Sequence record: NC_055721.1
Origin: Escherichia phage EcS1
DNA: 64,000 nucleotides
Direction: 5' to 3' (one strand)
Part shown: piece by piece, positions 1 through 64,000 of the stretch
Position numbering within the stretch: the first letter of the stretch is position 1
How the letters are laid out: each line of letters begins with the position of its first letter
Notes under the pieces: model-generated
What the model saw: only the letters and a program-made list of their open reading frames with translations
The model's database searches: none
Told to the model about the DNA's origin: nothing
Translations under genes and position numbers: made by a program

Positions 1-1608
1 GAACTGATTGCTAACGTTAATAATATTAACGAAGCTCTTGAAATGGGATCAGATACTGAGATCATTAAACAAGTAGGCATTAACAAAGACAATATCGAAA
101 TTCTTCAAGAGCATATGCAATTTGCAGAAAATGATATTGGTAATCTTATTACTGGACTAACTCAAGTAGCTGATGATGTTGGTCCTTATGACCAAGATGT
201 TGACCCGTATTACCGTACAGTGCGTGATAACCTTGTATGGGTTAAAAAAGAAATGGGTCAATACCCAGGACAAGATTTTAATGGTCAATCTGTAGTTGGA
301 AATGTCTCGACAGGTATGAAACGTCGTATCATTGAAAACAGTTCAGAAATAGCTAGTCAAGGTTCTCGTATTACCGAGTTAGAAGACAATTACGAAAACT
401 CAGATATCGGTGCATTAACAATTGAAGTAAACAAACTTCGTAAAGAAGTAGGTCCTTCAACTGCGGCTAAAGCTGATACTTTGTATAAACGTACTGATAC
501 ATTAGAAACAAAATCAGCTTCAATGGATCGTAATATCGATGAGATCGAAATAGCAATTGGTTTTGGTGGAACTCCTATTGATACTCGTGTTACTACAAAC
601 ACTAATAGCATCTCTACACTTACTACTCAAATCACTGCACCTATTACAGGTCTTTCGCCACGTGTTGTTGTAATTGAAAATGCTATTGGAACAACCACAC
701 AACCTGCTACTATTAACGGTAAAATCTTTGTTTTACGTCGTGATTTAGATGCACTATCTCTTGTAGTCGGAAGCGATACTTCATCTGGTCTTCGCGGTGA
801 TGTTGCATGGCTGAACCAGCGCGTAGGTATTGTCCCACAAGGACAACAACCTGGTCCTACTACAGCATTTGGTCAGATTGCTACTTTATCTTCATTGGCT
901 AACTCTAATGCTTCAGCTATTCAGGATATCCAAGCTGAAATTGGTAACAACACAACTGGTCTTAAAGGACAAGTAATTAGCCTGACAAGTATCATTAATG
1001 GTACTAACCCTAATGGTGTTACTGTCGAAGAACGTGGTCTTTTAAGAACTGTTAAGGCTCATGATGTAACAATTAAGACATTAATTCCAGAAGCCCCAAT
1101 TAATGGTAAATCTTATGTGCGTAAAGATGCCGCTTGGAGTGAGTCTAATGCAATTGATACGAGTACTTTAGTTGCTGAAGCTCCTAACGACGGTAAAGAA
1201 TACGTCCGTAAGAGTAAAGCCTGGGAAGAACTTGTTTTAACATCTTATTTGACTGATGCTGCTTCTGATAGCAAATTATATGGAAGACAAGATGGAGCTT
1301 GGACTGAAGTTGTTATTCCAAGTGTAACCGGATTTATCACAGATGCTCCTAAAGAAGTTAAAAACTTCGTACGTAATAATGGCGCTTGGGTTGCTATTAC
1401 TATTCCTACTGTGCCGGATGTTTCAGATTTTATTACTGATGCACCTAACGATACCAAATTATATGGTCGTAAGGCTGAAGCATGGGAAGAAGTTGTTATT
1501 CCTGCAGCTCCAGATATCACTAATTTGATTCCTGAAGCGCCTAAAGATGGTAAGGCTTATGTTCGTAAAGATGGGGCTTGGGTAGATATTACCACATTGA
1601 CTCCATAA
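1..1608 (+). CDS. wac: Fibritin (neck whisker), 5-prime partial; reading frame open from position 1
   Basis: Frame continuous from base 1 to stop at 1606-1608; C-terminus ends in foldon-like motif PEAPKDGKAYVRKDGAWVDI resembling T4 foldon [21 protein letters not shown]; lies immediately upstream of gene 13 as in T4. Confidence 0.8.
   Translation, partial: ELIANVNNINEALEMGSDTEIIKQVGINKDNIEILQEHMQFAENDIGNLITGLTQVADDVGPYDQDVDPYYRTVRDNLVWVKKEMGQYPGQDFNGQSVVGNVSTGMKRRIIENSSEIASQGSRITELEDNYENSDIGALTIEVNKLRKEVGPSTAAKADTLYKRTDTLETKSASMDRNIDEIEIAIGFGGTPIDTRVTTNTNSISTLTTQITAPITGLSPRVVVIENAIGTTTQPATINGKIFVLRRDLDALSLVVGSDTSSGLRGDVAWLNQRVGIVPQGQQPGPTTAFGQIATLSSLANSNASAIQDIQAEIGNNTTGLKGQVISLTSIINGTNPNGVTVEERGLLRTVKAHDVTIKTLIPEAPINGKSYVRKDAAWSESNAIDTSTLVAEAPNDGKEYVRKSKAWEELVLTSYLTDAASDSKLYGRQDGAWTEVVIPSVTGFITDAPKEVKNFVRNNGAWVAITIPTVPDVSDFITDAPNDTKLYGRKAEAWEEVVIPAAPDITNLIPEAPKDGKAYVRKDGAWVDITTLTP
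1080..1605 (+). repeat. Six tandem foldon-like peptide repeats (about 30 aa period) at fibritin C-terminus
   Basis: Repeats LIPEAPINGKSYVRKDAAWSE / VAEAPNDGKEYVRKSKAWEE / TDAASDSKLYGRQDGAWTEV / ITDAPKEVKNFVRNNGAWVA / ITDAPNDTKLYGRKAEAWEEV / LIPEAPKDGKAYVRKDGAWVD. Confidence 0.85.
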
Positions 1609-1615
1609 AAATTAT

Positions 1616-1640
1616 GGGAGACTTCGGTCTCCCTTTCTTG
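1616..1640 (+). terminator. Rho-independent terminator after wac (GGGAGAC-TTCG-GTCTCCC + T-run)
   Basis: 7-bp GC stem, tetraloop, TTTCTT. Confidence 0.7.
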
Positions 1641-1672
1641 CATAAATACAGTTATTAATACAAGGACATCCT

Positions 1673-2614
1673 ATGGCCGGCTATAACGCATATAACCCAA
1701 AAGAGCTCAAGGACGTAATCCTACGTCGCCTGGGAGCTCCAATAGTAAACGTTGAAGTAACAACAGAACAAGTATATGATTGCATCCAGCGCTCCCTGGA
1801 GCTATTTGGCGAGTATCATTTCGATGGCCTTAATAAAGGCTATCAAGTATTCACAATAGGTGAAGATGACGAAGAACTTTATCGTACAGGTGTATTTGAC
1901 CTTTCAGGTAAAAACATTTATGCAATAACCCAAATTGTTCGTACTAATGTAGGCTCAATTACCTCAATGGATGGTAATGCTACTTATCCATGGTTCACTG
2001 ACTTTATGCTAGGCATGGCTGGTATTAATGGTGGTATGGGTTCAAGCTGTAATAAGTTTTATGGACCTAATGCCTTCGGTGCAGACCTTGGTTATTTCAC
2101 CCAATTGATGCAATACCGCACAATGATGCAAGACATGCTTTCGCCATTACCTGATTATTGGTATAATGATGCTACAGGCCAATTAAAGATTATGGGTAAC
2201 TTCAAAAAGAATGATATCATCATTTGTGAAGTATTCGTTAAATCTTATATAGATGTAGAGAAAGCCGTAGGGAATACTGCTGGCTATGGCTTTGCAAGTA
2301 ATTGTGCTTCTGTAAATCCTTATACCGCTAGCCAAATCTACGATAACCCAGACCGTGCGTTGTCCGGTATGCGTGCAGGTGAGGACCCTGTAATTAAGCA
2401 AGGTTCTTATAATAATCGTTGGGTCAAAGATTATGCGACCACATTAGTTAAAGAACTCAATGGACAAATTCTAGCCAAGCATCAAGGTATGCAATTACCT
2501 GGTGGAATTACAGTTGATGGCACTCGTCTAATTGAAGAAGCTCGTATTGAGAAAGAAGCATTACGACAAGAGCTTGATTTACTTGATCCACCATTTGGTA
2601 TTCTGTTAGGATAA
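1673..2614 (+). CDS. 13: Neck protein gp13
   Basis: 313 aa; N-terminus [21 protein letters not shown] matches recalled T4 gp13; synteny wac-13-14. Confidence 0.85.
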
Positions 2615-2616
2615 TT

Positions 2617-3393
2617 ATGACTACTTACGATTCATCGCTTTTTGCTAAATTAGAGAATCATACTGGGTACGGTAAAACAAATGAAGAAGAGATATTAAAC
2701 CCATTTGTTAATTTCCATAAGTATGAAAACACTCAGAATTTAGCCGATGTATTAGTAGCCGAAAGTATTCAGATGCGTGGGATAGAACTATACTATGTCC
2801 CACGTGAATTTGTTAAACCAGATATGATATTTGGTGAAGACATTCAATCTAAATTTACAAAGGCCTGGAAATTTGCGGCCTATTTAGATTCATTTGATGG
2901 TTATTCAGGCGATAATACATTCTTTAGTAAATTCGGTATGTCAGTTAATGATGAAGTAAACTTTAGTATTAACCCTAGACTCTTCAAACATCAATGTAAT
3001 GGAACAGAACCTATTGCAGGTGATTTGATTTATTTCCCAATGGATAACAGCTTATTTGAAATTAACTGGGTTGAACCTTATGACCCATTCTATCAAGTAG
3101 GGCAAAATGCTATCCGCAAAGTAACAGCTCAGAAATTCGTTTATTCTGGTGAAGAACTTAAGCCTGAACTTCAACGTAATGAAGGTATCAACATTGCTGA
3201 ATTCAGTGAACTTGATTTACGTCCTATCCATAATATTGATGGATTAGCTGATATCAATGACGACCAATATGCTGAATCAAATCAGTTTAATGAAGAAGCT
3301 TCTAAGTATGTAGAACCATACACTGTTATTAATGGTAAAGGTCTTCAAGAACCGCCTAAAGCAGATTCATTTGATGATTCTTTCTTTGATTAA
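2617..3393 (+). CDS. 14: Neck protein gp14
   Basis: 258 aa, size and position match T4 gp14. Confidence 0.8.
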
Positions 3394-3411
3394 TAAATAA
3401 GCATATATCAT

Positions 3412-3425
3412 GGGGCTTCGGCCCC
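3412..3425 (+). other. Intercistronic hairpin GGGGC-TTCG-GCCCC just upstream of gene 15 RBS
   Basis: Read directly; no T-run. Confidence 0.6.
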
Positions 3426-3437
3426 TTAGGAGAAAAA

Positions 3438-4267
3438 ATGTTCGGACACTGGTATAATTCATCACTGCGTCGCTATATTGTTTTAATGGGTGATTTGTTT
3501 TCCCATGTCCAGGTAGCACGTGTCAGAGCGGATGTAGGCACTAAGTTTATTAAAGTTCCTATTACTTATGCTTCAAAAGAAAAATTTATGTCTCAACTTG
3601 GCAAATGGACTGCTATTCAAAGCGCTCAAGATAAAGCCAAGATTGAAACAGTTCTTCCACGTATGAATCTTCATTTAGTGGACTTGCAATATAACGCACA
3701 ATATAAAACAGCTACCCAAAACAGAACTGCGGCTCAATATCAAGACGGTGACCCAAGAAAATCTGTTTCACAATTCAGTCCTACTCCAGTCAAAATGATT
3801 TTTGAGTTAGGCATTTATACTCGTCACCAAGACGATATGTATCAAATCATAGAACAAATTTTGCCTTATTTCCAACCTCATTTTAATACAACAATAACAG
3901 AACTTTATACAAATGAGATTAAATTCGAGCGTGACATCAGGATTGTATTCCAATCAGCTGCAATGGACGAACAAATAGAAGGTGACCCGATGACAAGACG
4001 TCGTTTGGAATGGTCTATTATGTTCGAAGTGAATGGTTGGCTTTATCCACCAGTTGCATCAATTGAAGGCGAAATCAGAACAGTATATATTGACTTCTTT
4101 GCCAATACTAAAGAGCTTACGCCTGAAGGCATATTCGAATCAGTTGATAGTGAAGTAGTTCCTAGATATGTAGAAGAAGCCGATTGGGACGGAAAATCAG
4201 AACAAACTTATTCGCATGATATTCCTATTCCTGTTGAGCCTGCGCCACCTAGCCCGAGGACTAATAA

Positions 4268-4271
<4 letters not shown>
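3438..4271 (+). CDS. 15: Tail sheath stabilizer / tail completion protein gp15
   Basis: 277 aa, synteny between 14 and 16; AGGAG-type RBS upstream. Confidence 0.8.
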
Positions 4272-6587
<2,316 letters not shown>

Positions 6588-6619
6588 AAAGTAAAGCAAA
6601 ACAATATTGAGGATTCAAA

Positions 6620-8602
6620 ATGGCTTTATTATCCCCGGGCATTGAGCTCAAAGAAACTAGTGTACAAAGCACCGTCGTTCGTAACGCTACAGGACGTGCT
6701 GCATTGGTAGGGAAGTTCCAGTGGGGTCCTGCGTATCAGGTTACTCAAATCACTAACGAAGTAGAATTGGTTGAACGTTTCGGTGGACCTAATAATGAAA
6801 CGGCTGACTATTTTATGTCGGGTATGAACTTCCTCCAATATGGTAATGATTTACGTGTTGCACGTGTTGTTGACCGTTTGACTGCTAAGAACGCTTCGCC
6901 TATTGCAGGCAATATTAAAACAACTATCACTTCAGCCGGTGCAAACTATGCTGTAGGCGATAAAATCACAATTAAATATCTCCAAACTGTTGTTGAAACT
7001 GAAGGTGAAGTTTCACAAGTTGACGCCGATGGTAAAATTCTGAAAGTATTCATCCCTTCAGAAAAAATCATTGCATATGCTAAATCAGTAAATCAGTATC
7101 CAGCTCTTGGTTCTGCTTGGGTTGCCGAAACGGCATCAAGTTCTTCAGGTACAAACGGAACTATTGCAGTAAATTCAATAGTCACTGATTCAGGTATTTT
7201 ACTGACTGAACCAGAAAGTGCTACAGCTGAAATTACTTCAGTCAAGTATCAAGAACTGTTGGCTGAATATGCTATGCCTGGTATTGTCGCGATTTACCCA
7301 GGTGAAATTGGTTCTCAAATCGAAGTAGAAATTGTTTCTAAAACTTCTTACGATTCGACTACTATCACTGAGCTGCCTATTTACCCAAGTGGTGGTAGTC
7401 GTGCTTCTTCAGGACGTGCTGTATTCAATTACGGACCACAGAATGATAATCAATTTGGACTTATTGTTCGTCGTGATGGTGCTATTGTAGAAACTGTTAT
7501 CCTGTCTATTAAAGAAGGTGATAAAGACGTTTACGGTAATAACATCTTCATGGATGATTATTTCTCTAAAGGAACTTCTAATTACATCTTCGGTACTACT
7601 GTGGGTTGGCCAGTAAACTTCTCAGGTATTATCCAATTGTCTGGTGGTGTTTCTTCTAGCTCAACAATTACTGCCGGTGATTTGATGCAAGGTTGGGATT
7701 TGTTCGCTGACCGTGAAGCGCTTCATATCAACCTGTTAATTGCTGGTGCGTGCGCTGGTGAAGGTGATGAAATTGCAAGTACTGTTCAGAAGCATGTTGT
7801 TTCAATTGCAGATGAACGTCAAGATTGTTTAGCATTCCTTTCTCCACCTAAAGGTACCTTAGTTAATGTTCCATTGACTAATGCGATTGATAACCTTATT
7901 AATTGGCGTACAGGTAATGGGTCATTTGATACTAATAACATGAATATCAGCACGACTTATGCTGCTATTGATGGTAACTACAAATACCAATACGACAAAT
8001 ACAACGACGTAAACCGTTGGGTCCCATTATCTGCTGATATGGCAGGTTTGTGTGCTCGTACTGATGATATCTCTCAACCTTGGATGTCGCCAGCTGGTTA
8101 TAACCGTGGACAAATTCTGAATGTCATTAAATTGGCTGTAGAACCACGTCAAGCGCATCGTGACCGTATGTATCAAGAAGGTATTAACCCAGTTACTGGC
8201 TTCGCAGGTGGTGATGGATTTATTCTTTATGGCGACAAAACCGCTACTAAAGTTCCGACTCCATTTGACCATATTAACGTGCGTCGTTTGTTCAACATGT
8301 TGAAGAAAAATATCGGTGATGCATCTAAATATCGTCTGTTCGAAAATAACGATAACTTCACGCGTTCAAGCTTCCGTATGGAAACTTCACAATACCTGAG
8401 TGGTATTAAAGCCTTAGGTGGTGTATACGAATTCCGTGTAGTTTGCGATACGACTAACAACACCCCAGCTGTTATTGACCGTAATGAATTCGTAGGAAGC
8501 ATTTACGTTAAACCTGCTCGCAGCATTAACTACATCACTCTGAACTTTGTGGCTACAAGCACTGGTGCAGACTTCGATGAGCTGATTGGTCCTGCTCAAT
8601 AA
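6620..8602 (+). CDS. 18: Tail sheath protein gp18
   Basis: 660 aa vs 659 aa in T4; preceded by TATAAATA late box. Confidence 0.95.
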   Translation: MALLSPGIELKETSVQSTVVRNATGRAALVGKFQWGPAYQVTQITNEVELVERFGGPNNETADYFMSGMNFLQYGNDLRVARVVDRLTAKNASPIAGNIKTTITSAGANYAVGDKITIKYLQTVVETEGEVSQVDADGKILKVFIPSEKIIAYAKSVNQYPALGSAWVAETASSSSGTNGTIAVNSIVTDSGILLTEPESATAEITSVKYQELLAEYAMPGIVAIYPGEIGSQIEVEIVSKTSYDSTTITELPIYPSGGSRASSGRAVFNYGPQNDNQFGLIVRRDGAIVETVILSIKEGDKDVYGNNIFMDDYFSKGTSNYIFGTTVGWPVNFSGIIQLSGGVSSSSTITAGDLMQGWDLFADREALHINLLIAGACAGEGDEIASTVQKHVVSIADERQDCLAFLSPPKGTLVNVPLTNAIDNLINWRTGNGSFDTNNMNISTTYAAIDGNYKYQYDKYNDVNRWVPLSADMAGLCARTDDISQPWMSPAGYNRGQILNVIKLAVEPRQAHRDRMYQEGINPVTGFAGGDGFILYGDKTATKVPTPFDHINVRRLFNMLKKNIGDASKYRLFENNDNFTRSSFRMETSQYLSGIKALGGVYEFRVVCDTTNNTPAVIDRNEFVGSIYVKPARSINYITLNFVATSTGADFDELIGPAQ

Positions 8603-8688
8603 TAGGATGGCGCCTAGGACATCTAATCTAGGCGCCATATATTCTATTAGGTTAATAAAAATTCTTTCCCTGACGTCCACTGAGACGT

Positions 8689-8696
8689 TATAAATA
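8689..8696 (+). promoter_or_regulatory. Late promoter TATAAATA upstream of gene 19
   Basis: Perfect box 18 nt before ATG. Confidence 0.6.
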
Positions 8697-8713
8697 ATAC
8701 ATGAGAGTGCACA

Positions 8714-9205
8714 ATGGAATTAACTGATATCACACGTGCCTTCGAATCCGGTGACTTCGCTCGTCCTAACTTGTTCGAAGTCGAAATCCCATTCCTTGGT
8801 AAAAACTTCAGCTTCAAATGTAAAGCTGCTCCGATGCCTGCAGGCATTGTAGATAAAGTCCCAGTCGGTTATATGAACCGTAAAATTAACGTTGCTGGCG
8901 ACCGTACCTTTGACGATTGGACTATCACCATTTATAATGATGACGCCCATAAAACACGTCAGTCTATTGTTGATTGGCAGAATATCTGTCATGGTATGAC
9001 TAACGAAATTACTGGTGGAGCTCCAGCAGAATATAAGAAAACTGCTATTGTTCGTCAATTCCATCGTGATGGCAAAACAGTAACTAAAGAACACACTATC
9101 ACTGGTCTGTGGCCAACTACTGTTGGTGAAGTACAGATGGACTGGGATTCAAATAACGAAGTAGAAACATTTGAAACTACTTTCGCTATCGATTGGTGGG
9201 AATAA
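8714..9205 (+). CDS. 19: Tail tube protein gp19
   Basis: 163 aa identical in length to T4 gp19; late promoter upstream, terminator downstream. Confidence 0.9.
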   Translation: MELTDITRAFESGDFARPNLFEVEIPFLGKNFSFKCKAAPMPAGIVDKVPVGYMNRKINVAGDRTFDDWTITIYNDDAHKTRQSIVDWQNICHGMTNEITGGAPAEYKKTAIVRQFHRDGKTVTKEHTITGLWPTTVGEVQMDWDSNNEVETFETTFAIDWWE

Positions 9206-9211
9206 ATAAGT

Positions 9212-9237
9212 ATGGAGCTTCGGCTCCATCAATTTTT
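9212..9237 (+). terminator. Terminator after gene 19 (ATGGAGC-TTCG-GCTCCAT + AATTTTT)
   Basis: Hairpin plus T-run. Confidence 0.6.
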
Positions 9238-9273
9238 AAAAGTGTTTTAAGCAAATCACTTTTAAAAGTTCGG

Positions 9274-9281
9274 TATAAATA
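9274..9281 (+). promoter_or_regulatory. Late promoter TATAAATA upstream of gene 20
   Basis: Perfect box about 40 nt before ATG. Confidence 0.55.
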
Positions 9282-9321
9282 TTATCAGAGAGCAACGCTC
9301 TGTTAACTTTGGAGACTCTAA

Positions 9322-10890
9322 ATGGCTTTTGACATTCTAAGTATTTTTGTTCCTTGGGCAAAAGAAGACGAACAAGAATACAAACAAACAATAAATGATG
9401 GATTAGAGTCGATTACGGCACCTAAATTTGATGATGGTGCTCTTGAAATCGAAGCTAACGAGAACGATCGCCCTGGTAATGGCTTCATGCAACAAATGTT
9501 TGGTATTCAAGAACCAGGCATGAAGACTACACGAGATATCATTGATACTTATCGTAGTTTAATGAATAACTATGAAGTTGATAATGCTGTCCAAGAAATT
9601 GTTTCTGATGCTATCGTTTATGAAGATAATCATGACGTGGTTTCATTAGATTTAGATTCAACTGACTTTAGTCAGAATATCAAAGATCGAATTCATGAAG
9701 AATTTAATGACGTATTGACAAGTCTTAATTTCCAGCGTAAAGGAACAGACCATTTCCAGCGTTGGTATGTTGATTCACGTATTTTCTTCCATAAAATTAT
9801 AAATCCTAATAAGATTAAAGATGGTATCCAAGAACTTCGTAGATTAGACCCGCGTAATGTCCAATTCGTTCGTGAAGTAATCACTAAAGATGAAGCTGGA
9901 ACTAAAGTAGTTAAAGGATATCGTGATTTCTTTATTTACGATACAGGCAATGAATCATATCAAGCCGATGGCAGAATATATGCTGCTGGAACTAAAATTA
10001 AAATTCCTCGTGCAGCCATTGTGTATGCTCACTCTGGATTAGTTGATTGTTCAGGTAAAAATATAATTGGCTATTTACATCGTGCTGTAAAGCCTGCGAA
10101 CCAATTAAAACTAATGGAAGATTCATTAGTGATTTACCGTATTACGCGTGCACCTGATCGTCGTGTATTCTACATTGATACAGGTAATATGCCTTCACGT
10201 AAGGCAGCACAACACATGCAACACATCATGAACACGATGAAAAACCGTGTTGTGTATGATGCAAGTACCGGTAAAATTAAAAACCAACAACACAACATGT
10301 CAATGACCGAAGATTATTGGTTACAAAGACGTGATGGTAAAGCTGTTACAGAAGTTGACACAATGCCTGGCGCTACTGGTATGTCGGATATGGATGACGT
10401 CCGTTATTTCCGTACTAACCTTTATCGTGCTCTACGTATCCCTGAATCCCGTATCCCTAATGATCAAGGTGGTGGCGGTGTTCAATTCGAATCGGGTGTA
10501 GCAATTACTCGTGACGAACTTAAATTTTCTAAATTTATCCGTGACCTTCAACACAAATTTGAAGAAATCATGTTGGACCCACTCAAAACTAATTTAATTC
10601 TTCGTAAGGTTATTACAGAAGACGAGTGGAACAAAGAGATAAATAATATTAAAGTTGTGTTCCACCGTGATTCATACTTCACTGAAATGAAGGATGCTGA
10701 AATCATGGAACGTAGAATCAATATGCTGACTATGGCCGAACCGTTCATAGGTAAATATATTTCTCATCAAACTGCAATGAAAGATTTCTTGCAAATGTCT
10801 GAAGAGGAAATTGAACAAGAAGCTAAGCAGATTGAACTTGAGTCTAAAGAGGCTCGTTTCCAAGACCCTGAAAATGAAGAGGATTTCTAA
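9322..10890 (+). CDS. 20: Portal vertex protein gp20
   Basis: 522 aa; synteny 19-20-67-68-21. Confidence 0.95.
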
Positions 10891-11165
10891 TGGAAGATTT
10901 CGTTTCCGCAGTTAAATCCAACGACCTCATCAAAGCTAAGAAAGCGTTCAGCGCTATTATGCTTGAAAGGACCGCTGGTTTAGTCGCTGAGCAGCGTAAG
11001 CTTATTGCTCAGTCTATTGTTATCGAAGGCGAAGAAGCTGAAGATAATGATGACGAAGATAAAAAAGATAAAAAACCTCCTTTCCCACCTAAAAAAGGCG
11101 AAAAGGACGAAGATAAAGACGACAAATCTGATTCTGAAGACGACAAAGACGATAAGGAAGATTAA
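10890..11165 (+). CDS. 67: Prohead core protein gp67 (acidic C-terminus)
   Basis: 91 aa with D/E/K-rich tail as in T4 gp67. Confidence 0.7.
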   Translation: MEDFVSAVKSNDLIKAKKAFSAIMLERTAGLVAEQRKLIAQSIVIEGEEAEDNDDEDKKDKKPPFPPKKGEKDEDKDDKSDSEDDKDDKED

Positions 11166-11591
11166 ATGTTAATGCTCCCTGAAGACCACGAATTAGTAAT
11201 CGATAATGTCGAAGCTCTGATTCCTGAAGCACAGGGTCGCCTTGACATCTTGTCGAAAGCACTTGATAAAGCCGATATAAATAAAATTGTAGAGAACATG
11301 CTGAGTGATAATACCGATTTGGCTATTGCACTTGGTTCTCTCAATGAAGATATGCAATTAAATGAATTCATTGTTAAACATGTTTCTAGTCGTGGAGAAA
11401 TTACTCGTACTAAAGACCGTAAAACACGTGAACGTAATGCTTATCAGACAACTGGCTTATCTAAAGCAGCTCGTCGTCAAATTGCTCGCAAGGCGACCAA
11501 AACAAAACGCGCTAATCCGTCTATCACCACGCGTGCCCAACGTAAAAAGAAAAAAGCGATGGCCAAGCGTAAAGCATTTGGACTAAGCTAA
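11166..11591 (+). CDS. 68: Prohead core protein gp68
   Basis: 141 aa, same length as T4 gp68; basic C-terminus. Confidence 0.7.
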
Positions 11592-12235
11592 TGAATGAAC
11601 CCCAATTACTAATTGAAAATTGGGGTCAACCAGGCGAAGTGATTAATGGTATTCCGATGCTTGAATCTCACGATGGTTCAGATTCTGGTTTAAAACCAGG
11701 TCTTTATATCGAAGGTGTATTCATGCAAGCTGAAGTTGTTAACCGTAATAAACGTCTTTACCCAAAAACAATTTTGGAAAAAGCTGTTTCTAATTACATT
11801 AAAGAACAAGTTCAGACTAAACAAGCTTTAGGAGAATTAAACCATCCACCTCGTGCTAACGTTGACCCTATGCAAGCTGCCATCATCATTGAAGAAATGT
11901 GGTGGAAAGGCAATGATGTATACGGACGTGCACGTATTATCGAAGGTGACCACGGTCCTGGTGATAAATTAGCTGCAAACATCCGTGCAGGCTGGATTCC
12001 TGGTGTGTCCAGTCGCGGCCTAGGAGCTTTGAAAGCTTCAGGTAAAGGTTATAACATCGTTCAGGAAGGTTTTCGCCTGACGGTTGGTGTGGACGCTGTA
12101 TGGGGACCTAGTGCTCCTGATGCGTGGGTCCAGCCGAAACAAATTTCTGAAAGTACAGAAGAAAAGGCGCAAGTCGCCAATACAAGTGCTGATGATGCTT
12201 TTAATGCACTAGCCGAGCGCTTAAAAGCGTTATAA
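11591..12235 (+). CDS. 21: Prohead core protease gp21
   Basis: 214 aa; near-identical to recalled T4 gp21 (MNEPQLLIE.. LNHPPRANVDPMQAAIIIE). Confidence 0.95.
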   Translation: MNEPQLLIENWGQPGEVINGIPMLESHDGSDSGLKPGLYIEGVFMQAEVVNRNKRLYPKTILEKAVSNYIKEQVQTKQALGELNHPPRANVDPMQAAIIIEEMWWKGNDVYGRARIIEGDHGPGDKLAANIRAGWIPGVSSRGLGALKASGKGYNIVQEGFRLTVGVDAVWGPSAPDAWVQPKQISESTEEKAQVANTSADDAFNALAERLKAL

Positions 12236-12238
12236 ATA
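12231..12238 (+). promoter_or_regulatory. Late promoter TATAAATA upstream of gene 22
   Basis: Perfect box overlapping gene 21 stop. Confidence 0.55.
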
Positions 12239-12267
12239 ATTATGTAACTTAACAACAGGACTTAAAA

Positions 12268-13074
12268 ATGCTGAAAGAACTACTGATTAGCGAAGCTAAA
12301 GAAATCGAAGCTTCCGTAGAACTTGATAGCGTTTTCGAATCAGTTAATCTGTCTGATGAAGCAAAAGCTAATTTCAGCACTGTATTCGAAGCGACCGTCA
12401 AAAAACACGCCGTACAACTGGCAGAATCTCATATTACTAAAATTGCCGAATTGGCCGAATCTCAGGTTCAAGAAGGTATCGAAGCTGCTAAAATCGAAGC
12501 AGAAGCTACTTTGACCGAATCTGCTTCTAAATTCTTCGACCACATCGCTAAAGAATGGCTGGCAGAAAATAAAATTGCAATTGATCGTGGTATTAAAGGC
12601 GACCTGTTCGAATCTATGCTGACCGGCATGAAAGAACTGTTCGTAGAACACAACGTTGTTATTCCTGCTGAATCTGTAGATGTTGTTGCAGAAATGGAAG
12701 AAGAACTTGCTGAAGCTAACGCCGAAACTACTAAATTGTTTGAGTCTAATGTTTCTCTGACTGCTGAAATTGCTTCTATGAAGCGTGATTTTGCAATCAC
12801 TGAAATGACTCGTGATTTAACTGAATCTCAGAAAGAGAGTGTAACATCTCTAACTGAAGGAATGGATTATTCAGATGCTTTTACTGGTAAGTTGACCGCT
12901 ATCGTCGAGATGGTTAAAACATCTAAAGATAAAACCATTACTGAAGGTGTAATAAATACTCCTGAAGATGATGCTGCAAAACTGAACTTTGTATCAGAAG
13001 CAGTCGATGAAAAATCAACTAAAGCACCTTCAGTCATGGATGCATACATCCGCGGTGCGACCCGTCTTTCTTAA
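12268..13074 (+). CDS. 22: Prohead core scaffold protein gp22
   Basis: 268 aa acidic helical protein between 21 and 23. Confidence 0.85.
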   Translation: MLKELLISEAKEIEASVELDSVFESVNLSDEAKANFSTVFEATVKKHAVQLAESHITKIAELAESQVQEGIEAAKIEAEATLTESASKFFDHIAKEWLAENKIAIDRGIKGDLFESMLTGMKELFVEHNVVIPAESVDVVAEMEEELAEANAETTKLFESNVSLTAEIASMKRDFAITEMTRDLTESQKESVTSLTEGMDYSDAFTGKLTAIVEMVKTSKDKTITEGVINTPEDDAAKLNFVSEAVDEKSTKAPSVMDAYIRGATRLS

Positions 13075-13095
13075 TTTAACAAGGTTATACAACAC

Positions 13096-14655
13096 ATGAA
13101 AAAGAACGCTCTCTTAGAAAAATGGCAGCCACTGCTGGAAAATGAAGAACTGCCAGAAATTGTTGGTGCTTCAAAACAAGCCATTATCGCTAAAATCCTG
13201 GAAAACCAGGAAAAAGACTTTACTACTTCCCCTGAATACAAAGATGAAAAAATCGCAGAAGCTTTTGGTTCGTTCCTGAGTGAAGCAGAAATTGGTGGTG
13301 ACCATGGTTATGATGCAACCAATATCGCTGCTGGTCAAACCTCTGGTGCTGTAACTCATATCGGTCCTGCTGTAATGGGTATGGTTCGTCGTTCAATCCC
13401 TAATCTGATTGCTTTCGATATCTGTGGTGTTCAGCCGATGAATAACCCTACTGGCCAGGTGTTCGCACTGCGTGCTGTGTATGGCAAAGATCCAATCGCA
13501 GCTGGCGCTAAAGAAGCATTCCACCCAATGTTCGCTCCAGATGCAATGTTCTCTGGTCAAGGTGCTGCTGAAGTATTCCCTAAAGCAACCGCTGGTAAAG
13601 TGTTAGCTGTTGGTGATATTGTAGTTCATGATTTCGAACAAACTGGTCGTGCTCATCTTCAAACTGTAGTTGCTTTCACTATTGATGCTGCTGCTACTGA
13701 TGCTGGTAAACTGGACGTAGAAATCACTAAGCAATTAGAAGCTGGTAAACTGGCTGAAATCGCTGAAGGTATGGCTACCTCTATCGCCGAATTGCAAGAA
13801 GGCTTTAACGGTTCTACTGATAATGCTTGGAACGAAATGGGCTTCCGTATCGATAAACAAGTTATCGAAGCTAAATCTCGTCAGCTTAAAGCTGCTTACT
13901 CTATCGAACTGGCTCAAGACTTACGTGCTGTTCACGGTATGGACGCTGATGCCGAACTGAGTGGTATTCTGGCTACAGAAATTATGCTGGAAATTAACCG
14001 TGAAGTAATCGACTGGATTAACTATTCAGCACAGGTTGGTAAAACCGGTATGACTCAAACTGTTGGTTCTAAAGCCGGTGTGTTTGACTTCCAAGACCCA
14101 ATCGATACGCGTGGTGCTCGTTGGGCTGGTGAAAGCTTTAAAGCTCTTCTGTTCCAAATCGATAAAGAATCAGCTGAAATCGCACGTCAAACCGGTCGTG
14201 GTGCAGGTAACTTCCTGATTGCTTCACGTAACGTTGTTAACGTACTGGCTGCTGTTGATACCAACGTATCTGTAGCTGCTCAAGGTCTGGGTCGTGGTTT
14301 CGAAACTGATACCACTAAAGCCGTATTTGCTGGTGTATTGGGTGGACGCTACCGTGTCTATATCGACCAGTATGCACGTCAAGACTACTTCACCATGGGT
14401 TATAAAGGTTCTAACGAAATGGATGCTGGTATCTACTACGCGCCATACGTTGCACTGACTCCGCTGCGTGGTTCCGATCCTAAGAACTTCCAACCAGTAA
14501 TGGGCTTCAAAACTCGTTATGGTATCGGTATTAACCCATTCGCTGACCCAGAAGCTCAGGCTCCTAAAGGTCGTGTCGTGTCTGGTATGCCTTCATTGGC
14601 TAACAGCATCGGTAAAAACGGTTACTTCCGTCGTGTGTTCGTTAAAGGTATCTAA
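13096..14655 (+). CDS. 23: Major capsid protein gp23
   Basis: 519 aa; long stretches identical to recalled T4 gp23 (e.g. IGGDHGY, NIAAGQTSGAVT, GPAVMGMVRR, YYAPYVALTPLRGSDPKNFQPVMGFKTRYGIGINPFA). Confidence 0.98.
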   Translation: MKKNALLEKWQPLLENEELPEIVGASKQAIIAKILENQEKDFTTSPEYKDEKIAEAFGSFLSEAEIGGDHGYDATNIAAGQTSGAVTHIGPAVMGMVRRSIPNLIAFDICGVQPMNNPTGQVFALRAVYGKDPIAAGAKEAFHPMFAPDAMFSGQGAAEVFPKATAGKVLAVGDIVVHDFEQTGRAHLQTVVAFTIDAAATDAGKLDVEITKQLEAGKLAEIAEGMATSIAELQEGFNGSTDNAWNEMGFRIDKQVIEAKSRQLKAAYSIELAQDLRAVHGMDADAELSGILATEIMLEINREVIDWINYSAQVGKTGMTQTVGSKAGVFDFQDPIDTRGARWAGESFKALLFQIDKESAEIARQTGRGAGNFLIASRNVVNVLAAVDTNVSVAAQGLGRGFETDTTKAVFAGVLGGRYRVYIDQYARQDYFTMGYKGSNEMDAGIYYAPYVALTPLRGSDPKNFQPVMGFKTRYGIGINPFADPEAQAPKGRVVSGMPSLANSIGKNGYFRRVFVKGI

Positions 14656-14671
14656 TACTTTAAAAAATTAT

Positions 14672-14697
14672 GGGAGACTTCGGTCTCCCATTTTTGT
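14672..14697 (+). terminator. Terminator after gene 23 (GGGAGAC-TTCG-GTCTCCC + ATTTTTGTTT)
   Basis: Hairpin plus T-run. Confidence 0.8.
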
Positions 14698-14708
14698 TTC
14701 TGAAGCTT

Positions 14709-14728
14709 TATAAATAAACTTATAAATA
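14709..14728 (+). promoter_or_regulatory. Tandem late promoters (two TATAAATA boxes) upstream of gene 24
   Basis: Boxes at 14709-14716 and 14721-14728. Confidence 0.6.
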
Positions 14729-14740
14729 AACTTATAAACA
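14709..14740 (+). repeat. Tandem 12-bp direct repeat (TATAAATAAACT x2.7) carrying two perfect TATAAATA boxes
   Basis: tataaataaact tataaataaact tataaaca read directly. Confidence 0.85.
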
Positions 14741-14755
14741 AAAGAGGAATGTGCA

Positions 14756-16036
14756 ATGAGCAAAATTCATACCCTGTTGCGCGAATCTACAACTACGAGC
14801 AGTTCGTCTCTTGGGCGTCCCGACCTCGTTGCATTGACTCGCGCCACGACTAAATTAATCTATAGCGATATTGTGGCAGAACAACGTACATCTCAACCAG
14901 TTGCGGCATTATATGGTATCAAATATTTGAACCCTAATGATGATATGACCTTTACTTCTGGTGCTACTTATGCTGGCCCATTCGGTACTAAAGAACGCAA
15001 AACGGTAGTTGAAATTACTGATGCAAATAAAGCAACATTTACAACAGGCAAATACTTCAAATATAAAGATATCGTTTATAAAGTATTAGGTGTTTCTGTT
15101 ACCGATGGGACTACTGAAACCGATCTTGATTTTATGATTCAAGAATCAATGGTTCTTTTGAATATTCGAAGTGTGCACGAAGCAGCTGAAACGGCTAAAT
15201 TTGAAGCCTCTGATGTAGAAGTATCTGAAGCATCATTTGAAGTGTCTAAATGGAATGCTCCAGTTAAATCACGTAAATTAAAAACAGCTTTGACTGTTGA
15301 ATTGATGCAAGACCTTGAAGCTAATGGATTCAATTCGCCTAATTTCGTAGAAGATCTTTTGGCTACCGAAATGGCTGATGAAATTAATAAAGACATTATC
15401 CAGTCATTGATTACAGTTTCTAGTCGTTATAAAGTTACTGGTGAAACAGATAAAGGCATTCTTGATTTAACTACTGTTGAAGACCCGTTAGCTGGACGTA
15501 AATTGTATCGTATGGTATGTGAAATCAATTCGCATATTCAAAGAACAACTTCTTATTCAGGAACTTATGTCGTTGCATCAACTCGTGTCGCTGCTGTATT
15601 AGCTTCTTCAGGTTGGTTAAAACATAAGCCAGAAGATGACCAATATCTGTCACCGGCTGCATATGGATTCTTGGCTAATGGTCTGCCACTTTATTGTGAT
15701 GCAAGTTCACCATTAGATTATGTTATTGTTGGTGTTAAAGAGGACTTTGGTGAACTAGAAATGGTTGGCTCATTGTTCTATGCGCCGTATACTGAAGGAT
15801 TGGATTTAGAAGACCCTGAACACGTAGGTGCGTTTAAGGTAATTGTTGACCCGGAATCTTTGCAACCATCTGTTGCATTACTGGTTAGATATGCTCTGTC
15901 AGCGAACCCTTATACAGTAGCTAAAAACGAGGCTGATGCTCGTATTATTGATGCTACTGATATGGATAAAATGGCAGGTCAAAGTGATATGTCTGTATTG
16001 CTTGGTGTTAAGTTACCGAAGTTAATTGCAGGCTAA
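14756..16036 (+). CDS. 24: Capsid vertex protein gp24
   Basis: 426 aa, gp23 paralog position and size. Confidence 0.9.
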   Translation: MSKIHTLLRESTTTSSSSLGRPDLVALTRATTKLIYSDIVAEQRTSQPVAALYGIKYLNPNDDMTFTSGATYAGPFGTKERKTVVEITDANKATFTTGKYFKYKDIVYKVLGVSVTDGTTETDLDFMIQESMVLLNIRSVHEAAETAKFEASDVEVSEASFEVSKWNAPVKSRKLKTALTVELMQDLEANGFNSPNFVEDLLATEMADEINKDIIQSLITVSSRYKVTGETDKGILDLTTVEDPLAGRKLYRMVCEINSHIQRTTSYSGTYVVASTRVAAVLASSGWLKHKPEDDQYLSPAAYGFLANGLPLYCDASSPLDYVIVGVKEDFGELEMVGSLFYAPYTEGLDLEDPEHVGAFKVIVDPESLQPSVALLVRYALSANPYTVAKNEADARIIDATDMDKMAGQSDMSVLLGVKLPKLIAG

Positions 16037-16070
16037 AAAAAAAAGGGAACCATATGGTTCCCTTTTTTTG
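16035..16070. terminator. Bidirectional terminator between convergent 24 and rnlB (A10-GGGAACCATATGGTTCCC-T7)
   Basis: Palindromic hairpin flanked by A-run and T-run. Confidence 0.8.
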
Positions 16071-16073
16071 TTT

Positions 16074-17078
16074 TTATACTACTTCATGCCATTTTTCACG
16101 AATGGTAGCCATTACTATTTGCTGAAGTTCTTTCTTAACTAAGTTCGGTTGGTCAGCATCGATAAGTACGATACCTTCACGTTCTGCTTCGACAAAAATA
16201 TCTTGCATAGTAAGACCCATTACCTTACCGAAGTCTTTAGCTGTCACTTCACCAATATGACTCAAAACGTTGGACACACGGTTCCAGGTACTATATTCAG
16301 CTAATGTAGACAGTGCAACCTTATCTTGGTCGCTTAATACCGCAGCCGGCTTAATAGGCTTATCAGATTTAGCCTTTTCACTGAACTTAGAGTTCTTACA
16401 TTTAATAGCAACACGATTACCGTTAGCTAAAATCACTGGATAACAAGGCTTCAGAACATAGCCTTCTGCGATATTCTTTTCACCATGAGGCAAGAAACCA
16501 AAGTGAGCTATGTTAGCATATTCAATACCGTTGGCCACAGCAAGTTCATTATAATGATTAACTACAGAATCAAAGTCATTAACTAACTGAGATAATTCTT
16601 CGAAAGAGCCACGAGCTATTAGTGGTGCTACTTTAAAACCAAAGGTACAGCACATACGTTCAACCATGAAATCATCAGCATAAGTGCCTTCTTGGTCGTG
16701 TTCTGACTTAATTAAGATATCGAATACGTAGAAGTCTTTCTCACCGTAATCCATACCTTTTTGAATTCCACCACCTGCGAACTCGCCGAAAATTTGATAC
16801 GAAGATGCTGTACCACAGATAGAGTCTTGAAGAAACTTAATAGACTTATCATATTTCTTCATAATAATTTCATGAGCAAAGAAACTTTCACCGGGCAGAA
16901 TAGGTCCTGTCCGCTTACACGGAGTGACTGCGTCACGACTAATAATTAGAGAGAAGTTTGTACCATGAATCTTTTCACGTGCTACCCATACGCCAGTGTC
17001 ATTACCAGAGAAACGAATCTTCTCGATGAACTTACCGTTGTAATGATTCTCTAAAGAGGAGTACTTTTCAAATGTCAT
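16074..17078 (-). CDS. rnlB: RNA ligase 2
   Basis: 334 aa; [37 protein letters not shown] match recalled T4 Rnl2. Confidence 0.92.
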
Positions 17079-17119
17079 AAATCACCATATTAAAATAATT
17101 AATCTTCTAGCCCCAGGCT

Positions 17120-17127
17120 TATAAATA
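17120..17127 (+). promoter_or_regulatory. Orphan TATAAATA box in loop of AGGC/GCCT hairpin, no adjacent + strand gene
   Basis: Perfect box; nearest + gene (hoc) is 660 nt downstream. Confidence 0.3.
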
Positions 17128-17176
17128 GGCCTCTGAACCATTATATCGAATATATCACATATATTCTTAAAGCATA

Positions 17177-17485
17177 TTAGAACTTAATTTCAACCCATTC
17201 GCCATCACGTTGACAACTACGCCATTTGGCTTCAATACCTTCATCTTCGAGCCATTTAAGGAAAACGTCTTTATATTTCGAGAATTTTGAAACATTCTTC
17301 AAAGGATAATAATGGAATTCTCTGCGTCCTTGTTTAGCAACATCAGTGATACACTTTTCAAAGTCTTTTTTAAGTTCAGTGTATTCTGAACTTGAAATAG
17401 AATCGGCAATAGCACCATAGTAAGTAGCTAATTTAGTAGTACGTGTCATTTTAGGCCTCGGTTTTGGATAAGGTAGCGTGTGCAT
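17177..17485 (-). CDS. Hypothetical protein (24.2-like position); true start may be internal (MTRTTKL)
   Basis: ORF only; synteny. Confidence 0.45.
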   Translation of the reverse strand: MHTLPYPKPRPKMTRTTKLATYYGAIADSISSSEYTELKKDFEKCITDVAKQGRREFHYYPLKNVSKFSKYKDVFLKWLEDEGIEAKWRSCQRDGEWVEIKF

Positions 17486-17726
17486 TGATATTTTTAACCA
17501 ATTTTTTGTGATGCAAAGTTGATGTAGTCATTCGCTTGCGATAAACAACTTTCTCGCGTGATTTGAATTTGATTTTAAGCTTTTCACCTTCAGCCCAATG
17601 TTTAGCAGCTTCTCGAGCTGAAATACCTAATTTTTCAGCTACATCACCAAATGTCATTTTTAAATCTTCAATCATTGTATAAATTTGAACAGCAATATTC
17701 ATAGTCACCTCATGTTTGTAGGTCAA
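17451..17726 (-). CDS. Hypothetical small protein with possible helix-turn-helix (24.3-like position)
   Basis: ORF; segment FGDVAEKLGISAREAAKHW resembles an HTH. Confidence 0.4.
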   Translation of the reverse strand: MTYKHEVTMNIAVQIYTMIEDLKMTFGDVAEKLGISAREAAKHWAEGEKLKIKFKSREKVVYRKRMTTSTLHHKKLVKNINAHATLSKTEA

Positions 17727-17786
17727 TTATACTCAATATTCTTATAGCATAAATACACTATATTTCATAATAAGAGGACACATCTT

Positions 17787-19124
17787 ATGGCTATTCCTTC
17801 AGTAACGATTACCCCAGTTAATGCCTCACCACAACTTGGTCAGACATTAACTATCAATTCAGTAGTTGAATTCGACCCAACAGATGTTTATACATCGTAT
17901 AAATGGGAACTTTCTGGCGCAGATACAGGCGTTACTACTGCAACATACACTAAAGCCAATATCACAAGTGCTGATGCTGGTTCTTACGTATTAAAAGTTA
18001 TGCATGGTGTTGATGCAGGTTCTGCAACTGAAACCGCTTCAAGTCCTGCCGTTATTACTACTTTACCGGCAACAACTGTTTCTATTGTTTCAACCACTAC
18101 TGACATTTATGTCGGTGATACATTAACTATTACTGCTACCCCAACTGGTGTTCCTTCTGGCGCAACAGTAGGCGCATATGAATGGTCTAAAGGTGGTACT
18201 GTAGTTTCGGGCCAAACTACTTCTACATTGACTAAAACAGTTGCGGCTGGCGATGCCGGTTCTTATACTGCTAAAGTATCTTATACTGTAACAGGCCAAG
18301 CACCAATTAAAACTGCTGCATCTAATGCTATCTCTGTTACTGTTGGACCTGCATTAGCATTTGCTACTAACCTTAATGCAACAGCTTCTGTATCAACAGG
18401 CCAAGCTCTTACCCTAACTGTAGCAGCATCCGGTGGTAAATCTCCATATACATATCAATGGAAGAAAGGAAGTGCTAACATAGGAACTAATTTAAATACA
18501 TTTATAGTTCCTTCTGCGGATTCAACAACTGCAGGAACTTATACTGTTGAAGTGACAGATGCTGCAAGTCATAAAATCACATCAGCTTCTTGTGTTGTTA
18601 CAGTGGTGCCTGCTTTATCTTTGAGCACCGATTTGTCTGCGACTAAATCAGTTGTTTCAGGTAAAACTCTTACTCTAACTATTGTTGCAGCTAATGGCAA
18701 AACGCCTTATACATATCAATGGAAAAGAGCTGGCGTTGAAATCCCAAGTGAAACAGCTGCTACATTTACTAAATCTGCGTCACCAGCGGACGCAGGTACG
18801 TATACATGTGAAGTGACAGATGATAATAACGATAAAATCACATCTAATACATGTGTTGTAACTGTTAGTTTATTGCCTGATTTAGAAGTTCTTTGGACTG
18901 TACATCCTATCCCATGGCGAGATACAAGTTTCACTCCGTTAGGTTATTGGGTATTAGATGAAATCTTACTTCAAAAAGCTGATGGCAAAGACTGGAAAAC
19001 TGATTACGCTACTTATCATTACACAGAAGAAGTTCAAACTATTTTAGAAGCATTTAATGCTATGGGTGAAGTTGAAATTCAAGACTCGCGTAATGGGTAT
19101 ATCCACAAAATGAGTTTAATTTAA
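17787..19124 (+). CDS. hoc: Hoc, highly immunogenic outer capsid protein (four Ig-like domains plus C-terminal capsid-binding domain)
   Basis: 445 aa; repeated Ig-like units with YxWxxxG and AGxYTCEVTD motifs; C-terminal HPIPWRDTSF...GKDWKTD...QDSRNGYIHK matches recalled T4 Hoc C-terminus. Confidence 0.85.
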   Translation: MAIPSVTITPVNASPQLGQTLTINSVVEFDPTDVYTSYKWELSGADTGVTTATYTKANITSADAGSYVLKVMHGVDAGSATETASSPAVITTLPATTVSIVSTTTDIYVGDTLTITATPTGVPSGATVGAYEWSKGGTVVSGQTTSTLTKTVAAGDAGSYTAKVSYTVTGQAPIKTAASNAISVTVGPALAFATNLNATASVSTGQALTLTVAASGGKSPYTYQWKKGSANIGTNLNTFIVPSADSTTAGTYTVEVTDAASHKITSASCVVTVVPALSLSTDLSATKSVVSGKTLTLTIVAANGKTPYTYQWKRAGVEIPSETAATFTKSASPADAGTYTCEVTDDNNDKITSNTCVVTVSLLPDLEVLWTVHPIPWRDTSFTPLGYWVLDEILLQKADGKDWKTDYATYHYTEEVQTILEAFNAMGEVEIQDSRNGYIHKMSLI

Positions 19125-19133
19125 GAAGGTTTT

Positions 19134-19631
19134 ATGGCTGATAAATGGACAACAGTTAACCCAATCCCGTGGCGAGATACAAGTTTTACGTATCTCCCTT
19201 ACTGGCTTTACGATATTATAGTTAAAGCCTTTAAAGACGGTAATGATTGGCGTGATTATTCTGAAACGAAATACAAATTAGAATTTGATACCTTGATTCA
19301 AGCATTCGAAGACTACGATGACATTTCAGTTATTGAATCACGTAATGGTAATCTACATGATTTATCTAATTTTACACCAGTAACAATCACAGCTAAATCA
19401 CCTGTGCCAGCTTTTAAAGTTGGTGACCCAGATTTAGTTATCAGCGCATTGTTCACAATTGATCCAGTTAAATTAGGGCAGCATGCAGTGTTATCTGTTG
19501 ATGCTTCTGGACATGCTGTATTAAGCAGCAGTGCTGTACCATCCGTTAAGGCTGTTTCGGCTGGGACAACTGTGGTGACATGTACTATTGGTGATGTATC
19601 AGAAACAATTAGTTTAGTTGTAACTGTATAG
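19134..19631 (+). CDS. Hoc-anchor-domain protein with C-terminal Big_2-like Ig domain (second putative capsid decoration protein)
   Basis: N-terminal 75 aa (NPIPWRDTSFTYLPYW...DGNDWRDY...ESRNGNLH) paralogous to the Hoc C-terminal domain of the preceding ORF; C-terminal VDASGHAVLSSS..VKAVSAGTTVVTCTIGDVSETISLVVTV has Big_2 pattern. Confidence 0.75.
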   Translation: MADKWTTVNPIPWRDTSFTYLPYWLYDIIVKAFKDGNDWRDYSETKYKLEFDTLIQAFEDYDDISVIESRNGNLHDLSNFTPVTITAKSPVPAFKVGDPDLVISALFTIDPVKLGQHAVLSVDASGHAVLSSSAVPSVKAVSAGTTVVTCTIGDVSETISLVVTV

Positions 19632-19632
19632 C

Positions 19633-19666
19633 AAAAAGGGAGAGCTTACGCTCTCCCTTTTTTATT
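19633..19666. terminator. Bidirectional terminator between convergent 19134..19631 and 19662..20375
   Basis: AAAAA-GGGAGAGC-TTAC-GCTCTCCC-TTTTTT. Confidence 0.8.
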
Positions 19667-20375
19667 TTATAACTTGGAAACTTGAATTACGCGTTTCACG
19701 AACGCGAACTAACCCATCACGCTTAATGTAATATAAAAGACTTAATATCGTATCAATACCGTAGTGGTGTGGGAACGAATGCGGATTCACTTTCCATTCT
19801 GGGTTCTTTGTAATCCATTCATAAATCCACCAAGGTAGAGTTACATAAGTTAATCCACGTCCAATTTGAGCTAATGTAGGACTGAAATCTTTTGGAAGCT
19901 CAAATACCTTTTCAGATTCAATAATCTGTTCAATAGCTTTTTCAAGAGCAGGGAGATCTTCTTCAGTCATAGGCTTGGTTGGGATAGTTTCAATGCCTTC
20001 GCTATGAATAACTGTAACAACTTCACCAATTGGAGCTTGAATAGAGTTAATGATTTTAGCTTCAACGGAAGGAGCTCCGATAGAATCGATCAAAAGTGTC
20101 TTGGCTTCATCTTTAGCTTCATCTTTAAAAACAGAAGTGCCAGTGAGTTCATCATCAGCTTGAATCAAATCAGAGATACTCATTCCGCCAATATCTTCAG
20201 GCATTGGTTCAGAAGCAAGTTTTTTCATTTCTTCTGACAAGTCAGCAACCATGTTATCAAATGACTTAGTTTTCTTTAAAGTTATGTTGAAAGTAAGAGC
20301 GTAGTCGGCCAGTTTTTCTTTGGCTTCTTTTTTGTCTAGCTCACGAAGTTCGTCAATATAAATTTTATCAATCAT
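19662..20375 (-). CDS. Hypothetical acidic protein in the position occupied by inh in T4 (identity not confirmed)
   Basis: 237 aa ORF; synteny between hoc and uvsW; sequence not recognised. Confidence 0.5.
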   Translation of the reverse strand: MIDKIYIDELRELDKKEAKEKLADYALTFNITLKKTKSFDNMVADLSEEMKKLASEPMPEDIGGMSISDLIQADDELTGTSVFKDEAKDEAKTLLIDSIGAPSVEAKIINSIQAPIGEVVTVIHSEGIETIPTKPMTEEDLPALEKAIEQIIESEKVFELPKDFSPTLAQIGRGLTYVTLPWWIYEWITKNPEWKVNPHSFPHHYGIDTILSLLYYIKRDGLVRVRETRNSSFQVIK

Positions 20376-20390
20376 AGTATAGCCTCAGTG

Positions 20391-20398
20391 TATAAATA
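20391..20398 (+). promoter_or_regulatory. Late promoter TATAAATA upstream of uvsW
   Basis: Perfect box 30 nt before GTG start. Confidence 0.5.
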
Positions 20399-20427
20399 TA
20401 TCTATATTTATTACTTAGGAATCTCTC

Positions 20428-21927
20428 GTGGATATCAATGTACATTTTGAAGATTATAGTCATGTTCTGATTGAATGCTCAGAGAGCATCTTCTTTGAAC
20501 TAAGAGACTACTTTTCATTTGAAGCTGATGGCTTCAAATTTAACCCACAATACAAATATGGTCATTGGGATGGACGAATTCGCCTTTTAGGTTATGACCG
20601 TCGTTTGCCATTTGGACTAGTTGGATTCATCGATAAATTTGCTTCCAATATGGATTACAAAGTAGCAATTGACCCTAAAATCAATGAGAAAGAAGATATC
20701 GCTCGTGTTGATTTTGATAATTGGTTGAATGCTCTTGAAATTTATTCTGGGTCTACCAAGATTGAGCCACATTGGTACCAGAAGGACGCCGTGTACACTG
20801 GCCTGATGAATCGTAGAAACATTCTTAATTTACCTACTTCCGCAGGTAAGTCATTGATTCAGGCGCTCCTGGCACGTTATTATGTTGAGAACTATGTTGG
20901 TAAGATTTTAATCATTGTTCCAACAACAGCTTTAGTTGATCAAATGATTGACGATTTTGTTGATTATCGTTTGTTCAATCGTAAGAATATGCTAGGCATT
21001 CGTGGTGGTACAGCTCGTGATTCTGACGCAGAGATTTATGTTGCTACTTGGCAAACTGCTGTTAAACAACCTAAAGAATGGTTCAGTCAGTTTGGTATGA
21101 TGATGAACGACGAATGTCATCTTGCTACAGGCAAAAGTATTTCATCTATTATTGCAGGCTTAAATAATTGTGCTTTCAAATATGGTCTTTCTGGTTCTTT
21201 AAAAGATGGTAAAGCCAATTTGATGCAATATGTAGGTATGTTTGGTAATGTTTTTAAGCCTGTGTCAACATCACAGCTTATGGAAGATGGTCAAGTAACT
21301 GATTTGAAAATCAACTCTATTTTCTTACGTTACCCTGATGAATTCTGTGCTCAAATGAAAGGCAAAGATTATCAGACAGAAATTAAGGTTATCCAAAAAG
21401 CTAAGAAACGAAATCTTTGGGTCTCTAAGCTTGCTGTTAAATTAGCTAAAAAAGAAGAGAACGTTTTCTTGATGTTCAAGAATGCCGAACATGGTAAAGA
21501 ACTTTTCCAAATGGTTAAAGACCTTGAGCATAAAGAAGTATTCTTCGTAAATGGTGAAGTTGATACTGATACTCGTAATGCATTGAAAGTAATGGCTGAA
21601 AATGGCAAGGGTATTATTGTTGTCGCTTCATACGGCGTATTCTCTACCGGCATCAGTGTTAAAAACTTACATCATATTATTTTTGCACACCCGGTAAAAT
21701 CAAAGATCATTGTGCTTCAGACTATTGGTCGTGTACTTCGTAAACACGTAAGTAAAACAACGGCTCAAGTCTGGGACATTATAGATGATATGGGTGTTAA
21801 ACCTAAGTCTGCTAATGCTAAAAAGAAATATGTTCATTTGAATTATGCATTAAAACATGCTCTTGAACGTATTCAACGTTATGCAGAAGAAAAATTCAAT
21901 TATGTAATGAAACAGGTAGACTTATGA
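20428..21927 (+). CDS. uvsW: UvsW recombination/repair helicase (GTG start)
   Basis: 499 aa; ILNLPTSAGKS Walker A, MMNDECHLA DExH box, GRVLRKH; near-identical to recalled T4 UvsW. Confidence 0.95.
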   Translation: MDINVHFEDYSHVLIECSESIFFELRDYFSFEADGFKFNPQYKYGHWDGRIRLLGYDRRLPFGLVGFIDKFASNMDYKVAIDPKINEKEDIARVDFDNWLNALEIYSGSTKIEPHWYQKDAVYTGLMNRRNILNLPTSAGKSLIQALLARYYVENYVGKILIIVPTTALVDQMIDDFVDYRLFNRKNMLGIRGGTARDSDAEIYVATWQTAVKQPKEWFSQFGMMMNDECHLATGKSISSIIAGLNNCAFKYGLSGSLKDGKANLMQYVGMFGNVFKPVSTSQLMEDGQVTDLKINSIFLRYPDEFCAQMKGKDYQTEIKVIQKAKKRNLWVSKLAVKLAKKEENVFLMFKNAEHGKELFQMVKDLEHKEVFFVNGEVDTDTRNALKVMAENGKGIIVVASYGVFSTGISVKNLHHIIFAHPVKSKIIVLQTIGRVLRKHVSKTTAQVWDIIDDMGVKPKSANAKKKYVHLNYALKHALERIQRYAEEKFNYVMKQVDL

Positions 21928-22151
21928 TTGACTTCAAACAATTTGTTCATGAAGCAGCAATCGAAACCTTTATGTCTAAAATAGGGTCTTGTATGACCCT
22001 TGATGGACTTAAAGAACTCGAAGGCTATTACAAGAAACGTTCAGGTGAAACTGAATTAGGTGATTCAGACGACATCAGTATTCGTGATGCATTGGCAGGC
22101 AAGCGTACAGAGCTTGAGTCGATGGATGATGAAGAAGATGAAGATTTTTAA
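21924..22151 (+). CDS. uvsW.1: UvsW.1 small acidic protein
   Basis: 75 aa directly downstream and overlapping uvsW stop, as in T4. Confidence 0.75.
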   Translation: MIDFKQFVHEAAIETFMSKIGSCMTLDGLKELEGYYKKRSGETELGDSDDISIRDALAGKRTELESMDDEEDEDF

Positions 22152-22154
22152 TAC

Positions 22155-22182
22155 AAAAAAGCCCCGACCATAAGGAAGGGGC
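22155..22182 (-). terminator. Minus-strand terminator after small Cys-rich ORF
   Basis: On minus strand GCCCC-loop-GGGGC followed by TTTTTTGT. Confidence 0.5.
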
Positions 22183-22212
22183 AAAACCAACAAAGTGGCT
22201 ATCAACACTAGA

Positions 22213-22377
22213 CTAAATTAAAAGTTGCGTTTCGTTCAATTGCTCTTGTGTGTCTTCAGTGACAGGCAATTCACACGCATAATTATAGCAAGGACCTGGA
22301 TGAACCAGACCTTTGTCTGATTGAACAACCAATGCCGAATCGATTGGTGTTTTACAGACGACACAAATCTCAGACAT
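22213..22377 (-). CDS. Small Cys-rich protein (54 aa, CVVC...CYNYAC)
   Basis: Hand-translated MSEICVVCKTPIDSALVVQSDKGLVHPGPCYNYACELPVTEDTQEQLNETQLLI; AAGGAG RBS 4 nt upstream; followed by minus-strand terminator hairpin. Confidence 0.45.
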   Translation of the reverse strand: MSEICVVCKTPIDSALVVQSDKGLVHPGPCYNYACELPVTEDTQEQLNETQLLI

Positions 22378-22409
22378 AATTGTCTCCTTGGTTGTCGTTA
22401 CATATCTAT

Positions 22410-22625
22410 TTATATTTGCTTTCTGGCTTTAGCTTTAAAGTCTCGCATATGCATGTCTATGCCCATTTGTGTTTCGTAGAAATACTCATCTATATACCCA
22501 GCAAACTTGCCTTTAATATAAAGAACATCTTCACCACACGGATGATCAGGTACAATACGGATATCTGAATCGGAAATTCCATGCTTTTTCTTTAAGAACT
22601 TTATCTCTTCTTCAAACTCTTCCAT
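22410..22625 (-). CDS. Hypothetical protein (uvsY.-1-like)
   Basis: 71 aa ORF abutting uvsY stop. Confidence 0.55.
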   Translation of the reverse strand: MEEFEEEIKFLKKKHGISDSDIRIVPDHPCGEDVLYIKGKFAGYIDEYFYETQMGIDMHMRDFKAKARKQI

Positions 22626-23059
22626 TACTTACCACCAGCTTCAAATACTCTGATATCAAGAATATGTTTAATGCTGAAACCACGAGCCTTTACAGCGTCC
22701 ATAGCACTTGAACAGAATTCAAGCAGAATAGCCCAATATTGCAATTGAGTTTCTACTTTCAACACATTGCTGTCTGCCGACAGAACCATTTTCATTTCTG
22801 ACTTCTCATATTGGTCCATACTCACAGCTTCACCTGGCTCACCACGACCGGTATAAAAATCCAATCGCTTCTTAAGCGCAGTCTTTTTCTGCGCTTCAAT
22901 TCTTAATATCTCTTTTCGACAAGTCGAATGCAGACGCAACCACTTCCCGTATAAAACAGGATTATTAGCAGCTTCATACTGTAACTTGGTTGAATCTATC
23001 TTTAAATCCTTATCTAACTCATCTTGAAACGACTCTAATTTAAACTCTAATCCACTCAT
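22625..23059 (-). CDS. uvsY: UvsY recombination mediator
   Basis: 144 aa; IDSTKLQYEAANN, LRIEAQKK, YEKSEMK, LQYW, RGF.IKHI match recalled T4 UvsY. Confidence 0.92.
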   Translation of the reverse strand: MSGLEFKLESFQDELDKDLKIDSTKLQYEAANNPVLYGKWLRLHSTCRKEILRIEAQKKTALKKRLDFYTGRGEPGEAVSMDQYEKSEMKMVLSADSNVLKVETQLQYWAILLEFCSSAMDAVKARGFSIKHILDIRVFEAGGK

Positions 23060-23116
23060 TAATGTTCCTTAGCAATAAACCCGTAACCCATTATACACAC
23101 CTTCAAAAGAAAGCGT

Positions 23117-23515
23117 TTAACGAGCTGAATTACTAAGTTGAAGCTTGATTTGTTCAACGGTATCCGGGTTGTCTATAATACTAAATTGAACTGTCACAAT
23201 AAGCGTATAACTATCATACAACGGTGTAACATCAACTAATAGTTTATCAATACGAGGTTCAAAGTTACGAATAGCAGATATGATATTACGCTGAGTTGTA
23301 TCTGCTGTAAGTGGTGTCATGTTTTCAAAAAGCTGATCAGACAACTCACATCCAAATTCTGGATTAAAGGGTCGAGACCCTTTACGAGTCGTAATAATGC
23401 CTAACAAACTGTTTTTAACTGCACGAGACCCAGTGGCTTTAGAAATATCGCGATCCCAAGCCATATTCATCTCGGGATCGATATCAGAGTATAATTGATT
23501 TATGTTTTTGATCAT
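23117..23515 (-). CDS. 25: Baseplate wedge protein gp25
   Basis: 132 aa; LYSDIDPEM, SLLGIITTRKGSRPF.PEFGC.LSDQLFENMTPLTADT match recalled T4 gp25. Confidence 0.93.
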   Translation of the reverse strand: MIKNINQLYSDIDPEMNMAWDRDISKATGSRAVKNSLLGIITTRKGSRPFNPEFGCELSDQLFENMTPLTADTTQRNIISAIRNFEPRIDKLLVDVTPLYDSYTLIVTVQFSIIDNPDTVEQIKLQLSNSAR

Positions 23516-24144
23516 TATAGTAGCTTAAAGAATTCTTTAAGTCCTTTAATTACATGAACACTGGTTTCGCCACATTCACATGAAATAGGCACTGCTAATA
23601 CTACTTGTGGTTTTAATAGCATAGCGGTAATGTCTTTTAGTGCTTCACTAGAGATAGCAGCATAAAGATCATCTAATTCTAAATCTGAAAGATCATCTAC
23701 TTTAATGACTGAACCATCAACATCAATGAACTCAATACACTTAGCAACCATCATAGCCATATTAGAGTCATCAAAAAGTTTAGGGTATTTGAACTTGACC
23801 TTAAAGTTAGTGAATTCCCACACCAGGGGCTCAGAGGGAGCATCAATTTGTGCATGTGTAAAGTTAAGTGGCACCTCTTGTTCCCGCTTACAGGCACACA
23901 CCCACGTATGCTCATGATTAACTTCACCTAATGAATGAGCCCAAAGTTTAATGACAAGCAATTCAGATTCTTGGCGATTAAGGTTATCAGCATCAGTACA
24001 GTTTTTAATCAGTTCTACGATGGCTAAGTCTAATGTTCCCTTAAGCTTTGCATGCATAAGGTCTTTATATTCTCTAAGAGTAAATGCTCGGCAATTAACC
24101 ACTTTACCTGAGACATGTACTGTAAATTTATATTCAAAGTTCAT
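23515..24144 (-). CDS. 26: Baseplate hub subunit gp26
   Basis: 209 aa, synteny 25-26 divergent from 51. Confidence 0.8.
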   Translation of the reverse strand: MNFEYKFTVHVSGKVVNCRAFTLREYKDLMHAKLKGTLDLAIVELIKNCTDADNLNRQESELLVIKLWAHSLGEVNHEHTWVCACKREQEVPLNFTHAQIDAPSEPLVWEFTNFKVKFKYPKLFDDSNMAMMVAKCIEFIDVDGSVIKVDDLSDLELDDLYAAISSEALKDITAMLLKPQVVLAVPISCECGETSVHVIKGLKEFFKLL

Positions 24145-24170
24145 AAAATAGTTCCTCTTATATGTGTATT

Positions 24171-24178
24171 TATAAATA
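24171..24178 (+). promoter_or_regulatory. Late promoter TATAAATA upstream of gene 51
   Basis: Perfect box 17 nt before ATG. Confidence 0.6.
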
Positions 24179-24194
24179 GATGAAAGGAGATACT

Positions 24195-24947
24195 ATGGCT
24201 AATATCGTACGTTGCAATTTGCCTGATGGTACTCATCGTTTCAAGCCGTTCACAGTCGCAGATTATCGAGATTTCTTGTTAGTTCGAAATGACATGAACA
24301 CTAAATCAAAAGAAGAACAAATCGAATTGCTTGACGATCTCTTAGATGATTATTTCGATGAATATCCTAAATCATGGCGCCCTTACATTTTTATTTCAGT
24401 TTTTACTTCATCTATCGGTAAAACAAAAATACCTGTAGCATATGAATGTTCTAAATGTGGTAACACAAAACGATTCATGATTAACCTGGCCCAACCGCCA
24501 TTAACAGCTCCAACCATTGAATGCTCAGGTGTCAAAATCAAATTCAAATACCCAAATGAATTCACTGATGACTTAGTCCAATTAGTCGCTGACAATATCG
24601 ATTCAGTCGAAGACAGTGAAGCTGTTTATAAGTGGGATGAACTTGATAATGAAACTAAAGTTCAAGTGATTGATTCTATTGATTACAAATCATTTGAAGC
24701 TCTTATCAAGAAAATGAAACCACTTTATATAGAAGTTAATTACGGCTGCTGTACAAAACACCAATATGTTTATGATTCATTAGTAGATGTATTTAAATTA
24801 TTATTGAACCCAGATGAAGTCTTTTCTTTTTATCAAGTGAATCATCTTTTAGTTAAAAGTCATTATGACTTAAATTCTGTTATGAGTATGATTCCAATTG
24901 AAAGAAGTATTGCTTTATCATTAGTCGAAAAGGACCTTAAGAAATGA
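24195..24947 (+). CDS. 51: Baseplate hub assembly protein gp51 (start chosen at second ATG after AAAGGAGA RBS)
   Basis: Synteny; TATAAATA box at 24171-24178; RBS aaggaga then ATG at 24195. Confidence 0.8.
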   Translation: MANIVRCNLPDGTHRFKPFTVADYRDFLLVRNDMNTKSKEEQIELLDDLLDDYFDEYPKSWRPYIFISVFTSSIGKTKIPVAYECSKCGNTKRFMINLAQPPLTAPTIECSGVKIKFKYPNEFTDDLVQLVADNIDSVEDSEAVYKWDELDNETKVQVIDSIDYKSFEALIKKMKPLYIEVNYGCCTKHQYVYDSLVDVFKLLLNPDEVFSFYQVNHLLVKSHYDLNSVMSMIPIERSIALSLVEKDLKK

Positions 24948-26152
24948 CCAAAACAGTCCAGATGGCTGGGTATCCTAATATTAGTATCAAGCTATATGAA
25001 AACTATGATGCTTGGCTTGAAAATAGATTTGTTGAACTTGCTGCTACATTCACTACACTCACAATGAGAGATGGACTTTATGGAAACAATGAAGGCCTTC
25101 TTCAGTTCTATGATAACAAGAATCTCCATACTAAAATGGATGGTGAACAAGTCATTCAGATTTCTGTAGCTAATGCTAACACTCAAAGAACATTATCTCG
25201 TATCTATGGATGTAAACACTTTGCTGTAGGTGTTGACTCTAAAAGTGATAACATCATTACGATTCAATTAGCACCAATTCATATTTTAGAAGACTTGAAA
25301 TTCTCAAGAACATTTTTTGCTAATGCCTCACAAAGTATTAACGAAATGATTAACGTCATCTATCAAGACCGACCGTTAATTGCACCACCCGTTGAATCAC
25401 TTAACATATATGTTCCTAAGGTTCCATGGTGTGGCAATGTTCCTAAATACTATGACTTCGTTCGCGATACTGGGTTAGCTGTTGATTCTGACCAATTCGT
25501 TTTTGTTTGGGAAGATATCCAAGGCATCAGGTTCATGGATTATCAACAAATGACTGCTCAAGAAGCTAAAACATTTGTTGTTGGTGAACCAAGACTAATT
25601 GGACAATATGTTAATCAATTAGAAACACCTATCGCATTTGACTTTGAATGGCTAACTAAAGCTAACCAACACACACGTAAGCCAATGACTAACGTTACGA
25701 TATATGCTCATTCATTTATGGATAAAGAGGTTACTCGTATTGTTGTTGGTGAAGGACAAAATAGTGTATTAGTTTCACGTTCAGGTGCTTATGCTGAACA
25801 GATTTATCGTAACGGTTATGAAGAAGCATTGCGATTAGGAACAATGGCTCAATACGATGGTTATGCTCACGTGAAGGTATACGGTGACTTTGAATTATGC
25901 CCAGGTCAAAAATTAAACTTTGCTGATATTAAGAACCAATTCGTATCTGATTTTTATATTGATGAAGTGATTCATGAAATAAGCAATAATCAATCAATCA
26001 CTAACATCTATGCATTTACAAATGGTAAGCCGATTACACCGGTAGAACCAATTAAGGTGAAAAATGAACTTAAAACTTATAATCCCGATGAAGACATTGA
26101 AACTGAATGGGAAGGACCTCAAGATCCCGAAACTGGGACTGAAACACCATAA
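24944..26152 (+). CDS. 27: Baseplate hub subunit gp27
   Basis: 402 aa, synteny. Confidence 0.85.
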   Translation: MTKTVQMAGYPNISIKLYENYDAWLENRFVELAATFTTLTMRDGLYGNNEGLLQFYDNKNLHTKMDGEQVIQISVANANTQRTLSRIYGCKHFAVGVDSKSDNIITIQLAPIHILEDLKFSRTFFANASQSINEMINVIYQDRPLIAPPVESLNIYVPKVPWCGNVPKYYDFVRDTGLAVDSDQFVFVWEDIQGIRFMDYQQMTAQEAKTFVVGEPRLIGQYVNQLETPIAFDFEWLTKANQHTRKPMTNVTIYAHSFMDKEVTRIVVGEGQNSVLVSRSGAYAEQIYRNGYEEALRLGTMAQYDGYAHVKVYGDFELCPGQKLNFADIKNQFVSDFYIDEVIHEISNNQSITNIYAFTNGKPITPVEPIKVKNELKTYNPDEDIETEWEGPQDPETGTETP

Positions 26153-26606
26153 ACTAGTTCGTGATGTCCGCGGCCCAGATGAGAATCTTAAAATACTAAT
26201 GGATTCTATATGTCCTGGTTTAACGGCTGCTGAAACAGATTTCGTTGCTCTTCATGTATTAGCATTTAATAATCGTTTGAAAGATGAAGTCACAATAGAT
26301 GGCTTCACTTATAAATTGAATGACATTTATATTTGTCAACGATTAGAACAACAATTTGCTGGTCATACATTCTATTTCAGGTCTAATAAGCCATTTGAAC
26401 AGTTCGGACCAGTCGATGATGTATTAGAGAAATGTTTCTTAAAAGTAGATAATTCTACCGAATGCCCTGATTTCATGGGTATGCCTGCATTTGTTTCTAA
26501 ATGGGCTGATGATATTACTTCGACTGTAGCTATTCCTGGTCCTAATGGCCCTATCAAAGGAATAATACCTATTATGGACATTTTAAATGATTCAACCAAA
26601 CAGTGA
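26064..26606 (+). CDS. 28: Baseplate hub distal subunit gp28 (start uncertain; overlaps gp27 end by 89 nt)
   Basis: 180 aa vs about 177 aa in T4; AAGGTGA RBS upstream of 26064. Confidence 0.7.
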   Translation: MNLKLIIPMKTLKLNGKDLKIPKLGLKHHKLVRDVRGPDENLKILMDSICPGLTAAETDFVALHVLAFNNRLKDEVTIDGFTYKLNDIYICQRLEQQFAGHTFYFRSNKPFEQFGPVDDVLEKCFLKVDNSTECPDFMGMPAFVSKWADDITSTVAIPGPNGPIKGIIPIMDILNDSTKQ

Positions 26607-28353
26607 TAAAACTACATTACGTCGTAAGAAAAAAATAGAAGATGGCGAACCTGAGCGTAAAGCTCAGGGGGCAGCATCAGATCAAACTGTTGTCCTTAAT
26701 GATATATCTGCTAAATTAACCGACGTACAAGCAGCAACTGAACTAATTTCAGATACGGTTGAAGCTAAAGGTAATCAAATATTAGGAAGCATTGATGGGC
26801 TTTCTAAAGGTCTAGAAAATGTAGAAGCGGCCTCAGAATTAGCGGCTGAAGCTTCAGAGAAAACAACTGAACAAGTTTCTAAACTCAATGATGTTGCTTC
26901 AGCTATTTCAGATAAATTAGCTAAGCTTTCAGAGATGTTCGAGCATAAGCTTTTTGGTGCATCTGATTTTGTTGGCCCACAACCTTCAGCATCTCCTGAT
27001 TCATCTTTACTTGAAGCAATTAAAGCTGCAATGCCTCTTGAAGTAATTCAGCCATCGTTGAATGAATTACTTGAAAAACTATTACCAGGAGGACAACCGC
27101 CAGAACCGCCAACTCCTCCACCTGAAGACCCTCCTGCAGAAGAGAAACCTTCTAAAGAAAAACCAGGTAAGAGTGAAGATTCTAAATTAGATGATTTGAT
27201 TAAAATCACTAAAGGAGGATTCAAAGCTTCAGTAGGTGTGTCTGACAAAATTGCTGGTATGTTGTTCAAATATACATTGACAGCAGCAGCCGAAGCAGCT
27301 AAATTAGCCGGGATGATGTTTGCACTTATTTTAGGTATTGATCTTATTAGAATTCATTTCAAATATTGGAGCGATTTGTTTAATAAGAGTTTTGAAGAGT
27401 TCTTTGCTAAAGCTGAAGAATGGGGACCTTTAATTCAATCAGTTGTTGAGATGGCTAAAAATATTTCTACAATGTGGGACGAAAAGAATTGGTCTGGTCT
27501 TGCAGGTGCTATTATTAAAGGCATCGGTGATATTACTATTGCATTAGCTGATTTAATGTTCTTAGGCATCACTAAAATTACGGCTGCAATGCTTCGTGCA
27601 ATGGGTATGGATGATAAAGCCTTAACTGTAGAAGGTTATGGTTTAGAACAATTCCAAAAATCAGGTGCAGTTCTTGATGAACAAGACCAAGATACTTTGG
27701 CTCGTTATCAAGATCGTAATATGCAAAAAGATACTAAGAAAAAAACTGAAACAGCTGAAAGGTACAAAAATAGCAAAGCGGCTCGTGAACAAGCAGTTAA
27801 TTATGGGTCTCTGACAAAAGAAGAAGCTGCTCAAATCGAAGCTGGTACTTATGGCAAAGAGAATGAAATTGCTAATCTTCCTGAAGATCAACGTATTAAA
27901 GCTATCAAGGCTCGTAATGAAACTCAAGCTGCATTAAAACGTACTAATGATTTAACAGCGACAACTCGAAGCAGTGATACTTCGCGCATCGAAAATCTCG
28001 ATAAATCTATTGACTCAATTGGTAAGCGTTTAGCTGATCCTGCATTAGCTAAAACACCTAAGCTTCGTAAAGACATGGAAGGCGAATTAGGTAAATTAAC
28101 GGCTGCAGTAGATAAGCTTAAAGCAGATGCTAAGGTAGCTCCAGCTCCGGTTGAAGAACAAGAAGATACTCAAAAATCTAATCGTATTGAACAACAGAAA
28201 CGAGCTAATGAAGCAGCTAAAAATGCTCCAGCATCAAATGCTCAAGTCACTAACAATACTGTTGTAAATAAGACTAGTAAAACCAATGTTACTGTGCCAC
28301 CTACAAGTTCAACTCCTGCTCCAGGCATGGGTGGCTCACGAAGGGTTAATTAA
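26587..28353 (+). CDS. 29: Baseplate hub subunit / tail length determinator gp29
   Basis: 588 aa; Pro-rich linker PPEPPTPPPEDPP; synteny. Confidence 0.85.
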   Translation: MIQPNSDKTTLRRKKKIEDGEPERKAQGAASDQTVVLNDISAKLTDVQAATELISDTVEAKGNQILGSIDGLSKGLENVEAASELAAEASEKTTEQVSKLNDVASAISDKLAKLSEMFEHKLFGASDFVGPQPSASPDSSLLEAIKAAMPLEVIQPSLNELLEKLLPGGQPPEPPTPPPEDPPAEEKPSKEKPGKSEDSKLDDLIKITKGGFKASVGVSDKIAGMLFKYTLTAAAEAAKLAGMMFALILGIDLIRIHFKYWSDLFNKSFEEFFAKAEEWGPLIQSVVEMAKNISTMWDEKNWSGLAGAIIKGIGDITIALADLMFLGITKITAAMLRAMGMDDKALTVEGYGLEQFQKSGAVLDEQDQDTLARYQDRNMQKDTKKKTETAERYKNSKAAREQAVNYGSLTKEEAAQIEAGTYGKENEIANLPEDQRIKAIKARNETQAALKRTNDLTATTRSSDTSRIENLDKSIDSIGKRLADPALAKTPKLRKDMEGELGKLTAAVDKLKADAKVAPAPVEEQEDTQKSNRIEQQKRANEAAKNAPASNAQVTNNTVVNKTSKTNVTVPPTSSTPAPGMGGSRRVN

Positions 28354-28361
28354 GGAATATT

Positions 28362-29420
28362 ATGGACATCAAAATTTTAGATGATTTCAAAGATAAGTTT
28401 GATTCACTTATTGGCGAAAAAACATCTGCCGGACAAAGTAAAGTTCAACCAATGAGAAAAACCATTAGCGCTCAATATCCGGCTGAGCGCGCCTCAGGCA
28501 ATGATGGTATAGACGATTTACGCATTAACGATCTTTATAAAAATGGGCTGTTATTTACAGCCTATGATTATAAATCAAGAACAACTCCTGATTTACGTTC
28601 AATGCGTTCATCTGTTATTGAAAGTGTTCGTAATAGTTTTGACCCTGTGAAAGGCACCACTGTTGGTGCCGGAACTCAATTCGATAAGAATCCTATTGCT
28701 AATATATTGTTACCACGTTCTAAATCTGACACCGATTCTATTTCGCATAAGTTCAATGATGTGGGTGAATCACTTATTACTCGTGGTGCAGGGACGGCCA
28801 CTGGTGTTTTAAGTAATGTCGCTTCTACCACAGTATTTGGTGCCATTGAATCAATTACTCAAGGTTGGATGTCAGACCATGGTGAACAGATTTATAACAC
28901 AGCACGTTCAATGTATGCTGGCCCTGATAATAGAAGCAAAGTATTCACGTGGGACTTAACCCCACGAAATGTTCAAGACTTAATTCAAATCATTAACATC
29001 TATGAGACCTTTAACTATTTCTCATATGGTGAAACAGGCAATAGTAATTTTGCTGCTGATTTGAAAGAACAGATTGACTCATGGTACAAAACCACATTCA
29101 TTAATAATCTGACACCAACAGGAGCTGACACTTCAAATACGATGATGGAACAAGTTACTTCGTTCTTGAGTAATGTCATTGTTGTGAGTAATCCAACAGT
29201 TTGGTTTATTCGTAACTTTGGTAAAACATCATCGTTTGACGGTCGCCCAGATGTGTTTGGGCCTTGTCAAATACAAAGTATAAGATTTGATAAGTCACCA
29301 AATGGTAATTTTAATGGATTGGCTATTGCTCCTAACTTACCAAGTTCATTCGTATTGGAAATCACTTTCCGTGAAATCTTGACATTGAACCGTGGAACTC
29401 TTTATAATGGAGCTCTATAA
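28362..29420 (+). CDS. 48: Baseplate tail-tube cap gp48
   Basis: 352 aa, synteny 29-48-54. Confidence 0.85.
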   Translation: MDIKILDDFKDKFDSLIGEKTSAGQSKVQPMRKTISAQYPAERASGNDGIDDLRINDLYKNGLLFTAYDYKSRTTPDLRSMRSSVIESVRNSFDPVKGTTVGAGTQFDKNPIANILLPRSKSDTDSISHKFNDVGESLITRGAGTATGVLSNVASTTVFGAIESITQGWMSDHGEQIYNTARSMYAGPDNRSKVFTWDLTPRNVQDLIQIINIYETFNYFSYGETGNSNFAADLKEQIDSWYKTTFINNLTPTGADTSNTMMEQVTSFLSNVIVVSNPTVWFIRNFGKTSSFDGRPDVFGPCQIQSIRFDKSPNGNFNGLAIAPNLPSSFVLEITFREILTLNRGTLYNGAL

Positions 29421-30385
29421 TGTTTACATTAGAAGAATTTAAAAACCAAGCTGGGAATATAGATTTTCAGCGTACCAACCTTTTTAGTGTAGTCTTCGCG
29501 ACTACACCATCAAGTAAATCACAACAACTGCTCGATCAATTTGGCGGCATGATATTCAACAACATTGCATTAGATTCTGATTGGTTAGGGTTAAAGCCTG
29601 GAGATATTACTCAGGCAGTAACGTCTATAGCCGTCGCTGGCGGTCAGCAATTGATTCGTAAGTCAGGTATAAGTAAATATCTGATTGGTGCGATGTCCAA
29701 CAGGGTTGTGCAGAGCTTACTAGGTGAGTTCCAAGTAGGAACTTATCTTTTGGACTTCTTCAATATGGCATTCCCTACTTCAGGTTTAATGGTATCAGCA
29801 GTCAAATTGCCTGAGAACCAATTACAACATGAAATGGATTTGAATCATAATGCGCCAAACATTAGAATCACTGGTCGTGATTATACTCCTTTGATTCTTA
29901 CATTCCGTATGGACCCTGAAGCAAGTAACTTTCGTGCAATGCATGATTGGGTGAATGCAGTCCAAGACCCAGTAACAGGTTTACGAGCTTTACCTGAAGA
30001 TGTTGAAGCTGATATTCAAGTTAACTTACACGCACGTAATGGTTTACCACATACCGTAGTAATGATGCAAGGGTGTGTGCCTGTGGGCGTAGGAGCCCCT
30101 GAATTAACTTATGATGGTGATAATCAGATAGCTATTTTCGATGTGACCTTCGCATACAGAGTGATGTCTGTTGGTGCTGTAGGACGTCAAGCCGCATACG
30201 ATTGGTTAGAAGATAAAGCCATAAACGTTATAACTGGTATCAATGGCGATATGAGTATGAATTCATTACTTCCAAGATTAAGTCGCTTAGGCGGAGCAGG
30301 AGGTGGTATAAGTCAGATAGTTACTGGCGCAGGACGAGCTACAGGAGCATGGAATACTCAGTCGAGGATTTTAGGCGGGATATAA
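29420..30385 (+). CDS. 54: Baseplate tail-tube initiator gp54
   Basis: 321 aa, synteny. Confidence 0.85.
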   Translation: MFTLEEFKNQAGNIDFQRTNLFSVVFATTPSSKSQQLLDQFGGMIFNNIALDSDWLGLKPGDITQAVTSIAVAGGQQLIRKSGISKYLIGAMSNRVVQSLLGEFQVGTYLLDFFNMAFPTSGLMVSAVKLPENQLQHEMDLNHNAPNIRITGRDYTPLILTFRMDPEASNFRAMHDWVNAVQDPVTGLRALPEDVEADIQVNLHARNGLPHTVVMMQGCVPVGVGAPELTYDGDNQIAIFDVTFAYRVMSVGAVGRQAAYDWLEDKAINVITGINGDMSMNSLLPRLSRLGGAGGGISQIVTGAGRATGAWNTQSRILGGI

Positions 30386-30409
30386 AAAAAGGGAGAGCTA
30401 AGCTCTCCC
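30386..30409. terminator. Terminator hairpin between gene 54 and minus-strand ORF 30418..30729
   Basis: AAAAAAA-GGGAGAGCT-A-AGCTCTCCC. Confidence 0.65.
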
Positions 30410-30417
30410 TTCAGGGT

Positions 30418-30729
30418 TTAGTTACGGAAACCAATGAAAGCTGGAATTTCAAGGAACAAACTTGTGAATTGCTCTTTACCTTCAAGAGATTTATGGAAGA
30501 ACTTCACTGATACTGGGAATTCACCTTCAATTTTGCCATGAAGGATACCGTCAACAATTGTTTCAGATTGTTCTTCTTTACCAAAGATTTCTTGAGGAAT
30601 CATTAGAACATCATATTGCTCAGGTGATTTAAAAATCTGAGATGAGGCTTTTAATGCAAACTCATCAGAAATAGGAGTAACATTTTCAACAACGATTTCA
30701 GTTTGGTTAATACGTAAGATAGATTTCAT
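30418..30729 (-). CDS. Hypothetical protein (alt.-x region)
   Basis: 103 aa ORF with own sigma70-like promoter and SD in hairpin. Confidence 0.5.
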   Translation of the reverse strand: MKSILRINQTEIVVENVTPISDEFALKASSQIFKSPEQYDVLMIPQEIFGKEEQSETIVDGILHGKIEGEFPVSVKFFHKSLEGKEQFTSLFLEIPAFIGFRN

Positions 30730-30757
30730 AATAAGTTCCTCATGTGATTGAGGTTCT

Positions 30758-30786
30758 ATAGTACCACATCCTTGTGGTGTTGTAAA
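30758..30786 (-). promoter_or_regulatory. Sigma70-like early promoter (TTTACA-17-TACTAT) for ORF 30418..30729; -35 overlaps alt stop
   Basis: Hexamers and 17-nt spacer read on minus strand. Confidence 0.45.
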
Positions 30787-32850
30787 CTACCCTTGAATAA
30801 AACGTTCTGGGATTTCTTGGATGTCTATTAAAGAAGCTAAAAGAGCTAGTCCTTCTTTGTTAGGATTAGGCTTTGAAGCCTTCACAAATGAGGTAAAGTT
30901 CAATGGTTCAGAAGTGTCCATAGCAACAAGTTCACCATTCTCAAACAATGCATCACCATCATACACTATAGTAGATTCTTCAATTTGTTCTGAAGTCATG
31001 ATTTCAGCTTGAATGAACTTTTGGTTACTATATTGAATACCGTCATTATAAGAAGCATCAGTTATAGAATTAATGGATACCATTGTTCCACGAGGTAAAA
31101 TGATTTCCATTTCAGAAGGCATATTACTCAAATCACCAGGGAAGATGACGTTAATTTTATGACCACCATCAATAGCCCAACCAACTGTAACTCTGATATC
31201 ATTTTCAAATTGGCCTGGCATATCTTTTGCTTCTTCGGAACCTGCATCAATGTTAAGTTCACTACGAACTTCTTCAGGAGCTAAACCAATAGCCGAATTT
31301 CCTTTCCAACCACCAAAGATGATAGGAGCTAATGAAGTAGAAACATAATTACGGAAATAGAATACACGGTTTTTAATCAATGATTCCCAAATAGGCTTAC
31401 GTATAGTTTGAGAACGCCATAACGTAATATTTTCTGGGATGCGGTCACCACGTTCAAAAGCAGCATCAATTCCATCAATAGCTTCTAAGACTTCATAGCG
31501 ATTCATTATATTGCTACTTTGCTCAGACCAACGGCCAAGCAAATAATCATTAATATCATGATAACCAGAACCAACATATTCTCTGATACCACGTTGCTCT
31601 TTTACTGGATATTGTAAAGGAGTACGAGAGCCAGCTATACCATTAATATTATCTGATACGTTTTTGGCATAGTTTTGAAGTGATTCTTTGATGAACTTAG
31701 TTCTTAACATAGTCCATTCAGCTTGAGCACGTTCTTTTGACATGCCATAATTATCATCCAATTGTTTATCTATAAAATCTTCTTTAAAATCTTCAGTCAT
31801 ATCCATGCATAATTTAGCATATTCTTGCATACTTTTAACAGAAGTTAAAGGAGCTTGACCTATATTTTTAATTAAAACTTCAGTCATTCGATCTGACATT
31901 CTAGCAATAGTATCTTCATCAATAAATCTTAAATTTTTTAATCTATAACCAATACCGTTGACGGCTCTTTCTGCTGATCTTGTTCTAGCAGCCTTAGAAG
32001 TTAGCACCAATTCTAATTCGCGTGCTTCTGGGACTAAATTAGCAGTTGCCGGCTTATTAAACTTAGAAGCTCTGGCTTCAATTTCATCCCATTTAGGGTC
32101 ACTAAATGAATCCGTAGCCATTGATTGGGATGCAGCTACTTGTCGGCGCGAAACCTTAGTACGATTAATTACTGAACGATCTGAACGATCTTTTTCAATT
32201 TCAGCAATAGAACCAGCAAAAGCTTCATCTTTAGTTACATTTTCGCCTGTTTTCTTAGAAACATACACATCGCCGACCTTAGATTCAACCTTAGTGTATA
32301 GCTCAGAATTGATTTCAGGGATGCCAGAGATATCCTCTAGACCACGAGACTTACGATAGATAAGAATATATGCGTGCTTTGAAGTAAATGTATAGAGCGC
32401 ATCCAGGACTTTAAATTGACCACCTGTACGAGCCATTACCAGACGTTGCATGATGCGTTGAACAGTTCGTTCTTGGCCTTTCATTTTCTTGGCCGGGAAA
32501 CGGAACATCACAGCATCCATACGGTTCTTTTTAACTACTGAATACACAGTGTCGAAGATAGTATTCAATGCACCTACAGGATCGGAACCTAATCCACCTT
32601 TAAGTTCAGCAGGTGTTCCTTTATCACTTAGTGACATCAGAATAACGTGTGCGTATTTGTCGCCTTGTTTAATCTGTTTAGTCGCATCACCTTGAGACAA
32701 ATATGAAACCATACGAGCAACTAGCTTATCATTACCTGGAACTTTAATAGACCAGAGTTGTGGAACTTTTGCTTTTGGGTTCAAATCAATGACTGGATAT
32801 CCATTTTCGGATTCGCTGTCAAAAACTTCAACCAATAAATTATCAGTCAT
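30787..32850 (-). CDS. alt: Alt, packaged ADP-ribosyltransferase
   Basis: 687 aa; QKRGIREYVGSGY, NRVFYFRNFVSTSL, EMEVILPRG, LIQAEVMT-like blocks match recalled T4 Alt. Confidence 0.9.
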   Translation of the reverse strand: MTDNLLVEVFDSESENGYPVIDLNPKAKVPQLWSIKVPGNDKLVARMVSYLSQGDATKQIKQGDKYAHVILMSLSDKGTPAELKGGLGSDPVGALNTIFDTVYSVVKKNRMDAVMFRFPAKKMKGQERTVQRIMQRLVMARTGGQFKVLDALYTFTSKHAYILIYRKSRGLEDISGIPEINSELYTKVESKVGDVYVSKKTGENVTKDEAFAGSIAEIEKDRSDRSVINRTKVSRRQVAASQSMATDSFSDPKWDEIEARASKFNKPATANLVPEARELELVLTSKAARTRSAERAVNGIGYRLKNLRFIDEDTIARMSDRMTEVLIKNIGQAPLTSVKSMQEYAKLCMDMTEDFKEDFIDKQLDDNYGMSKERAQAEWTMLRTKFIKESLQNYAKNVSDNINGIAGSRTPLQYPVKEQRGIREYVGSGYHDINDYLLGRWSEQSSNIMNRYEVLEAIDGIDAAFERGDRIPENITLWRSQTIRKPIWESLIKNRVFYFRNYVSTSLAPIIFGGWKGNSAIGLAPEEVRSELNIDAGSEEAKDMPGQFENDIRVTVGWAIDGGHKINVIFPGDLSNMPSEMEIILPRGTMVSINSITDASYNDGIQYSNQKFIQAEIMTSEQIEESTIVYDGDALFENGELVAMDTSEPLNFTSFVKASKPNPNKEGLALLASLIDIQEIPERFIQG

Positions 32851-32897
32851 AGTGTTACCTTTAGCAGTTTATTATATTCTAGTATTTATGCCCAAAA

Positions 32898-32913
32898 GGA
32901 GCCCGAAGGCTCC
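32898..32913 (-). other. Intercistronic hairpin GGAGCC-CGAA-GGCTCC upstream of alt
   Basis: Read directly. Confidence 0.55.
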
Positions 32914-33108
32914 TTAAGCTGCAGATATTGGCAATAACGTACGATAGACTTCAAAATACGGTGCTTTTTCATATGAGTCTAAAGTGTTATCTCTGAATTC
33001 ACGATAAGCAGTCATATCAAAAAAATCAAGAATAATTTGAGAACAAGAGGTGGAAACATCTCCACCTTCTTTACGAGCGATAACAACTGTTTCTAAGTAA
33101 GCTTTCAT
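32914..33108 (-). CDS. Hypothetical small protein
   Basis: 64 aa ORF overlapping ligase stop by 4 nt. Confidence 0.35.
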   Translation of the reverse strand: MKAYLETVVIARKEGGDVSTSCSQIILDFFDMTAYREFRDNTLDSYEKAPYFEVYRTLLPISAA

Positions 33109-34619
33109 TTTATACCTGTTGTTTCAGTGAAATTACCAAACACTTCGTCAAAGGTATCAGCTTTAGTTTTATCAAAACGGAAGCCTTTAATAATCGGTAA
33201 GAAGATACCAACAGTACCATCTTTACGACCTTCAGACGTTACCCAACCATTACATTCGCAGTCAGCAATACGTCCTACTAATTTACCTTCACGAGCCAGT
33301 TTCATTAGATATTCACGGTCCATCTCGTTACGAGCTTCGATTGGAATATCTACCCAGTCTTTTGTCTTCTTATCACGAACTCTTGTTGTGTCAGTAAAAC
33401 CAGAACCACAATCAGATGTAATACGTCCACACGCAGAACGAAGACGAACACCACCTAATTTGTTAGGCTCTTTAGAGTGCTCATAGTAATCTACTATTTC
33501 AAGAGCAATATCAATTACTTCTTTGAACTTAACTAAGTTCTTAGAGCGCTTGTTTTCCCAATAAGAACCCATGTTCTTCAGGATAATACCTTCAAGCTTC
33601 ATATCTACATAACGTTTGTAGATTTTAGCTGCTTCGTCAAGATTATTAACCCAATGGTTCTCAATCAGAATAACAGAATCAAAGCCATGTAATACTAGAG
33701 CTTCATTAATCATTAACTCAAGAGCTTTGAAACGTACGTCGTATTTGAAGCCTTTAATCTGACCTTCAGAATAAACTTCATCAAGTGGAACAAGGTCCCA
33801 AACCTGGAACTTCATGCCAGCAGCTTCATCAGAAGTAATAGAACCCTTTAGAGATTTATTTGCTAGCCCATTAGAAGTACTACGGTCGACAACGGCTTCA
33901 TCTGTTTCTTCATCACCAAATAAGAAGTCAAGAGATGTGTCAGAAGATTTTTTAGCCGGAGCATGATAAACTAACTCACCATCTACCATTACGCCATTAG
34001 GATGTTTCAGGCGTTCGTCTTTAGTCATAATCATCAGCTCACGAGCAAGCTTATTAAGACCTTGATATTCATTACCTGCACGACTAAAGAAAGTGACACC
34101 TTCATCACGAACTTCAGCGAAACAACGCGCACCATCAGCTTTTAATTGAGCATAAGCAGGGAACTTGATATGCTTTTTAATGAGCTTTTCATCATAAGCT
34201 GAAGCCAACATTTGCGGCTGTTCTGGAATTAAATTCTTCCAGACTTTATTCGCAATAGTAGGACCAGCACCACATTCAAGGTCACGCATCATTACGCGCC
34301 GCAATACTTCTTCTTCGCCTGGTTCTTTAAATTGAATATCACTAATAAGCATACCCAATTGACGGATAGCTTCATGACCACTGAATACTCGAGTAGCTAA
34401 TTTAGTTTCAATGAAATCTAATGCGTCTGCTAAACTACGCGAGCCACGACATTCAATAACGTCAGGCCACTTTTTGATACCATAGTTGAATCGTTTAGAA
34501 TAAGCCATCAAGAATACACGACGCAAGAGGTCATTATCTTTATTTGCTTCAATGATAGCTTGTTTTTCTTTAGTTGAATCAGTTGCTTTAACTTTATTGA
34601 GGATTGCTAAAATACTCAT
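33105..34619 (-). CDS. 30: ATP-dependent DNA ligase gp30
   Basis: 504 aa; VMMRDLECGA, IPEQPQMLAS, FPAYAQLKADGARCFAEVR, EGIILKN, KFKEVIDV match recalled T4 ligase. Confidence 0.95.
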   Translation of the reverse strand: MSILAILNKVKATDSTKEKQAIIEANKDNDLLRRVFLMAYSKRFNYGIKKWPDVIECRGSRSLADALDFIETKLATRVFSGHEAIRQLGMLISDIQFKEPGEEEVLRRVMMRDLECGAGPTIANKVWKNLIPEQPQMLASAYDEKLIKKHIKFPAYAQLKADGARCFAEVRDEGVTFFSRAGNEYQGLNKLARELMIMTKDERLKHPNGVMVDGELVYHAPAKKSSDTSLDFLFGDEETDEAVVDRSTSNGLANKSLKGSITSDEAAGMKFQVWDLVPLDEVYSEGQIKGFKYDVRFKALELMINEALVLHGFDSVILIENHWVNNLDEAAKIYKRYVDMKLEGIILKNMGSYWENKRSKNLVKFKEVIDIALEIVDYYEHSKEPNKLGGVRLRSACGRITSDCGSGFTDTTRVRDKKTKDWVDIPIEARNEMDREYLMKLAREGKLVGRIADCECNGWVTSEGRKDGTVGIFLPIIKGFRFDKTKADTFDEVFGNFTETTGIK

Positions 34620-34845
34620 TAAATTCGTCCATCAGTTCGTTGAAGGTTTTGTGATATCTTACCATACCATCGATACTGCAAAGCCATAATTCATTCTGAG
34701 CTACACAGTCTTTGAATATTGGATTCGCCGAATTCGAGAATACATGGCTACCTGTTGCTCTTAAAAACTTAATAGGCGTTTGATAATATTCAGTTTCAAG
34801 AGTATCTTTTTGTAGACAATAATTATGAACGTTAAACATTACCAA
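34594..34845 (-). CDS. Hypothetical protein (30.1-like)
   Basis: 83 aa ORF. Confidence 0.45.
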   Translation of the reverse strand: MVMFNVHNYCLQKDTLETEYYQTPIKFLRATGSHVFSNSANPIFKDCVAQNELWLCSIDGMVRYHKTFNELMDEFNEYFSNPQ

Positions 34846-35678
34846 CGGTCCTTATCAAAAGTATAATGACATTTAAAGGGTCCAATTAATGGTTGAGCAA
34901 AGTCATGATCAACTATTTTAGGATGATTATTCATCCATTCAGCTCGGAGTATAGAATCACCTTTACCAACATAAGACTTTCTTGCTTCTTCCATGATACC
35001 CATTCTCAACATGGCATCTTCCATAGAACTCATGATATCCTTTACGGATTTAGAATTAAGTTCTTTAGCTAGATGTTCCCAATCATTAACAGCGTCATAA
35101 GATTTAAGATTAGGAGCAGTACGTTGACCACGTGGCATGTGATACGAAACAACATCAGTTCCTTCAAATACTTTAACTGCAGATTCGATATGTGAACCAA
35201 GATCGTCTACATAGCAAACAACACGATCACCATATTTTTCTTTTACTTTTTCAAGCAGAACATCTTTTGATTCGTTGAAGTCGCAAACCATGATGTCTTT
35301 AAATGCACCTGGGAACAATGCGTTCAAATTGAATTGTCTATTCAAATGAGCGTCAACACTATTGCCTAATGCAGTCACGGCCACAAAGTCGTATTCTTTC
35401 TTAAGTTCATTAACCCATTTCACAGCATCATCATATGGCGCCAAATAACGAATGAAATCTGAGTTGTTATATTTCAAAAGAAGTTTAACGGCAAACTCTT
35501 CATCACATCCGAAGATTTCACCAGGCGGAACAAACTTATCATCCACTAAAAAGTCTAAAATACCTTCAATAGGCAATTGATACTTCTGAGCGAAATAAGG
35601 CAGACCAGATTGCCATTTAACTAAGATGCCATCAACATCTGTAGCAATTACTTTACGTTCTTTTTTCTGAGTCAGCAC
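34839..35678 (-). CDS. HAD-superfamily-like hydrolase (30.2-like position)
   Basis: 279 aa; N-terminal ATDVDGIL resembles HAD motif I (DxDG), later VCYVDDL resembles motif IV. Confidence 0.55.
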   Translation of the reverse strand: MLTQKKERKVIATDVDGILVKWQSGLPYFAQKYQLPIEGILDFLVDDKFVPPGEIFGCDEEFAVKLLLKYNNSDFIRYLAPYDDAVKWVNELKKEYDFVAVTALGNSVDAHLNRQFNLNALFPGAFKDIMVCDFNESKDVLLEKVKEKYGDRVVCYVDDLGSHIESAVKVFEGTDVVSYHMPRGQRTAPNLKSYDAVNDWEHLAKELNSKSVKDIMSSMEDAMLRMGIMEEARKSYVGKGDSILRAEWMNNHPKIVDHDFAQPLIGPFKCHYTFDKDRW

Positions 35679-35895
35679 GTTTTTGAGCCTCTAAAAAATA
35701 AATAGCGAAATTTGTTTTAGGGAAAGGATTGTTAGGAGCCGCAATCAATGATATCTCACCAAGAGCAAATCCACCTTTAATAGGCATAGTTACTTTTGGC
35801 CACACTAATGATGGCCAAGGATTAGGCATCATATTGCACCTCAAATACACCATAATTTGAAATGGCAACATTGACATGACAATACTCACCTTCAT
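35653..35895 (-). CDS. Hypothetical small protein
   Basis: ORF only. Confidence 0.3.
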   Translation of the reverse strand: MKVSIVMSMLPFQIMVYLRCNMMPNPWPSLVWPKVTMPIKGGFALGEISLIAAPNNPFPKTNFAIYFLEAQKRADSEKRT

Positions 35896-36022
35896 CAGTA
35901 AGAACTAAAGCCATAGCACCATTCGGTGAAACCTTCTCAATTTGATAAAGCTTCCCTTCAGTGAAAAGTTCATCATATGGAGGGAACACACGTTTAGCAA
36001 GCAGGTTCGTAGCAATCATCAT
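35822..36022 (-). CDS. Hypothetical small protein
   Basis: ORF only. Confidence 0.4.
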   Translation of the reverse strand: MMIATNLLAKRVFPPYDELFTEGKLYQIEKVSPNGAMALVLTDEGEYCHVNVAISNYGVFEVQYDA

Positions 36023-36218
36023 TTGCAGCCTTTAAAAGGGTTAATTCTGATTCCATGTGAACAGATTCAGTACCATCTGACCATGAAACTTCATATGCTG
36101 GTTCAACCTTGTATTTCAGGATTCCAGGTGTATACATTATAACCACACCCGGGATAAATCCTGAAATATGCTGAACTGGGGTTCCTAGTTCAAATTTCAC
36201 TTTATAACCTTGACCCAT
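35994..36218 (-). CDS. Hypothetical small protein
   Basis: ORF only. Confidence 0.45.
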   Translation of the reverse strand: MGQGYKVKFELGTPVQHISGFIPGVVIMYTPGILKYKVEPAYEVSWSDGTESVHMESELTLLKAANDDCYEPAC

Positions 36219-36364
36219 TCTGGGAATTCGATGAAATCAGGAGCGTCAATTTCACAAATCATCATACCTGCATTCACAGTAATATTACCTACTTCAATCA
36301 TAGGATTTGATTGAAGGCTTTGTGATAAGCGTTTTGCATCAGAAACTTGCACGAAAAGAATCAT
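36197..36364 (-). CDS. Small ORF (55 aa), start overlapping upstream stop (TAATG)
   Basis: Hand-translated MILFVQVSDAKRLSQSLQSNPMIEVGNITVNAGMMICEIDAPDFIEFPEWVKVIK; GGGGTGA RBS. Confidence 0.3.
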   Translation of the reverse strand: MILFVQVSDAKRLSQSLQSNPMIEVGNITVNAGMMICEIDAPDFIEFPEWVKVIK

Positions 36365-36813
36365 TATTTCACCCCATAAGAAACGAAAGCTTCGCCAGTC
36401 TTTTTGACCACAATAACTCGTACACCATCAGAAGCATTTCTGAGTTGACTTACCGCAAAGTCTTTAGCTTCTTGTTCAGTAAAAGGACCATTTGGTAGAG
36501 GCAGATTGCTTTTGCTTGTAGGAATAGTGATAGTCCAGAAATCTTGTTCAGTATCAACACGAATAAACTTCTTAGATATTTCATTCTGTAAGAACATACA
36601 CCAAACGTTGTCGAACTCGCCTTCATTTGCTTTGAAGGTGCCTTTATCAGTACGAACTGCAATGATGTTTCCATCCTTATCTAGTTCAGCAACTTCAAAC
36701 TCACCGAAACCTATTAAACGTTTCCATGCAGAAGCAAAGCCTGCACTACGGTCTTCCATGAATTGTTTACCAGCTTCAGTCCATTTGTAAACGATTTTTT
36801 CAGACGTCAACAT
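36364..36813 (-). CDS. Hypothetical protein (149 aa; start reassigned to MLTSEK after GAGGA RBS)
   Basis: ORF; the track N-terminus would run through an intercistronic hairpin, so internal ATG at 36813 preferred. Confidence 0.55.
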   Translation of the reverse strand: MLTSEKIVYKWTEAGKQFMEDRSAGFASAWKRLIGFGEFEVAELDKDGNIIAVRTDKGTFKANEGEFDNVWCMFLQNEISKKFIRVDTEQDFWTITIPTSKSNLPLPNGPFTEQEAKDFAVSQLRNASDGVRVIVVKKTGEAFVSYGVK

Positions 36814-36831
36814 AACAATTTCCTCAGAGTA

Positions 36832-36845
36832 GGGCCCGAAGGCCC
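36832..36845 (-). other. Intercistronic hairpin GGGCC-CGAA-GGCCC followed by GAGGA RBS module
   Basis: Same module as 37797-37813. Confidence 0.6.
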
Positions 36846-36853
36846 ATTTTAGA

Positions 36854-37216
36854 TTAGATAGTGAATTCAGATGAAACGATATCCCATAATGCTTCACGCT
36901 GCTCATCAGTAGTTTTCATACTTAACACATGACGCAACCATAACTTAACTAACATTTTGCGATTAGAACCGTTCCAAGATGGATGAGTACCTAAATCTCG
37001 AGTACGAACATCATCATGAAAACCAACTTTAATTACTGAACCTTTCAAAGAAACATCCAGCGTAATCCCGTTTTCGAAAGCAACATGAACATAGTTATCT
37101 TCCCAATACATGTTGATATCACACACTGTACCGTTTTCATGTTTCCATAAACATACAGTAGAAACATCCCATGCATTAGCTTTAACATATTTACGTTCGA
37201 AGTTTAAGTAGTTCAT
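36854..37216 (-). CDS. Hypothetical protein (about 120 aa; start reassigned downstream of promoter)
   Basis: ORF; promoter -10/-35 lie inside the track N-terminal extension. Confidence 0.5.
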   Translation of the reverse strand: MNYLNFERKYVKANAWDVSTVCLWKHENGTVCDINMYWEDNYVHVAFENGITLDVSLKGSVIKVGFHDDVRTRDLGTHPSWNGSNRKMLVKLWLRHVLSMKTTDEQREALWDIVSSEFTI

Positions 37217-37247
37217 TTTGTTATCCAAGTTTGCTGATTGAGTGTAC

Positions 37248-37276
37248 ATAATACCACACTCAATCAGCGTTGTAAA
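37248..37276 (-). promoter_or_regulatory. Sigma70-like early promoter (TTTACA-17-TATTAT) centred in a 13-bp perfect inverted repeat
   Basis: Hexamers on minus strand; IR arms 37233-37245 and 37256-37268. Confidence 0.45.
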
Positions 37277-37279
37277 CAC

Positions 37280-37783
37280 TTAGAACGAACTTTTTACTAC
37301 TTGTGGTTCTTTAACGAGTTTGAAACGAGAAATGCCTTTAAAAACAATAACTTCATCATAAGTATTTTCATGAAGCCATGCTGCAGCCCACTCTTCTGCT
37401 TGTTTTTCGCTCAAGTTTTTCGCACGAATCAAGAAATCGGTATCTTCTTCTCTAGCAACAAGACAACCATAGTCTAAATCTTCTAGAACTGGTTCAACTT
37501 CTTTTTCTGGCTCGTAGTCTTTAACTTCTGTGAAGTACTGGTATTCGTTTCCATAAATCCAGCAATCACCATACCCTTGTCTTGAGAACTGTCCAAGTTC
37601 ATCTAAACGATAAAGCTCTTTCTTACCATCAAAGCTGATTTTTAGAACATCAGTGTTATTAACTAGTTCAGTAATCATAAACGGTTTATTGCTGAGATAG
37701 TTTGCAACTGCAGTATTGATAGTAGGCGCTTCTTCAACAAATTCAGCCGCGTCAGCTAGTTTGTACCAGTGGTTTAATTCCAT
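37280..37783 (-). CDS. Hypothetical acidic protein
   Basis: 167 aa ORF with GAGGA RBS and upstream GC hairpin. Confidence 0.6.
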   Translation of the reverse strand: MELNHWYKLADAAEFVEEAPTINTAVANYLSNKPFMITELVNNTDVLKISFDGKKELYRLDELGQFSRQGYGDCWIYGNEYQYFTEVKDYEPEKEVEPVLEDLDYGCLVAREEDTDFLIRAKNLSEKQAEEWAAAWLHENTYDEVIVFKGISRFKLVKEPQVVKSSF

Positions 37784-37796
37784 AATTTCCTCAAAG

Positions 37797-37813
37797 TAGG
37801 GCCCGAAGGCCTA
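37797..37813 (-). other. Intercistronic hairpin (GGGCC-CGAA-GGCC) followed by GAGGA RBS module
   Basis: Same module as 36832-36845. Confidence 0.6.
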
Positions 37814-37817
37814 GTTA

Positions 37818-38171
37818 TTAAGCGATTGTGGTCCAGTTATCTAAATTGATAACACCTTTATCTTTCATTTGTTGAATCAATGCTTCAGCACGAGTACGAC
37901 CATTTTCATACCATGTGCAATCTTCATCATCATAAGTCTCAGAACGAATGCGACCTAAGATGACAGTTTTCAGAACATATTCTTCACCAGTAAACCAGTT
38001 AGTCAAACGAATTTTCCAAGAGAAATCATCTGACTGACCATCAGGAGTCATGCAATAAACCAGTTCAAATTGCTCCATAGATAATCCCCACTGAAGTTCT
38101 TTAACTGATTGAGCTTTGTAGCCATCATGATCTTTGCATTTGATGAAAGCGTTCAGATTAATAGTTTTCAT
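37818..38171 (-). CDS. Hypothetical protein (117 aa; start at MKTINL)
   Basis: ORF; GGAGA RBS; promoter TTTACT-16-TAAGAT upstream. Confidence 0.55.
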   Translation of the reverse strand: MKTINLNAFIKCKDHDGYKAQSVKELQWGLSMEQFELVYCMTPDGQSDDFSWKIRLTNWFTGEEYVLKTVILGRIRSETYDDEDCTWYENGRTRAEALIQQMKDKGVINLDNWTTIA

Positions 38172-38200
38172 TTTATTCTCCATTTGTTGATTGAGTGTAC

Positions 38201-38228
38201 ATCTTAACACAATCCTAGGAGAAGTAAA
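38201..38228 (-). promoter_or_regulatory. Sigma70-like early promoter (TTTACT-16-TAAGAT) sharing 15-bp -10 region with 37236-37250
   Basis: tgattgagtgtacat present at 37236-37250 and 38188-38202. Confidence 0.4.
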
Positions 38229-38232
38229 CACC

Positions 38233-38427
38233 TTATTTTACATGACTGAATTCTACATCAGACCAGATGCCGAAAGGCGGAAGATTAGGTTCTTCTTTAA
38301 AGGCTAACTTTTTGACATCAGTCCAAGGCCAACAGCAAACTTCGTGCTCGTATAACCAGCATGTTCCTTGCAAAGGACTCTCAGGATGCATTTCTATAAT
38401 TTTATAAACCAAAGTTTTCTTGAACAT
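38233..38427 (-). CDS. Hypothetical small protein (64 aa; start at MFKKTL)
   Basis: ORF; track N-terminal extension spans a terminator hairpin so internal start preferred. Confidence 0.45.
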   Translation of the reverse strand: MFKKTLVYKIIEMHPESPLQGTCWLYEHEVCCWPWTDVKKLAFKEEPNLPPFGIWSDVEFSHVK

Positions 38428-38439
38428 ATTCACCTCATA

Positions 38440-38470
38440 CAGATACAAAAATGGGAGACCGAAGTCTCCC
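38440..38470 (-). terminator. Minus-strand terminator (GGGAGAC-TTCG-GTCTCCC + ATTTTTGT) after small basic ORF
   Basis: Same 32-nt module as at 56268-56297. Confidence 0.75.
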
Positions 38471-38475
38471 ATAAC

Positions 38476-38655
38476 TTATGCTACAGCTCGCGGCTTTCCA
38501 AAACGAGAAGCATCGTCGCGTAACACGGCTCGTGCACGACGCATAATCTTCTCAACTGTCTGATTAATACGCTTGTTCGACCCACGCTTATATTTCGCGC
38601 GTTTAGAGGTACCAACTACTTCTTTAACTGCTTGTTTCTTAGCTTGCTTAGCCAT
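38476..38655 (-). CDS. Small highly basic protein (59 aa, 30.9-like position)
   Basis: Hand-translated MAKQAKKQAVKEVVGTSKRAKYKRGSNKRINQTVEKIMRRARAVLRDDASRFGKPRAVA; stop 5 nt before strong terminator hairpin. Confidence 0.4.
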   Translation of the reverse strand: MAKQAKKQAVKEVVGTSKRAKYKRGSNKRINQTVEKIMRRARAVLRDDASRFGKPRAVA

Positions 38656-38976
38656 TTTATTCTTCCAATCTTGGAGTAAAGTTAGCTCTATGACTTACGG
38701 TTTCCCTGCATAGAGCCGTTTTCTGTTTGGTCATTTCATGGCAGACCTACCAGAAGGTTTCGTTTATTTTACGTCTAGATAACCTACAACTACGACATCA
38801 TACTACTTCTATCTGTTGCACACCGTTAGCTGGCCATAGGCTGGGTCCGGGTCAGATTTCTCTGGGATAGAATATACATCAATGACTGTATAGGCCATGA
38901 GGTCACTCGGATTGTGAATCATTGTCCATCCGGTAACATGCCCTTGCCGTAATATGAACAAGTCCTCAAGGGGTAC

Positions 38977-39225
38977 TTATTTCAAAGTCACGATGAAGTG
39001 ACGGACTGCTTTACGAGCTGCAGAACACAATGGCTTAGCATATTTCAGTTCATCTTGAATAGCCAGTTCAGTAGCCAAAGCTTTCTGAGAAGGATTCAGA
39101 TGTTTGAAATATTCCAGGATGTCGAGAGCTTCAGCTTTAACATCAATGGAAGCACCATAGTTATCATGGCCTGCATTCCAGGATTTACGTTGGATGTCGA
39201 GAATAGATTTGATTAGTTCTTGCAT
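38977..39225 (-). CDS. rIII: rIII-like lysis-inhibition accessory protein (assigned by size and synteny only)
   Basis: 82 aa, same length as T4 rIII, immediately downstream of gene 31. Confidence 0.45.
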   Translation of the reverse strand: MQELIKSILDIQRKSWNAGHDNYGASIDVKAEALDILEYFKHLNPSQKALATELAIQDELKYAKPLCSAARKAVRHFIVTLK

Positions 39226-39338
39226 TATAGAGCCTCAATATGAGGTAAAAATTAGGAGACAATCATCGGTTAACTAAGGTCCGACTGCCATTATCTCCAC
39301 ATAGAAGTGATCCTGTTAATGGTCACCACTTCATAAAT

Positions 39339-39692
39339 TTATTTATACACTACGCCTAACGACTTATAATGCGCAGCTACAAATTTTTGTTTTACTTCTT
39401 TAGGTTGTTTAATACCTAAAGCAACAAGTGGATGAATCACGTTTTTAAACGTTGGGTTACTTGCAAGATAAGGAACCAAATCACCTACTTCAATGAAACC
39501 AGTTGGAACTTCATCGCCAATGGAATGAACTTCCATTACTTCTGGTAATTGACCTTGTGTTTCTTTGCCTAAAAAGATTCCAGATTCAGATGTTTTATCA
39601 TCACCTGCTTGGGACGGTTCAGAGACAAAAATAATGTGCTCACCTAGAGCTTTAATTGGGAGTTCCATTTTATTACCTGTTTGGTAGACCAT
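39339..39692 (-). CDS. 31: Co-chaperonin gp31 (GroES analogue)
   Basis: LPIKALGEHIIFVSEPSQAGDD..HSIGDEVPTGF.EVGDL..HPLVALGIKQPKEVKQKF..HYK matches recalled T4 gp31. Confidence 0.9.
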   Translation of the reverse strand: MVYQTGNKMELPIKALGEHIIFVSEPSQAGDDKTSESGIFLGKETQGQLPEVMEVHSIGDEVPTGFIEVGDLVPYLASNPTFKNVIHPLVALGIKQPKEVKQKFVAAHYKSLGVVYK

Positions 39693-39724
39693 GAGTAAAT
39701 AATATCACTCATGGTCTAAAGCAT

Positions 39725-40048
39725 TTAACCAACAAACTTAACCAGATGTTCCATCTTCATTCCATTAAAGGAAACCAGTTTGTCGATGCTAAAGCCACGC
39801 CATTGTTTGATTTCAGTATCAAATGCTGGAACCATATCTACAGCTTCTTTACGAGGCTTACTAGGATTCACATAGCTTTCATAGATTGCAGGGTCAACCA
39901 GTTTACCAATTACATCTTTATCACGAGAAGCTTTCATTACACGCATGGTGCCATCAGCTTTTTCAAAGACTACTTCAGAAGTACCCATTGCCAGTTTAGT
40001 TTTCAAGACTTCACGCAGAGCTACTTTTTGATCTTCAGTTAATTTCAT
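39725..40048 (-). CDS. Hypothetical protein (31.1-like)
   Basis: 107 aa ORF. Confidence 0.5.
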   Translation of the reverse strand: MKLTEDQKVALREVLKTKLAMGTSEVVFEKADGTMRVMKASRDKDVIGKLVDPAIYESYVNPSKPRKEAVDMVPAFDTEIKQWRGFSIDKLVSFNGMKMEHLVKFVG

Positions 40049-40600
40049 TTATTCGATTCCACAAAAGTTTTCAATTCGATTCCAGTCAAGAGACTTCAAA
40101 TTAGTACGAGAATATTCGATGACTTCAAGACCTGAATCACGTAAGATGTCATCCCAATTATCAGGAGAACGATCATATTTTTCAGCATAAACAACTTTCT
40201 TAATACCTGACTGAGCAATAGCTTTAGAACAATCAGGACAAGGAGAAGCTGTTACGTACATCGTGGCGCCATCAATAGACGAGCCATTACGAGCAGCAAA
40301 CAAAATAGCATTCAATTCAGCATGGATTTCATTACGAGCAGACCAAGAACTATGGGCTACTCGATGTTCTGCTTTAAGACCTACTCGATGATGGCGTTCA
40401 CCTGGAATAAGTTTACCTTTACCTAACCAACCTTGTTCTGCAGCATGGTCACAACAGTTTACACCACCAGATGGAGTGCCATTATAGCCAGTAGAAATGA
40501 TGCGACCATTCTTTTCAATGACCGCACCTACCTTCCAAGAACAACATTTAGATTCTTGAGAAATCAGATATGCAATCTGAAGATAAGTGCTAGATTTCAT
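40049..40600 (-). CDS. cd: dCMP deaminase
   Basis: 183 aa; zinc-binding HAELNAI and PCPDC motifs. Confidence 0.9.
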   Translation of the reverse strand: MKSSTYLQIAYLISQESKCCSWKVGAVIEKNGRIISTGYNGTPSGGVNCCDHAAEQGWLGKGKLIPGERHHRVGLKAEHRVAHSSWSARNEIHAELNAILFAARNGSSIDGATMYVTASPCPDCSKAIAQSGIKKVVYAEKYDRSPDNWDDILRDSGLEVIEYSRTNLKSLDWNRIENFCGIE

Positions 40601-40944
40601 TAAATCACCAAGTAAGTTGAGCGTTTAGTAGAAACCAATTTTAGTCCTTCAATTGGTTCGACAATATTCTTTACAGTACCAATTGTGATGAATTCTGCAT
40701 CTTTAAAACGATTCTTTTTATCGTTAAAGACTGTACCCATGTATTGGTAACCTAATTCTACGCCATGATTGTTTACAGCAATCAATACTGCATCATATTC
40801 TTCATCAGGGACCATTGAGACTGCGTGGTCCATACGCAGTTCGGTTAACACTTCATCGATGCCTTTTTGAGATACTTCACCACGTATACCAATCAAGTTC
40901 GCACGAAGAATTTTATCAATCTTTTCTTTTAGCATATTGATCAA
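40600..40944 (-). CDS. Hypothetical protein downstream of DAHP synthase
   Basis: 114 aa ORF; overlaps DAHP synthase 3-prime end. Confidence 0.5.
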   Translation of the reverse strand: MINMLKEKIDKILRANLIGIRGEVSQKGIDEVLTELRMDHAVSMVPDEEYDAVLIAVNNHGVELGYQYMGTVFNDKKNRFKDAEFITIGTVKNIVEPIEGLKLVSTKRSTYLVI

Positions 40945-41926
40945 TCTCTGTTAGAGTTTTAACTGTTTGTTCCCAGCCGATGCAAGCATCAGTCACTGAA
41001 ACACCATACTTCATGTCACGAGAAATTTTCTGAGAACCTTCGTTCAGATGAGATTCTATCATAAAACCTTTAACTAATTGGAAACCTGCTTTCAATACTT
41101 CTTTAGCTACGCCTGGTTGACGCGTGAAGTCTTTTTCACTGTTCGAGTGTGAGCAGTCAACCATAACTGATTGGTTCACACCTGCGTGATACAGGTCGTC
41201 TAAGACATCAACAATATCGTCTTCATGATAGTTAGGACCCTTATCACCGCCACGTAGAACGATGTGAGTGTTCTTATTGCCTACGGCATGAACGATACCT
41301 ACGTTTCCGTTGTTATCCATACCTAAGTAACGGTGTGGGAACGCAGCAGATTTCATAGCATCAATAGCTACTTGAGCAGAACCATTTGTTCCATTCTTGA
41401 AGCCAACACACATAGGCAGACCTGAAGCGATTTCACGGTGTGTCTGTGATTCAGTCGTACGAGCGCCGATAGCAACCCATGAGAAAATACCACTAAGATA
41501 CTTAATCGTGAATGGGTCAAGCACTTCAGTCGCTAATGGAAGGCCAATATCTAAAAGGTCTAAACATAAACGACGAGCACAATGAAGACCATAGTTCAAG
41601 TCAAATGTGTCGTTCAAATGTGGGTCATTTACATAACCTTTCCAACCTACAGTCGTACGAGGCTTTTCAAAATAAACACGCATAACTAACAATACGTCAG
41701 GCAATTGTTTTTGCAATTCAGCCAGACGTTGGCCATATTCTAAAGCAGCTTTAGGGTCATGAATAGAACATGGACCCACTACAACAAGCTTACGATGGTT
41801 TTCGCCACACATAATGCGATTAACTTCTTCGCGATGTTTTTCTACTTGTTCTTTATGTCCTGCATGAAATGGAAGTTCACGAGCAAGTTCATTAGGCGAA
41901 TACAACTGTTCTACAACCAAATTCAT
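40916..41926 (-). CDS. 3-deoxy-D-arabino-heptulosonate-7-phosphate (DAHP) synthase, class I AroG/AroF/AroH-like
   Basis: 336 aa; collinear with recalled E. coli AroG: LVVVGPCSIHDP, LLVMRVYFEKPRTTVGWKG, NDPH, WVAIGARTTESQTHREIASGL, VGFKNGTNG, IVLRGG, VMVDCSHSNS, GFMIESHLNEG, SVTDACIGWE. Confidence 0.9.
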   Translation of the reverse strand: MNLVVEQLYSPNELARELPFHAGHKEQVEKHREEVNRIMCGENHRKLVVVGPCSIHDPKAALEYGQRLAELQKQLPDVLLVMRVYFEKPRTTVGWKGYVNDPHLNDTFDLNYGLHCARRLCLDLLDIGLPLATEVLDPFTIKYLSGIFSWVAIGARTTESQTHREIASGLPMCVGFKNGTNGSAQVAIDAMKSAAFPHRYLGMDNNGNVGIVHAVGNKNTHIVLRGGDKGPNYHEDDIVDVLDDLYHAGVNQSVMVDCSHSNSEKDFTRQPGVAKEVLKAGFQLVKGFMIESHLNEGSQKISRDMKYGVSVTDACIGWEQTVKTLTEIDQYAKRKD

Positions 41927-42198
41927 TAAATTTCCCCAAAGATATTATGCATTTCTACAAGCCCGTCACGAGCATGTAATAATTGTGTGTGTTTAGACTT
42001 ATGACCTTGCTGAACAGAAATAATTACAGCACTAGGCACTAATGGGTCCTGGCGAAGAACTACTTCTGCACCAGGGATACGATTCGCAATTTCTTGAGCA
42101 AAGTTCTGAACTTTAGTCATGAACTCTTCACGAGTAATAGGAGTATCTGAAATCATTTTAACCCCAGTAGAACGAATAGCGTACAAAGAGCTTTTCAC
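41926..42198 (-). CDS. Hypothetical protein upstream of DAHP synthase (stop overlaps its start)
   Basis: 90 aa ORF. Confidence 0.45.
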   Translation of the reverse strand: MKSSLYAIRSTGVKMISDTPITREEFMTKVQNFAQEIANRIPGAEVVLRQDPLVPSAVIISVQQGHKSKHTQLLHARDGLVEMHNIFGEI

Positions 42199-42619
42199 TT
42201 AAATCAAGTTCAAGATCAAAGTCTACTTTAAAGGAGGAATAAGTAACATCTAATTTAAAGTTAGTATCTTTAAGCAGAATATTCAGTACACCTGCAACTT
42301 CACCATGAATTTGTGCCTGAGTTCCAGGCTCATTAATGTTTTCATAGAGATGATTAGAAATAACCTGTTTAACAACCAGTTCTAAGACTTCAGTGTAACG
42401 TGGGAACTGAGAAGACTTATCTTCATCCATAAAGCTATTAATGAATTCCAGAGCTTGGTTTAAATTCACATGACCTGAATAAAAGCGTTCACGTGTTGTA
42501 CGGTTAATAGCTACAATATAAGCTTTATCAACTGATGCTGTTTCATCAATATTAAAAGCAAATTTATTTTGCTTTTCTACAAGTGATTTAGCACCATATA
42601 AGGTTTCAAAGGTAATCAT
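42158..42619 (-). CDS. Hypothetical protein
   Basis: 153 aa ORF. Confidence 0.5.
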   Translation of the reverse strand: MITFETLYGAKSLVEKQNKFAFNIDETASVDKAYIVAINRTTRERFYSGHVNLNQALEFINSFMDEDKSSQFPRYTEVLELVVKQVISNHLYENINEPGTQAQIHGEVAGVLNILLKDTNFKLDVTYSSFKVDFDLELDLSEKLFVRYSFYWG

Positions 42620-42819
42620 AGGTAATTTTCCTCTACGTATTTGAATACGCTTTTGTGTGTAAAGTGTCCACCATCAACAGTCTCTTCAGTATCGTAATCA
42701 CGAATATCTAAAGCAACACCGTCTTCATTATGATGGACAACAAAGATGAAACATTTACGTTCTTCGATTTCTTCAATCAAATCGTAGAGCTCACTAATAT
42801 CTTCTAAATAGTCACACAT
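42616..42819 (-). CDS. Hypothetical acidic small protein
   Basis: 67 aa ORF. Confidence 0.45.
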   Translation of the reverse strand: MCDYLEDISELYDLIEEIEERKCFIFVVHHNEDGVALDIRDYDTEETVDGGHFTHKSVFKYVEENYL

Positions 42820-43718
42820 TAAAAGTCACCATGAGCCACTTGCCAACATTCAACACCGATACGACGCCACATTTCTACTACCTGTGCACGGTCATCGACA
42901 GCCAGAACTACATCATAATCTTGGACAATATCGTTCCAGAAGATTTCTTCTTTCACAACGTCATCTTTACGTGGGTCGCCTTGCTTGCGCTGGAAATGCT
43001 TTTCAGTCTGAATCATGTTTTCGTTTAGCCAATTGATAGTAGCCACACGATGTTTCAGAGGCTCATCTTTGTTACCTGATTCACGTCCAGAGACGGTAAG
43101 GATTTTAAACCCTTGTTGTTGCAGCAATTTAAGAAGCAGTACAACCATCTCACGAGGAGTATCGTCACAGAGCTTATCAAGGTCGTAAGGAGAGCGGTGT
43201 TCGTTATCGGCTAATGTTCCATCAAGGTCAAAGATAACCGCTTGAGGGCGCCCTTCAGGATAATCAGCGGATACATATTTCATTGGAACAGACATCTTAG
43301 CGTACATAGAACGTAAGACATCAATTGGAACAGCCTTTTCACCACGATACTGGTTACGTTTCAGAAGCTCGGTCCATGGAATATCAAAACGTTCGATTTC
43401 AAGCTTAGTTTCATGTTTAACAGAGAATTCTTGCCACACTTTCAGAGTAGTAGGGTTCAAGTTCGTATCGGCAATGATTACGCCTTTACATCCATCAAGA
43501 GCTAACAATGTTTGAGCTGAAGAGAATTGTACTTTAGAGACAGCTTTCTCTTTTTGCTTTGTATATTTGTATTGGTTACGATATTCGAGCCCAAACAACT
43601 TTTCACGGAAGTCATCACGTGACAGGATATAGAAGCCAGGGTTCTTAGCAACATATTCATTAGCCCAAGTAGTTTTACCTGAACCTGGAGCACCTTGAGT
43701 CAAAATAATCTTTTTCAT
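42819..43718 (-). CDS. pseT: Polynucleotide 5-prime kinase / 3-prime phosphatase
   Basis: 299 aa; MKKIILTQGAPGSGKTTWA P-loop, AVIFDLDGTLA phosphatase motif, QGDPRKDDVVKEEIFW, VVEMWRRIGVECWQVA match recalled T4 Pnk. Confidence 0.96.
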   Translation of the reverse strand: MKKIILTQGAPGSGKTTWANEYVAKNPGFYILSRDDFREKLFGLEYRNQYKYTKQKEKAVSKVQFSSAQTLLALDGCKGVIIADTNLNPTTLKVWQEFSVKHETKLEIERFDIPWTELLKRNQYRGEKAVPIDVLRSMYAKMSVPMKYVSADYPEGRPQAVIFDLDGTLADNEHRSPYDLDKLCDDTPREMVVLLLKLLQQQGFKILTVSGRESGNKDEPLKHRVATINWLNENMIQTEKHFQRKQGDPRKDDVVKEEIFWNDIVQDYDVVLAVDDRAQVVEMWRRIGVECWQVAHGDF

Positions 43719-43927
43719 TCTTTCACCAATGATTTAATAAAGTCTTGGAGTTCTTTAGAAGCACGACCCCAGTTTTCATGATATCTTAAAGTATGCGCTT
43801 CTAAAATAGAAGCCATTTTATGAGAATCACATGATTGCTGTCGTTCTAGGTGCCGGCCATAAATTGTTGCTCTGACTTCTGATTCATAAATCAGCCCACG
43901 AAGTTGCTCTAGATGTTCAAGAGTCAT
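43715..43927 (-). CDS. Hypothetical small protein
   Basis: 70 aa ORF. Confidence 0.45.
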   Translation of the reverse strand: MTLEHLEQLRGLIYESEVRATIYGRHLERQQSCDSHKMASILEAHTLRYHENWGRASKELQDFIKSLVKE

Positions 43928-44099
43928 TAGTCACCTGTAGCTCTACAAAAGTCATTAAGGCGGTTCTAGCCGAGCTTGCCATGCCGTATAGCTCTTGAAC
44001 ACGTGAGCTACGCATATGCAAACCTAAATTCAAAGCGCGTTGTGCCTGTTCATAAGCTTCAAACAGCCCTTTCCATACGTTATATTGTTCAAGAGTCAT
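43917..44099 (-). CDS. Hypothetical small protein
   Basis: 60 aa ORF. Confidence 0.4.
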   Translation of the reverse strand: MTLEQYNVWKGLFEAYEQAQRALNLGLHMRSSRVQELYGMASSARTALMTFVELQVTNDS

Positions 44100-44335
44100 A
44101 GTTTGTCAATCTCATTGAATATATTAAGCAAAGTTTTGTTAAGTTCGTATTCACTTAAATCGATTTCTTCAATTCCGTCTTTACGGCTAATAGACCCAGA
44201 CCGAATACGATTAGTGGTTATCTGATTAACCCCGCCTGTGCATTTTGCACTTTCACATAAAGAGTACATCTTTGCTTTTAATTGAGTTTTTAGGTCCGGC
44301 GAATTAATCATATGTACAAAATCAAGACCAGTCAT
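44096..44335 (-). CDS. Hypothetical small protein
   Basis: 79 aa ORF. Confidence 0.45.
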   Translation of the reverse strand: MTGLDFVHMINSPDLKTQLKAKMYSLCESAKCTGGVNQITTNRIRSGSISRKDGIEEIDLSEYELNKTLLNIFNEIDKL

Positions 44336-44497
44336 AACTTAATTCCTTATACAAAGCTTCGCGAGCAGCCTTAAGTTCTTTGGCTGATTCATATGCACAT
44401 TTATCGTCGATTAATGACATTGCAACTTGTGTCTGACGTTGACCATGTAGTTTGGCTTTGAGTTCATAAGCTGCAAACAAATCTTTCAATTTATCAT

Positions 44498-44995
44498 TCA
44501 TACGTCAAGTTCCTTATACAAGTCTTCACGAGCTTCTTTCAGAATTTTACCTGTTTCGCGTAAGAATGGTTCTACTTTTTCACCAGTAACGCGTCCAGAA
44601 TTAACTAATGATAAATGACGACCATGACGTAAAGCAGCTTGTTCAAAGGCATGAACAATACTACGCTTACGGTCTCGTTCAAGGACTTCTTCTTCGAAGA
44701 TAGGATAGTCATTAACAGAAGACATAATGGAGTACCAATCGCGTAAAGGAATCTGAGTTTCTTCGTTCAGTTCAAATGTACGATCTACTGTATCACTATT
44801 AGGCGAATAGTATTCTACACGATGGACCATATCGCCACCGTCTGTGAGATGCCAGATATAACAAAATGTTGCTTTCTTTTCAAGAGGTGTACGAATACAA
44901 GAACCAAGCTGCATAAGCTTACGAAGCTCAGCATTTTTGATTTTGGTAAGACGTTCAGGTGAAGAGACAAAACTGTTATAACGTGGAGCAGCCAT
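44498..44995 (-). CDS. Hypothetical protein
   Basis: 165 aa ORF with upstream GC hairpin and GAGGA RBS. Confidence 0.5.
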   Translation of the reverse strand: MAAPRYNSFVSSPERLTKIKNAELRKLMQLGSCIRTPLEKKATFCYIWHLTDGGDMVHRVEYYSPNSDTVDRTFELNEETQIPLRDWYSIMSSVNDYPIFEEEVLERDRKRSIVHAFEQAALRHGRHLSLVNSGRVTGEKVEPFLRETGKILKEAREDLYKELDV

Positions 44996-45024
44996 AATAA
45001 TATCCTCAAATTTAATTATCCCAT

Positions 45025-45040
45025 AGAGCCCGAAGGCTCT
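45025..45040 (-). other. Intercistronic hairpin AGAGCC-CGAA-GGCTCT upstream of ORF 44498..44995
   Basis: Read directly. Confidence 0.55.
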
Positions 45041-45197
45041 AAGATTTTAAAATCAGTTTAATAGCTTTATATGCAAAGATTAATATCATACCAAATGCTA
45101 TTAAGCCAGTCATACCACTAGCACAACCAACGCTGCAACGCATGCAAGCAGAGCAACAACCAATCCTGCACAAAACAATGTAGCGCCTAAAGTCATT

Positions 45198-45494
45198 TTA
45201 CTTTTCACACTTCACTTCCTTCAAAGGAGCTCGATAATAACAAATGACACCGTTAGCATCTTTTACATAACGATTAACGTCATTCAACCATACTCTAAAT
45301 TCCTGTGATTCATTATATGGCATTCCTACGAAAGCAACACCATCAATCACTTTAACTTGCCATTGACCTGTCCAAGGTTTAATCGGGTCAGGCCAACTTG
45401 GGTCAACACGTTGCACAGGTTGTAGCTCAGGGACACTCTGGGAGCATCCAACCAAAAAGATAGATAAACATATGGCTAGAGATTTAAGTTTCAT
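45198..45494 (-). CDS. o-spanin (Rz1-like outer-membrane lipoprotein; T4 pseT.2 equivalent)
   Basis: Signal peptide with lipobox LVGC (MKLKSLAICLSIFLVGCSQS); directly downstream of i-spanin. Confidence 0.7.
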   Translation of the reverse strand: MKLKSLAICLSIFLVGCSQSVPELQPVQRVDPSWPDPIKPWTGQWQVKVIDGVAFVGMPYNESQEFRVWLNDVNRYVKDANGVICYYRAPLKEVKCEK

Positions 45495-45847
45495 CTGGTC
45501 GCCTCCTGCATATCCTGAGCGAACTTATTGAAGCTGTCATTGATTTGTTTCTCAACCAATTTAGGCTTCTTAGCTACTGTATCACTTCTTTTTGCGTCTG
45601 TAAACATCTTAGCATCAGACGTATCTCTTGCTAGACGATTTGCCTTACGTTCATCATCTAAAGCACTAAGACGAGTGAATCCATCTTTCAAATCTGTTAT
45701 CTGCTTATCTTGTTCTTTAACAGTTTGTTCAACATGAGTTAAAGATTCTTTTAAGTTATCGATACGGGCTTCTTGAATCTTTACAAAAGCAAAGACACTA
45801 AGAACACCTAGTATCAACAACATGTATCCACCATTTATAGTAGGCAT
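45491..45847 (-). CDS. i-spanin (Rz-like; T4 pseT.3 equivalent)
   Basis: N-terminal TM helix GYMLLILGVLSVFAFV then charged coiled-coil-like region; overlaps o-spanin start. Confidence 0.65.
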   Translation of the reverse strand: MPTINGGYMLLILGVLSVFAFVKIQEARIDNLKESLTHVEQTVKEQDKQITDLKDGFTRLSALDDERKANRLARDTSDAKMFTDAKRSDTVAKKPKLVEKQINDSFNKFAQDMQEATR

Positions 45848-46341
45848 AATTTAACGATTGTCTCAAAGATATCGTCTTGAGTCATATTGTTGATAAGAAT
45901 ATGATGGGGTGAATCAGAAGCTGAAATCTTAAAGCAAGTTTCAACCATTGAAGCCATTTCGTCAGCAGTTAAACGAGAATGCTGGATTCCAAGACGATGA
46001 TTACCATAGATTGGGTCAACAATAATGTAACATTTGTTGCCACTCAGATGGACATTAGGCTGGCTGATGTTAATGAACACTTCAGCGCCATATTTACCCA
46101 ACTGGTTTTCAAGGAAGCTCTTCATTTCTTCTACTGCGTCAGGCATAGCATCACGACGAGCTTCAGTGACTTTGTTGTTGTATTCTTTTTGCTTTTTACG
46201 TTTAGAAAGATTACGTGCCATGGCAATACGAAGATCGGTGATGTAACCAATAGTCTTAGAACCTTTAAAGATACTGATTCCATCATGACGATCACCGTAT
46301 TGAGCCATAACCATTTCATTTGTAATAAGTTGCATATTCAT
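45835..46341 (-). CDS. Alc-like protein (assigned by size and synteny; start moved to ATG after GAGGA RBS)
   Basis: 168 aa from MNMQLIT; lies between rnlA and spanins where T4 has alc (167 aa); sequence itself not verified. Confidence 0.4.
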   Translation of the reverse strand: MNMQLITNEMVMAQYGDRHDGISIFKGSKTIGYITDLRIAMARNLSKRKKQKEYNNKVTEARRDAMPDAVEEMKSFLENQLGKYGAEVFINISQPNVHLSGNKCYIIVDPIYGNHRLGIQHSRLTADEMASMVETCFKISASDSPHHILINNMTQDDIFETIVKLCLL

Positions 46342-46370
46342 TTTAATATCCTCATTTTGTTGGTAGGAGA

Positions 46371-46399
46371 ATCTTATCACAACAAAATGAGGATGTAAA
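46371..46399 (-). promoter_or_regulatory. Sigma70-like early promoter (TTTACA-17-TAAGAT) inside 15-bp inverted repeat upstream of alc-like gene
   Basis: IR arms 46348-46362 and 46380-46394; downstream arm contains the GAGGA RBS. Confidence 0.5.
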
Positions 46400-47572
46400 C
46401 TACTCTTGTTCGATTACAATTTCTTTCTTATATTCGTCTGGAACGAAGAACTTGTGATTCTTGTTAAAAGCTTCGTTAAGCTGTGGAATTAACTTATCTA
46501 GGTCTAAACCACCTGTGAACGCTTTCATCAGAATTGGGAACAGATAAGAACGGTCTGCATCTTTAAAGATTGTTTGAGCAGAGATAGCGAAGTCTTTACG
46601 GTCACGACCAGCTAGTTGCTTATAAGTTGTTTGAACTAAGTCTAATGCATGACGCAAGAACTCTAAATGAATAGTTTCAAACTTATCAATCTTAGTGATA
46701 GCCCATTCATCGCCTGCGAACATAGAACGAAGGTCATCAGAACCACCAGACACGACAGATTCGAAGAGAGCTTCGTTTTTAGTGATGGAATCTTTAGTAC
46801 GATGCAAAGCAACATACCAATCAGTTTTGAGCTTAAAGTTCAAACCGTTTTCCATTACAAAAACATAACCTTCTACACCTTCTTTGGCGCGAATGCCAGG
46901 CACAAATCGTTCATCGGCAGGAACATTAAATGCTTCTACCAAATGAGGACGAAGCATTGCATCTTTAAACAATTCTTCATATGGAACATATTCACCAGTC
47001 TTATTTTCACGAACATTCAGAAGAATCAGGTCACGTTTACTATAAGCCAGAACGATACGGTTATCTGGTGCAACGTATTCCATGTTACAAGTGAAGCCAT
47101 CTTTAGTAAGTTGAGTCACACGTTTCAAGAATTTTTCATAACGTGGACCATTGATAACTTGTAGTGCTGCATAAGCTTGTTCAGAAGAAATAGAAGCCTT
47201 AGACTTCAAGAACAGTTGGTCGTTATCTACAAAGCTAGAGATTAGAGAACCATCAGCCTTATCCATCATCAATTTGATTTTAGTAAGGTCCAAGTTCATG
47301 GTAAATGGAGTTTCATCTAAGTTAAAGAATTTTTCCATCGGACGAGCTGCAATACGAGTAGGCTTACCATCGACCATTTCAAACATAATGCCGCGGCACT
47401 CTAGAGCGTCAGGCAGAAGCCAATCAGAGTAAGATGCATAGTTATAACTGAAGATACGATACTCACCACCAAACGGCGTCTGGTAGTCACGGAAATAGAA
47501 TTTAGACTGGTCTTTTGGGTCAGTCAATTTCATCAGGTTTTTGTACAAATCATGTTCTTGTTTAGTAATCAT
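46400..47572 (-). CDS. rnlA: RNA ligase 1
   Basis: 390 aa; YRIFSYNYASYSDWLLPDALECRGIMFEM, EKFFNL, KADGSL, RIVLAY, ILLNVRENKTGEY match recalled T4 Rnl1. Confidence 0.95.
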   Translation of the reverse strand: MITKQEHDLYKNLMKLTDPKDQSKFYFRDYQTPFGGEYRIFSYNYASYSDWLLPDALECRGIMFEMVDGKPTRIAARPMEKFFNLDETPFTMNLDLTKIKLMMDKADGSLISSFVDNDQLFLKSKASISSEQAYAALQVINGPRYEKFLKRVTQLTKDGFTCNMEYVAPDNRIVLAYSKRDLILLNVRENKTGEYVPYEELFKDAMLRPHLVEAFNVPADERFVPGIRAKEGVEGYVFVMENGLNFKLKTDWYVALHRTKDSITKNEALFESVVSGGSDDLRSMFAGDEWAITKIDKFETIHLEFLRHALDLVQTTYKQLAGRDRKDFAISAQTIFKDADRSYLFPILMKAFTGGLDLDKLIPQLNEAFNKNHKFFVPDEYKKEIVIEQE

Positions 47573-47982
47573 TTCTTAACCTTGTGCTGGACATTCCAGG
47601 GTGGATTGAATAGTTTAATGAACATCGGTTCTTCAAGGTCCATAGTGGCAACGGACATTGTGCCTAATTCGTTTGTCATGCTCAAATTAAAACATTGACG
47701 TGCGTAGAAGTCTACTTTCTTGTTATCCATCAAAGCTTCATGAATAAACACTGATTTAGTAGAATCACTAGTTGGATTGCTTCGATTTATAGCTGTACGA
47801 TAATAATTGATTCGTTTACGTAAGTTTTTTGTCTTACCAATATACACTAATTCATCATCTACAGCAATTGCATAGATTACGTTTGATTTATTTGGAACTG
47901 AAAGTAGTTCAATTTCTCCATTATTATTCATTTCGAGTGAAGCATATTTTATAAAAGAAAATTCATCTGCGAATGGTTTCAT
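47569..47982 (-). CDS. denA: Endonuclease II
   Basis: 137 aa; NVIYAIA.DDELVYIGKTKNLRKRINYYRTAINR, YARQCFNLSMTNELGTM, IKLFNPPWN match recalled T4 DenA. Confidence 0.95.
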   Translation of the reverse strand: MKPFADEFSFIKYASLEMNNNGEIELLSVPNKSNVIYAIAVDDELVYIGKTKNLRKRINYYRTAINRSNPTSDSTKSVFIHEALMDNKKVDFYARQCFNLSMTNELGTMSVATMDLEEPMFIKLFNPPWNVQHKVKK

Positions 47983-47991
47983 TACGATAAA

Positions 47992-48005
47992 GGGGCCGAA
48001 GCCCC
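47992..48005 (-). other. Intercistronic hairpin GGGGC-CGAA-GCCCC between nrdB and denA
   Basis: Read directly; TTT follows on minus strand. Confidence 0.6.
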
Positions 48006-48010
48006 ATCCT

Positions 48011-49189
48011 TTAGAGATATTTACGGAAGTCGGTTAGAACGCTCTCGTCTACGTCGTTATCAATCTGTGCTACAAGATAAGAAGACAAATCGACTTCTTG
48101 TGGAGCAGACTGAACCATATCACTATTTAAGTATTCGCGAATCCAAGATAATGGATGACGTACAGGAGCATCCTTAATTGGACAAGGGAGTCCACAAGAA
48201 TTCATACGTGATACTGTGAGGTAGTCAATAAAGTCGCTCAGGATTTTAACGTTTAACCCAGGCATACCACCATTACGGAACAAGTGGACGGCCCACTCTT
48301 TTTCCTGGCGGTTGACTTCCATGAAAATATCTACTGCTTCTTGTTCACACTCTTTAGCAATTTCTACCCATTCATCACCGTCAGTACCCATCTGCCATTG
48401 ACGAATAATGAATTGGGTCCCTTTAAGGTGAAGCTGTTCATCACGGGCAATGAACTTCATAATCTTACTGTTGCCTTCCATGATTTCCATATTCTTATGG
48501 AAGTTGAAAGTACAAGCGAAAGATACATAAAAACGTATTGCTTCAAGGGCATTGATAACATGCATGCACAAATAGAGCGCTTTCATCAAGTTGTGTTTAG
48601 CAATTTCTTCAGATTGTTCAGCAACACAGTATGAATCATAATCGTTACCTTGGACTTTATACCACTTTGTTTCTTCTTTAGCATTTTCCCACAAGCGGGT
48701 TTTAGTCAGAACATCATCATAATAAACACCAATAGATTCTGCACGTTTCATGATGGCTTCATCAAGAACGATTTCATCAAAAATCTTAGTTGGATCATTA
48801 AACAGGTTACGCATTATGTGTGTATATGAACGAGAGTGAATTGTTTCACTGAACGTCCAGGTCTGGTTCCAAGTATCAAGACTTGGGTCAGAAATCAGAG
48901 CAGATAATACTGCTGCTGGTGCACGACCTTGGATGGTATCAAGCAATGATTGATACTTCAGGTTGTTGATGAATATTTCTTTTTGGTGTTCTGGGAGCTT
49001 TTCATATTGAGCACGGTCCATCATCAGGTTAACTTCTTCAGGCCGCCAAAAAAACGATAACTGCTTTTCAATTAGGTCTTCAAATGTTTTATGATGCTGG
49101 ATGTCATAACGGGCAATACTTAGTCCTGAACCCAAGAACATTGGTTCATTCAAGACATCTACTTGTTCTTTATTAAAAACTGTACTCAT
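48011..49189 (-). CDS. nrdB: Ribonucleotide reductase small subunit (class Ia), uninterrupted
   Basis: 392 aa continuous ORF; di-iron motif region ETIHSRSYTHI. Confidence 0.95.
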   Translation of the reverse strand: MSTVFNKEQVDVLNEPMFLGSGLSIARYDIQHHKTFEDLIEKQLSFFWRPEEVNLMMDRAQYEKLPEHQKEIFINNLKYQSLLDTIQGRAPAAVLSALISDPSLDTWNQTWTFSETIHSRSYTHIMRNLFNDPTKIFDEIVLDEAIMKRAESIGVYYDDVLTKTRLWENAKEETKWYKVQGNDYDSYCVAEQSEEIAKHNLMKALYLCMHVINALEAIRFYVSFACTFNFHKNMEIMEGNSKIMKFIARDEQLHLKGTQFIIRQWQMGTDGDEWVEIAKECEQEAVDIFMEVNRQEKEWAVHLFRNGGMPGLNVKILSDFIDYLTVSRMNSCGLPCPIKDAPVRHPLSWIREYLNSDMVQSAPQEVDLSSYLVAQIDNDVDESVLTDFRKYL

Positions 49190-49374
49190 AAGGTGTAAGT
49201 CCTGTTTAGCATTTCAGGTGTCATTATTTGGGCTTTGCGTTCTTGTTCCATCTTTTCAGACAATTTAGCAAACGAGCGTTTTAATCGTTTAGTATATTCA
49301 GCTTTAAATTCAGGGTCTTTTAAAAGAAGATGATATGCTTCAATATCATAGTCAATCATTTTTAACTTCCTCAT
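49186..49374 (-). CDS. Hypothetical small protein
   Basis: 62 aa ORF. Confidence 0.4.
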   Translation of the reverse strand: MRKLKMIDYDIEAYHLLLKDPEFKAEYTKRLKRSFAKLSEKMEQERKAQIMTPEMLNRTYTL

Positions 49375-49555
49375 ATCTGAAATCTACGCTAGTGTATTCT
49401 TTAGGTGCAAAGGCTGTACCAATCCTGATACCTTCTAGCATATTGTATAATGCAGAATGTTCGTTACGTTTGATTGGTACAGATTTTAATTTTGCTATGG
49501 TAAATAAACGCTCATTTTGTCGTGAAAATTTGATATAGATTTTGTATTCTTTCAT
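49352..49555 (-). CDS. Hypothetical small protein
   Basis: 67 aa ORF preceded by hairpin. Confidence 0.4.
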   Translation of the reverse strand: MKEYKIYIKFSRQNERLFTIAKLKSVPIKRNEHSALYNMLEGIRIGTAFAPKEYTSVDFRYEEVKND

Positions 49556-49570
49556 TTTGTTTTTCTCAGA

Positions 49571-49586
49571 AGGACATCCGTGTCCT
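49571..49586 (-). other. Hairpin AGGACA-TCCG-TGTCCT between nrdA and downstream small ORF
   Basis: Read directly. Confidence 0.5.
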
Positions 49587-49593
49587 CATTATA

Positions 49594-51855
49594 TCAAAGT
49601 TTACAAGAAGAGCAATCTTCTTCTTTTGGAACTTCGATTTCATAATCATCAGTACCAGAACCATCACGAGTATTATGATAGTAAGCTGTCTTACCACCGA
49701 AGTACCACAGATGAAGCATATCATCCATCATGACTGACATCGGAACCTTACCTTTAGGGTAGTTCTGTGGGTCATAGTACATGTTAGTAGAAATAGACTG
49801 ACATACGAATTTCTGCATAATTGCTACTTGATTCAAGTAACCTTTATTACCAGATTTCGCTAACTTCCAAGCATAATCATAAAGATCAACATTAGTATCA
49901 ACATTAGGCACAACTTGGTTAAAGGAACCTTCTTTCGATTCTTTAACACTTACAGGCCCACGTGGCGGCTCGATACCATTAGTGCTATTTGATACCTGGC
50001 TCGAAGATTCACAAGGCATGAGCGCGGATAAGGTACTGTTACGGATACCGTAACTTCTGAGGTCTTCCCGCAACTGTTCCCAGTCACAAACGTACGATGG
50101 GGCTGCGAGTTGGTCAATCTTTTTATTGTACCAGTCGATAGGTAACTCGCCTCTAGACCAACGAGTGTCTGAATAATACTCGCAATGGCCTTTTTCTTTC
50201 GCTAATTTGACTGATGCTCTGATGAGTGCATATTGAAGTCTTTCCATCATTTCGTGAGTTAAATCGTTTGCATCATTATATGATGCAAAGTTATCAGCTA
50301 ACCAAGCAGCATAGTTCGTGATACCAACACCGAGTGCACGACGTTTTTTAGCTTTCAAAGCTTCCGGGACAGGATAACCTTGATAGTCTAATAAATTATC
50401 TAAAGCACGAACTTGTACTTCGGCTAATTCGTTAATTTCGTCTTGGTTCTGCCAATCGAAGTTACCGAGTACATAAGCAGATAAAGTGCAAAGTGCGATT
50501 TCTGGGTCTTCACCACCAACGTCTTTAGTAGGAAGCGCGATTTCACAGCACAAGTTTGATTGCTTAACCGTAGCCACATCACGAATAAAAGGACCATACT
50601 CACCGACGTTATCTACAAAGTAAGGGTAAATACGAGCCGTACCTGAACGTTCAGTAAAGAACAATTCGAAGAGCTCGCGAGCTTTAATTCGTTTCTTACG
50701 AACCGTAGGATCTTTTTCTAAAGCTTCATAGAAATTACGGAACTTCAGAGGGTCAGCAAAATACGCTTCGTAAAGTTCGCCTTTCATGATGTCAGGACTG
50801 AACAACGTGATGTAATCATTTTTAACCAAACGTTCAAACATCAGGTCATTAATCTGAACACCATAGTCTAGATGACGAATACGGTTTTCATCTACACCTT
50901 TGTTGTTCTTCAGAACTAACAGGTTTTCCACTTCAAGATGCCATATCGGATAATACAACGTTGCTGCACCACCACGTACGCCACCTTGTGAACAACTCTT
51001 CACTGCGGTTTGGAAATGTTTCCAGAATGGAATCACCCCAGTATGTTTGACTTCACCATGACCAATCTTAGAACCTTCAGCACGAATCATACCACCATTA
51101 ATACCAATACCAGCACGTTTACTGATATAACGAATAATAGCTTCTGCACCTTTGTTAATTGATGTCAGTGAATCACCACTTTCAATAACAACACAAGAAC
51201 TAAACTGACGAGTTGGAGTACGAACACCTGCCATAATAGGAGTAGGCAACGAAACCTTACGAGTTGAAACAGCATCATAAAAACGAACTACGTTCTTAAT
51301 ACGATGTTCACCATCATCTTGGTGCAAACACATACCGATAAGCATGAATGCAAATTGAGGCGTTTCATAAATCTTGCCAGTTGAACGATCTTTGACTAGG
51401 TATTTTTCGATTAACTGCATCGTACCAGCATAAGTGAATTCAAAGTCACGGTCGTGTTTGATTTGAGATTCAAACAACTGGATTTCTTCTGCAGACCATT
51501 TGCTTAGGATTTCGGTGTCATAAAGACCTGCGTTAACTACTGAAGAGATGTGGTCGATAAACCGAGGTGGTTCGAATTGATTGAAAACATCTTTACGAAG
51601 ACCAAACATAGCTAGATTACTTGCTACATATTGATAATCTGGTTCGTCAACTGTAATACGGTTAGCAGCAACTTTAATAACTGCTTTATGAATTTCTTTA
51701 GTGGTCATTCCATCACGCAGATGACTTTTAACTTCTTCATAAAGGTCATAAGGGTTAACGGCTATAGATGTACTTGCGCACGACCATTCAAGGACTTGGA
51801 TGATTTTACTTGGTGTAAAATCTTGACTAACGCCTGAACTTTTTATTACTTGCAT
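49594..51855 (-). CDS. nrdA: Ribonucleotide reductase large subunit (start reassigned to MQVIKSSGVSQDF)
   Basis: 753 aa from internal ATG matching recalled T4 NrdA N-terminus; C-terminal CxxC redox tail (CSSCKL). Confidence 0.95.
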   Translation of the reverse strand: MQVIKSSGVSQDFTPSKIIQVLEWSCASTSIAVNPYDLYEEVKSHLRDGMTTKEIHKAVIKVAANRITVDEPDYQYVASNLAMFGLRKDVFNQFEPPRFIDHISSVVNAGLYDTEILSKWSAEEIQLFESQIKHDRDFEFTYAGTMQLIEKYLVKDRSTGKIYETPQFAFMLIGMCLHQDDGEHRIKNVVRFYDAVSTRKVSLPTPIMAGVRTPTRQFSSCVVIESGDSLTSINKGAEAIIRYISKRAGIGINGGMIRAEGSKIGHGEVKHTGVIPFWKHFQTAVKSCSQGGVRGGAATLYYPIWHLEVENLLVLKNNKGVDENRIRHLDYGVQINDLMFERLVKNDYITLFSPDIMKGELYEAYFADPLKFRNFYEALEKDPTVRKKRIKARELFELFFTERSGTARIYPYFVDNVGEYGPFIRDVATVKQSNLCCEIALPTKDVGGEDPEIALCTLSAYVLGNFDWQNQDEINELAEVQVRALDNLLDYQGYPVPEALKAKKRRALGVGITNYAAWLADNFASYNDANDLTHEMMERLQYALIRASVKLAKEKGHCEYYSDTRWSRGELPIDWYNKKIDQLAAPSYVCDWEQLREDLRSYGIRNSTLSALMPCESSSQVSNSTNGIEPPRGPVSVKESKEGSFNQVVPNVDTNVDLYDYAWKLAKSGNKGYLNQVAIMQKFVCQSISTNMYYDPQNYPKGKVPMSVMMDDMLHLWYFGGKTAYYHNTRDGSGTDDYEIEVPKEEDCSSCKL

Positions 51856-51874
51856 TTTTGTCCCATATTGTGAA

Positions 51875-51882
51875 TATAAATA
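51875..51882 (+). promoter_or_regulatory. Late promoter TATAAATA upstream of I-TevI-like HEG
   Basis: Perfect box 26 nt before ATG, GAGGAG RBS between. Confidence 0.55.
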
Positions 51883-51907
51883 CCAAAATATAGAGGAGTT
51901 ACCCCAC

Positions 51908-52666
51908 ATGAAATCAGGCATTTATAGAATAATTAACATTAATAATAACAAATCTTACGTTGGCAGCACTATAGACTTCCAAGCAAGATGGAAACGACAT
52001 TTTTCGGATTTGAAGAACGGGTGTCATTCTTCAATCAAACTCCAACGTTCATACGATAAACATGGTAAAGATTCATTCGTTTGTGAAATAGTTGAGCAGA
52101 CTCCATATGATGAATCTATAATTTCATTAGAAGATTATTATATCATCTATTTTGATTCAAAACAAAACGGATATAATATTGCTAACGCAGCATTTGGCGA
52201 CACTTTATCGCACCACCCTAACAAAGAAGAAATATTTAAGAAAATAAGCATTTCTCTTAGAGAAAACAATGAAAAACTTTCTGAAGAAGAAAGGAAAAAT
52301 AAATTTGGAAGTAAAAGTTGTAAGAAAGGTAAAAGCTACGAAGAATTTTACGGAGCTAAAAAGGCTCAAGAAATAGGTCTTAAACTTTCAGAAAGCAATT
52401 ATAATAGACAAATGTCTGGAACTAATAATCCATTCTTTGGTAAGACACATAGTGACGAAGTTAGAAAGAGAATTTCTGCCACACAGAAAGGACGTAAGAA
52501 ACCTCATGTTAAATTAAGTATAGAAGGAACTATTTATCAATCAGTGGCAGAAGCAATGAAAGCCACAAATCTTTCTCGTAAAGTTATAGAAAGACGTTGT
52601 GGCTCTGAATTATTCATAGATTGGTTTAGACTTCATATAGCCATTTTACCTTTAATTGGAGGGTGA
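51908..52666 (+). CDS. Free-standing GIY-YIG homing endonuclease, I-TevI-like
   Basis: 252 aa; KSGIYRI..N.KSYVGST.DF.ARWKRHFSDLKNGCHSSIKLQRS, NGYNIANAAFGDT.SHHP.KEEI and C-terminal HTH-like IEGTIYQSVAEAMKATNLSRKVIERR align with recalled I-TevI; TATAAATA and GAGGAG upstream. Confidence 0.9.
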   Translation: MKSGIYRIININNNKSYVGSTIDFQARWKRHFSDLKNGCHSSIKLQRSYDKHGKDSFVCEIVEQTPYDESIISLEDYYIIYFDSKQNGYNIANAAFGDTLSHHPNKEEIFKKISISLRENNEKLSEEERKNKFGSKSCKKGKSYEEFYGAKKAQEIGLKLSESNYNRQMSGTNNPFFGKTHSDEVRKRISATQKGRKKPHVKLSIEGTIYQSVAEAMKATNLSRKVIERRCGSELFIDWFRLHIAILPLIGG

Positions 52667-53496
52667 CTTTCATAATTTTTCAAAACAAAGTCTTCATGCA
52701 TTGTCATTTCAGTTACCCAAGTCAATTGAGCATGAGTTGTAGACACGTCAAAGTTAGAAGGTAGACCTTTGATTTCTAACTGACACAGCTCTTTAGGTTC
52801 ACGTCGTAGAATTTCTTTACACTGTTCTACATGGTTCAAATAGATGTGTGTATTGCCGCCTGAGAACACTAAGTCACCTGGAATAAGATTACACATCTTC
52901 GCTACGATATGCACAAGAGCGGCGTATGACGCAATATTAAATGGCAATCCTAAGAACACGTCAACACTTCGTTGATACCATTGCAAGTCTAGGTGGCCTT
53001 CACGCACGTTGAACTGATAGAACATATGACAAGGTGGAAGAGCCATCTTATCAATTTCAGCTGGGTTCCATGCTGAAACAATTTGACGACGATCATTAGG
53101 CATAGCCTTGATACGCTCAATTGTTTTAATTACCTGGTCGACGCCACCGAAATCTCGCCATTGCTTCCCATAAACAGGACCAAGTTCGCCACCAGAATAG
53201 CCAAGGTCTTTTGCTTGGTTTTCATAGTTATCGTCCCAAATAGTGTTACCGTCAAGATAAGAACCATGTGTACGGAATCGAAGGTCATTGACATTTGTAG
53301 AACCAGACAAGAACCACAGAAGCTCAGAGATACAGGCTTTCCATGCTAATTTCTTAGTCGTTACAGCTGGAAAACCTTTAGTCAGGTCCCAGCGTAGTTT
53401 AGTACCGAACAATGCTATCGTACCAGTTCCAGTACGATCATCAGTTTCATAACCATTAGTCAAAATGTGTTGAATCAGATGTTGATATTGCTTCAT
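52633..53496 (-). CDS. td: Thymidylate synthase, intronless
   Basis: 287 aa continuous ORF, ThyA-like throughout. Confidence 0.95.
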   Translation of the reverse strand: MKQYQHLIQHILTNGYETDDRTGTGTIALFGTKLRWDLTKGFPAVTTKKLAWKACISELLWFLSGSTNVNDLRFRTHGSYLDGNTIWDDNYENQAKDLGYSGGELGPVYGKQWRDFGGVDQVIKTIERIKAMPNDRRQIVSAWNPAEIDKMALPPCHMFYQFNVREGHLDLQWYQRSVDVFLGLPFNIASYAALVHIVAKMCNLIPGDLVFSGGNTHIYLNHVEQCKEILRREPKELCQLEIKGLPSNFDVSTTHAQLTWVTEMTMHEDFVLKNYESHPPIKGKMAI

Positions 53497-53906
53497 TAAT
53501 AATTCTCTTGTAAAGGATAAAAGAGGATTTCACGTCCATTCTTTTCGAATCGACCAATCATGATAACAGAATCAGAAGTATACTCTATATTTCCTAAAGC
53601 AGAGGCCTTTACAAGTTGTCCGTAATGAGGACAAACTTTCATACGTCCTTGGTCGAATACACCTGGACCACCTGCATAACAATAGAAATAGTCAGAACCA
53701 CCACGAATAGCTTCTACGGCTACTTCTATTTTGTAGATTCCATGTTCAAAAATATCAGCGGCATATCGTTGTGGGTCTTTTTTATATTCAGCAATTGTTG
53801 GTGCTGAAATCAAAGGACATAATGGCCAGTTCTTTTGTTCTTCACGTTTAAGTAATGTTAGGAGCATAATGTTCTTCCAGTGGATTGATATAAACTTCTG
53901 AGCCAA
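53496..53906 (-). CDS. Hypothetical protein, paralog A of tandem pair (probable start at 53867, MLLTLL)
   Basis: Shares LTLL..K.W...HGIY.(V/I)E and GN(V/I).Y...GRF.K.G.E...PL(E/Q)E(N/H)Y with 53848..54195; stop overlaps td start. Confidence 0.5.
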   Translation of the reverse strand: MAQKFISIHWKNIMLLTLLKREEQKNWPLCPLISAPTIAEYKKDPQRYAADIFEHGIYKIEVAVEAIRGGSDYFYCYAGGPGVFDQGRMKVCPHYGQLVKASALGNIEYTSDSVIMIGRFEKNGREILFYPLQENY

Positions 53907-54195
53907 TTTTGTAGAATCGACCAGTGATAACCATCACAGGACCATTCTCTGAATCATTATAAGTCACATTACCTGCAGCATGACCTAAGAACCATGTTTT
54001 AGTAGAAGTGCCGATATAAACAGGCTCATTGCCTTTATTGTTATACATGCAGCAGTCTTTAGACCATTGGTACAATTCATTGACTGGAATTTCTACACGA
54101 TAGATTCCATGCTCGTGACGCCAATTCTTCCAGACTTTTTGTTTCTTGTCTGCTTCAAGAAGAGTTAAGTTATACCCCAGTTTTGACATATACAT
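53848..54195 (-). CDS. Hypothetical protein, paralog B of tandem pair
   Basis: Paralogous to 53496..53906 (see above). Confidence 0.5.
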   Translation of the reverse strand: MYMSKLGYNLTLLEADKKQKVWKNWRHEHGIYRVEIPVNELYQWSKDCCMYNNKGNEPVYIGTSTKTWFLGHAAGNVTYNDSENGPVMVITGRFYKIGSEVYINPLEEHYAPNIT

Positions 54196-54793
54196 CCTCG
54201 CTGATATTTGTTACTGCATCAATATGATAATAGTGAGATTCTTTAAACAAGAAACCAGAGTCTTCGCGCGCTGGAGCAACAATAAAGCTCATTGGCAATT
54301 GAGTGTCAGAGTTCACCCTGTGACGTTTACGGATAGAGGTTTGTATTACCTTATCTGAGAATGGATAAGCTTGCTGAAGTAGTCCTGCACCACCTATCAC
54401 TGAATATACACCTTCTTCACGACTAAAGATAGCATTGAAATCAGCATTAGGGCTAGAAACTTGAAGTTCATGACCGTTCAGGAATTTATCGAATTGATAG
54501 TCACTTATATAAAAGTGAGCCAATGAGCCATCTTGAGTTGTAGGATAGTCACGAGACAAATCGCAAACAACTACATGAGGGCGTCCTACTAGTGGCTTAG
54601 GGAAACTAGAAAACGTCTTAGCTCCCATAATTAAAGTAGTGCCTTCAGTACGAGCTTTAAAGTTTTTAAGGTCTTGAGGAATATGGCCCCATGGTAACCC
54701 ACCATTTATTCCAAATGCAAATTCATTTTCGCCTGAAACAGTTTTAGTCCCAGCATAAGCATAAATTAATTGAATCATTGATTTTCCCACCAT
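54170..54793 (-). CDS. frd: Dihydrofolate reductase
   Basis: ELAFG...GLPWG, DL.NFKARTEGT.MIMGAKTF, HIVVCDL.RDYP.T.DG.LAHFYI, QVSSPNA, VIGG match recalled T4 Frd. Confidence 0.92.
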   Translation of the reverse strand: MVGKSMIQLIYAYAGTKTVSGENEFAFGINGGLPWGHIPQDLKNFKARTEGTTLIMGAKTFSSFPKPLVGRPHVVVCDLSRDYPTTQDGSLAHFYISDYQFDKFLNGHELQVSSPNADFNAIFSREEGVYSVIGGAGLLQQAYPFSDKVIQTSIRKRHRVNSDTQLPMSFIVAPAREDSGFLFKESHYYHIDAVTNISEDVYVKTGV

Positions 54794-55011
54794 TCAATAG
54801 CTTTTTTAACATCACAAAAATAATCAGAATTAATGCAACCACCGAATTCATCGTATAGGCACACTTCAATGAAACTAAGGCGTAAATGACAATCTGATTC
54901 ATGCATAGCTTGTTCTGCATGCATCTCAAAAATAGATAAATCTGATGATGTGAATGCACAATGGAGAAGATAATTATGGTCTTCGCCTTTGTATGAAATT
55001 GTTGTAATCAT
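54775..55011 (-). CDS. Hypothetical small protein (frd.x-like)
   Basis: 78 aa ORF. Confidence 0.4.
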   Translation of the reverse strand: MITTISYKGEDHNYLLHCAFTSSDLSIFEMHAEQAMHESDCHLRLSFIEVCLYDEFGGCINSDYFCDVKKAIEWWENQ

Positions 55012-55211
55012 CGACGTACCTCTTCAGCCATTTCTTCGAGAGCAGGGATTAGTTTGCGGGAGAATTCAATATTAGGGCCGCGGCCTATACGAGAAAAGAA
55101 GCCTGAAGTCATTTCTTTATGAGCCTGACGCATTGCATCGCGTACCAATAAGACTCCTTCAGCACGAGCATCTTTAAGCAGTTTATCAAGTTCTTCTTTA
55201 CTAATTTCCAT
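55008..55211 (-). CDS. Hypothetical small protein
   Basis: 67 aa ORF. Confidence 0.45.
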   Translation of the reverse strand: MEISKEELDKLLKDARAEGVLLVRDAMRQAHKEMTSGFFSRIGRGPNIEFSRKLIPALEEMAEEVRR

Positions 55212-55305
55212 AGCCTTGCCTCATTCCACATTGAATACACTTGCCACCAGCGAACATAAGTCCACACCCACAATACTTACATTCCCAATCAGTCAGAATT
55301 CTCAT
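55201..55305 (-). CDS. Zinc-ribbon-like micro-protein (34 aa)
   Basis: Hand-translated MRILTDWECKYCGCGLMFAGGKCIQCGMRQGYGN; start overlaps upstream stop (ATGA), stop overlaps downstream start. Confidence 0.35.
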   Translation of the reverse strand: MRILTDWECKYCGCGLMFAGGKCIQCGMRQGYGN

Positions 55306-55580
55306 TTTGTTTTCTTAGCAATTTTCCAGGCAGCTTTGAAAGCTTCGACTTCTTCAATTTCAATCCAAAAACCAGAACCAAAGCCATCGTCATAACAAGG
55401 ACAGCCGTCGCAATAGTCTTCCCAAGTAAGATCACGACCGCCAAGAGAAGAACCAGTTTCCATTGCACGCAGACGAATTTCAGCAGCTTCAATAGCTTCA
55501 GGGTCGTTACCTTCAATAGTGAAGTACCATTTTCCACGATATTCATTACCTAAGTTGATTGAGTTACGTTTAAGTTTCAT
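55302..55580 (-). CDS. Hypothetical protein (start at MKLKRNS after AAGGAG RBS)
   Basis: ORF with strong RBS. Confidence 0.5.
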   Translation of the reverse strand: MKLKRNSINLGNEYRGKWYFTIEGNDPEAIEAAEIRLRAMETGSSLGGRDLTWEDYCDGCPCYDDGFGSGFWIEIEEVEAFKAAWKIAKKTK

Positions 55581-55635
55581 TTTATTCTCCTTGTTGGTGT
55601 AGAAGCATAATACCATACCTCTACACCGTTGTACA

Positions 55636-55974
55636 CTACTTATTGAAAGTCTTTTTGATCAATGCAATCATTTCTTCTGCATTGCCTTCGTAGACAGTCA
55701 AAGTTATCGACTCATCTTTTATTTTTTCAAAGTATTTGAATTCACCTTGTGCTAGTTCAAAGTAAGGGACAAAACCACCTGAACCTGCAACTTGCCCATT
55801 GGCAAACTCGATTTCATCTACATAAAGGTCATAATCACATTTACTAACATTTCGAACAGTGAACCAACCACCATTCTTATCGATCAAACGAACCATTTCA
55901 TTGTTACAATGAGCATTTTCCATGAAAGCTGAGGTGCACTCTTCTTTCAAGCGATATTTTTTATCAACTTGCAT
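55636..55974 (-). CDS. Hypothetical protein
   Basis: 112 aa ORF. Confidence 0.5.
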   Translation of the reverse strand: MQVDKKYRLKEECTSAFMENAHCNNEMVRLIDKNGGWFTVRNVSKCDYDLYVDEIEFANGQVAGSGGFVPYFELAQGEFKYFEKIKDESITLTVYEGNAEEMIALIKKTFNK

Positions 55975-55976
55975 TT

Positions 55977-56207
55977 TTATTCACCTGATTCAACAATTGT
56001 ATCAAAAAGTTCTTCAATCATTTCTGGGTACATGCCAACACAGTACTCACGGTTTAGATAAAGATTGATAGTACGACGGTCACCTTCAATAGTGATTTCC
56101 ATACTGTAACCATTAGTAACACATTCAACTTCTTTAAGATTGTACTTATCAAGACAAGTCTCTTTGAAATAAGCATAATCGTAGATATCAATAGTTACTT
56201 TAGCCAT
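55977..56207 (-). CDS. Hypothetical small protein
   Basis: 76 aa ORF with own promoter and leader hairpin. Confidence 0.5.
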   Translation of the reverse strand: MAKVTIDIYDYAYFKETCLDKYNLKEVECVTNGYSMEITIEGDRRTINLYLNREYCVGMYPEMIEELFDTIVESGE

Positions 56208-56237
56208 TTTGTTTTCCTCACTTGTTTGTAGGAAAAC

Positions 56238-56266
56238 ATCTTACCACATCTAAATGAGGTTGTAAA
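56238..56266 (-). promoter_or_regulatory. Sigma70-like early promoter (TTTACA-17-TAAGAT) immediately after gene 32 terminator
   Basis: Hexamers read on minus strand; homologous to 46371-46399 unit. Confidence 0.5.
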
Positions 56267-56267
56267 C

Positions 56268-56297
56268 AGATACAAAAATGGGAGACCGAAGTCTCCC
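56268..56297 (-). terminator. Gene 32 terminator (GGGAGAC-TTCG-GTCTCCC + ATTTTTGT)
   Basis: Hairpin 7 nt after gene 32 stop, T-run follows. Confidence 0.8.
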
Positions 56298-56304
56298 ATC
56301 ATTA

Positions 56305-57210
56305 TTACATACCTGCTAACAGAGCATCTAAGTCGTCTTCATCAGCACCACTTGGTGTGGTATCACGAGATTGGACATTAGTACGAGCTGTATCAGTAAA
56401 GTCTTTCATATCTTGGTCGAAGGCATCAAGTGAATCACCGATTGCATCAGCCTGAGCAGAAGCTTTAGCGGCAGCACCACCAAGTGCAGCGATACCAAAT
56501 ACTTGTTCAAATTTCTTCTGGTTTACATCCAGAGTTTTGAACTTATCTTTAGAAGTCAGTTCGCTCAAATCAGACATATTGTCATTGAGGAATGTCTGGA
56601 ACGTTTCGTCGTTGATATTAGGGATTTCAGATTGACCTAAGAATTTAGAGTCATCATAGTTCTTGAAATCACCGACTTTCTTAGTTTTCAGTACGAAGTT
56701 CGCACCATCGAAAGGACATGTCACATCGACTGGAGTTTCACCGATAGAGGTATCAACTTCAACCATTGCTGTGATTTTGTCGTATACTTTCTGACCAAAA
56801 CGGAACTTGAATACTTTACCTTCTGTTTCTGGGTTAGCTTTATCTTGAACAACCAAGATGTTAGCCCAGTATGAAGTCTTACGCTTCAGGAGTTGGTATT
56901 CAGGCTTATTCGTATTGTACGAATCATTTTTAGACAGATATTGGCAAACTGGACAGTTATCAAAGTCACCATGAGTAGAAGTACAGTTTTCGATGTACCA
57001 TTTACCATTTTTCTTGAAACCGTGATTCACCAGCTTAGCAAACGGAAGACCTTCATCACCTTTACCTGGAAGGAAACGAATAACAGCCATGCCATTACCG
57101 TTGTCGTCTTTCAATTTCCATTCATTCTTATCGTCAGAAGAGAAACCTTGACCACCTTTCAGAGAAGCCAGTTGTGCTTGAAGAGCTGCAGGATCTTTAC
57201 GCTTGAACAT
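56305..57210 (-). CDS. 32: Single-stranded DNA-binding protein gp32
   Basis: 301 aa (same as T4); [67 protein letters not shown] match recalled T4 gp32. Confidence 0.97.
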
Positions 57211-57295
57211 ATTTTATTACCTTATTTAAATTAACAGTTTATTTTATTAGTTGATGTGACATAATGCCTCACATCTGGCATACTGATATTTATAA
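57211..57295 (-). promoter_or_regulatory. Gene 32 leader with hairpin (ATGTGA-N9-TCACAT) and minus-strand TATAAATA; candidate translational operator
   Basis: Hairpin and A/U-rich leader read upstream of gene 32 ATG; T4 gp32 autoregulates on its leader (from memory). Confidence 0.4.
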
Positions 57296-57949
57296 TCAGA
57301 TTTTGCAACTCTTGATAGTTTGTATAAAGAGCGTTTTAGCTTCCAAGGGATTAATATTCAAAATCTTCTTGTAAGCTTTCAATTTAATCGAATAATTCGA
57401 CCAAACTAAATCAGTAGACAGTTCGTCATGTTTATCTATTATATCCAAAAAAGAATCAAGCAAAATAAACGTTTCAAAACTGATAACGTTTGATTGGAGA
57501 AGCTTGAAGATATAACTCGAGCTGACGTTCTTATTATACACAAATAATTCGTTAAGCGAATTGGTTTCAACTTTCTGAGCGAAGTAATACATGTTCTTAA
57601 TATCATCTTCGAACACGGTTTTAACTCGTTTCAGTTTACCAATATATTCACGATAAAATACTAACGCGTCAGCATCACTGATGTCGCCAATCCATGCATC
57701 TTGGTTAGCAACCAAGTTACTCATGAATATTAATGTTAGTTCTTTAAGAGTGTATTTGTCAGCTAGTTTTTCAAAGAAATACTTGTCACGACGTTTGTTA
57801 TAGGCTGCGTCAGAAATTCGCATGGTCCAATTATACTTTATAACGTCGTAACGACCATTAAAGTGCTGTTTGAGCATCAAATACAACATATAAACTGATT
57901 TACCATTTATATGTCGTGTATTATTAGGAGGCATGCGAATTTGAATCAT
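57296..57949 (-). CDS. 59: Helicase loader gp59
   Basis: 217 aa (same as T4); YDVIKYNW.MR.SDAAY.KRRDKYFF, VANQDAWIGDISDADALVFYREYIG, SSYIFKLLQSN.ISFETFILLDSFL.IIDKHDE. Confidence 0.95.
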   Translation of the reverse strand: MIQIRMPPNNTRHINGKSVYMLYLMLKQHFNGRYDVIKYNWTMRISDAAYNKRRDKYFFEKLADKYTLKELTLIFMSNLVANQDAWIGDISDADALVFYREYIGKLKRVKTVFEDDIKNMYYFAQKVETNSLNELFVYNKNVSSSYIFKLLQSNVISFETFILLDSFLDIIDKHDELSTDLVWSNYSIKLKAYKKILNINPLEAKTLFIQTIKSCKI

Positions 57950-58254
57950 AGCAAGAAATCCAGGGTATTTGTTCGTTGAGTACGAGCCATAGATGGACGA
58001 AGAAGATTATCGTCAATGGCTTCGCTCATAATTTTATCAATTATACCAGTCGGAATGAATCGAGCAAATTGACCTTCTGGAACAGAGTTTTCTTCAAGCC
58101 AGGCAGTCGTTACTTCAAGATAAGAAGAACCGGTTTTAGCAACCAGTTTTTCAATATCGAAGCCATTTTGTTGTTTATCTAAAGAAGTATTGATATCATC
58201 TTTAGTAATAGGGGCGCCAGCCCCATCATCATTTAGCAGGGAAAATTGAGTCAT
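57946..58254 (-). CDS. 33: Late transcription accessory protein gp33 (start at MTQFSL)
   Basis: C-terminal ENSVPEGQFARFIPTGIIDKIMSEAIDDNLLRPS...TNTLDFLL matches recalled T4 gp33. Confidence 0.85.
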   Translation of the reverse strand: MTQFSLLNDDGAGAPITKDDINTSLDKQQNGFDIEKLVAKTGSSYLEVTTAWLEENSVPEGQFARFIPTGIIDKIMSEAIDDNLLRPSMARTQRTNTLDFLL

Positions 58255-58519
58255 ACAGTTCAACAACCTCTTCTTTCTCAGATTCAAAACGATCACGTGT
58301 ACCTTTGTGATGCAGAGAGAACACTTGGCCAAACATTTTACCGTCTACACCAAGTTCTTTCTTAGCTCGAGTTTTGATTTCTTTAATTTGGTCGCCATAA
58401 GCTTCCATTTTCAATTTAATATCAGAAGCTTCTTTAACCATTTTAGCCAAGTCAGCACCATGGACAGCTTCGTCAAATTCAACTTTAAATTCTTTCTTTT
58501 CTTTAACTTCTTTAGACAT
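58229..58519 (-). CDS. dsbA: Double-stranded DNA-binding protein DsbA
   Basis: 96 aa basic protein between 33 and rnh as in T4. Confidence 0.6.
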   Translation of the reverse strand: MSKEVKEKKEFKVEFDEAVHGADLAKMVKEASDIKLKMEAYGDQIKEIKTRAKKELGVDGKMFGQVFSLHHKGTRDRFESEKEEVVELYDSIFPAK

Positions 58520-58527
58520 TATTCACC

Positions 58528-59469
58528 TCAAAAATCATTCAGATTATTCATTAATTTAGATAGACCAGATTTCACGAAGTAAGAATAAATTCGTGAACGT
58601 GGTGGGACCTTGTAGCTATTATAACGTTCCATAATTAAAGCTTTAATGTCAGGACGAATGAAATCCATATCGATAAGAATACGGTTTTCTTTAAATCGTT
58701 CGAACTGAACAGGAGTCAATAGAGATTCAATTTTTTCTAAGTCATAATAATGTTCAGCGATATCTTCAAGTTCTTTTTGCTTAGTAGGAGGAGTACGTTC
58801 ACCTTCCACTTTAGTCAACCAGAAATCACCACGAACTTTGATACTTGCGACGTTATCTTTCTTATCGCCTTTAACTACTTTAGTTACACAATCGAGTAAT
58901 GGAGAACCAGTTTTAGATTTTACCCATTTCTTGAACATTGGTGCCCATTGCTTCAGATTAGGCAATTTATGTAACTGAGTGAAGTCACCATCTGATGAAC
59001 AAACTACAACTGGATGGCCAAGGAAAGTCAAATATTGAGACAAGATAGCAATATGATCATCAGCCTCTATTGTGTCAATATTCATGACAATATAAGGCAT
59101 ATATTTTTCAAGTTCATCAACTACTATATGTAGAGCTTCAAATAAACCAGCCCAATCAAACATGGACTCTTCACGGTCCAATGCGCGGTTTTTCTTATAG
59201 TAGTGAGCTTCTTGACGGCGCCAATACCCTGATTTAGAGTTATCAACACACACAATAAGATGTTCATAGCCTTGTTTACGGAACATCATTTTATTCTTAC
59301 GCATAGATTGCAGAACTAAATGACGTAACATAGGAACAGTTACTTTTGGAAATTTATTAGCTTCACCAAATTCAGTGAATGCAGCAGCCATAATAATCTG
59401 ACTGAAGTCCATAAGGACAAAACCTTCTTTAGGACGATCTTCTTCAGGAAGTAAAAAATCTAAACTCAT
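58528..59469 (-). CDS. rnh: RNase H (5-prime to 3-prime exonuclease / flap endonuclease)
   Basis: 313 aa; SGYWRR, YYKKNR, REES, MPYIVM.ID, EADDHIA, SSDGDFTQLHK, KGDKKDNVASVKVR, RVEGERTP, LPPR..IYSYFVK.GLSKL match recalled T4 RNase H. Confidence 0.95.
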   Translation of the reverse strand: MSLDFLLPEEDRPKEGFVLMDFSQIIMAAAFTEFGEANKFPKVTVPMLRHLVLQSMRKNKMMFRKQGYEHLIVCVDNSKSGYWRRQEAHYYKKNRALDREESMFDWAGLFEALHIVVDELEKYMPYIVMNIDTIEADDHIAILSQYLTFLGHPVVVCSSDGDFTQLHKLPNLKQWAPMFKKWVKSKTGSPLLDCVTKVVKGDKKDNVASIKVRGDFWLTKVEGERTPPTKQKELEDIAEHYYDLEKIESLLTPVQFERFKENRILIDMDFIRPDIKALIMERYNSYKVPPRSRIYSYFVKSGLSKLMNNLNDF

Positions 59470-59530
59470 TTCAATGAACCCTGTTCAATTAGTCAACTCA
59501 GTTATTCTAACATGTCATATGGACAGCGTT

Positions 59531-59538
59531 TATAAATA
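59531..59538 (+). promoter_or_regulatory. Late promoter TATAAATA upstream of gene 34
   Basis: Perfect box 32 nt before ATG. Confidence 0.6.
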
Positions 59539-59569
59539 ACTCTATACTCTAGACCTAAGGAAAATTAAT

Positions 59570-62500
59570 ATGGCCGATATTTTAAAACCTGCTTTCCGTG
59601 CCACATCCGGCCTTGATGCAGGTGGCGATAAAGTTATCAACGTTGCGAAAGCTGATTTCGACGTTTTAAGTGATGGTGTTAACGTTGATTTCTTCATTGA
59701 AGAAAACACCATCCAAGAATATATTGAAACACGTGCATACCGTCAAAACTTTGCTGTTATGTTTGATGGACGTATCTGGACTGCTAAAGCTGATATTGCT
59801 TCACCTTCAGGGCCATTCCAAGAAGCACGTTGGACTGCATTACGTACTGACCCAAAATGGAAATATGTTACTTCAGGGGCGAACAATGCTCTTAATTCAG
59901 GCGATACCATTTCTGTTACTACTGAATTAGGCGATGTTGGATTCATTTTACCAAATGATCCACAAGATGGCGACACCATTGTAATTAAAGATGTCGGTGC
60001 GAAGGTTGGTTACAATTCACTTAAAGTAAAAGTATCAAACCAACAGATCGTTAATTTAGGTAACAAAGTAAATGAACTTCTGATTACCAAACCACGTTCA
60101 GAAAACGTGTTTATTTTTAGTAATCGTTTATGGTATTTTTATGCTGCTGAAGAAAGTATTCATGCAACTCAAATCACTGTAGCAAATAACGAATATCGTG
60201 CATCGGCTAGTGAACGTATCTTCCGTACTCACTCAGCGCCAGGTGCAATCATTGTTGTTCTGCCTAAATACGCAAACAATGGTGATATCATTTATTTCAC
60301 TGACCTTGATGGGTTAGCTCCGTTACAACATTTAATTGTTAAGACATTTGATAACACTTCAAGTATTGGTAAAGCTGGACAATATCAGATTGAATCACGT
60401 ACTTCGGCCGATGGCTTAGTTATCTACGATGCATCTACTAAAGTATGGAAGATTTGGGACGGCGATATCAGACAACGTCTTCGTATTATTCGTGATGACG
60501 TAAATCTGTTAGCCAATGAAAGTGTCATGGTTTTTGGTGTTAATAACTCAGTTCAAAAAACAATTAACATTAAATTACCTGCTGGCGTTGCGATCGGTGA
60601 TAAAGAACGTATCGCAATGAACTATATGCGTAAAGGTCAGAAAGTAATTATTACCGCTGCAACTGGCGATAAAATTGCTACTTCTAAAACTTTGCTTCAG
60701 TTCCCTAAACGTTCTCAGTATCCACCTGATGTTGAATGGGTTAAAGTCGATTCATTAGAATTTGATGGTACCATTGATTATGTTCCTATTATGGAATTAT
60801 CTTATGTGGAAGATGGTGCTGAAAAGTATTGGGTTGTTTCTACTAATGATCCGACAGTAGAACGTGTTGATGCAACTAGTGATGCTAATAGACAACGTTT
60901 AGGTGTTATTGCTCTGGCAAGCCAGGCGCAAGCTAATGCGAACCATGAACAGACTCCTGAAAAAGAATTAGCTATTACTCCAGAGACTTTAGCTAACAGA
61001 ACAGCTACTGAAACTCGTCGTGGTATAGCACGTGTAGCAACAACAGCTGAAGTTAATAAATTAACGACTGACACTTATGCTGATGATACTATTATTACAC
61101 CTAGAAAGTTAAATGAACGTTCAGCTACTGAAACTCGTCGTGGACTTGCTGAAATTGCAACTCAGCCTGAAACTAATGCCGGAACAGATGATACAGTCAT
61201 TATAACGCCGAAAAAACTAGAAGCACGTCGTGCAACTGAAACTATGGCTGGTATTGCGCCTTTAGTTGTTTCAGGTGGTATTCCAGGTATTGACCGTGAT
61301 ACTGTAGGAACTGGCATTTACGAACGTACTGAACATACTCGTCAAGTAACGCCTAAGACCTTGTTTGAAAATAAGGCTACTCAGACGGCGCAAGGTGGTG
61401 TTTGGATGGCAACTGGCAATGAAACTATTGCTGGGGTAGTTGATACTCCTGCGATGCCTCTAGCTGTGTCTCCTGAACAACTACATAAAAAGACTGCTAC
61501 TGAAACTCGTATTGGTTTTACCGAAATTGCTACACAACCGGAAACTGATGCTGGGACTGATGACTTCAGATTCATTACGCCTAAGAAATTAAATAACCGT
61601 AATGCTACCGAAACTTTGACAGGTATATCGCGTGTCGCGACACAAGTGGAATTTGATGCTGGTACTTTAGATAATGTTATTTCAACTCCGTTGAAAATTA
61701 AAACTAGATTTAATGATACCGCTCGTACTTCTGTTATCCCAGCCAGTGGTTTAACTGAATCAGGAACTCTCTGGAACCATTATACACTGGATATTCGAGA
61801 AGCATCTGAAACACAACGTGGTACAGCTCGTTTAGCGACTCAACTTGAAGTAAATACTGGTACAGATGATAAAACAATTGTTACTCCTTTAAAACTTCAT
61901 AGCAAAAAAGCTACTGAATCTTCTGAAGGTATTATCCAAGTAGCAACTCAGGCTGAAACAGTTACAGGCACATCTCCAACTAAAGCAATATCGCCTAAGA
62001 ACTTCAAATATGTTGTTCAACAAGAAACGACTTGGGAAGCAAGTCCAACCACTCGTGGTTTTGTTAAGATTTCTGAAAATGCTATTACTTGGGTAGGTAA
62101 TAATACAGCTGGGTCTACTAAACCATTAGACCAATATGTGAAATCTGGGTATGCTATTTCTCCATATGAGTTGAATAAAACTCTGGCTAATTATTTGCCA
62201 TTAATGGCTCAAGCTGAAGATTCACGTAATTTAGATGGACTTGATTCACTTCAATTCATCCGTCGTGATATCGACCAAACTGTGAATGGCAAATTAACTC
62301 TGACCAAAGAGTTAGTGACTTCTGCTGCTATTACTTCAACTGCCGCTGCAACATTTGATTCAGTATTAAGTATCAAAACAGTGACAATTGGTAATAATAC
62401 AGGTAATGCTATTTTCAATATGGCTGGGACCACGAACCCATGGGCTATTTCTGCATTATCATCTAAAGATACTATTGAATTCAAGTCTGGTACTTCAGCT

Positions 62501-63346
62501 AATGCTTTAGTATTGAATAAGAATGGTGATACAACAATTGCTGGACAAATTACTGCACCGAATATCAATATAACTTCAGCATATAAAATGAATGGTGTTA
62601 ACATCATTGCTGCTGAAACAATTGGTTCAACTCCAGTAGTTGCAATTGGTTCGACTACCCAAAAGATGGCTGTTAAAAGTGTTGATGCTGCTAATATCGA
62701 TGTATACGATAAAGACTCACCATCTGCGCCGTATAAGATATTAACATCTAAAAATGCTGTGGATATTGTAGGTCAAAACTTCGTTAAGAAGATTGGCGAT
62801 ACAATGTCTGGACGTTTAACTATTAATGCCGCGATGTCTGTTATCATGGACCAAGACAAAGCTATGGGTGCATTGACTGCCGAAACAATAGGTACTTGGT
62901 CAACCGAAATAACTAAACAAGCATTGTATAACACTTTGCCTGGTTATGTCGTTCCAGTATTTGTTAAAGATGACCAAGGACAAAGCACTCCTATTGTAGA
63001 AAGTTATACCGAAGTTAAGTCAATCGGTACAATGTCTCAATTTGGTGTATCGTCAGCTTACACGTATCGTATTTGGACTCCTCGTCCTCAAACGGTTCAA
63101 GCTAACCATAGTCCAGTTTCAATGTATACTCAGATTTGGGATTCAGCTCGTAACGTATGGGGTCAATGGTCTCGTATGTTCACCTCTGAAGCGCCTCCAA
63201 CGGCTGCTGACATTGGTGCTGTTTCTACTGCTGGTTCTGCATTCGATAACCTGACAATACATAAGTGGCTTCAGATTGGCAATGTTCGTATTGAGCCAGA
63301 TGATGTTACTCGTACAGTTAAATTCACTTGGATTGATACTCCATAA
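59570..63346 (+). CDS. 34: Long tail fibre proximal subunit gp34
   Basis: 1258 aa; GLDAGGDK, SNRLW, MNYMRKGQ, YWVV, PTVERVD, RLGVIALA.QAQAN, ELAITPETLANRTATETRRGIAR, SPYELN..LANYLPL, LDGLDS.QFIRRDI.QTVNG.LTLT match recalled T4 gp34; TATAAATA upstream. Confidence 0.95.
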   Translation: MADILKPAFRATSGLDAGGDKVINVAKADFDVLSDGVNVDFFIEENTIQEYIETRAYRQNFAVMFDGRIWTAKADIASPSGPFQEARWTALRTDPKWKYVTSGANNALNSGDTISVTTELGDVGFILPNDPQDGDTIVIKDVGAKVGYNSLKVKVSNQQIVNLGNKVNELLITKPRSENVFIFSNRLWYFYAAEESIHATQITVANNEYRASASERIFRTHSAPGAIIVVLPKYANNGDIIYFTDLDGLAPLQHLIVKTFDNTSSIGKAGQYQIESRTSADGLVIYDASTKVWKIWDGDIRQRLRIIRDDVNLLANESVMVFGVNNSVQKTINIKLPAGVAIGDKERIAMNYMRKGQKVIITAATGDKIATSKTLLQFPKRSQYPPDVEWVKVDSLEFDGTIDYVPIMELSYVEDGAEKYWVVSTNDPTVERVDATSDANRQRLGVIALASQAQANANHEQTPEKELAITPETLANRTATETRRGIARVATTAEVNKLTTDTYADDTIITPRKLNERSATETRRGLAEIATQPETNAGTDDTVIITPKKLEARRATETMAGIAPLVVSGGIPGIDRDTVGTGIYERTEHTRQVTPKTLFENKATQTAQGGVWMATGNETIAGVVDTPAMPLAVSPEQLHKKTATETRIGFTEIATQPETDAGTDDFRFITPKKLNNRNATETLTGISRVATQVEFDAGTLDNVISTPLKIKTRFNDTARTSVIPASGLTESGTLWNHYTLDIREASETQRGTARLATQLEVNTGTDDKTIVTPLKLHSKKATESSEGIIQVATQAETVTGTSPTKAISPKNFKYVVQQETTWEASPTTRGFVKISENAITWVGNNTAGSTKPLDQYVKSGYAISPYELNKTLANYLPLMAQAEDSRNLDGLDSLQFIRRDIDQTVNGKLTLTKELVTSAAITSTAAATFDSVLSIKTVTIGNNTGNAIFNMAGTTNPWAISALSSKDTIEFKSGTSANALVLNKNGDTTIAGQITAPNINITSAYKMNGVNIIAAETIGSTPVVAIGSTTQKMAVKSVDAANIDVYDKDSPSAPYKILTSKNAVDIVGQNFVKKIGDTMSGRLTINAAMSVIMDQDKAMGALTAETIGTWSTEITKQALYNTLPGYVVPVFVKDDQGQSTPIVESYTEVKSIGTMSQFGVSSAYTYRIWTPRPQTVQANHSPVSMYTQIWDSARNVWGQWSRMFTSEAPPTAADIGAVSTAGSAFDNLTIHKWLQIGNVRIEPDDVTRTVKFTWIDTP
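60950..62000 (+). repeat. Imperfect peptide repeats in gp34 (TP..L..R.ATE...G.A..ATQ.E.NAGTDD)
   Basis: At least six copies read in the translation. Confidence 0.7.
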
Positions 63347-63354
63347 GAGGTATT

Positions 63355-64000
63355 ATGTCTAATATTATGGCTGGTTTCGGTAATGGATTTGTCGAAACCC
63401 AAATCATATCAGAAAATAATGCTGTAAGATATAAACTGTCAATAGCGGCCGGACTTAAAAAGTCCGTGCCTGCTATAGGTTATGTTTTATTGCAAGATAA
63501 ACCGTTAGGCCCGCAAGAGAGTCCTCCTGGATTAACCGTTAGAGAATTTAATGTTGCAACAAATACAATTGCATCATCTAAATTATTTGAATTTAAAAAT
63601 GGTGAAGCAGGCGGAGCTTCTCAAGCATTTGTGGATTATATTACGGCCTTATCTTCTAAACCTAATGTAATTGTTATTCTTACATCAGGTGATAGATTAT
63701 ATTCTAATGCGGCAATTGATACATGGTTTTTAAATGCATCAGCAACAAGTTGGCCAGGCACATGGAGGTGTTCTAAATTCCCATGCTCTTACGTTGCTTT
63801 TTATTCTCCACTTTATAAAAAGATAGTTCAAGAACATGCTACTTATAGCGATGATATTTTAAGACAGGAAGATGTCAGAGCTCAATTAGAAATTGTTTAT
63901 GATAAGTTCAATGATATAGGCGCTACTGGATTTTCTAAACGTTCTATAGAAGACCCTACTGAATATTCAAGTAGCACTGAGTTTGACTTTGTACGATATC
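63355..64000 (+). CDS. 35: Long tail fibre hinge connector gp35, 3-prime partial (runs off window)
   Basis: Hand-translated MSNIMAGFGNGFVETQIISENNAVRYKLSIAAG...VIVILTSG...SYVAFYSP...DIGATGF resembles recalled T4 gp35; no stop before window end. Confidence 0.7.
   Translation, partial: MSNIMAGFGNGFVETQIISENNAVRYKLSIAAGLKKSVPAIGYVLLQDKPLGPQESPPGLTVREFNVATNTIASSKLFEFKNGEAGGASQAFVDYITALSSKPNVIVILTSGDRLYSNAAIDTWFLNASATSWPGTWRCSKFPCSYVAFYSPLYKKIVQEHATYSDDILRQEDVRAQLEIVYDKFNDIGATGFSKRSIEDPTEYSSSTEFDFVRY

What the first reader, a model, noticed from the sequence alone, without database searches (positions are those of the whole stretch)
37233..37268. 13-bp perfect palindrome centred on the -10 element of an early promoter, with the 15-bp -10 region duplicated at the next promoter
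GCTGATTGAGTGT-N10-ACACTCAATCAGC brackets the TATTAT -10 of promoter TTTACA-17-TATTAT. The string tgattgagtgtacat recurs exactly at 38188-38202 over the -10 of the next promoter. A perfect palindrome over a promoter core is the classic form of a dimeric repressor operator; alternatively it is an RNA hairpin in read-through transcripts.
Basis: seen in the sequence. Interest (0 to 1): 0.45.

Follow-up and report, generated by a model that had tools for sequence, protein, structure and literature searches.

The report
Early promoter nested inside RNA hairpin
The palindrome is real, but it is most likely not a repressor binding site: it is a stem-loop that forms in RNA read through from upstream, wrapped around a T4-type early promoter, a cassette type (PeSL) already described in T4-like phages.

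Summary
A perfect 13-bp inverted repeat (37233-45 / 37256-68) is centred on the -10 of a minus-strand promoter, GTTTACA-17-TGgTATTAT. The 15-mer recurs over the next promoter, and it occurs only twice in the 175-kb source genome.

The window is a T4-like phage. The two promoters serve homologues of T4 genes 30.7 and 30.8.

At the orthologous 30.7 promoter of about 25 other phages, T4 included, the -35/-10 spacer is again complementary to the sequence just after -10, but the stem sequences differ. In an unfitted alignment 91% of cells pair, against 34-45% in slid controls, and 9 of 14 pairs change on both sides. All wobble pairs are G:U on the gene strand. Other promoters carry unrelated palindromes.

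This argues for selection on pairing in read-through RNA and against a shared operator. Two lineages with a canonical terminator just upstream lack the hairpin. In T4, 14 of 48 early-promoter candidates show the same feature.

Arbiol et al. 2010 already describe promoter/stem-loop cassettes (PeSLs) with stems overlapping the -10. The shared 15-mer is the conserved cassette leader.

The exact role is unresolved. It could be an attenuator or 3' barrier, or a control on translation. Verdict: a new member of a known kind, of low to moderate interest.

The parts
37256..37268 (-). 5' arm of the stem (RNA sense GCUGAUUGAGUGU). It occupies promoter spacer positions about -27 to -15, and its last U is the T of the extended-10 TGn.
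   Evidence: (I22)
37246..37255 (-). Loop of the stem (GGUAUUAUGU), containing the -10 hexamer TATTAT (37248-37253).
37233..37245 (-). 3' arm of the stem (ACACUCAAUCAGC), about -4 to +9. A transcript started at this promoter (predicted start about 37241-37245) begins inside this arm and lacks the 5' arm.
   Evidence: start site inferred from the usual 6-8 nt distance from the -10
37271..37276 (-). -35 hexamer TTTACA, preceded by G, i.e. the T4-type GTTTAC.
37280..37783 (-). Upstream 167-aa ORF with no Pfam match. Its stop codon TAA (37280-82) lies 3 nt before the -35, so no terminator separates it from the promoter.
36854..37216 (-). Downstream gene, a homologue of T4 gene 30.7 (Pfam PF06919, E 1e-59). 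SD-like GGA at 37224-26, ATG at 37214-16.
37278..37291 (-). Predicted outer 5' strand (AGUUCGU UCUAAGU, including the upstream stop codon). In read-through RNA it pairs with ACUUGGA (37224-30, the SD region) and AUGAACU (37210-16, the start codon).
   Evidence: MFE -32.4 kcal/mol, z -6.8. Prediction only; one search shows this masking does not depend on the palindrome.
38188..38202 (-). Second copy of the 15-mer (ATGTACACTCAATCA), made of the end of the -10 plus the conserved leader of the next promoter.
38201..38228 (-). Promoter of the 30.8 homologue: GTTTACT-16-TAAGAT. It has only a weak nested pairing (TTCTCC with GGAGAA, GATTG-TGT with ACA-CAATC).
   Evidence: z 0.27; 6th percentile; PF06019, E 2e-40, for CDS 37818-38171
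38446..38472 (-). Intrinsic terminator GGGAGAC-UUCG-GUCUCCC-AUUUUUG upstream of the 30.8 promoter. It is one of four near-identical copies in the window.
46343..46399 (-). A second promoter nested in a hairpin in the same window: GTTTACA TCCTCATTTTGTTG tga TAAGAT tctcctac CAACAAAATGAGGA. Here the 3' arm contains the SD of the downstream gene, which I take to be the alc homologue on N-terminal similarity only (MNMQLIT, compared with T4 MDLQLIT).
   Evidence: I4; z -4.2; T4 counterpart at T4 coordinate 136335

Best explanation
The palindrome is the DNA image of an RNA stem-loop wrapped around a T4-type early promoter. [quoted passage not shown]

The only sequence-free parts of such a compact promoter are the 17-nt spacer and the first transcribed bases. 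These two stretches have been kept complementary.

RNA started at this promoter begins inside the 3' arm and stays unstructured. RNA that reads through from upstream (the 30.8 promoter lies 950 bp away with no predicted strong terminator in between; the scan lists one weak in-coding candidate at 37744-37758) contains both arms and folds into a 14-bp hairpin.

The element therefore acts in cis on upstream-initiated transcripts, not as a protein operator. Its most likely job, which is inferred and not shown, is to insulate the two cistrons. It would act as an attenuator or 3'-end barrier for the upstream message, as proposed and partly tested for PeSL stem-loops, possibly together with an effect on translation of the read-through copy.

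The 15-mer shared with the next promoter is the conserved -10-proximal leader of this cassette family (ours gtACACTCAATCA[A/G]CAAA; T4 acaACTATCAACTAC). At site 1 the spacer has come to complement that leader.
For: Shown here:
1. Covariation at orthologous promoters. 53 loci gave 29 distinct upstream sequences (28 after setting aside the distant PBES02 locus), from Winklervirus, Karamvirus, Marfavirus, Gaprivervirus, Dhakavirus and T4 itself. All but about four pair the spacer with the post -10 region at -16 to -24 kcal/mol, using different sequences.
2. Tool-based test. On a MAFFT alignment not fitted to any structure (A2, 11 promoters), 91.3% of cells are paired against 34-45% when partners are slid. 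9 of 14 pairs changed on both sides. The covariation score is 0.539 against 0.253 for shuffles (0 of 500 reach it).
3. Swapped arms. Cognate arms sum to -209 kcal/mol; swapped arms give -111 +/- 14 (0 of 100,000 permutations reach the cognate value).
4. Strand asymmetry. There are 32 G:U pairs on the gene strand and no A.C single mismatches. A further independent case is L074, where GATTGAGTGT has become GATTGGGTGT.
5. Natural experiment. L008/L035 and L032 lack the nested hairpin, and exactly these have a canonical hairpin plus T-run terminator directly upstream.
6. Generality. In this window, the promoters at 37276 and 46399 fall below the lowest 0.1% of the null distribution. In T4, 14 of 48 GTTTAC-type candidates fall below the 1st percentile.
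7. Folding. The read-through RNA folds at -32.4 kcal/mol, z -6.8.

From the literature: Arbiol et al. 2010 (PMC2839356) define PeSLs as running from the upstream stop codon through -35/-10 and a stem-loop to the SD and ATG. [quoted passage not shown] They mark G-T pairs, and they report that one such stem lowered lacZ expression like rrnB T1.
Against: No transcript data exist for this phage. The promoter, its start site and the read-through are predictions.

The stem is not followed by a U-tract (it is followed by AAACUUGG), so it is not a canonical intrinsic terminator. Attenuation is assumed by analogy with RB49/phi1 stems.

A role in masking the ribosome-binding site is weak at this site. 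The predicted unpaired probability of the SD is 0.24 in read-through RNA against 0.69 in the promoter's own RNA, but it is still 0.30 when the 5' arm is shuffled. In the T4, Gaprivervirus and Dhakavirus versions the SD lies 15-25 nt beyond the stem and is not masked.

G-T pairs are also tolerated in single-stranded DNA, so a hairpin on the non-template DNA strand is not excluded.

Template-switch 'quasipalindrome correction', known in T4 (from memory), could perfect such repeats without selection on each pair.

The window's copy uses a register shifted by 4 relative to most orthologues, so its pairs are not strictly homologous to theirs.
Confidence: 0.75

Rival explanations
1. Translational gate. 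The hairpin, together with its outer helices, hides the ribosome-binding site of gene 30.7 in read-through RNA. The gene would then be translated only from its own early promoter, or only when a ribosome finishing the upstream ORF melts the structure (translational coupling). This would be the early-promoter mirror image of T4 genes e, soc, 49 and I-TevI.
For: The predicted extended fold pairs UCUAAGU (which contains the upstream stop codon) with ACUUGGA (SD), and GUUCGU with AUGAAC (start codon). SD accessibility is 0.24 in read-through RNA against 0.69 in the promoter's own RNA. In the Karamvirus-type orthologues and at 46399 the SD is itself in the 3' arm. In T4, the promoters at 53942, 62796, 123092, 136335 and 166806 have the SD fully paired only in read-through RNA. 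The upstream stop codon always sits 3-6 nt before the -35. The T4 precedent is described in PMC3014915, section 29.
Against: Shuffling the palindrome's 5' arm leaves the SD almost as masked (0.30 against 0.24), so at this site the masking is not caused by the palindrome. Across 42 promoters, read-through against spacer-shuffled RNA differs only marginally (Wilcoxon p 0.08). The T4, Gaprivervirus and Dhakavirus versions of the same hairpin do not touch the SD.
Confidence: 0.25
2. Operator for a dimeric DNA-binding repressor that shuts off this early promoter and the next one.
For: The element is a perfect dyad centred on the -10. One half-site recurs at the neighbouring promoter. The mechanism that shuts off T4 early promoters is stated to be unknown (PMC2988021, PMC3014915).
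Against: Arm sequences are not conserved at the orthologous promoter; only their complementarity is. Different promoters in the same genome have unrelated palindromes. Site 2 lacks the second half-site, and its 15-mer is the general cassette leader, conserved there in phages whose 30.7 promoter has a different palindrome (Kc304 and a contig the size of CHI14). Mismatches are strand-asymmetric G:U. The half-site centres are 23 bp apart. There are no further copies in the genome.
Confidence: 0.04
3. A DNA-level structure: a hairpin on the displaced non-template strand, or a cruciform. It would serve as a recombination hot spot or protein target for cassette shuffling (PeSL mini-circles), with no role in RNA.
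For: PeSLs recombine with each other, and Arbiol et al. speculate about a stem-specific DNA-binding recombination protein. L032 is a chimera whose 3' half equals L014/L033 while its 5' half is different, with the junction inside the promoter. Gene content around the cassette differs between relatives. G-T pairs are tolerated in DNA hairpins.
Against: Homologous recombination needs shared sequence, not self-complementarity. The hairpin is absent exactly where a terminator removes read-through RNA, which a DNA-level role does not predict. A 10-nt loop and a 46% G+C stem are poor for cruciform extrusion (general knowledge).
Confidence: 0.07
4. An RNA processing site, for example for RNase III or another double-strand-specific nuclease, that separates the cistrons.
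For: With its outer helices the predicted structure is a roughly 28-bp interrupted helix. It is intercistronic.
Against: The continuous stem is only 13-14 bp, and in other lineages 10-12 bp. No family match was found in Rfam. RNase III is not known to play a major part in T4 mRNA processing (from memory and from the scope of PMC3014915).
Confidence: 0.04

Closest known systems
PeSL (promoter-early stem-loop) cassettes of T4-type phages (Arbiol et al. 2010, PMC2839356; Comeau et al. 2014, PMC4122927)
   Same: The layout matches: stop codon of the upstream gene, -35/-10 early promoter, a stable stem-loop that may lie between -35 and -10 or overlap the -10, then SD and ATG. The location is intergenic in a variable early region. 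Stretches are shared between neighbouring cassettes. G-T (G:U) pairs occur in stems. The stem is proposed to act on transcripts coming from upstream.
   Different: RB49/phi1 stems are typically G-run/C-run and the promoters are near-perfect sigma70 consensus. Here the promoter is the T4-type GTTTAC and the stem is mixed sequence (46% G+C) built from the spacer and the conserved leader. For the PST/T4 set the 2014 paper places the stems just upstream of the promoter, not around the -10. No activity or recombination data exist for this element.
Inhibitory hairpins with a nested promoter at T4 genes e, soc, 49 and I-TevI (reviewed in PMC3014915, section 29)
   Same: [quoted passage not shown]
   Different: There the nested promoters are late ones and the SD or AUG is in the helix, giving late-only translation. 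Here the promoter is early, and at this site the 13-bp stem stops 6 nt before the SD and contributes little to its predicted masking.
Intercistronic C(UUCG)G tetraloop hairpins of T4 mRNAs (from memory: Tuerk et al. 1988)
   Same: They are stable stem-loops between closely packed early cistrons with no U-tract. The window has such hairpins at the promoter-less junctions on either side (36817-44 and 37784-811).
   Different: Those are short G+C stems with a tetraloop and are present in every transcript. The present stem has a 10-nt loop that is a promoter -10, and it exists only in read-through RNA.
Classical dyad operators overlapping promoters (lac O1, lambda OR/OL, LexA boxes)
   Same: An inverted repeat overlapping the promoter core.
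   Different: Operators are conserved as sequence and recur at co-regulated promoters. Here only complementarity is conserved, and each promoter has its own arms.

Membership tests
PeSL cassette | Sigma70-type early promoter (-35, 17+/-1, -10) in an intergenic space, oriented towards the downstream gene | tested here: met
   TTTACA-17-TATTAT with TG, 10 of 12 consensus matches. The same promoter is found at the orthologous position in 28 distinct sequences, including T4. Promoter activity itself was not tested.
PeSL cassette | Stable stem-loop within the cassette, in one of the described positions (between -35 and -10, overlapping -35 or -10, upstream, or just downstream of -10) | tested here: met
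   A 13/14-bp stem spanning the -10. The arms alone give -23.8 kcal/mol, below the lowest 0.1% of same-geometry positions in the window.
PeSL cassette | Bounded by the upstream gene's stop codon at the 5' end and by SD plus start codon at the 3' end | tested here: met
   The stop codon TAA at 37280-82 lies 3 nt before the -35. GGA is at 37224-26 and ATG at 37214-16.
PeSL cassette | AT-rich tract upstream of -35 | tested here: inconclusive
   The 25 nt upstream (agtagtaaaaagttcgttctaagtg) are 68% A+T and are the end of a coding region. I did not compare this with the window's own base composition (counted).
PeSL cassette | Repeated motif shared between cassettes, concentrated in variable (hyperplastic) regions next to non-conserved ORFs | tested here: met
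   A 15-mer, and about 30 similar positions, are shared with the next promoter. The leader CTCAATCA(A/G)CAAA recurs in cassettes of relatives. The 167-aa and 64-aa ORFs nearby are absent from T4 and from Kc304 respectively. A chimeric cassette is seen in L032.
PeSL cassette | The stem attenuates or terminates upstream transcription; cassettes recombine to form mini-circles | not testable with these tools
   This needs reporter assays and inverse PCR. One indirect hint: lineages with a canonical terminator upstream lack the nested stem.
T4 e/soc/49/I-TevI-type inhibitory TIR hairpin | SD and/or AUG sequestered in the helix formed by upstream-initiated RNA | tested here: inconclusive
   The main stem ends 6 nt 5' of the GGA. 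The outer predicted helices cover the SD and AUG, but SD accessibility is 0.24 with the native 5' arm and 0.30 with it shuffled.
T4 e/soc/49/I-TevI-type inhibitory TIR hairpin | Nested promoter positioned so that its own transcript lacks the 5' strand | tested here: met
   The 5' arm lies in the spacer. The predicted start is inside the 3' arm. The start site is inferred.
T4 e/soc/49/I-TevI-type inhibitory TIR hairpin | The nested promoter is a late (gp55, TATAAATA) promoter, giving late-only translation | tested here: not met
   The promoter is -35/-10 early type (GTTTACA ... TGgTATTAT). No TATAAATA is present in 37217-37279.
Dimeric repressor operator | Half-site sequence conserved at orthologous sites and repeated at co-regulated promoters | tested here: not met
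   The arms differ between lineages while their complementarity persists. Other promoters have unrelated dyads. The genome holds only the two copies of the 15-mer, and the second has no partner arm.
Dimeric repressor operator | A cognate DNA-binding protein binds and represses | not testable with these tools
   This needs EMSA or footprinting with early phage proteins.
Intrinsic (Rho-independent) terminator | G+C-rich stem followed directly by a U-tract | tested here: not met
   The stem is followed by AAACUUGG. The terminator scan did not call it, although it called the true terminator at 38451-38472. No orthologue has a T-run after the 3' arm.

The most novel reading that the evidence does not exclude
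Promoter-nested hairpins could be a selected, genome-wide device of T4-like phages. About 30% of T4 early-promoter candidates have one, and at the 30.7 promoter it is conserved with covariation from T4 to this phage. The device would make read-through RNA behave differently from promoter-proximal RNA. For many early genes, translation would then depend on the gene's own early promoter, or on a ribosome terminating just upstream. That would tie the shut-off of early protein synthesis to the still unexplained shut-off of early promoters, as an 'early-only' mirror of the late-only gating of e, soc, 49 and I-TevI.
Probability: 0.2. Interest if true: 0.55.

Novelty: new member of a known kind. Interest (0 to 1): 0.27.

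Why it matters
For annotation, a perfect dyad over a phage promoter should not be read as an operator by default. In T4-like phages it marks a composite promoter/stem-loop cassette.

For biology, the comparison shows that the stem at the gene 30.7 promoter is old. It is present from T4 to Winklervirus- and Karamvirus-like phages and has been maintained by compensatory change. Such nested stems are also common among T4 early promoters.

That makes a neglected layer of early gene control testable: how polycistronic read-through RNA is insulated, attenuated or translationally coupled at each internal promoter. The same cassettes are thought to drive gene shuffling in the variable regions of these genomes.

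Tried and rejected
1. Operator hypothesis. Rejected on the lack of sequence conservation, the different dyads at other promoters, the single half-site at site 2 and the G:U asymmetry.

2. Intrinsic terminator. Rejected because there is no U-tract here or in any orthologue.

3. Known RNA family. An Rfam E-value scan of 35500-39500 found nothing near the site; the three hits, all with E between 0.39 and 0.95, lie elsewhere.

4. SD masking by the palindrome itself. This looked promising, but the spacer-shuffle control removed most of the effect at this site (0.24 against 0.30). It was demoted to a rival.

5. Sense against antisense folding energy as a strand test. Not decisive: differences ranged from -6.6 to +4.7 kcal/mol. 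The count of G:U against A.C mismatches was more informative.

6. Existing annotation of the T4 30.7 promoter. Neither NC_000866 nor AF158101 carries promoter features in this copy. The Miller et al. 2003 review is not held. Literature searches for '30.7/30.8' and for T4 transcription-start maps returned nothing useful, so I could not establish whether the T4 30.7 stem has been described specifically.

7. Genome-wide copies. The untruncated 15-mer scan is the basis for 'two copies only'.

8. A single consensus structure for all orthologues. The window's copy (with its CIP9-sized, PEi20-sized and L074 relatives), the Roth34 group and the Karamvirus type use other registers, so they were left out of alignment A2.

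Full report
**What is there**

The window is part of a T4-like phage. Its structural genes are about 85% identical to Winklervirus phages (X20, CHI14, Kc304). An IMG/VR contig of 175,437 bp is identical over the locus.

Around the finding, all genes run on the minus strand. Read on that strand, the 63-bp gap between a 167-aa ORF (stop at 37280-82) and the next gene (ATG at 37216) is:

`G TTTACA ac GCTGATTGAGTGT gg TATTAT gt ACACTCAATCAGC aaacttGGAtaacaaa ATG`

The consensus scan scores TTTACA-17-TATTAT at 10 of 12 matches, with an extended-10 TG. The 13-nt arms are perfectly complementary and their axis is the centre of the -10. Dinucleotide shuffles of the window contain such a repeat 0.02 times on average.

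The 15-mer of the finding occurs at 37235 and 38188 and nowhere else in the window. It occurs nowhere else in the source genome. At 38188 it is the end of the -10 plus the first 13 downstream bases of a second promoter, GTTTACT-16-TAAGAT.

The genes served are homologues of T4 30.7 (PF06919, E 1e-59) and 30.8 (PF06019, E 2e-40).

**Comparative evidence**

I collected the region upstream of 30.7 homologues from three sources:
- Kc304
- 41 IMG/VR loci
- ten GenBank phages, including the T4-species phage RB55

This gave 53 loci and 29 distinct sequences, or 28 after setting aside the distant PBES02 locus. The GTTTAC -35, the 16-17-nt spacer, the TG and the -10 align without trouble. In nearly all of them the spacer is complementary to the bases that follow the -10, but with different sequences:

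| Phage or locus | 5' arm | 3' arm |
|---|---|---|
| This window | GCTGATTGAGTGT | ACACTCAATCAGC |
| Kc304 | GGTGAGGGTCT | AGACTCTCACC |
| Serratia 4S | GTGAGATAACA | TGTTATCTCAC |
| Marfavirus VAC36 | TTGGTGTAGGAGTA | TACTCTTACACCAA |
| L010 | TTTGTAGGAGAC | GTCTCCTACAAA |
| T4 | TTGGTACAGGATAT | ATATACCTGTACC |
| Gaprivervirus / Dhakavirus | TTGGTACAGGTT | AGACCTGTACCAA |
| Roth34 | TTGGGTGGTCTGGGT | AGACCTGTACCACCCAA |
| Karamvirus type | CTCCGTTGTATGT | ACATACAACGGAG |
| L036 | CTCCGAGGTTT | AAACCTCGGAG |

In the Karamvirus type the partner arm lies further downstream and contains the SD.

Four tests support selection on pairing:
- **Duplex energy.** Cognate duplexes are -16 to -24 kcal/mol. 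Arms swapped between families average -10. The cognate sum is -209 against -111 +/- 14 for permuted pairings, and 0 of 100,000 permutations reach it.
- **Unfitted alignment.** On a plain MAFFT alignment of 11 of these promoters (A2), the helix I specified (columns 9-22 with 31-44) has 91.3% of cells paired, against 34-45% when the partners are slid by 1-3 columns. 9 of 14 pairs changed on both sides. The covariation score is 0.539, against 0.05-0.17 for slid partners and 0.253 for shuffles (0 of 500).
- **Strand asymmetry.** Non-Watson-Crick pairs in the stems are all G:U on the gene strand (32 cells) and never A.C. A close relative of the window's own version (L074) has GATTGGGTGT in the 5' arm, another G:U.
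- **Register.** The window's copy, shared with contigs the size of Enterobacter phage CIP9 and Edwardsiella phage PEi20, uses a register shifted by four columns. So the pairing has been re-drawn, not merely inherited.

**What this excludes**

An operator would be conserved as sequence and would recur at co-regulated promoters. Here only the complementarity is conserved.

Other early promoters of the same window carry unrelated dyads. At 46399 the arms are TCCTCATTTTGTTG and CAACAAAATGAGGA, and the SD lies inside the 3' arm.

Site 2 has no second half-site. Its 15-mer is conserved in phages whose 30.7 promoter has a different palindrome (Kc304 and a contig the size of CHI14).

The motif CTCAATCA(A/G)CAAA after the -10 turns up in many cassettes: site 1, site 2, the promoter at 30786, the Karamvirus-type 30.7 promoters and L008. 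T4 has its own equivalent, TACTAT-acaactatcaactac, at a dozen promoters. The duplicated 15-mer is therefore the conserved leader of an early-promoter cassette family. At site 1 the spacer has come to complement that leader.

The stem is not an intrinsic terminator, because no U-tract follows it here or in any orthologue. It matches no Rfam family.

**Generality**

I scored the spacer against the 45 nt after the -10 for every GTTTAC/TTGAC-N16-18-TAnnnT match, and compared the scores with random positions of the same geometry.
- In this window, the promoters at 37276 and 46399 fall below the lowest 0.1% of the null. The one at 56266 is at 2.3% and the one at 38228 at 6%.
- In T4 (loci L088-L091), 14 of 48 candidates lie below the 1st percentile. 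By coordinate position these appear to include the promoters before dexA, dmd, vs.3, ipI, ipII, ipIII, 30.7, cd.2 and alc.

Two forms occur. In the first, an anti-SD directly after the -35 pairs with the gene's own SD. In the second, which is the form seen here, the arms flank the -10.

**A natural experiment**

Two lineages lack the nested stem: L008/L035 and L032. In exactly these the 30.7 promoter is preceded by a canonical terminator, GGGAACC...GGTTCCC-T5 in one and GGGACTCC-TTCG-GGAGTCCC-T6 in the other. L032 keeps the 3' arm of its relatives L014 and L033 but has a different spacer, so it is a chimeric cassette.

Site 2 is directly preceded by a terminator in its relatives and has only a weak stem. 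This fits the same either/or pattern. The stem is kept where RNA from upstream can cross the promoter.

**Function**

Shown:
- The pairing is under selection.
- It is strand-specific.
- It can exist only in molecules that contain the spacer, that is, in read-through RNA or the non-template DNA strand.

Inferred: it insulates the two cistrons.

I tested the attractive idea that it hides the ribosome-binding site, as the nested late promoters of T4 e, soc, 49 and I-TevI do (PMC3014915). Three results bear on it:
- The extended fold (-32.4 kcal/mol, z -6.8) does pair the SD and AUG with the end of the upstream ORF.
- The SD is predicted 0.24 unpaired in read-through RNA against 0.69 in the promoter's own RNA.
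- Shuffling the palindrome's 5' arm leaves it at 0.30. In the T4, Gaprivervirus and Dhakavirus versions the SD lies 15-25 nt beyond the stem and is unaffected.

Masking is therefore real for the anti-SD type of promoter (for example T4 53942, 62796, 136335 and 166806, where it goes from 0.00 to 0.4-0.8). It is not attributable to the palindrome here.

I therefore favour the role proposed for PeSL stems, an attenuator or 3' barrier for the upstream message. The either/or relation with terminators is consistent with this, as are the promoter-less UUCG hairpins at the neighbouring junctions. I regard it as unproven, because there is no U-tract.

**Comparison with what is known**

Arbiol et al. 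2010 defined PeSLs in RB49 and phi1 as running from the upstream stop codon, through an AT-rich tract, -35/-10 and a stem-loop, to the SD and ATG. [quoted passage not shown] They mark G-T pairs. They showed that one stem lowered lacZ expression like rrnB T1, and that cassettes recombine into mini-circles.

Comeau et al. 2014 extended the concept to the T4/PST and KVP40/nt-1 pairs, with a TTTACW-N17-TAYWAT promoter consensus.

The present element meets every sequence-level criterion except a clear AT-rich tract. Its activity and recombination could not be tested. It is a new member of a known kind.

What the analysis adds is threefold:
- The 30.7 stem is conserved with covariation across Tevenvirinae.
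- The shared 15-mer is the cassette leader.
- Nested stems are enriched among T4's own early-promoter candidates.

**Limits**

There are no transcript data. Promoters, start sites and folds are predictions. The orthologous sequences are phylogenetically related, so cell counts overstate the number of independent events. I count about ten distinct stem families and at least six independent G:U events. Single-stranded DNA hairpins, and template-switch correction of quasipalindromes, cannot be excluded as contributors.

Noticed in passing
window 46343-46399 (minus strand): A second early promoter nested in a hairpin: GTTTACA TCCTCATTTTGTTG...CAACAAAATGAGGA. The SD of the downstream gene lies inside the 3' arm. 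I take the gene to be the alc homologue on N-terminal similarity only. The T4 promoter at coordinate 136335 (directly upstream of alc) has the same design with different arm sequence and G:U pairs, and T4 has a near-duplicate cassette at 123092.
   Followed up: partly
window 38233-38427 (minus strand): A 64-aa ORF sits between the terminator (38446-72) and the 30.8 promoter. In Kc304 the terminator and the promoter are adjacent, so this is an insertion of about 210 bp inside a terminator-promoter cassette. The ORF has its own SD but no promoter. Its only homologues (34-36% identity) are in CC31-like Enterobacter phages.
   Followed up: partly
window 36817-36844 and 37784-37811 (minus strand): A 28-nt direct repeat, GGCCUUCGGGCCCUACU(C/U)UGAGGAAAUU: a UUCG-tetraloop hairpin followed by an SD. 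The two copies bracket the segment made of the 167-aa ORF, the promoter cassette and gene 30.7. Such flanking repeats could mediate excision or insertion of the segment.
   Followed up: no
window 1617-1640 (+), 14673-14696 (+), 38446-38469 (-), 56273-56296 (-): Four copies of one terminator cassette, GGAGACTTCGGTCTCCCATTTTTG. Three are identical. The copy at 56273 directly abuts an early promoter (-35 at 56266), which is the canonical stem-upstream PeSL layout.
   Followed up: partly
window 30758-30786 (minus strand); T4 coordinates 2457 and 50972: The promoter at 30786 has a small hairpin entirely inside its spacer (CCACA-AGGA-TGTGG). The same 14-mer sits in the spacer of two T4 early-promoter candidates. 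This corresponds to the 'between -35 and -10' PeSL subclass.
   Followed up: no
L032 (IMGVR_UViG_2974754850_000001), compared with L014 and L033: A chimeric 30.7 promoter. The -10, leader and 3' arm are identical to relatives, but the spacer is unrelated and a terminator lies upstream. This implies a recombination junction inside the promoter core.
   Followed up: partly
T4 loci L088-L091: 14 of 48 T4 GTTTAC-type early-promoter candidates have spacer-to-leader complementarity below the 1st percentile of random positions. A conserved leader, ACAACTATCAACTAC(TGA)GGAG, follows about a dozen T4 early promoters.
   Followed up: partly
window 37280-37783 (minus strand): A 167-aa ORF lies between the 30.8 and 30.7 homologues. 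It has no Pfam match and has no counterpart between these two genes in T4. Kc304 has two ORFs at this position.
   Followed up: no

What the first reader, a model, noticed from the sequence alone, without database searches (positions are those of the whole stretch)
38440..38470. Four copies of the same GGGAGAC-TTCG-GTCTCCC terminator, two in identical 32-nt terminator modules that run into early promoters
The hairpin occurs at 1616-1633 and 14672-14689 (+ strand sense) and at 38453-38470 and 56280-56297 (minus strand sense). The two minus-strand copies share an identical 32-nt block (gggagacttcggtctcccatttttgtatctgt). At 56268-56297 this block is fused directly to a TTTACA-17-TAAGAT promoter (56238-56266) homologous to the one upstream of the alc-like gene. 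This looks like a portable terminator-promoter cassette that insulates early transcription units.
Basis: seen in the sequence. Interest (0 to 1): 0.4.

Follow-up and report, generated by a model that had tools for sequence, protein, structure and literature searches.

The report
Reused UUCG terminator hairpin in T4-like phage
A T4-like phage ends four of its transcription units with the same very stable RNA hairpin, one copy joined directly to an early promoter; this is a local example of terminator and terminator-promoter (PeSL) cassettes already described in T4-type phages, so it is real but ordinary.

Summary
GGGAGAC-TTCG-GTCTCCC occurs exactly four times in the window, against 0 expected by chance. 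Two minus-strand copies share an identical 34-nt block, 2 nt longer than reported.

The window is 100% identical to part of a 175-kb T4-like phage genome (IMG/VR UViG 2974737508), about 85% identical to Winklervirus X20 and CHI14. The copies lie just after the stop codons of wac, gene 23, a 30.9-like ORF and gene 32. Each reads UUCG in the sense strand. All but the wac copy are followed by a run of five U residues (AUUUUUGU).

They are best read as intrinsic terminators of the C(UUCG)G tetraloop type. T4, RB69, CC31, X20 and Virsaitis27 have hairpins at the same positions, sometimes with other stems that stay fully paired.

Only the gene 32 copy abuts an early promoter (GTTTACA-17-TGGTAAGAT), as at T4's own gene 32 / frd.3 junction. 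That matches the published PeSL cassette. The other identical copy runs into a ribosome-binding site and a 64-aa ORF; its promoter lies about 210 nt further on. The two late-region copies precede late-promoter motifs.

Only the ~34-nt terminator module is repeated, not a terminator-promoter unit. Swapped stems between conserved flanks suggest the module is copied between sites. Verdict: new member of a known kind, low interest.

The parts
1616..1633 (+). Copy 1: 7-bp-stem UUCG hairpin, 8 nt after the fibritin (wac, 43-1608) stop codon. The U-tract is weak (UUUCUUGC).
   Evidence: (MFE -13.2 kcal/mol).
1641..1648 (+). Late-promoter-like CATAAATA between copy 1 and gene 13 (ATG at 1673).
   Evidence: The hairpin plus this region is 81% identical over 64 nt to the Virsaitis27 hairpin and late-promoter region after gp35.
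14670..14702 (+). Copy 2: 9-bp-stem hairpin ATGGGAGAC-UUCG-GUCUCCCAU plus tail UUUUGUUUCUG, after the major capsid gene 23 (13096-14655).
   Evidence: (z = -4.45). The same hairpin follows gene 23 in X20, Virsaitis27 and JS98.
14709..14728 (+). Two tandem TATAAATA late-promoter motifs (14709-14716 and 14721-14728) upstream of gene 24 (ATG at 14756).
38439..38472 (-). Copy 3: 34-nt terminator module (hairpin plus AUUUUUGUAUCUGU), 3 nt after the 30.9-like ORF (38476-38655).
   Evidence: The orthologous hairpin is present in X20, Virsaitis27, T4 and CC31.
38233..38436 (-). SD GAGGTGA (38430-38436) plus a 64-aa ORF (38233-38427) wedged between the copy 3 terminator and the next early promoter.
   Evidence: It is absent from X20, Virsaitis27 and T4. 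A homologue sits at the same position in CC31.
38201..38229 (-). Early promoter GTTTACT-N16-TAAGAT for the 30.8-like gene. In Virsaitis27 it lies about 14 nt after the copy 3 hairpin; here it is displaced about 210 nt by the ORF.
56266..56299 (-). Copy 4: 34-nt terminator module, 5 nt after gene 32 (ssDNA-binding protein, 56305-57210).
   Evidence: (MFE -23.3 kcal/mol, z = -5.89). The same hairpin follows gene 32 in X20, Virsaitis27 and RB69.
56238..56267 (-). Early promoter GTTTACA-N17 (with extended -10 TG)-TAAGAT. Its first 2 nt overlap the module. It drives a 76-aa ORF (55977-56207).
46371..46400 (-). Paralogous early promoter upstream of the alc homologue. It matches the copy 4 promoter at 24 of 29 positions and has no hairpin within 70 nt upstream.
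   Evidence: The alc assignment comes from synteny with Virsaitis27.
47992..48005 (-). Sister UUCG hairpin GGGGC-UUCG-GCCCC between nrdB and denA. Virsaitis27 has GGGAGAC at this orthologous site.
3412..3425 (+). Sister UUCG hairpin (GGGGC stem) after gene 14.
9212..9229 (+). Sister UUCG hairpin (AUGGAGC stem) after gene 19.
32896..32915 (-). Sister UUCG hairpin (AAGGAGCC stem) followed by GCATAAATA, upstream of the alt homologue.
45024..45041 (-). Sister UUCG hairpin (UAGAGCC stem). Homology with Virsaitis27 breaks at its edge.
36832..36845 (-). Sister UUCG hairpin (GGGCC stem) with no U-tract.

Best explanation
The four copies are Rho-independent (intrinsic) transcription terminators of the C(UUCG)G tetraloop type, in a T4-like phage related to Winklervirus. 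Each forms a 7-9 bp G+C-rich hairpin right after a stop codon. In three of the four a U-rich tract follows. This releases host RNA polymerase and leaves a 3' hairpin that should protect the upstream mRNA (wac, gene 23, 30.9, gene 32) from 3' exonucleases.

Transcription then restarts at whatever promoter follows: late TATAAATA-type motifs after wac and gene 23, and a T4-type early promoter directly after the gene 32 copy. That last arrangement is a PeSL (promoter-early stem-loop) cassette. The terminator's T-rich tail sits where the AT-rich or UP region of the promoter would be.

The positions are ancestral in T4-type phages. The specific 34-nt sequence is shared because the module has been copied between terminator sites by short-patch recombination or conversion. 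The gene 32 copy is the likely source of the 30.9-site copy.

Shown: sequence, placement, orientation, conservation and allele swaps. Inferred: termination itself, mRNA stabilisation, UP-element use, and the copying mechanism and its direction.
For: Anatomy:
- Perfect stems, a UUCG loop and a run of five U (AUUUUUGU) at copies 2-4.
- Folding gives MFE -13 to -23 kcal/mol and z down to -5.9.

Placement and strand:
- All 10 perfect UUCG hairpins in the window lie in gaps between ORFs on the same strand as the hairpin (one overlaps the annotated 5' end of the next ORF), eight of them within 80 nt downstream of a same-strand ORF.
- All 10 read UUCG, never CGAA, in the sense strand.
- TTCG/CGAA is by far the commonest loop of >=7-bp hairpins in the window, Virsaitis27 and T4.

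Orthology:
- The same 22-mer follows gene 23, gene 32 and the 30.9-like ORF in X20 and Virsaitis27.
- RB69 has GGGAGAC-UUCG plus GTATCTGT plus a GTTTACT promoter after gene 32.
- T4 has a hairpin, T-tract and GTTTACA promoter after gene 32 and after 30.9.
- CC31 has a hairpin after 30.9.

Structure is preserved through sequence change:
- At the 30.9 site, 5 of 9 pairs change on both sides and 97.8% of cells are paired; slid controls give <=60%.

Promoter class:
- Ten aligned promoters share invariant GTTTAC...TG.TA...T.
- This matches the UP/-35/TGn/-10 description of T4 early promoters (PMC2988021) and the PeSL consensus TTTACW-N17-TAYWAT (PMC4122927).
- PeSL stem-loops were reported as effective terminators (abstract of PMC2839356).

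Copying:
- The identity covers non-stem bases (AT..AT and GTATCTGT).
- At the 30.9 site T4 and CC31 carry GGACTCC, while this lineage carries the gene 32-type module including its tail, between invariant flanks.
- The wac and nrdB sites differ in stem between the window and Virsaitis27 while the flanks are conserved.
Against: - No transcript data exist for this phage, so termination efficiency is unknown.
- Copy 1 has a poor U-tract (UUUCUUGC).
- Copy 3 is followed immediately by a conserved ORF with no promoter of its own, in this phage and in CC31. Substantial read-through must occur there, so the hairpin may act as much as an RNA-stability or attenuation element as a terminator.
- The copying inference rests on a handful of genomes. 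Strong selection for one optimal sequence could mimic it in part.
- The 18-mer itself recurs in many unrelated phages, so the stem alone can arise convergently.
Confidence: 0.85

Rival explanations
1. The whole terminator-plus-early-promoter unit is a portable cassette. It inserts as one piece and insulates early transcription units.
For: - Copy 4 is hairpin plus promoter with no spacer.
- The orthologue of copy 3 in Virsaitis27 and X20 is hairpin plus 14 nt plus GTTTACT.
- From hairpin through -35 and leader, that element resembles the RB69 gene 32 element.
- Homology with Virsaitis27 breaks exactly at module and promoter edges: 38437/38232, 45042, 45610, 56270.
- PeSL mini-circles and shuffling are documented in RB49 and phi1 (PMC2839356).
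Against: - Within this genome the repeat stops at the first 2 nt of the -35 element.
- Five of the six early promoters have no hairpin within 70 nt upstream.
- Two of the four copies are in late operons.
- The terminator and promoter positions after gene 32 and 30.9 are shared with T4, so they are inherited rather than newly inserted.
- Breakpoints fall in intergenic DNA anyway, which confounds their coincidence with the elements.
Confidence: 0.35
2. Independent convergence: the four copies arose separately because GGGAGAC-UUCG-GUCUCCC is simply a very good terminator hairpin.
For: - The exact 18-mer occurs in >=120 IMG/VR stretches. Most have unrelated flanks and come from unrelated phages, and most are followed by a T-run.
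- Same-composition control stems are about as common, at 90 and 108 stretches.
- Copy 1 shares only the 18-mer plus a few upstream bases.
Against: - Copies 2-4 share 33-34 nt, including non-pairing bases and the tail.
- Four of 10 UUCG hairpins in the window and 5 of 26 in Virsaitis27 carry one stem out of many equally usable ones.
- The 22-mer is largely confined to T4-like genomes of about 170-185 kb.
Confidence: 0.1
3. The hairpin is mainly a sequence-specific recognition site for a phage or host protein, on RNA or as a DNA cruciform. Candidates are a recombinase, an RNA-binding regulator or a nuclease. Termination would be secondary.
For: - The sequence, not just the structure, is perfectly conserved across paralogous copies and between genomes that are about 15-25% divergent elsewhere.
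- Arbiol et al. speculated that the conserved PeSL stem could be the target of a DNA-binding protein (PMC2839356).
- The stem contains GGAG, the RegB cleavage motif (PMC1702504).
Against: - The 10 of 10 sense-strand UUCG bias argues for an RNA-level role, not a DNA cruciform.
- Orthologous sites tolerate completely different stems.
- GGAG is buried in the stem here.
- No Rfam family matches.
- The 18-mer is not enriched over control stems across viruses.
Confidence: 0.08
4. It is a miniature transposable element (REP-like or MITE-like) that spreads by transposition.
For: A short palindromic unit occurs in several intergenic copies.
Against: - There is no conserved sequence beyond about 34 nt, no terminal repeats other than the stem, and no target-site duplications in the flanks.
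- Copies sit at positions that already carry a hairpin in distant relatives.
- The copy number is low: three copies of the 22-mer in the whole 175-kb genome.
Confidence: 0.02

Closest known systems
PeSL (promoter-early stem-loop) cassettes of T4-type phages (Arbiol et al. 2010, PMC2839356; Comeau et al. 2014, PMC4122927)
   Same: - Copy 4 is a stem-loop terminator immediately upstream of a sigma70-like early promoter of the T4/PST type (TTTACW-N17-TAYWAT), followed by an SD and the start codon of a small ORF.
- It lies in a variable region where close relatives differ by indels that start at the element.
- The stem-loop and promoter sequences recur within the genome.
   Different: - Only one complete PeSL is formed by these four copies.
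- The conserved repeat is the stem-loop plus U-tract alone.
- The stem is GGGAGAC with a UUCG loop, not the G(n)-loop-C(n) of RB49 or the AGNA-loop-TCNT of PST.
- Two copies serve late operons with late-promoter motifs, an arrangement the PeSL papers do not describe.
- One copy has an ORF between stem-loop and promoter.
- Mini-circle formation was not tested.
C(UUCG)G tetraloop hairpins in T4 intercistronic regions and terminators (Tuerk et al. 1988 PNAS; cited from my own knowledge, paper not retrievable here)
   Same: - A UUCG loop closed by a C-G pair, intergenic and in sense orientation.
- The first 150 kb of T4 carries 18 such perfect hairpins, most of them between genes, including after gene 23, after 30.9 and after soc.
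   Different: - The first 150 kb of T4 has no GGGAGAC stem.
- T4's gene 32 terminator uses a CUAGA loop.
- Here one stem is reused at 4 of 10 sites.
Canonical Rho-independent terminators of E. coli and its phages
   Same: G+C-rich hairpin followed by a U-tract, located after stop codons. A-tracts upstream of copies 1 and 2 give some bidirectional character.
   Different: Nothing essential differs. Efficiency is unmeasured, and copy 1 has an interrupted U-tract.

Membership tests
Intrinsic (Rho-independent) terminator | Stable G+C-rich stem-loop in the transcript | tested here: met
   7-9 bp perfect stems with 5 G-C pairs. MFE -13 to -23 kcal/mol, z -2.1 to -5.9.
Intrinsic (Rho-independent) terminator | U-rich tract immediately 3' of the stem | tested here: met
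   AUUUUUGU at copies 2-4. Copy 1 is weaker (UUUCUUGC).
Intrinsic (Rho-independent) terminator | Located downstream of a gene, in the sense orientation | tested here: met
   Each copy is 3-15 nt after a same-strand stop codon. All 10 UUCG hairpins are in sense orientation.
Intrinsic (Rho-independent) terminator | RNA 3' ends generated at the U-tract in vivo or in vitro | not testable with these tools
   No transcript data are available for this phage.
C(UUCG)G tetraloop hairpin | UUCG loop closed by a C-G pair | tested here: met
   ...GAC-UUCG-GUC... in all four copies.
PeSL cassette | [quoted passage not shown] | tested here: inconclusive
   Met for copy 4, with 10 nt between stem and -35. 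Not met in this genome for copy 3, where the promoter is about 210 nt away; it is met in Virsaitis27, X20 and T4. Not met for copies 1 and 2, which lie in late operons.
PeSL cassette | Promoter matching the T4/PST-type consensus TTTACW-N17-TAYWAT with an AT-rich upstream region | tested here: met
   GTTTACA-N17-TAAGAT with an extended -10 TG. The -10 departs from TAYWAT at two positions. The upstream region is the terminator's T-rich tail (consensus from PMC4122927).
PeSL cassette | Shine-Dalgarno sequence and start codon of a downstream (often small or ORFan) gene at the 3' end | tested here: met
   GAGGAAAACAAAATG begins a 76-aa ORF of unknown function (phrog_1764).
PeSL cassette | Association with indels or replacements between closely related genomes | tested here: met
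   Virsaitis27 and X20 carry an 18-bp inverted repeat downstream of the gene 32 hairpin that the window lacks; in Virsaitis27 a promoter and an extra ORF follow it. A 200-bp ORF is present or absent between the stem-loop and promoter at the 30.9 site.
PeSL cassette | Recombination between elements (mini-circles, chimeric elements) | not testable with these tools
   Needs inverse PCR or deep sequencing of infected cells. Only indirect evidence was found, namely stem alleles swapped between conserved flanks.
REP / MITE-like mobile repeat | Conserved unit with terminal repeats and target-site duplications, at many insertion sites that are empty in relatives | tested here: not met
   Flanks are unrelated and show no duplications. 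The sites are occupied by hairpins in distant relatives. The genome has three copies of the 22-mer.

The most novel reading that the evidence does not exclude
The ~34-nt module (hairpin plus U-rich tail) behaves as a small regulatory allele that overwrites resident terminators by short-patch, non-reciprocal copying. It would have moved from the gene 32 site to the 30.9 site in the Winklervirus-like lineage, and on or off the wac and nrdB sites since then. Terminators in these phages would then evolve in concert rather than site by site. The module's tail would also double as the AT-rich upstream element of the next promoter.
Probability: 0.35. Interest if true: 0.35.

Novelty: new member of a known kind. 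Interest (0 to 1): 0.2.

Why it matters
The finding gives a clean, annotatable set of transcription-unit boundaries for an otherwise uncharacterised T4-like genome. It extends the published PeSL picture to a Winklervirus-like phage.

It adds two small points of wider interest. First, the same terminator allele serves both early and late operons. Second, orthologous terminator sites swap whole stem alleles between conserved flanks, which hints at concerted evolution of terminators. For phage engineering, the 34-nt module is a candidate compact terminator part. None of this changes current understanding of T4-type gene regulation.

Tried and rejected
1. Is the 18-mer a globally privileged sequence? 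It has >=120 IMG/VR hits. Two same-composition control stems gave 90 and 108 hits, so the idea was rejected.
2. MITE/REP-like element: rejected. There is no flank similarity or duplication and the sites are ancestral.
3. Known RNA family: Rfam gathering scan of the whole window found nothing. No tRNAs were found either.
4. Does T4 carry the same hairpin, so that experimental data could be transferred? No GGGAGAC stem occurs in the first 150 kb of T4. Only positional orthology holds.
5. Are there more copies elsewhere in the source genome? The 22-mer scan shows only the three window copies in the 175-kb contig. Virsaitis27 has one after gp35, for example.
6. Are there close relatives with the same junctions? 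Both junction sequences are unique to the source contig in IMG/VR.
7. Literature: the T4 genome review (PMC150520) is not held. A search for UUCG terminator papers on T4 gave nothing directly useful.
8. Breakpoint enrichment at elements was noted, but I do not treat it as a test. Breakpoints and elements are both confined to intergenic DNA.

Full report
**Observation.** The 18-mer GGGAGACTTCGGTCTCCC occurs exactly four times in the window, at the stated coordinates and strands. There are no further sites at up to 2 mismatches, and none in 100 shuffles. In register, the four copies share little beyond the hairpin.
- Copies 3 and 4 are identical over 34 nt: ATGGGAGACTTCGGTCTCCCATTTTTGTATCTGT at 38439-38472 and 56266-56299.
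- Copy 2 matches this block at 32 of its first 33 positions.
- Copy 1 shares only the 18-mer and a few upstream bases.
- All other flanking sequence is unrelated.

The promoter TTTACA-17-TAAGAT at 56266..56238 is real and carries an extended -10 TG. It matches the promoter upstream of the alc homologue at 24 of 29 positions.

**What the window is.** It is 100% identical to IMG/VR contig IMGVR_UViG_2974737508_000001, which is 175,437 bp long. This is a T4-like phage whose nearest deposited relatives are Winklervirus phages: Serratia phages X20 and CHI14 and Erwinia phage Virsaitis27. Megablast gives about 85% identity in the structural genes; blastn against Virsaitis27 gives 67-89% per aligned block. 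Gene order follows T4.

**Where the copies sit.** Each copy lies 3-15 nt after a stop codon on its own strand.
- Copy 1: after fibritin (wac), before gene 13.
- Copy 2: after the major capsid gene 23, before gene 24.
- Copy 3: after a 59-aa ORF that corresponds to T4 30.9.
- Copy 4: after gene 32, the ssDNA-binding protein.

The window contains 10 perfect UUCG-loop hairpins with stems of at least 5 bp.
- All 10 lie in gaps between ORFs on the same strand as the hairpin (one overlaps the annotated 5' end of the next ORF), and eight follow a same-strand ORF within 80 nt.
- All 10 read UUCG rather than CGAA in the sense strand.
- TTCG/CGAA is by far the most frequent loop among hairpins of at least 7 bp in the window, in Virsaitis27 and in T4.

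This strand bias points to a function in RNA, not in duplex DNA. Predicted hairpin energies are -13 to -23 kcal/mol. Copies 2-4 are followed by AUUUUUGU, and copy 1 by the weaker UUUCUUGC.

**What follows each copy.**
- Copy 1 is followed by CATAAATA (1641-1648).
- Copy 2 is followed by two tandem TATAAATA late-promoter motifs (14709-14728).
- Copy 4 overlaps by 2 nt a T4-type early promoter, GTTTACA-N17-TGGTAAGAT. That promoter is followed by an SD and a 76-aa ORF.
- Copy 3 is followed directly by GAGGTGA-N6-ATG and a 64-aa ORF. The next early promoter (38229..38201) comes only after that ORF.

A scan of the window found six promoters of the class GTTTAC[AT]-N16/17-TAnnnT (five with TG just upstream of the -10 hexamer), all on the minus strand. 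Only the copy 4 promoter has a hairpin within 70 nt upstream. Aligned with the corresponding promoters of Virsaitis27, RB69 and T4, they share invariant GTTTAC...TG.TA...T. This fits the published description of T4 early promoters as UP/-35/TGn/-10 promoters (PMC2988021).

**Relatives.**
- X20 and Virsaitis27 carry the identical 22-mer ATGGGAGACTTCGGTCTCCCAT after gene 23, after gene 32 and after the 30.9-like ORF.
- RB69 has GGGAGAC-UUCG-GUCUCCC, then UUUUGAGUAUCUGU, an A-tract and a GTTTACT promoter after gene 32.
- T4 has a different hairpin after gene 32 (GGGGACC-CUAGA-GGUCCCC), followed by a T-tract and the GTTTACA promoter of frd.3.
- T4 also has AGGACUCC-UUCG-GGAGUCCU plus a GTTTACA promoter after 30.9.

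So the terminator followed by an early promoter is ancestral at these two junctions.

The stems, however, are not tied to sites.
- At the 30.9 site the upstream flank AGCATAAGTT is invariant in five phages. T4 and CC31 carry a GGACUCC stem there, while this lineage carries the gene 32-type module, tail GTATCTGT included. Five of nine pairs change on both sides and 97.8% of cells remain paired.
- After wac, the window has GGGAGAC where X20 and Virsaitis27 have AAAGGGAGC.
- After nrdB, the window has GGGGC where Virsaitis27 has GGGAGAC, with conserved flanks.

Virsaitis27 has 26 UUCG hairpins in all, five of them with the GGGAGAC stem.

Most have unrelated flanks, and most are followed directly by a T-run; only nine of the 120 share sequence with the window or Virsaitis27. 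Two control stems of identical base composition gave 90 and 108 stretches. The stem alone is therefore a generic, convergently reachable terminator design.

The longer 22-mer is a different matter. It occurs in only 29 stretches, largely from T4-like genomes of about 170-185 kb. It occurs exactly three times in the source genome, all inside the window. Identity over 33-34 nt that includes non-pairing bases is not explained by convergence. I infer that the module was copied between sites. The gene 32 site is the likely source for the 30.9 site, because RB69 shares the GTATCTGT tail at gene 32.

**Local rearrangements at the elements.**
- At copy 3, Virsaitis27 and X20 have the hairpin, 14 nt, then GTGTTTACT (a complete PeSL). 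The window has a 204-bp segment containing the 64-aa ORF inserted exactly between the module and the -35 element.
- CC31 (Karamvirus) has the same layout as the window, with a 34%-identical homologue of that ORF and a different stem. This ORF lies after the hairpin with no promoter of its own in two genera, so read-through must be appreciable.
- At copy 4, Virsaitis27 and X20 have an 18-bp perfect inverted repeat after the hairpin; in Virsaitis27 a promoter and an extra ORF follow it, with a second, similar promoter before the homologue of the window's 76-aa ORF. In the window the module is fused directly to that ORF's promoter.

**Comparison with what is known.** Composite terminator-promoter elements, in which the stem-loop sits just upstream of a sigma70-like early promoter, were described as PeSLs in RB49 and phi1 (PMC2839356). 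They were later described in PST/T4 and nt-1/KVP40 (PMC4122927). The T4/PST promoter consensus is TTTACW-N17-TAYWAT. PeSLs occur in variable regions and are associated with indels, and the RB49/phi1 paper's abstract describes their stem-loops as effective terminators.
- Copy 4 meets the sequence-level definition.
- Copy 3 meets it in sister phages but is split in this genome.
- Copies 1 and 2 are ordinary late-operon terminators followed by late-promoter motifs.

UUCG tetraloop hairpins in T4 intercistronic regions are classical knowledge (Tuerk et al. 1988, cited from memory). The first 150 kb of T4 contains 18 perfect ones, most of them between genes.

**Verdict.** The repeated unit, though, is the terminator alone, and only one copy abuts an early promoter. 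The arrangement is inherited from the T4-type ancestor, and the concept is already published. I rate it a new member of a known kind, with low interest (0.2). The least ordinary aspect is the swapping of whole stem alleles between conserved flanks, which suggests concerted evolution of terminators and could be tested across the subfamily.

Noticed in passing
window 38233-38427 (-): A 64-aa ORF with a strong SD lies between a terminator hairpin and the next early promoter. It has no promoter of its own. A 34%-identical homologue sits at the same position in Karamvirus CC31 and relatives. It is absent from T4, X20 and Virsaitis27. Its expression must depend on read-through of the hairpin.
   Followed up: partly
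window 17787-19124 (+) and 19134-19631 (+): Two adjacent Hoc-like head-decoration ORFs (445 and 165 aa) lie on the + strand. X20, Virsaitis27 and T4 have a single hoc on the - strand at this place, and there is no nucleotide homology to Virsaitis27 over 17720-19684.
   Followed up: partly
window 19633-19662 (+) and 30388-30412 (-): A second two-copy hairpin family with a nearly identical stem, GGGAGAGC...GCTCTCCC (loops TTAC and TTA). Both copies are flanked by A- and T-tracts at convergent gene ends, so they look like bidirectional terminators.
   Followed up: no
window 51908-52666 (+): A GIY-YIG-type homing endonuclease ORF (phrog_314, E = 9e-43) on the opposite strand, within the nrdA-td region. 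It coincides with a gap in homology to Virsaitis27 (51855-52631).
   Followed up: partly
window 14709-14740 (+): A 12-nt tandem repeat TATAAATAAACT (about 2.5 copies) that duplicates the late-promoter motif upstream of gene 24.
   Followed up: no
window 37200-37290 and 38155-38242 (-): Two early promoters share a nearly identical initial transcribed leader, GTACACTCAATCA(G/A)CAAA. This suggests repeated promoter-leader cassettes that are independent of the hairpins.
   Followed up: no
Virsaitis27 149107-149050 (L005 approx. 9051-9108) and X20 L002 approx. 4700-4760: An 18-bp perfect inverted repeat (GGCACATATATGTTACAT ... ATGTAACATATATGTGCC) lies immediately downstream of the gene 32 terminator in both relatives. 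It is absent from the window.
   Followed up: no
IMG/VR loci L011-L130: The exact 18-mer hairpin recurs in at least 120 viral contigs. Most are unrelated and environmental, and in most the hairpin is followed directly by a T-run. Some flank families recur several times.
   Followed up: partly

What the first reader, a model, noticed from the sequence alone, without database searches (positions are those of the whole stretch)
38656..38976. About 320-bp ORF-free, comparatively GC-rich stretch between rIII-like gene and the small basic ORF
Elsewhere in this window intergenic spacers are under about 100 bp. This stretch has no ORF of 60 codons or more on either strand, contains an 8-bp-stem hairpin (GCTCTATG...CATAGAGC at 38685-38716), and differs in composition from flanking A/T-rich spacers. 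Candidates are a small RNA gene, a decayed gene or HEG remnant, or an origin or other cis element.
Basis: seen in the sequence. Interest (0 to 1): 0.45.

Follow-up and report, generated by a model that had tools for sequence, protein, structure and literature searches.

The report
Conserved structured RNA downstream of rIII
The gene-free stretch between the phage genes rIII and 30.9 is not a dead gene: it is a chain of conserved RNA folds, and its core is an unclassified 156-base structured RNA shared by about 400 T4-like phages but missing from T4, T2 and RB69.

Summary
Window 38656-38976 is the largest internal ORF-free stretch, has 43.6% GC against 38.2% for the window, and contains the reported hairpin.

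It is the non-coding spacer of an rIII->30.9 transcription unit in a T4-like phage. All parts are read on the minus strand.

The GC-rich core (38800-38955) is a self-contained RNA:
- a closing stem P1 and a four-way junction;
- a 6-bp kissing-loop between two hexaloops;
- a three-way junction.

Across 28 distinct copies, 98% of pair cells are canonical and 28 of 50 pairs show compensatory changes. Slid controls give 27-40% canonical. G-U cells outnumber A-C cells 62 to 1, which fixes the strand.

The element matches no Rfam family, tRNA, protein family, E. coli genome, plasmid or bacterial genome. It sits only at this locus, in 401 phage records. It is more conserved than both flanking genes (84% versus 72% and 68%). 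It is precisely absent from T4, T2, RB69 and this phage's closest relatives.

Downstream lie an H-type pseudoknot found in every relative examined, two hairpins, and a weak hairpin over the 30.9 ribosome-binding site.

Function is inferred, not shown. The most likely role is an autonomous recognition or catalytic RNA domain, not a promoter, terminator, origin or pseudogene.

The parts
38977..39225 (-). rIII gene (context; 5' neighbour on the transcript)
   Evidence: 82-aa ORF. PHROG 1457 'lysis inhibition; accessory protein', E 5e-41.
39290..39347 (-). Promoters that feed the unit: late-promoter box TATAAATA (39340-39347) and a sigma70-like site (39319-39290) upstream of rIII
   Evidence: These are consensus matches only.
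38956..38976 (-). Module M1: short motif GUACCCCUUGAGGACUUG immediately after the rIII stop codon
   Evidence: Single copy in the window. The same motif recurs in relatives at different positions within the spacer. It has only a 3-bp G-C hairpin, and its significance is weak.
38800..38955 (-). Element A: 156-nt self-contained structured RNA. It has closing stem P1, a four-way junction (P1/P2/P3/P4), a kissing loop between P2a and P3, and a three-way junction (P4/P5/P6).
   Evidence: Covariance-model hit of 119.5 bits, E 2e-28, the only hit in 64 kb. The unconstrained MFE of the window copy reproduces the consensus architecture at -39.1 kcal/mol.
38949..38955 (-). P1 5' strand (AUAUUAC); pairs with 38800-38806 (GUAGUAU)
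   Evidence: Five of six P1 pairs show compensatory changes across phages.
38902..38937 (-). P2a long hairpin (38937-38925 pairs with 38917-38902). Its loop carries CAAUGA (38924-38919), which kisses the P3 loop.
   Evidence: Eight of twelve P2a pairs are compensatory. The kissing helix covaries C-G/U-A (17/9), G-C/A-U/U-A (24/2/1) and G-C/A-U (25/1).
38873..38892 (-). P3 hairpin (UAUACA/UGUAUA). Its loop UCAUUG (38885-38880) is complementary to the P2a loop.
38807..38872 (-). P4 (38872-38866 pairs with 38813-38807) encloses P5 and P6. P5 is 38864-38861 paired with 38856-38853, with a GAAA loop at 38860-38857. P6 is 38852-38848 paired with 38825-38820. Invariant GCAACA joins P6 back to P4.
   Evidence: The window's UUCUAUC/GAUAGAA against the consensus UCUUAUC/GAUAAGA is a double compensatory change.
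38755..38796 (-). Module B: H-type pseudoknot. The stem is 38796-38790 paired with 38778-38773. Loop bases AGGUU (38785-38781) pair with AACCU (38759-38755) after an A-rich linker.
   Evidence: Loop-tail complementarity summed over 18 phages is 98, against 70 +/- 4 (maximum 85) in 1000 shuffles. The helix sequences differ between phages: AGGUU/AACCU, GUAGU/ACUAC, UGUGAG/CUCACA, GAUGG/CCAUC, and GGUGG/CCACC read by eye in phiR1-RT. Present in every relative examined, including T4, T2, S16, CC31 and phiR1-RT.
38729..38747 (-). Module M4: hairpin GGUC-UGCCAUGAAAU-GACC
   Evidence: Read by eye. Homologous hairpins have different stems: T4 UCAC/GUGA, TG1 CGC/GCG. Not tested statistically.
38685..38719 (-). 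A pseudoknot of ACGG (38719-38716) with loop CCGU (38700-38697) is possible.
   Evidence: Shared with LC53/CHI14, TG1 and, in expanded form, CC31. There are too few variants to test covariation.
38661..38675 (-). Weak hairpin UCCA-AGAU-UGGA. Its 3' arm is the Shine-Dalgarno tract (GGAAGA, 38666-38661) of gene 30.9.
   Evidence: An equivalent small hairpin forms in most leaders with different sequences: UCC/GGA, CCUC/GAGG, UUUUC/GAGAA. Energies are only -2 to -6 kcal/mol.
38476..38655 (-). Gene 30.9 homologue: 59 aa, very basic, function unknown (3' neighbour on the transcript)
   Evidence: 89% identity to T4 gp30.9. PHROG 1427, unknown function. No PDB relative.
38451..38472 (-). Intrinsic terminator that closes the rIII-30.9 unit
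   Evidence: 9-bp stem, UUCG loop, U-tract. It is the only terminator-like site in 38200-39800.

Best explanation
The stretch is the non-coding intercistronic part of one rIII->30.9 transcript. The unit has promoters upstream of rIII and a single terminator after 30.9. The spacer is built from independently folding RNA modules.

The GC-rich core (38800-38955, minus strand) is a new, self-contained structured RNA. Closing stem P1 leads into a perfect four-way junction. Arms P2a and P3 are locked together by a 6-bp loop-loop helix. Arm P4 opens into a three-way junction with about 35 near-invariant unpaired bases.

I infer that this RNA works through its tertiary fold as an autonomous recognition domain, or possibly a catalytic one. 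It would bind a partner conserved across Enterobacterales hosts or across the phages themselves. The partner could be a protein, another RNA, the ribosome or RNA polymerase, or a small ligand.

The RNA is not essential and is an accessory feature, because close relatives lack it.

Shown here: conservation, strand, secondary and kissing-loop structure, non-coding nature, locus specificity, and presence/absence polymorphism.

Inferred: that it is transcribed with rIII and 30.9, that it binds a specific partner, and what that partner is.
For: Structure:
- RNAalifold found 45 pairs.
- With the kissing loop added, 50 pairs are 98.1% canonical and 28 have double changes. Slid controls give 27-40% canonical and 4-7 double changes. 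No shuffle out of 500 reached these values.
- The kissing loop covaries at three of its six pairs.
- The window copy folds into the same architecture on its own.

Strand: 62 G-U cells against 1 A-C cell.

Non-coding.

Strong constraint:
- Mean pairwise identity is 0.84, against 0.72 for rIII and 0.68 for 30.9.
- Moon versus PEi20 gives 0.95 against 0.71 and 0.66.
- Copies are 93-99% identical across genera.

Autonomy:
- The element is closed by its own P1.
- It is precisely present or absent between close relatives: SA21RB versus T4, fHe-Yen9-01 versus phiR1-RT, this window versus LC53 and TG1.
- Its order relative to the other modules changes between phages.

Transcription unit.

Locus and host range:
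- 401 phage records, with one copy in all but one (402 places).
- Every copy inspected in about 30 sampled loci lies between rIII and 30.9.
- Nothing was found in E. coli genomes, plasmids or 100,044 bacterial species.
Against: - No expression data were available. Transcription through the gap is inferred from promoter and terminator consensus only.
- No partner or ligand is identified.
- High cross-genus identity combined with presence/absence polymorphism could reflect recent horizontal spread instead of purifying selection.
- The constant location next to 30.9, together with the weak hairpin over the 30.9 ribosome-binding site, fits a purely cis-acting role just as well.
- The P5 tetraloop is not strictly GNRA (UAAA and UAAU also occur), so one expected tertiary contact is not conserved.
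Confidence: 0.45

Rival explanations
1. Cis-regulatory leader of gene 30.9. Element A, with or without the pseudoknot B, would be an operator or riboswitch-like sensor. It would set translation or stability of the downstream 30.9 message, perhaps by binding the very basic gp30.9 itself (autogenous control, as with T4 gp32, RegA and gp43).
For: - The element always lies upstream of 30.9 on the same strand.
- Module B and a small hairpin covering the 30.9 Shine-Dalgarno tract accompany 30.9 in every relative examined.
- gp30.9 is small and arginine/lysine-rich.
- No promoter lies between the element and 30.9.
Against: - Element A is absent from about 60% of phages that carry 30.9 (401 versus 1003 records), with near-identical 30.9 genes and leaders in between (T4 versus SA21RB).
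- What follows A differs between phages: module B in some, M1 plus a long hairpin in others. A lies 45-290 nt from the start codon, so there is no conserved expression platform.
- This objection applies less to module B.
Confidence: 0.2
2. Self-cleaving ribozyme of a new class. It would cut the bicistronic RNA between rIII and 30.9 and so give the two halves different fates. The resulting 5'-OH and 2',3'-cyclic-phosphate ends would be substrates of the phage PNK and RNA ligases.
For: - The fold is compact, with a four-way junction, kissing loops and many invariant unpaired bases.
- The position is intercistronic.
- The module is self-contained and independent of its flanks.
- Small ribozymes are common in phage genomes (general knowledge).
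Against: - No match to any ribozyme family in Rfam, even at E up to 10.
- No candidate cleavage site could be identified.
- Nothing here tests catalysis.
Confidence: 0.12
3. Generic mRNA stability or processing barrier. The stack of stable structures would simply block exonucleases or RNase E scanning and uncouple decay of rIII and 30.9.
For: - The whole spacer is a chain of hairpins and pseudoknots.
- T4 mRNA decay is known to be shaped by RegB, RNase E and RNase G (PMC9409239 introduction).
Against: - A roadblock needs only stable helices. Here about 35 unpaired bases and a loop-loop contact are conserved better than the neighbouring proteins.
- The single-sequence folding energy of the wider 187-nt stretch 38790-38976 is no better than that of shuffles (z = -0.06).
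Confidence: 0.1
4. Selfish or hitch-hiking sequence. This would be a small mobile or recombination-prone cassette whose structure serves its own spread, or a leftover of module shuffling with no benefit to the phage.
For: - Precise presence/absence between close relatives, with short similar sequences at the junctions.
- An alternative 53-nt cassette sits at the same site in some phages.
- Copies are 93-99% identical across genera.
Against: - One copy in all but one record (402 places in 401 records), and every copy inspected in the sampled loci lies at the same locus in the same orientation. None was found elsewhere.
- No transposase, homing endonuclease or target-site duplication is associated.
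- Divergent copies (window, fHe-Yen9-01, Cronus, COW86c, PS2) keep the fold through compensatory changes. That indicates long-term selection on the RNA.
Confidence: 0.06
5. Decayed protein gene or homing-endonuclease remnant, or a DNA-level element such as a replication origin.
For: - Some GenBank records annotate short ORFs over the element (COW86c_228, UPWr_E2).
- The region is unusually long and GC-rich for a spacer.
Against: - Every frame is closed in all 28 copies and there is no codon periodicity.
- Frames shift between phages.
- No protein family matches.
- The strand-specific G-U pattern argues for RNA, not duplex DNA.
Confidence: 0.02

Closest known systems
Orphan structured-RNA motifs found by comparative genomics in phages and bacteria (Weinberg et al. 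2010 and 2017; Fremin, Bhatt and Kyrpides 2023, PMC10690425)
   Same: It is defined the same way: a conserved intergenic block, a consensus fold supported by covariation, a fixed gene neighbourhood, and unknown biochemistry.
   Different: It matches none of the 4227 Rfam 15 families. The 2023 catalogue highlights T4-type leaders of gp20 and gp32, not this locus. Its motif lists were not available to me, so I cannot exclude that it holds an unnamed entry.
Kissing-loop junction aptamers (purine, lysine and cobalamin riboswitch aptamers)
   Same: A closing P1, a multi-helix junction, two neighbouring arms held parallel by a loop-loop helix, and conserved junction nucleotides.
   Different: No sequence or structure match to those families. 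No conserved expression platform follows. The element has a four-way junction plus an extra three-way junction domain. No ligand is known.
T4 translational operators in mRNA leaders (gene 32 5' pseudoknot; RegA and gp43 operators)
   Same: Module B is an H-type pseudoknot in the leader of a T-even gene and is conserved with that gene across the subfamily. A small basic protein is encoded just downstream.
   Different: Binding of any protein is untested. Module B is 60-150 nt from the start codon. Element A is optional.
PeSL / PmSL cassettes of T4-type phages (Arbiol et al. 2010; Comeau et al. 2014, PMC4122927)
   Same: Small non-coding modules that recur between genes of plastic regions and accompany insertions, deletions and shuffling.
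   Different: PeSLs are a terminator stem-loop plus an early promoter (TTTACW-N17-TAYWAT). No such promoter or U-tract lies in the gap. PeSLs are multi-copy per genome, whereas these modules are single-copy and locus-specific.
preQ1-I-type pseudoknots (architecture only, for module B)
   Same: A short stem, an 11-nt loop, an A-rich linker, and a 3' tail that pairs with the loop.
   Different: No Rfam match to preQ1 families. The linker is 15-17 nt, not about 6. No queuosine context is present.

Membership tests
Any Rfam 15 family (riboswitches, ribozymes, sRNAs, cis elements) | Covariance-model score at or above the family's gathering threshold | tested here: not met
   There were no gathering-level hits in the window region or in six relatives. 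At E up to 10 only chance hits appeared (MIR159, a plant-virus pseudoknot, snR107, PhrS tail), and none lay on element A's strand and span.
tRNA / tmRNA | Cloverleaf or tmRNA detected by ARAGORN | tested here: not met
   Zero genes in the whole window.
Protein-coding gene or pseudogene (including HEG remnant) | An open or recognisably interrupted reading frame conserved among relatives, with codon-periodic substitution and similarity to a protein family | tested here: not met
   None of 28 copies is open in any of six frames, and variable columns fall 27/25/25 by phase. Frames differ between phages. No Pfam or PHROG hits.
PeSL (promoter-early stem-loop) cassette | A terminator-like stem-loop followed by an early promoter TTTACW-N17-TAYWAT, in multiple copies per genome | tested here: not met
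   The promoter pattern matches only at 30758-30786 and 37248-37276, not in the gap. No terminator-like site lies in the gap. The modules are single-copy.
Free-standing small-RNA gene | Its own promoter and its own intrinsic terminator | tested here: not met
   No sigma70-like, T4 early, MotA-type or late promoter and no terminator lies within 38656-38976. A processed RNA species remains possible.
Riboswitch | A conserved, covariation-supported aptamer with invariant junction nucleotides | tested here: met
Riboswitch | An expression platform (terminator/antiterminator or RBS sequestration) coupled to the aptamer's P1 and conserved with it | tested here: not met
   The sequence after P1 differs between phages, and the distance to the 30.9 start ranges from about 45 to 290 nt.
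Riboswitch | Specific ligand binding | not testable with these tools
   Requires in-line probing or ITC.
Self-cleaving ribozyme | Site-specific self-scission | not testable with these tools
   Only similarity to known classes could be tested, and none was found.
Structured non-coding RNA (generic) | Base pairs maintained by compensatory substitutions on one strand, beyond phylogenetic and positional controls | tested here: met
   98.1% canonical, 28 of 50 pairs with double changes, slid controls 27-40%. G-U 62 versus A-C 1.

The most novel reading that the evidence does not exclude
Element A is the first member of a new class of complex-folded functional RNA specific to T-even-type phages. It could be a ligand- or macromolecule-binding RNA, for example a decoy or sponge for a conserved host factor or immune signal. 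It could instead be a new self-cleaving ribozyme. It would be carried as an optional accessory module in the rIII-30.9 transcript. It went unnoticed because T4, T2 and RB69 happen to lack it.
Probability: 0.3. Interest if true: 0.85.

Novelty: new variant of a known kind. Interest (0 to 1): 0.64.

Why it matters
T-even phages are the most intensively studied viruses of bacteria. Even so, this locus is left blank, or mis-annotated with short ORFs or a 'terminator', in hundreds of genome records.

A 150-nt RNA with a four-way junction, a covarying kissing loop and about 35 invariant unpaired bases has the hallmarks of RNAs that bind something specific or catalyse a reaction. It is also better conserved than the proteins on either side.

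The element is naturally present or absent between near-identical phages, for example ime09-type versus T4 and fHe-Yen9-01 versus phiR1-RT. Its function is therefore directly testable by swapping it in or out.

The finding also shows that the rIII-30.9 spacer as a whole is a conserved, modular, structured leader. It includes a pseudoknot present in every relative examined, T4 included, which gives a handle on the unknown gene 30.9.

Tried and rejected
- **Known RNA families.** I searched Rfam at permissive thresholds on 1.6 kb and on 351 bp, and at gathering thresholds on six relatives. Nothing relevant appeared.
- **tRNA/tmRNA.** None.
- **Single-sequence folding.** Energy of the 187-nt region is not better than shuffles on either strand (z = -0.06 and +1.23). 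The evidence is therefore comparative, not thermodynamic.
- **Pseudogene or HEG.** Rejected.
- **Promoters.** No early, MotA or late promoter and no PeSL in the gap.
- **Repeats of the modules elsewhere in the window.** None.
- **Host or plasmid origin.** No similarity in 5,426 E. coli genomes or 72,556 plasmids, and no exact core-motif match in 100,044 species genomes.
- **More distant members.**
  - A metagenome scan returned 14 T4-like contigs plus 2 chance hits in coding DNA.
  - A looser two-anchor viral scan returned 54 loci, of which only T4-like ones matched the model.
  - A filter-off model search of CC31, S16, Ursula, phiR1-RT, X20, T4, LC53 and TG1 found nothing.
- **Second pseudoknot.** A pairing of AAG in the P2 internal loop with CUU in the P6 loop was considered. 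It breaks in 5 of 15 sequences and was dropped.
- **GAAA tetraloop receptor.** The P2 internal loop (CCUCAAG/CAUG) only loosely resembles the 11-nt receptor, and the P5 loop is not always GNRA. No claim is made.
- **Literature.** No paper in the library contains the core sequence strings. Papers on rIII, PeSLs and viral structured RNAs do not describe this element. The supplement of PMC10690425 is not held.
- **SD-hairpin script.** My automatic 'paired/open' call undercounts because of a 1-nt bulge. I use the printed structures only as suggestive evidence.

Full report
**Context**

The window comes from a T4-like phage (Straboviridae, Tevenvirinae). Around the finding all genes lie on the minus strand, in T4 order:

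| Gene | Coordinates |
|---|---|
| cd | 40049-40600 |
| 31.1-like | 39725-40048 |
| gene 31 | 39339-39692 |
| rIII | 38977-39225 |
| gap | 38656-38976 |
| 59-aa basic ORF | 38476-38655 |

The basic ORF is the T4 gp30.9 homologue. The nearest sequenced relatives are Winklervirus phages at about 82% nucleotide identity. An IMG/VR contig of 175,437 bp is identical over the region and is probably the source.

**Checking the observation**

- The stretch has no ORF of 60 aa or more and is the largest internal ORF-free interval of the window.
- Its GC content is 43.6% (46.2% in the core) against 38.2% overall.
- The hairpin GCTCTATG/CATAGAGC sits exactly where stated.
- Other spacers of 113-228 bp exist, so "under about 100 bp elsewhere" is slightly overstated.

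**What relatives show**

BLAST of the gap found about 400 phage records that match its GC-rich half at about 69% identity. The matches lie just downstream of rIII and are mostly unannotated.

T4 itself has a 244-bp unannotated spacer between rIII and 30.9. I read the spacers of a dozen phages on the gene-sense strand. They are a mosaic of short modules whose order changes from phage to phage.

One module of about 150 nt, element A, is present in:
- this window;
- COW86c, ime09-type Tequatrovirus and LZ9;
- VR26, phiC120, Moon, PEi20 and the Klebsiella phages;
- Cronus, PS2, Muldoon and fHe-Yen9-01.

It is precisely missing from:
- T4, T2 and RB69;
- CC31, S16, Ursula and X20;
- LC53/CHI14, TG1 and phiR1-RT.

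Some Mosigvirus-type genomes carry an unrelated 53-nt hairpin cassette at the same point.

gp30.9 occurs in 1003 phage records and element A in 401, so occupancy is about 40%.

**Element A is not coding**

- The conserved string GGACCCGGACCC is read as DPDP in this phage and as GPGP in COW86c. The ime09-type copy has in-frame stops.
- In 28 distinct copies no frame of either strand is open through the element.
- Variable alignment columns fall 27/25/25 by codon phase.
- ORF fragments match no Pfam or PHROG family.

**Element A is a structured RNA on the minus strand**

RNAalifold on 15 copies gave a closed multi-helix fold of 45 pairs. A covariance model built from it finds one copy in the 64-kb window, at 38800-38955 (119.5 bits, E 2e-28). 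It also finds one copy in each positive locus.

On 28 distinct sequences the result is as follows:

| Measure | Observed | Partners slid by 1-3 columns |
|---|---|---|
| Canonical pair cells | 97.9% | 25-42% |
| Pairs with changes on both sides | 26 of 45 | 4-7 |

None of 500 shuffles reached the observed values.

A screen of unpaired columns then revealed a sixth helix. The P2a hexaloop (consensus CGAUGG) is fully complementary to the P3 hexaloop (CCAUCG). It covaries C-G/U-A (17/9), G-C/A-U/U-A (24/2/1) and G-C/A-U (25/1). Adding it gives 50 pairs, 98.1% canonical, 28 with compensatory changes.

In this window the kissing pair is CAAUGA (38924-38919) with UCAUUG (38885-38880).

G-U cells outnumber A-C cells 62 to 1. 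The selected strand is therefore the mRNA-sense strand.

The window copy is one of the two most divergent members, yet alone it folds into the consensus architecture.

**Anatomy in window coordinates (minus strand)**

| Helix | 5' strand | 3' strand |
|---|---|---|
| P1 | 38955-38949 | 38806-38800 |
| P2 | 38948-38946 | 38895-38893 |
| P2a | 38937-38925 | 38917-38902 |
| P3 | 38892-38887 | 38878-38873 |
| P4 | 38872-38866 | 38813-38807 |
| P5 (GAAA loop) | 38864-38861 | 38856-38853 |
| P6 | 38852-38848 | 38825-38820 |

P1, P2, P3 and P4 meet in a four-way junction with no unpaired linker bases. P4, P5 and P6 form a three-way junction.

Near-invariant unpaired bases are:
- AAGNGCAU facing CUCAAG in the P2 internal loop;
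- the P6 loop GANCC...AGCUAA;
- the joiner GCAACA.

**Constraint and distribution**

Element A is more conserved than the genes around it. Mean pairwise identity is 0.84, against 0.72 for rIII and 0.68 for 30.9. Moon versus PEi20 gives 0.95 against 0.71 and 0.66. Copies from Citrobacter, Klebsiella, Enterobacter, Escherichia, Shigella, Yersinia and Edwardsiella phages are 93-99% identical.

The divergent copies (this window, fHe-Yen9-01, Cronus, COW86c, PS2) keep the fold through compensatory changes. This points to long-term selection on the RNA and not only to recent transfer.

The element occurs once in all but one of the 401 records (402 places). Every copy inspected in the sampled loci sits between rIII and 30.9. 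It is absent from E. coli genomes, plasmids and 100,044 bacterial species genomes. In metagenomes it appears only on T4-like contigs.

**The rest of the gap**

- **Module B (38755-38796)** follows element A directly. It is an H-type pseudoknot: a short bulged stem, an 11-nt loop, an A-rich linker, and a tail that pairs with the loop.
  - Across 18 phages the loop-tail complementarity sums to 98, against 70 +/- 4 (maximum 85) in 1000 shuffles.
  - The helix changes sequence between phages: AGGUU/AACCU, GUAGU/ACUAC, UGUGAG/CUCACA, GAUGG/CCAUC, and GGUGG/CCACC read by eye in phiR1-RT.
  - Module B is present in every relative examined, including T4.
- **Hairpin M4 (38729-38747).** Its stem differs between phages. 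This was judged by eye only.
It is shared with only a few relatives.
- **A weak hairpin over the 30.9 Shine-Dalgarno tract (38661-38675).** An equivalent hairpin forms with different sequences in most leaders, at only -2 to -6 kcal/mol.

**Transcription**

A late-promoter box (TATAAATA, 39340-39347) and a sigma70-like site lie upstream of rIII. The only intrinsic terminator lies after 30.9, at 38451-38472. No early, MotA or late promoter and no terminator lies inside the gap. From this I infer a bicistronic rIII-spacer-30.9 RNA. It is not shown.

**Interpretation**

The following are shown:
- a real, conserved, strand-specific, non-coding RNA structure with a tertiary kissing contact;
- it is self-contained, closed by its own P1;
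- it is optional, and independent of the order of its neighbours.

These properties argue against three readings:
- a classical riboswitch, because there is no conserved expression platform;
- a simple stability hairpin, because the unpaired bases are conserved better than the flanking proteins;
- a mobile element, because it is single-copy, locus-fixed and has no mobility gene.

They fit an autonomous RNA domain that recognises a conserved partner, or that catalyses a reaction. Whether it acts in trans after processing or in cis on its own message cannot be decided without experiments.

My split across the readings is:

| Reading | Probability |
|---|---|
| Autonomous recognition domain | 0.45 |
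| Cis leader or operator of 30.9 | 0.2 |
| New self-cleaving ribozyme | 0.12 |
| Generic stability barrier | 0.1 |
| Selfish cassette | 0.06 |
| Pseudogene or origin | 0.02 |

That the stretch holds a genuine structured RNA I put at above 0.9.

**Comparison with known systems**

No Rfam 15 family matches.

The closest analogues in architecture are junction aptamers with kissing loops (purine, lysine, cobalamin) for element A. For module B they are the T4 gene-32-type leader pseudoknot or preQ1-I-type pseudoknots. In genome dynamics the closest are the PeSL cassettes of T4-type phages. Membership in each fails on a defining feature (see the membership table).

A large 2023 catalogue of viral structured-RNA candidates may contain this element unnamed. 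Its lists were not available to me. No paper in the searchable library contains the core sequence.

**Verdict**

It is a new, well-supported structured-RNA family in the classic T-even phage group, embedded in a modular structured leader. Its function is unknown but directly testable.

Noticed in passing
L033/L034/L035/L041 (IMG/VR T4-like contigs), about 100-155 nt downstream of the rIII stop; related insert in CC31 (L065:790-830): At the exact site where element A sits in other phages, these genomes carry an unrelated hairpin cassette of about 53 nt (GTACTATCACGCGTCAGAAAAAGGTTATCTGTCTAAGCCGTGGTTGGTA). A similar core (CGTCAGCAAAAGGTTAGCTGTCTAAG) is nested inside the M5-type hairpin of CC31. 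The site therefore looks like a slot for exchangeable RNA modules.
   Followed up: partly
L003 (T4) 3690-3785, minus strand; also SA21RB, VR26, phiC120, L032, S16: T4's own rIII-30.9 spacer begins with another apparently structured module that this window lacks. CCGUCGAACUGUC pairs with GACAGUUUUACGG around an inner hairpin AAUGAUU-UGCG-AAUCAUU. phiC120 has GAAUUGUC/GACAAUUU in place of GAACUGUC/GACAGUUU, which looks compensatory.
   Followed up: no
L005 (SA21RB) 732-770; L004 (COW86c) 652-786; L006 (UPWr_E2) 551-863; L108 (T2) 636-842: Public records annotate this spacer inconsistently. A 'rho-independent terminator' is called on the P2a arm of element A, which has no U-tract. Short hypothetical ORFs are called over the RNA in COW86c and UPWr_E2. 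In T2, which lacks element A, a short ORF is called over its spacer. These are probably annotation artefacts.
   Followed up: partly
window 22152-22379, 45010-45197, 44336-44497: These are other ORF-free stretches (228, 188 and 162 bp at the 60-aa threshold). The first has 41% GC and lies next to a late-promoter box at 22407-22414. I did not examine them for conserved RNA structure.
   Followed up: no
window 38451-38472 (-) and 37248-37276 (-), 30758-30786 (-): The terminator after 30.9 (GGGAGAC-UUCG-GUCUCCC plus U-tract) and the two exact matches to the T4-type early promoter pattern TTTACW-N17-TAYWAT look like the PeSL-type terminator/promoter punctuation described for T4-like phages.
   Followed up: no
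window 38476-38655 (-): gp30.9 is a 59-aa, strongly basic protein (KRAKYKRGSNKRINQ...RRARAVLR). It is conserved in 1003 phage records but has no known function, Pfam domain or solved relative. It is always preceded by the module B pseudoknot, so it may be an RNA-binding protein.
   Followed up: partly
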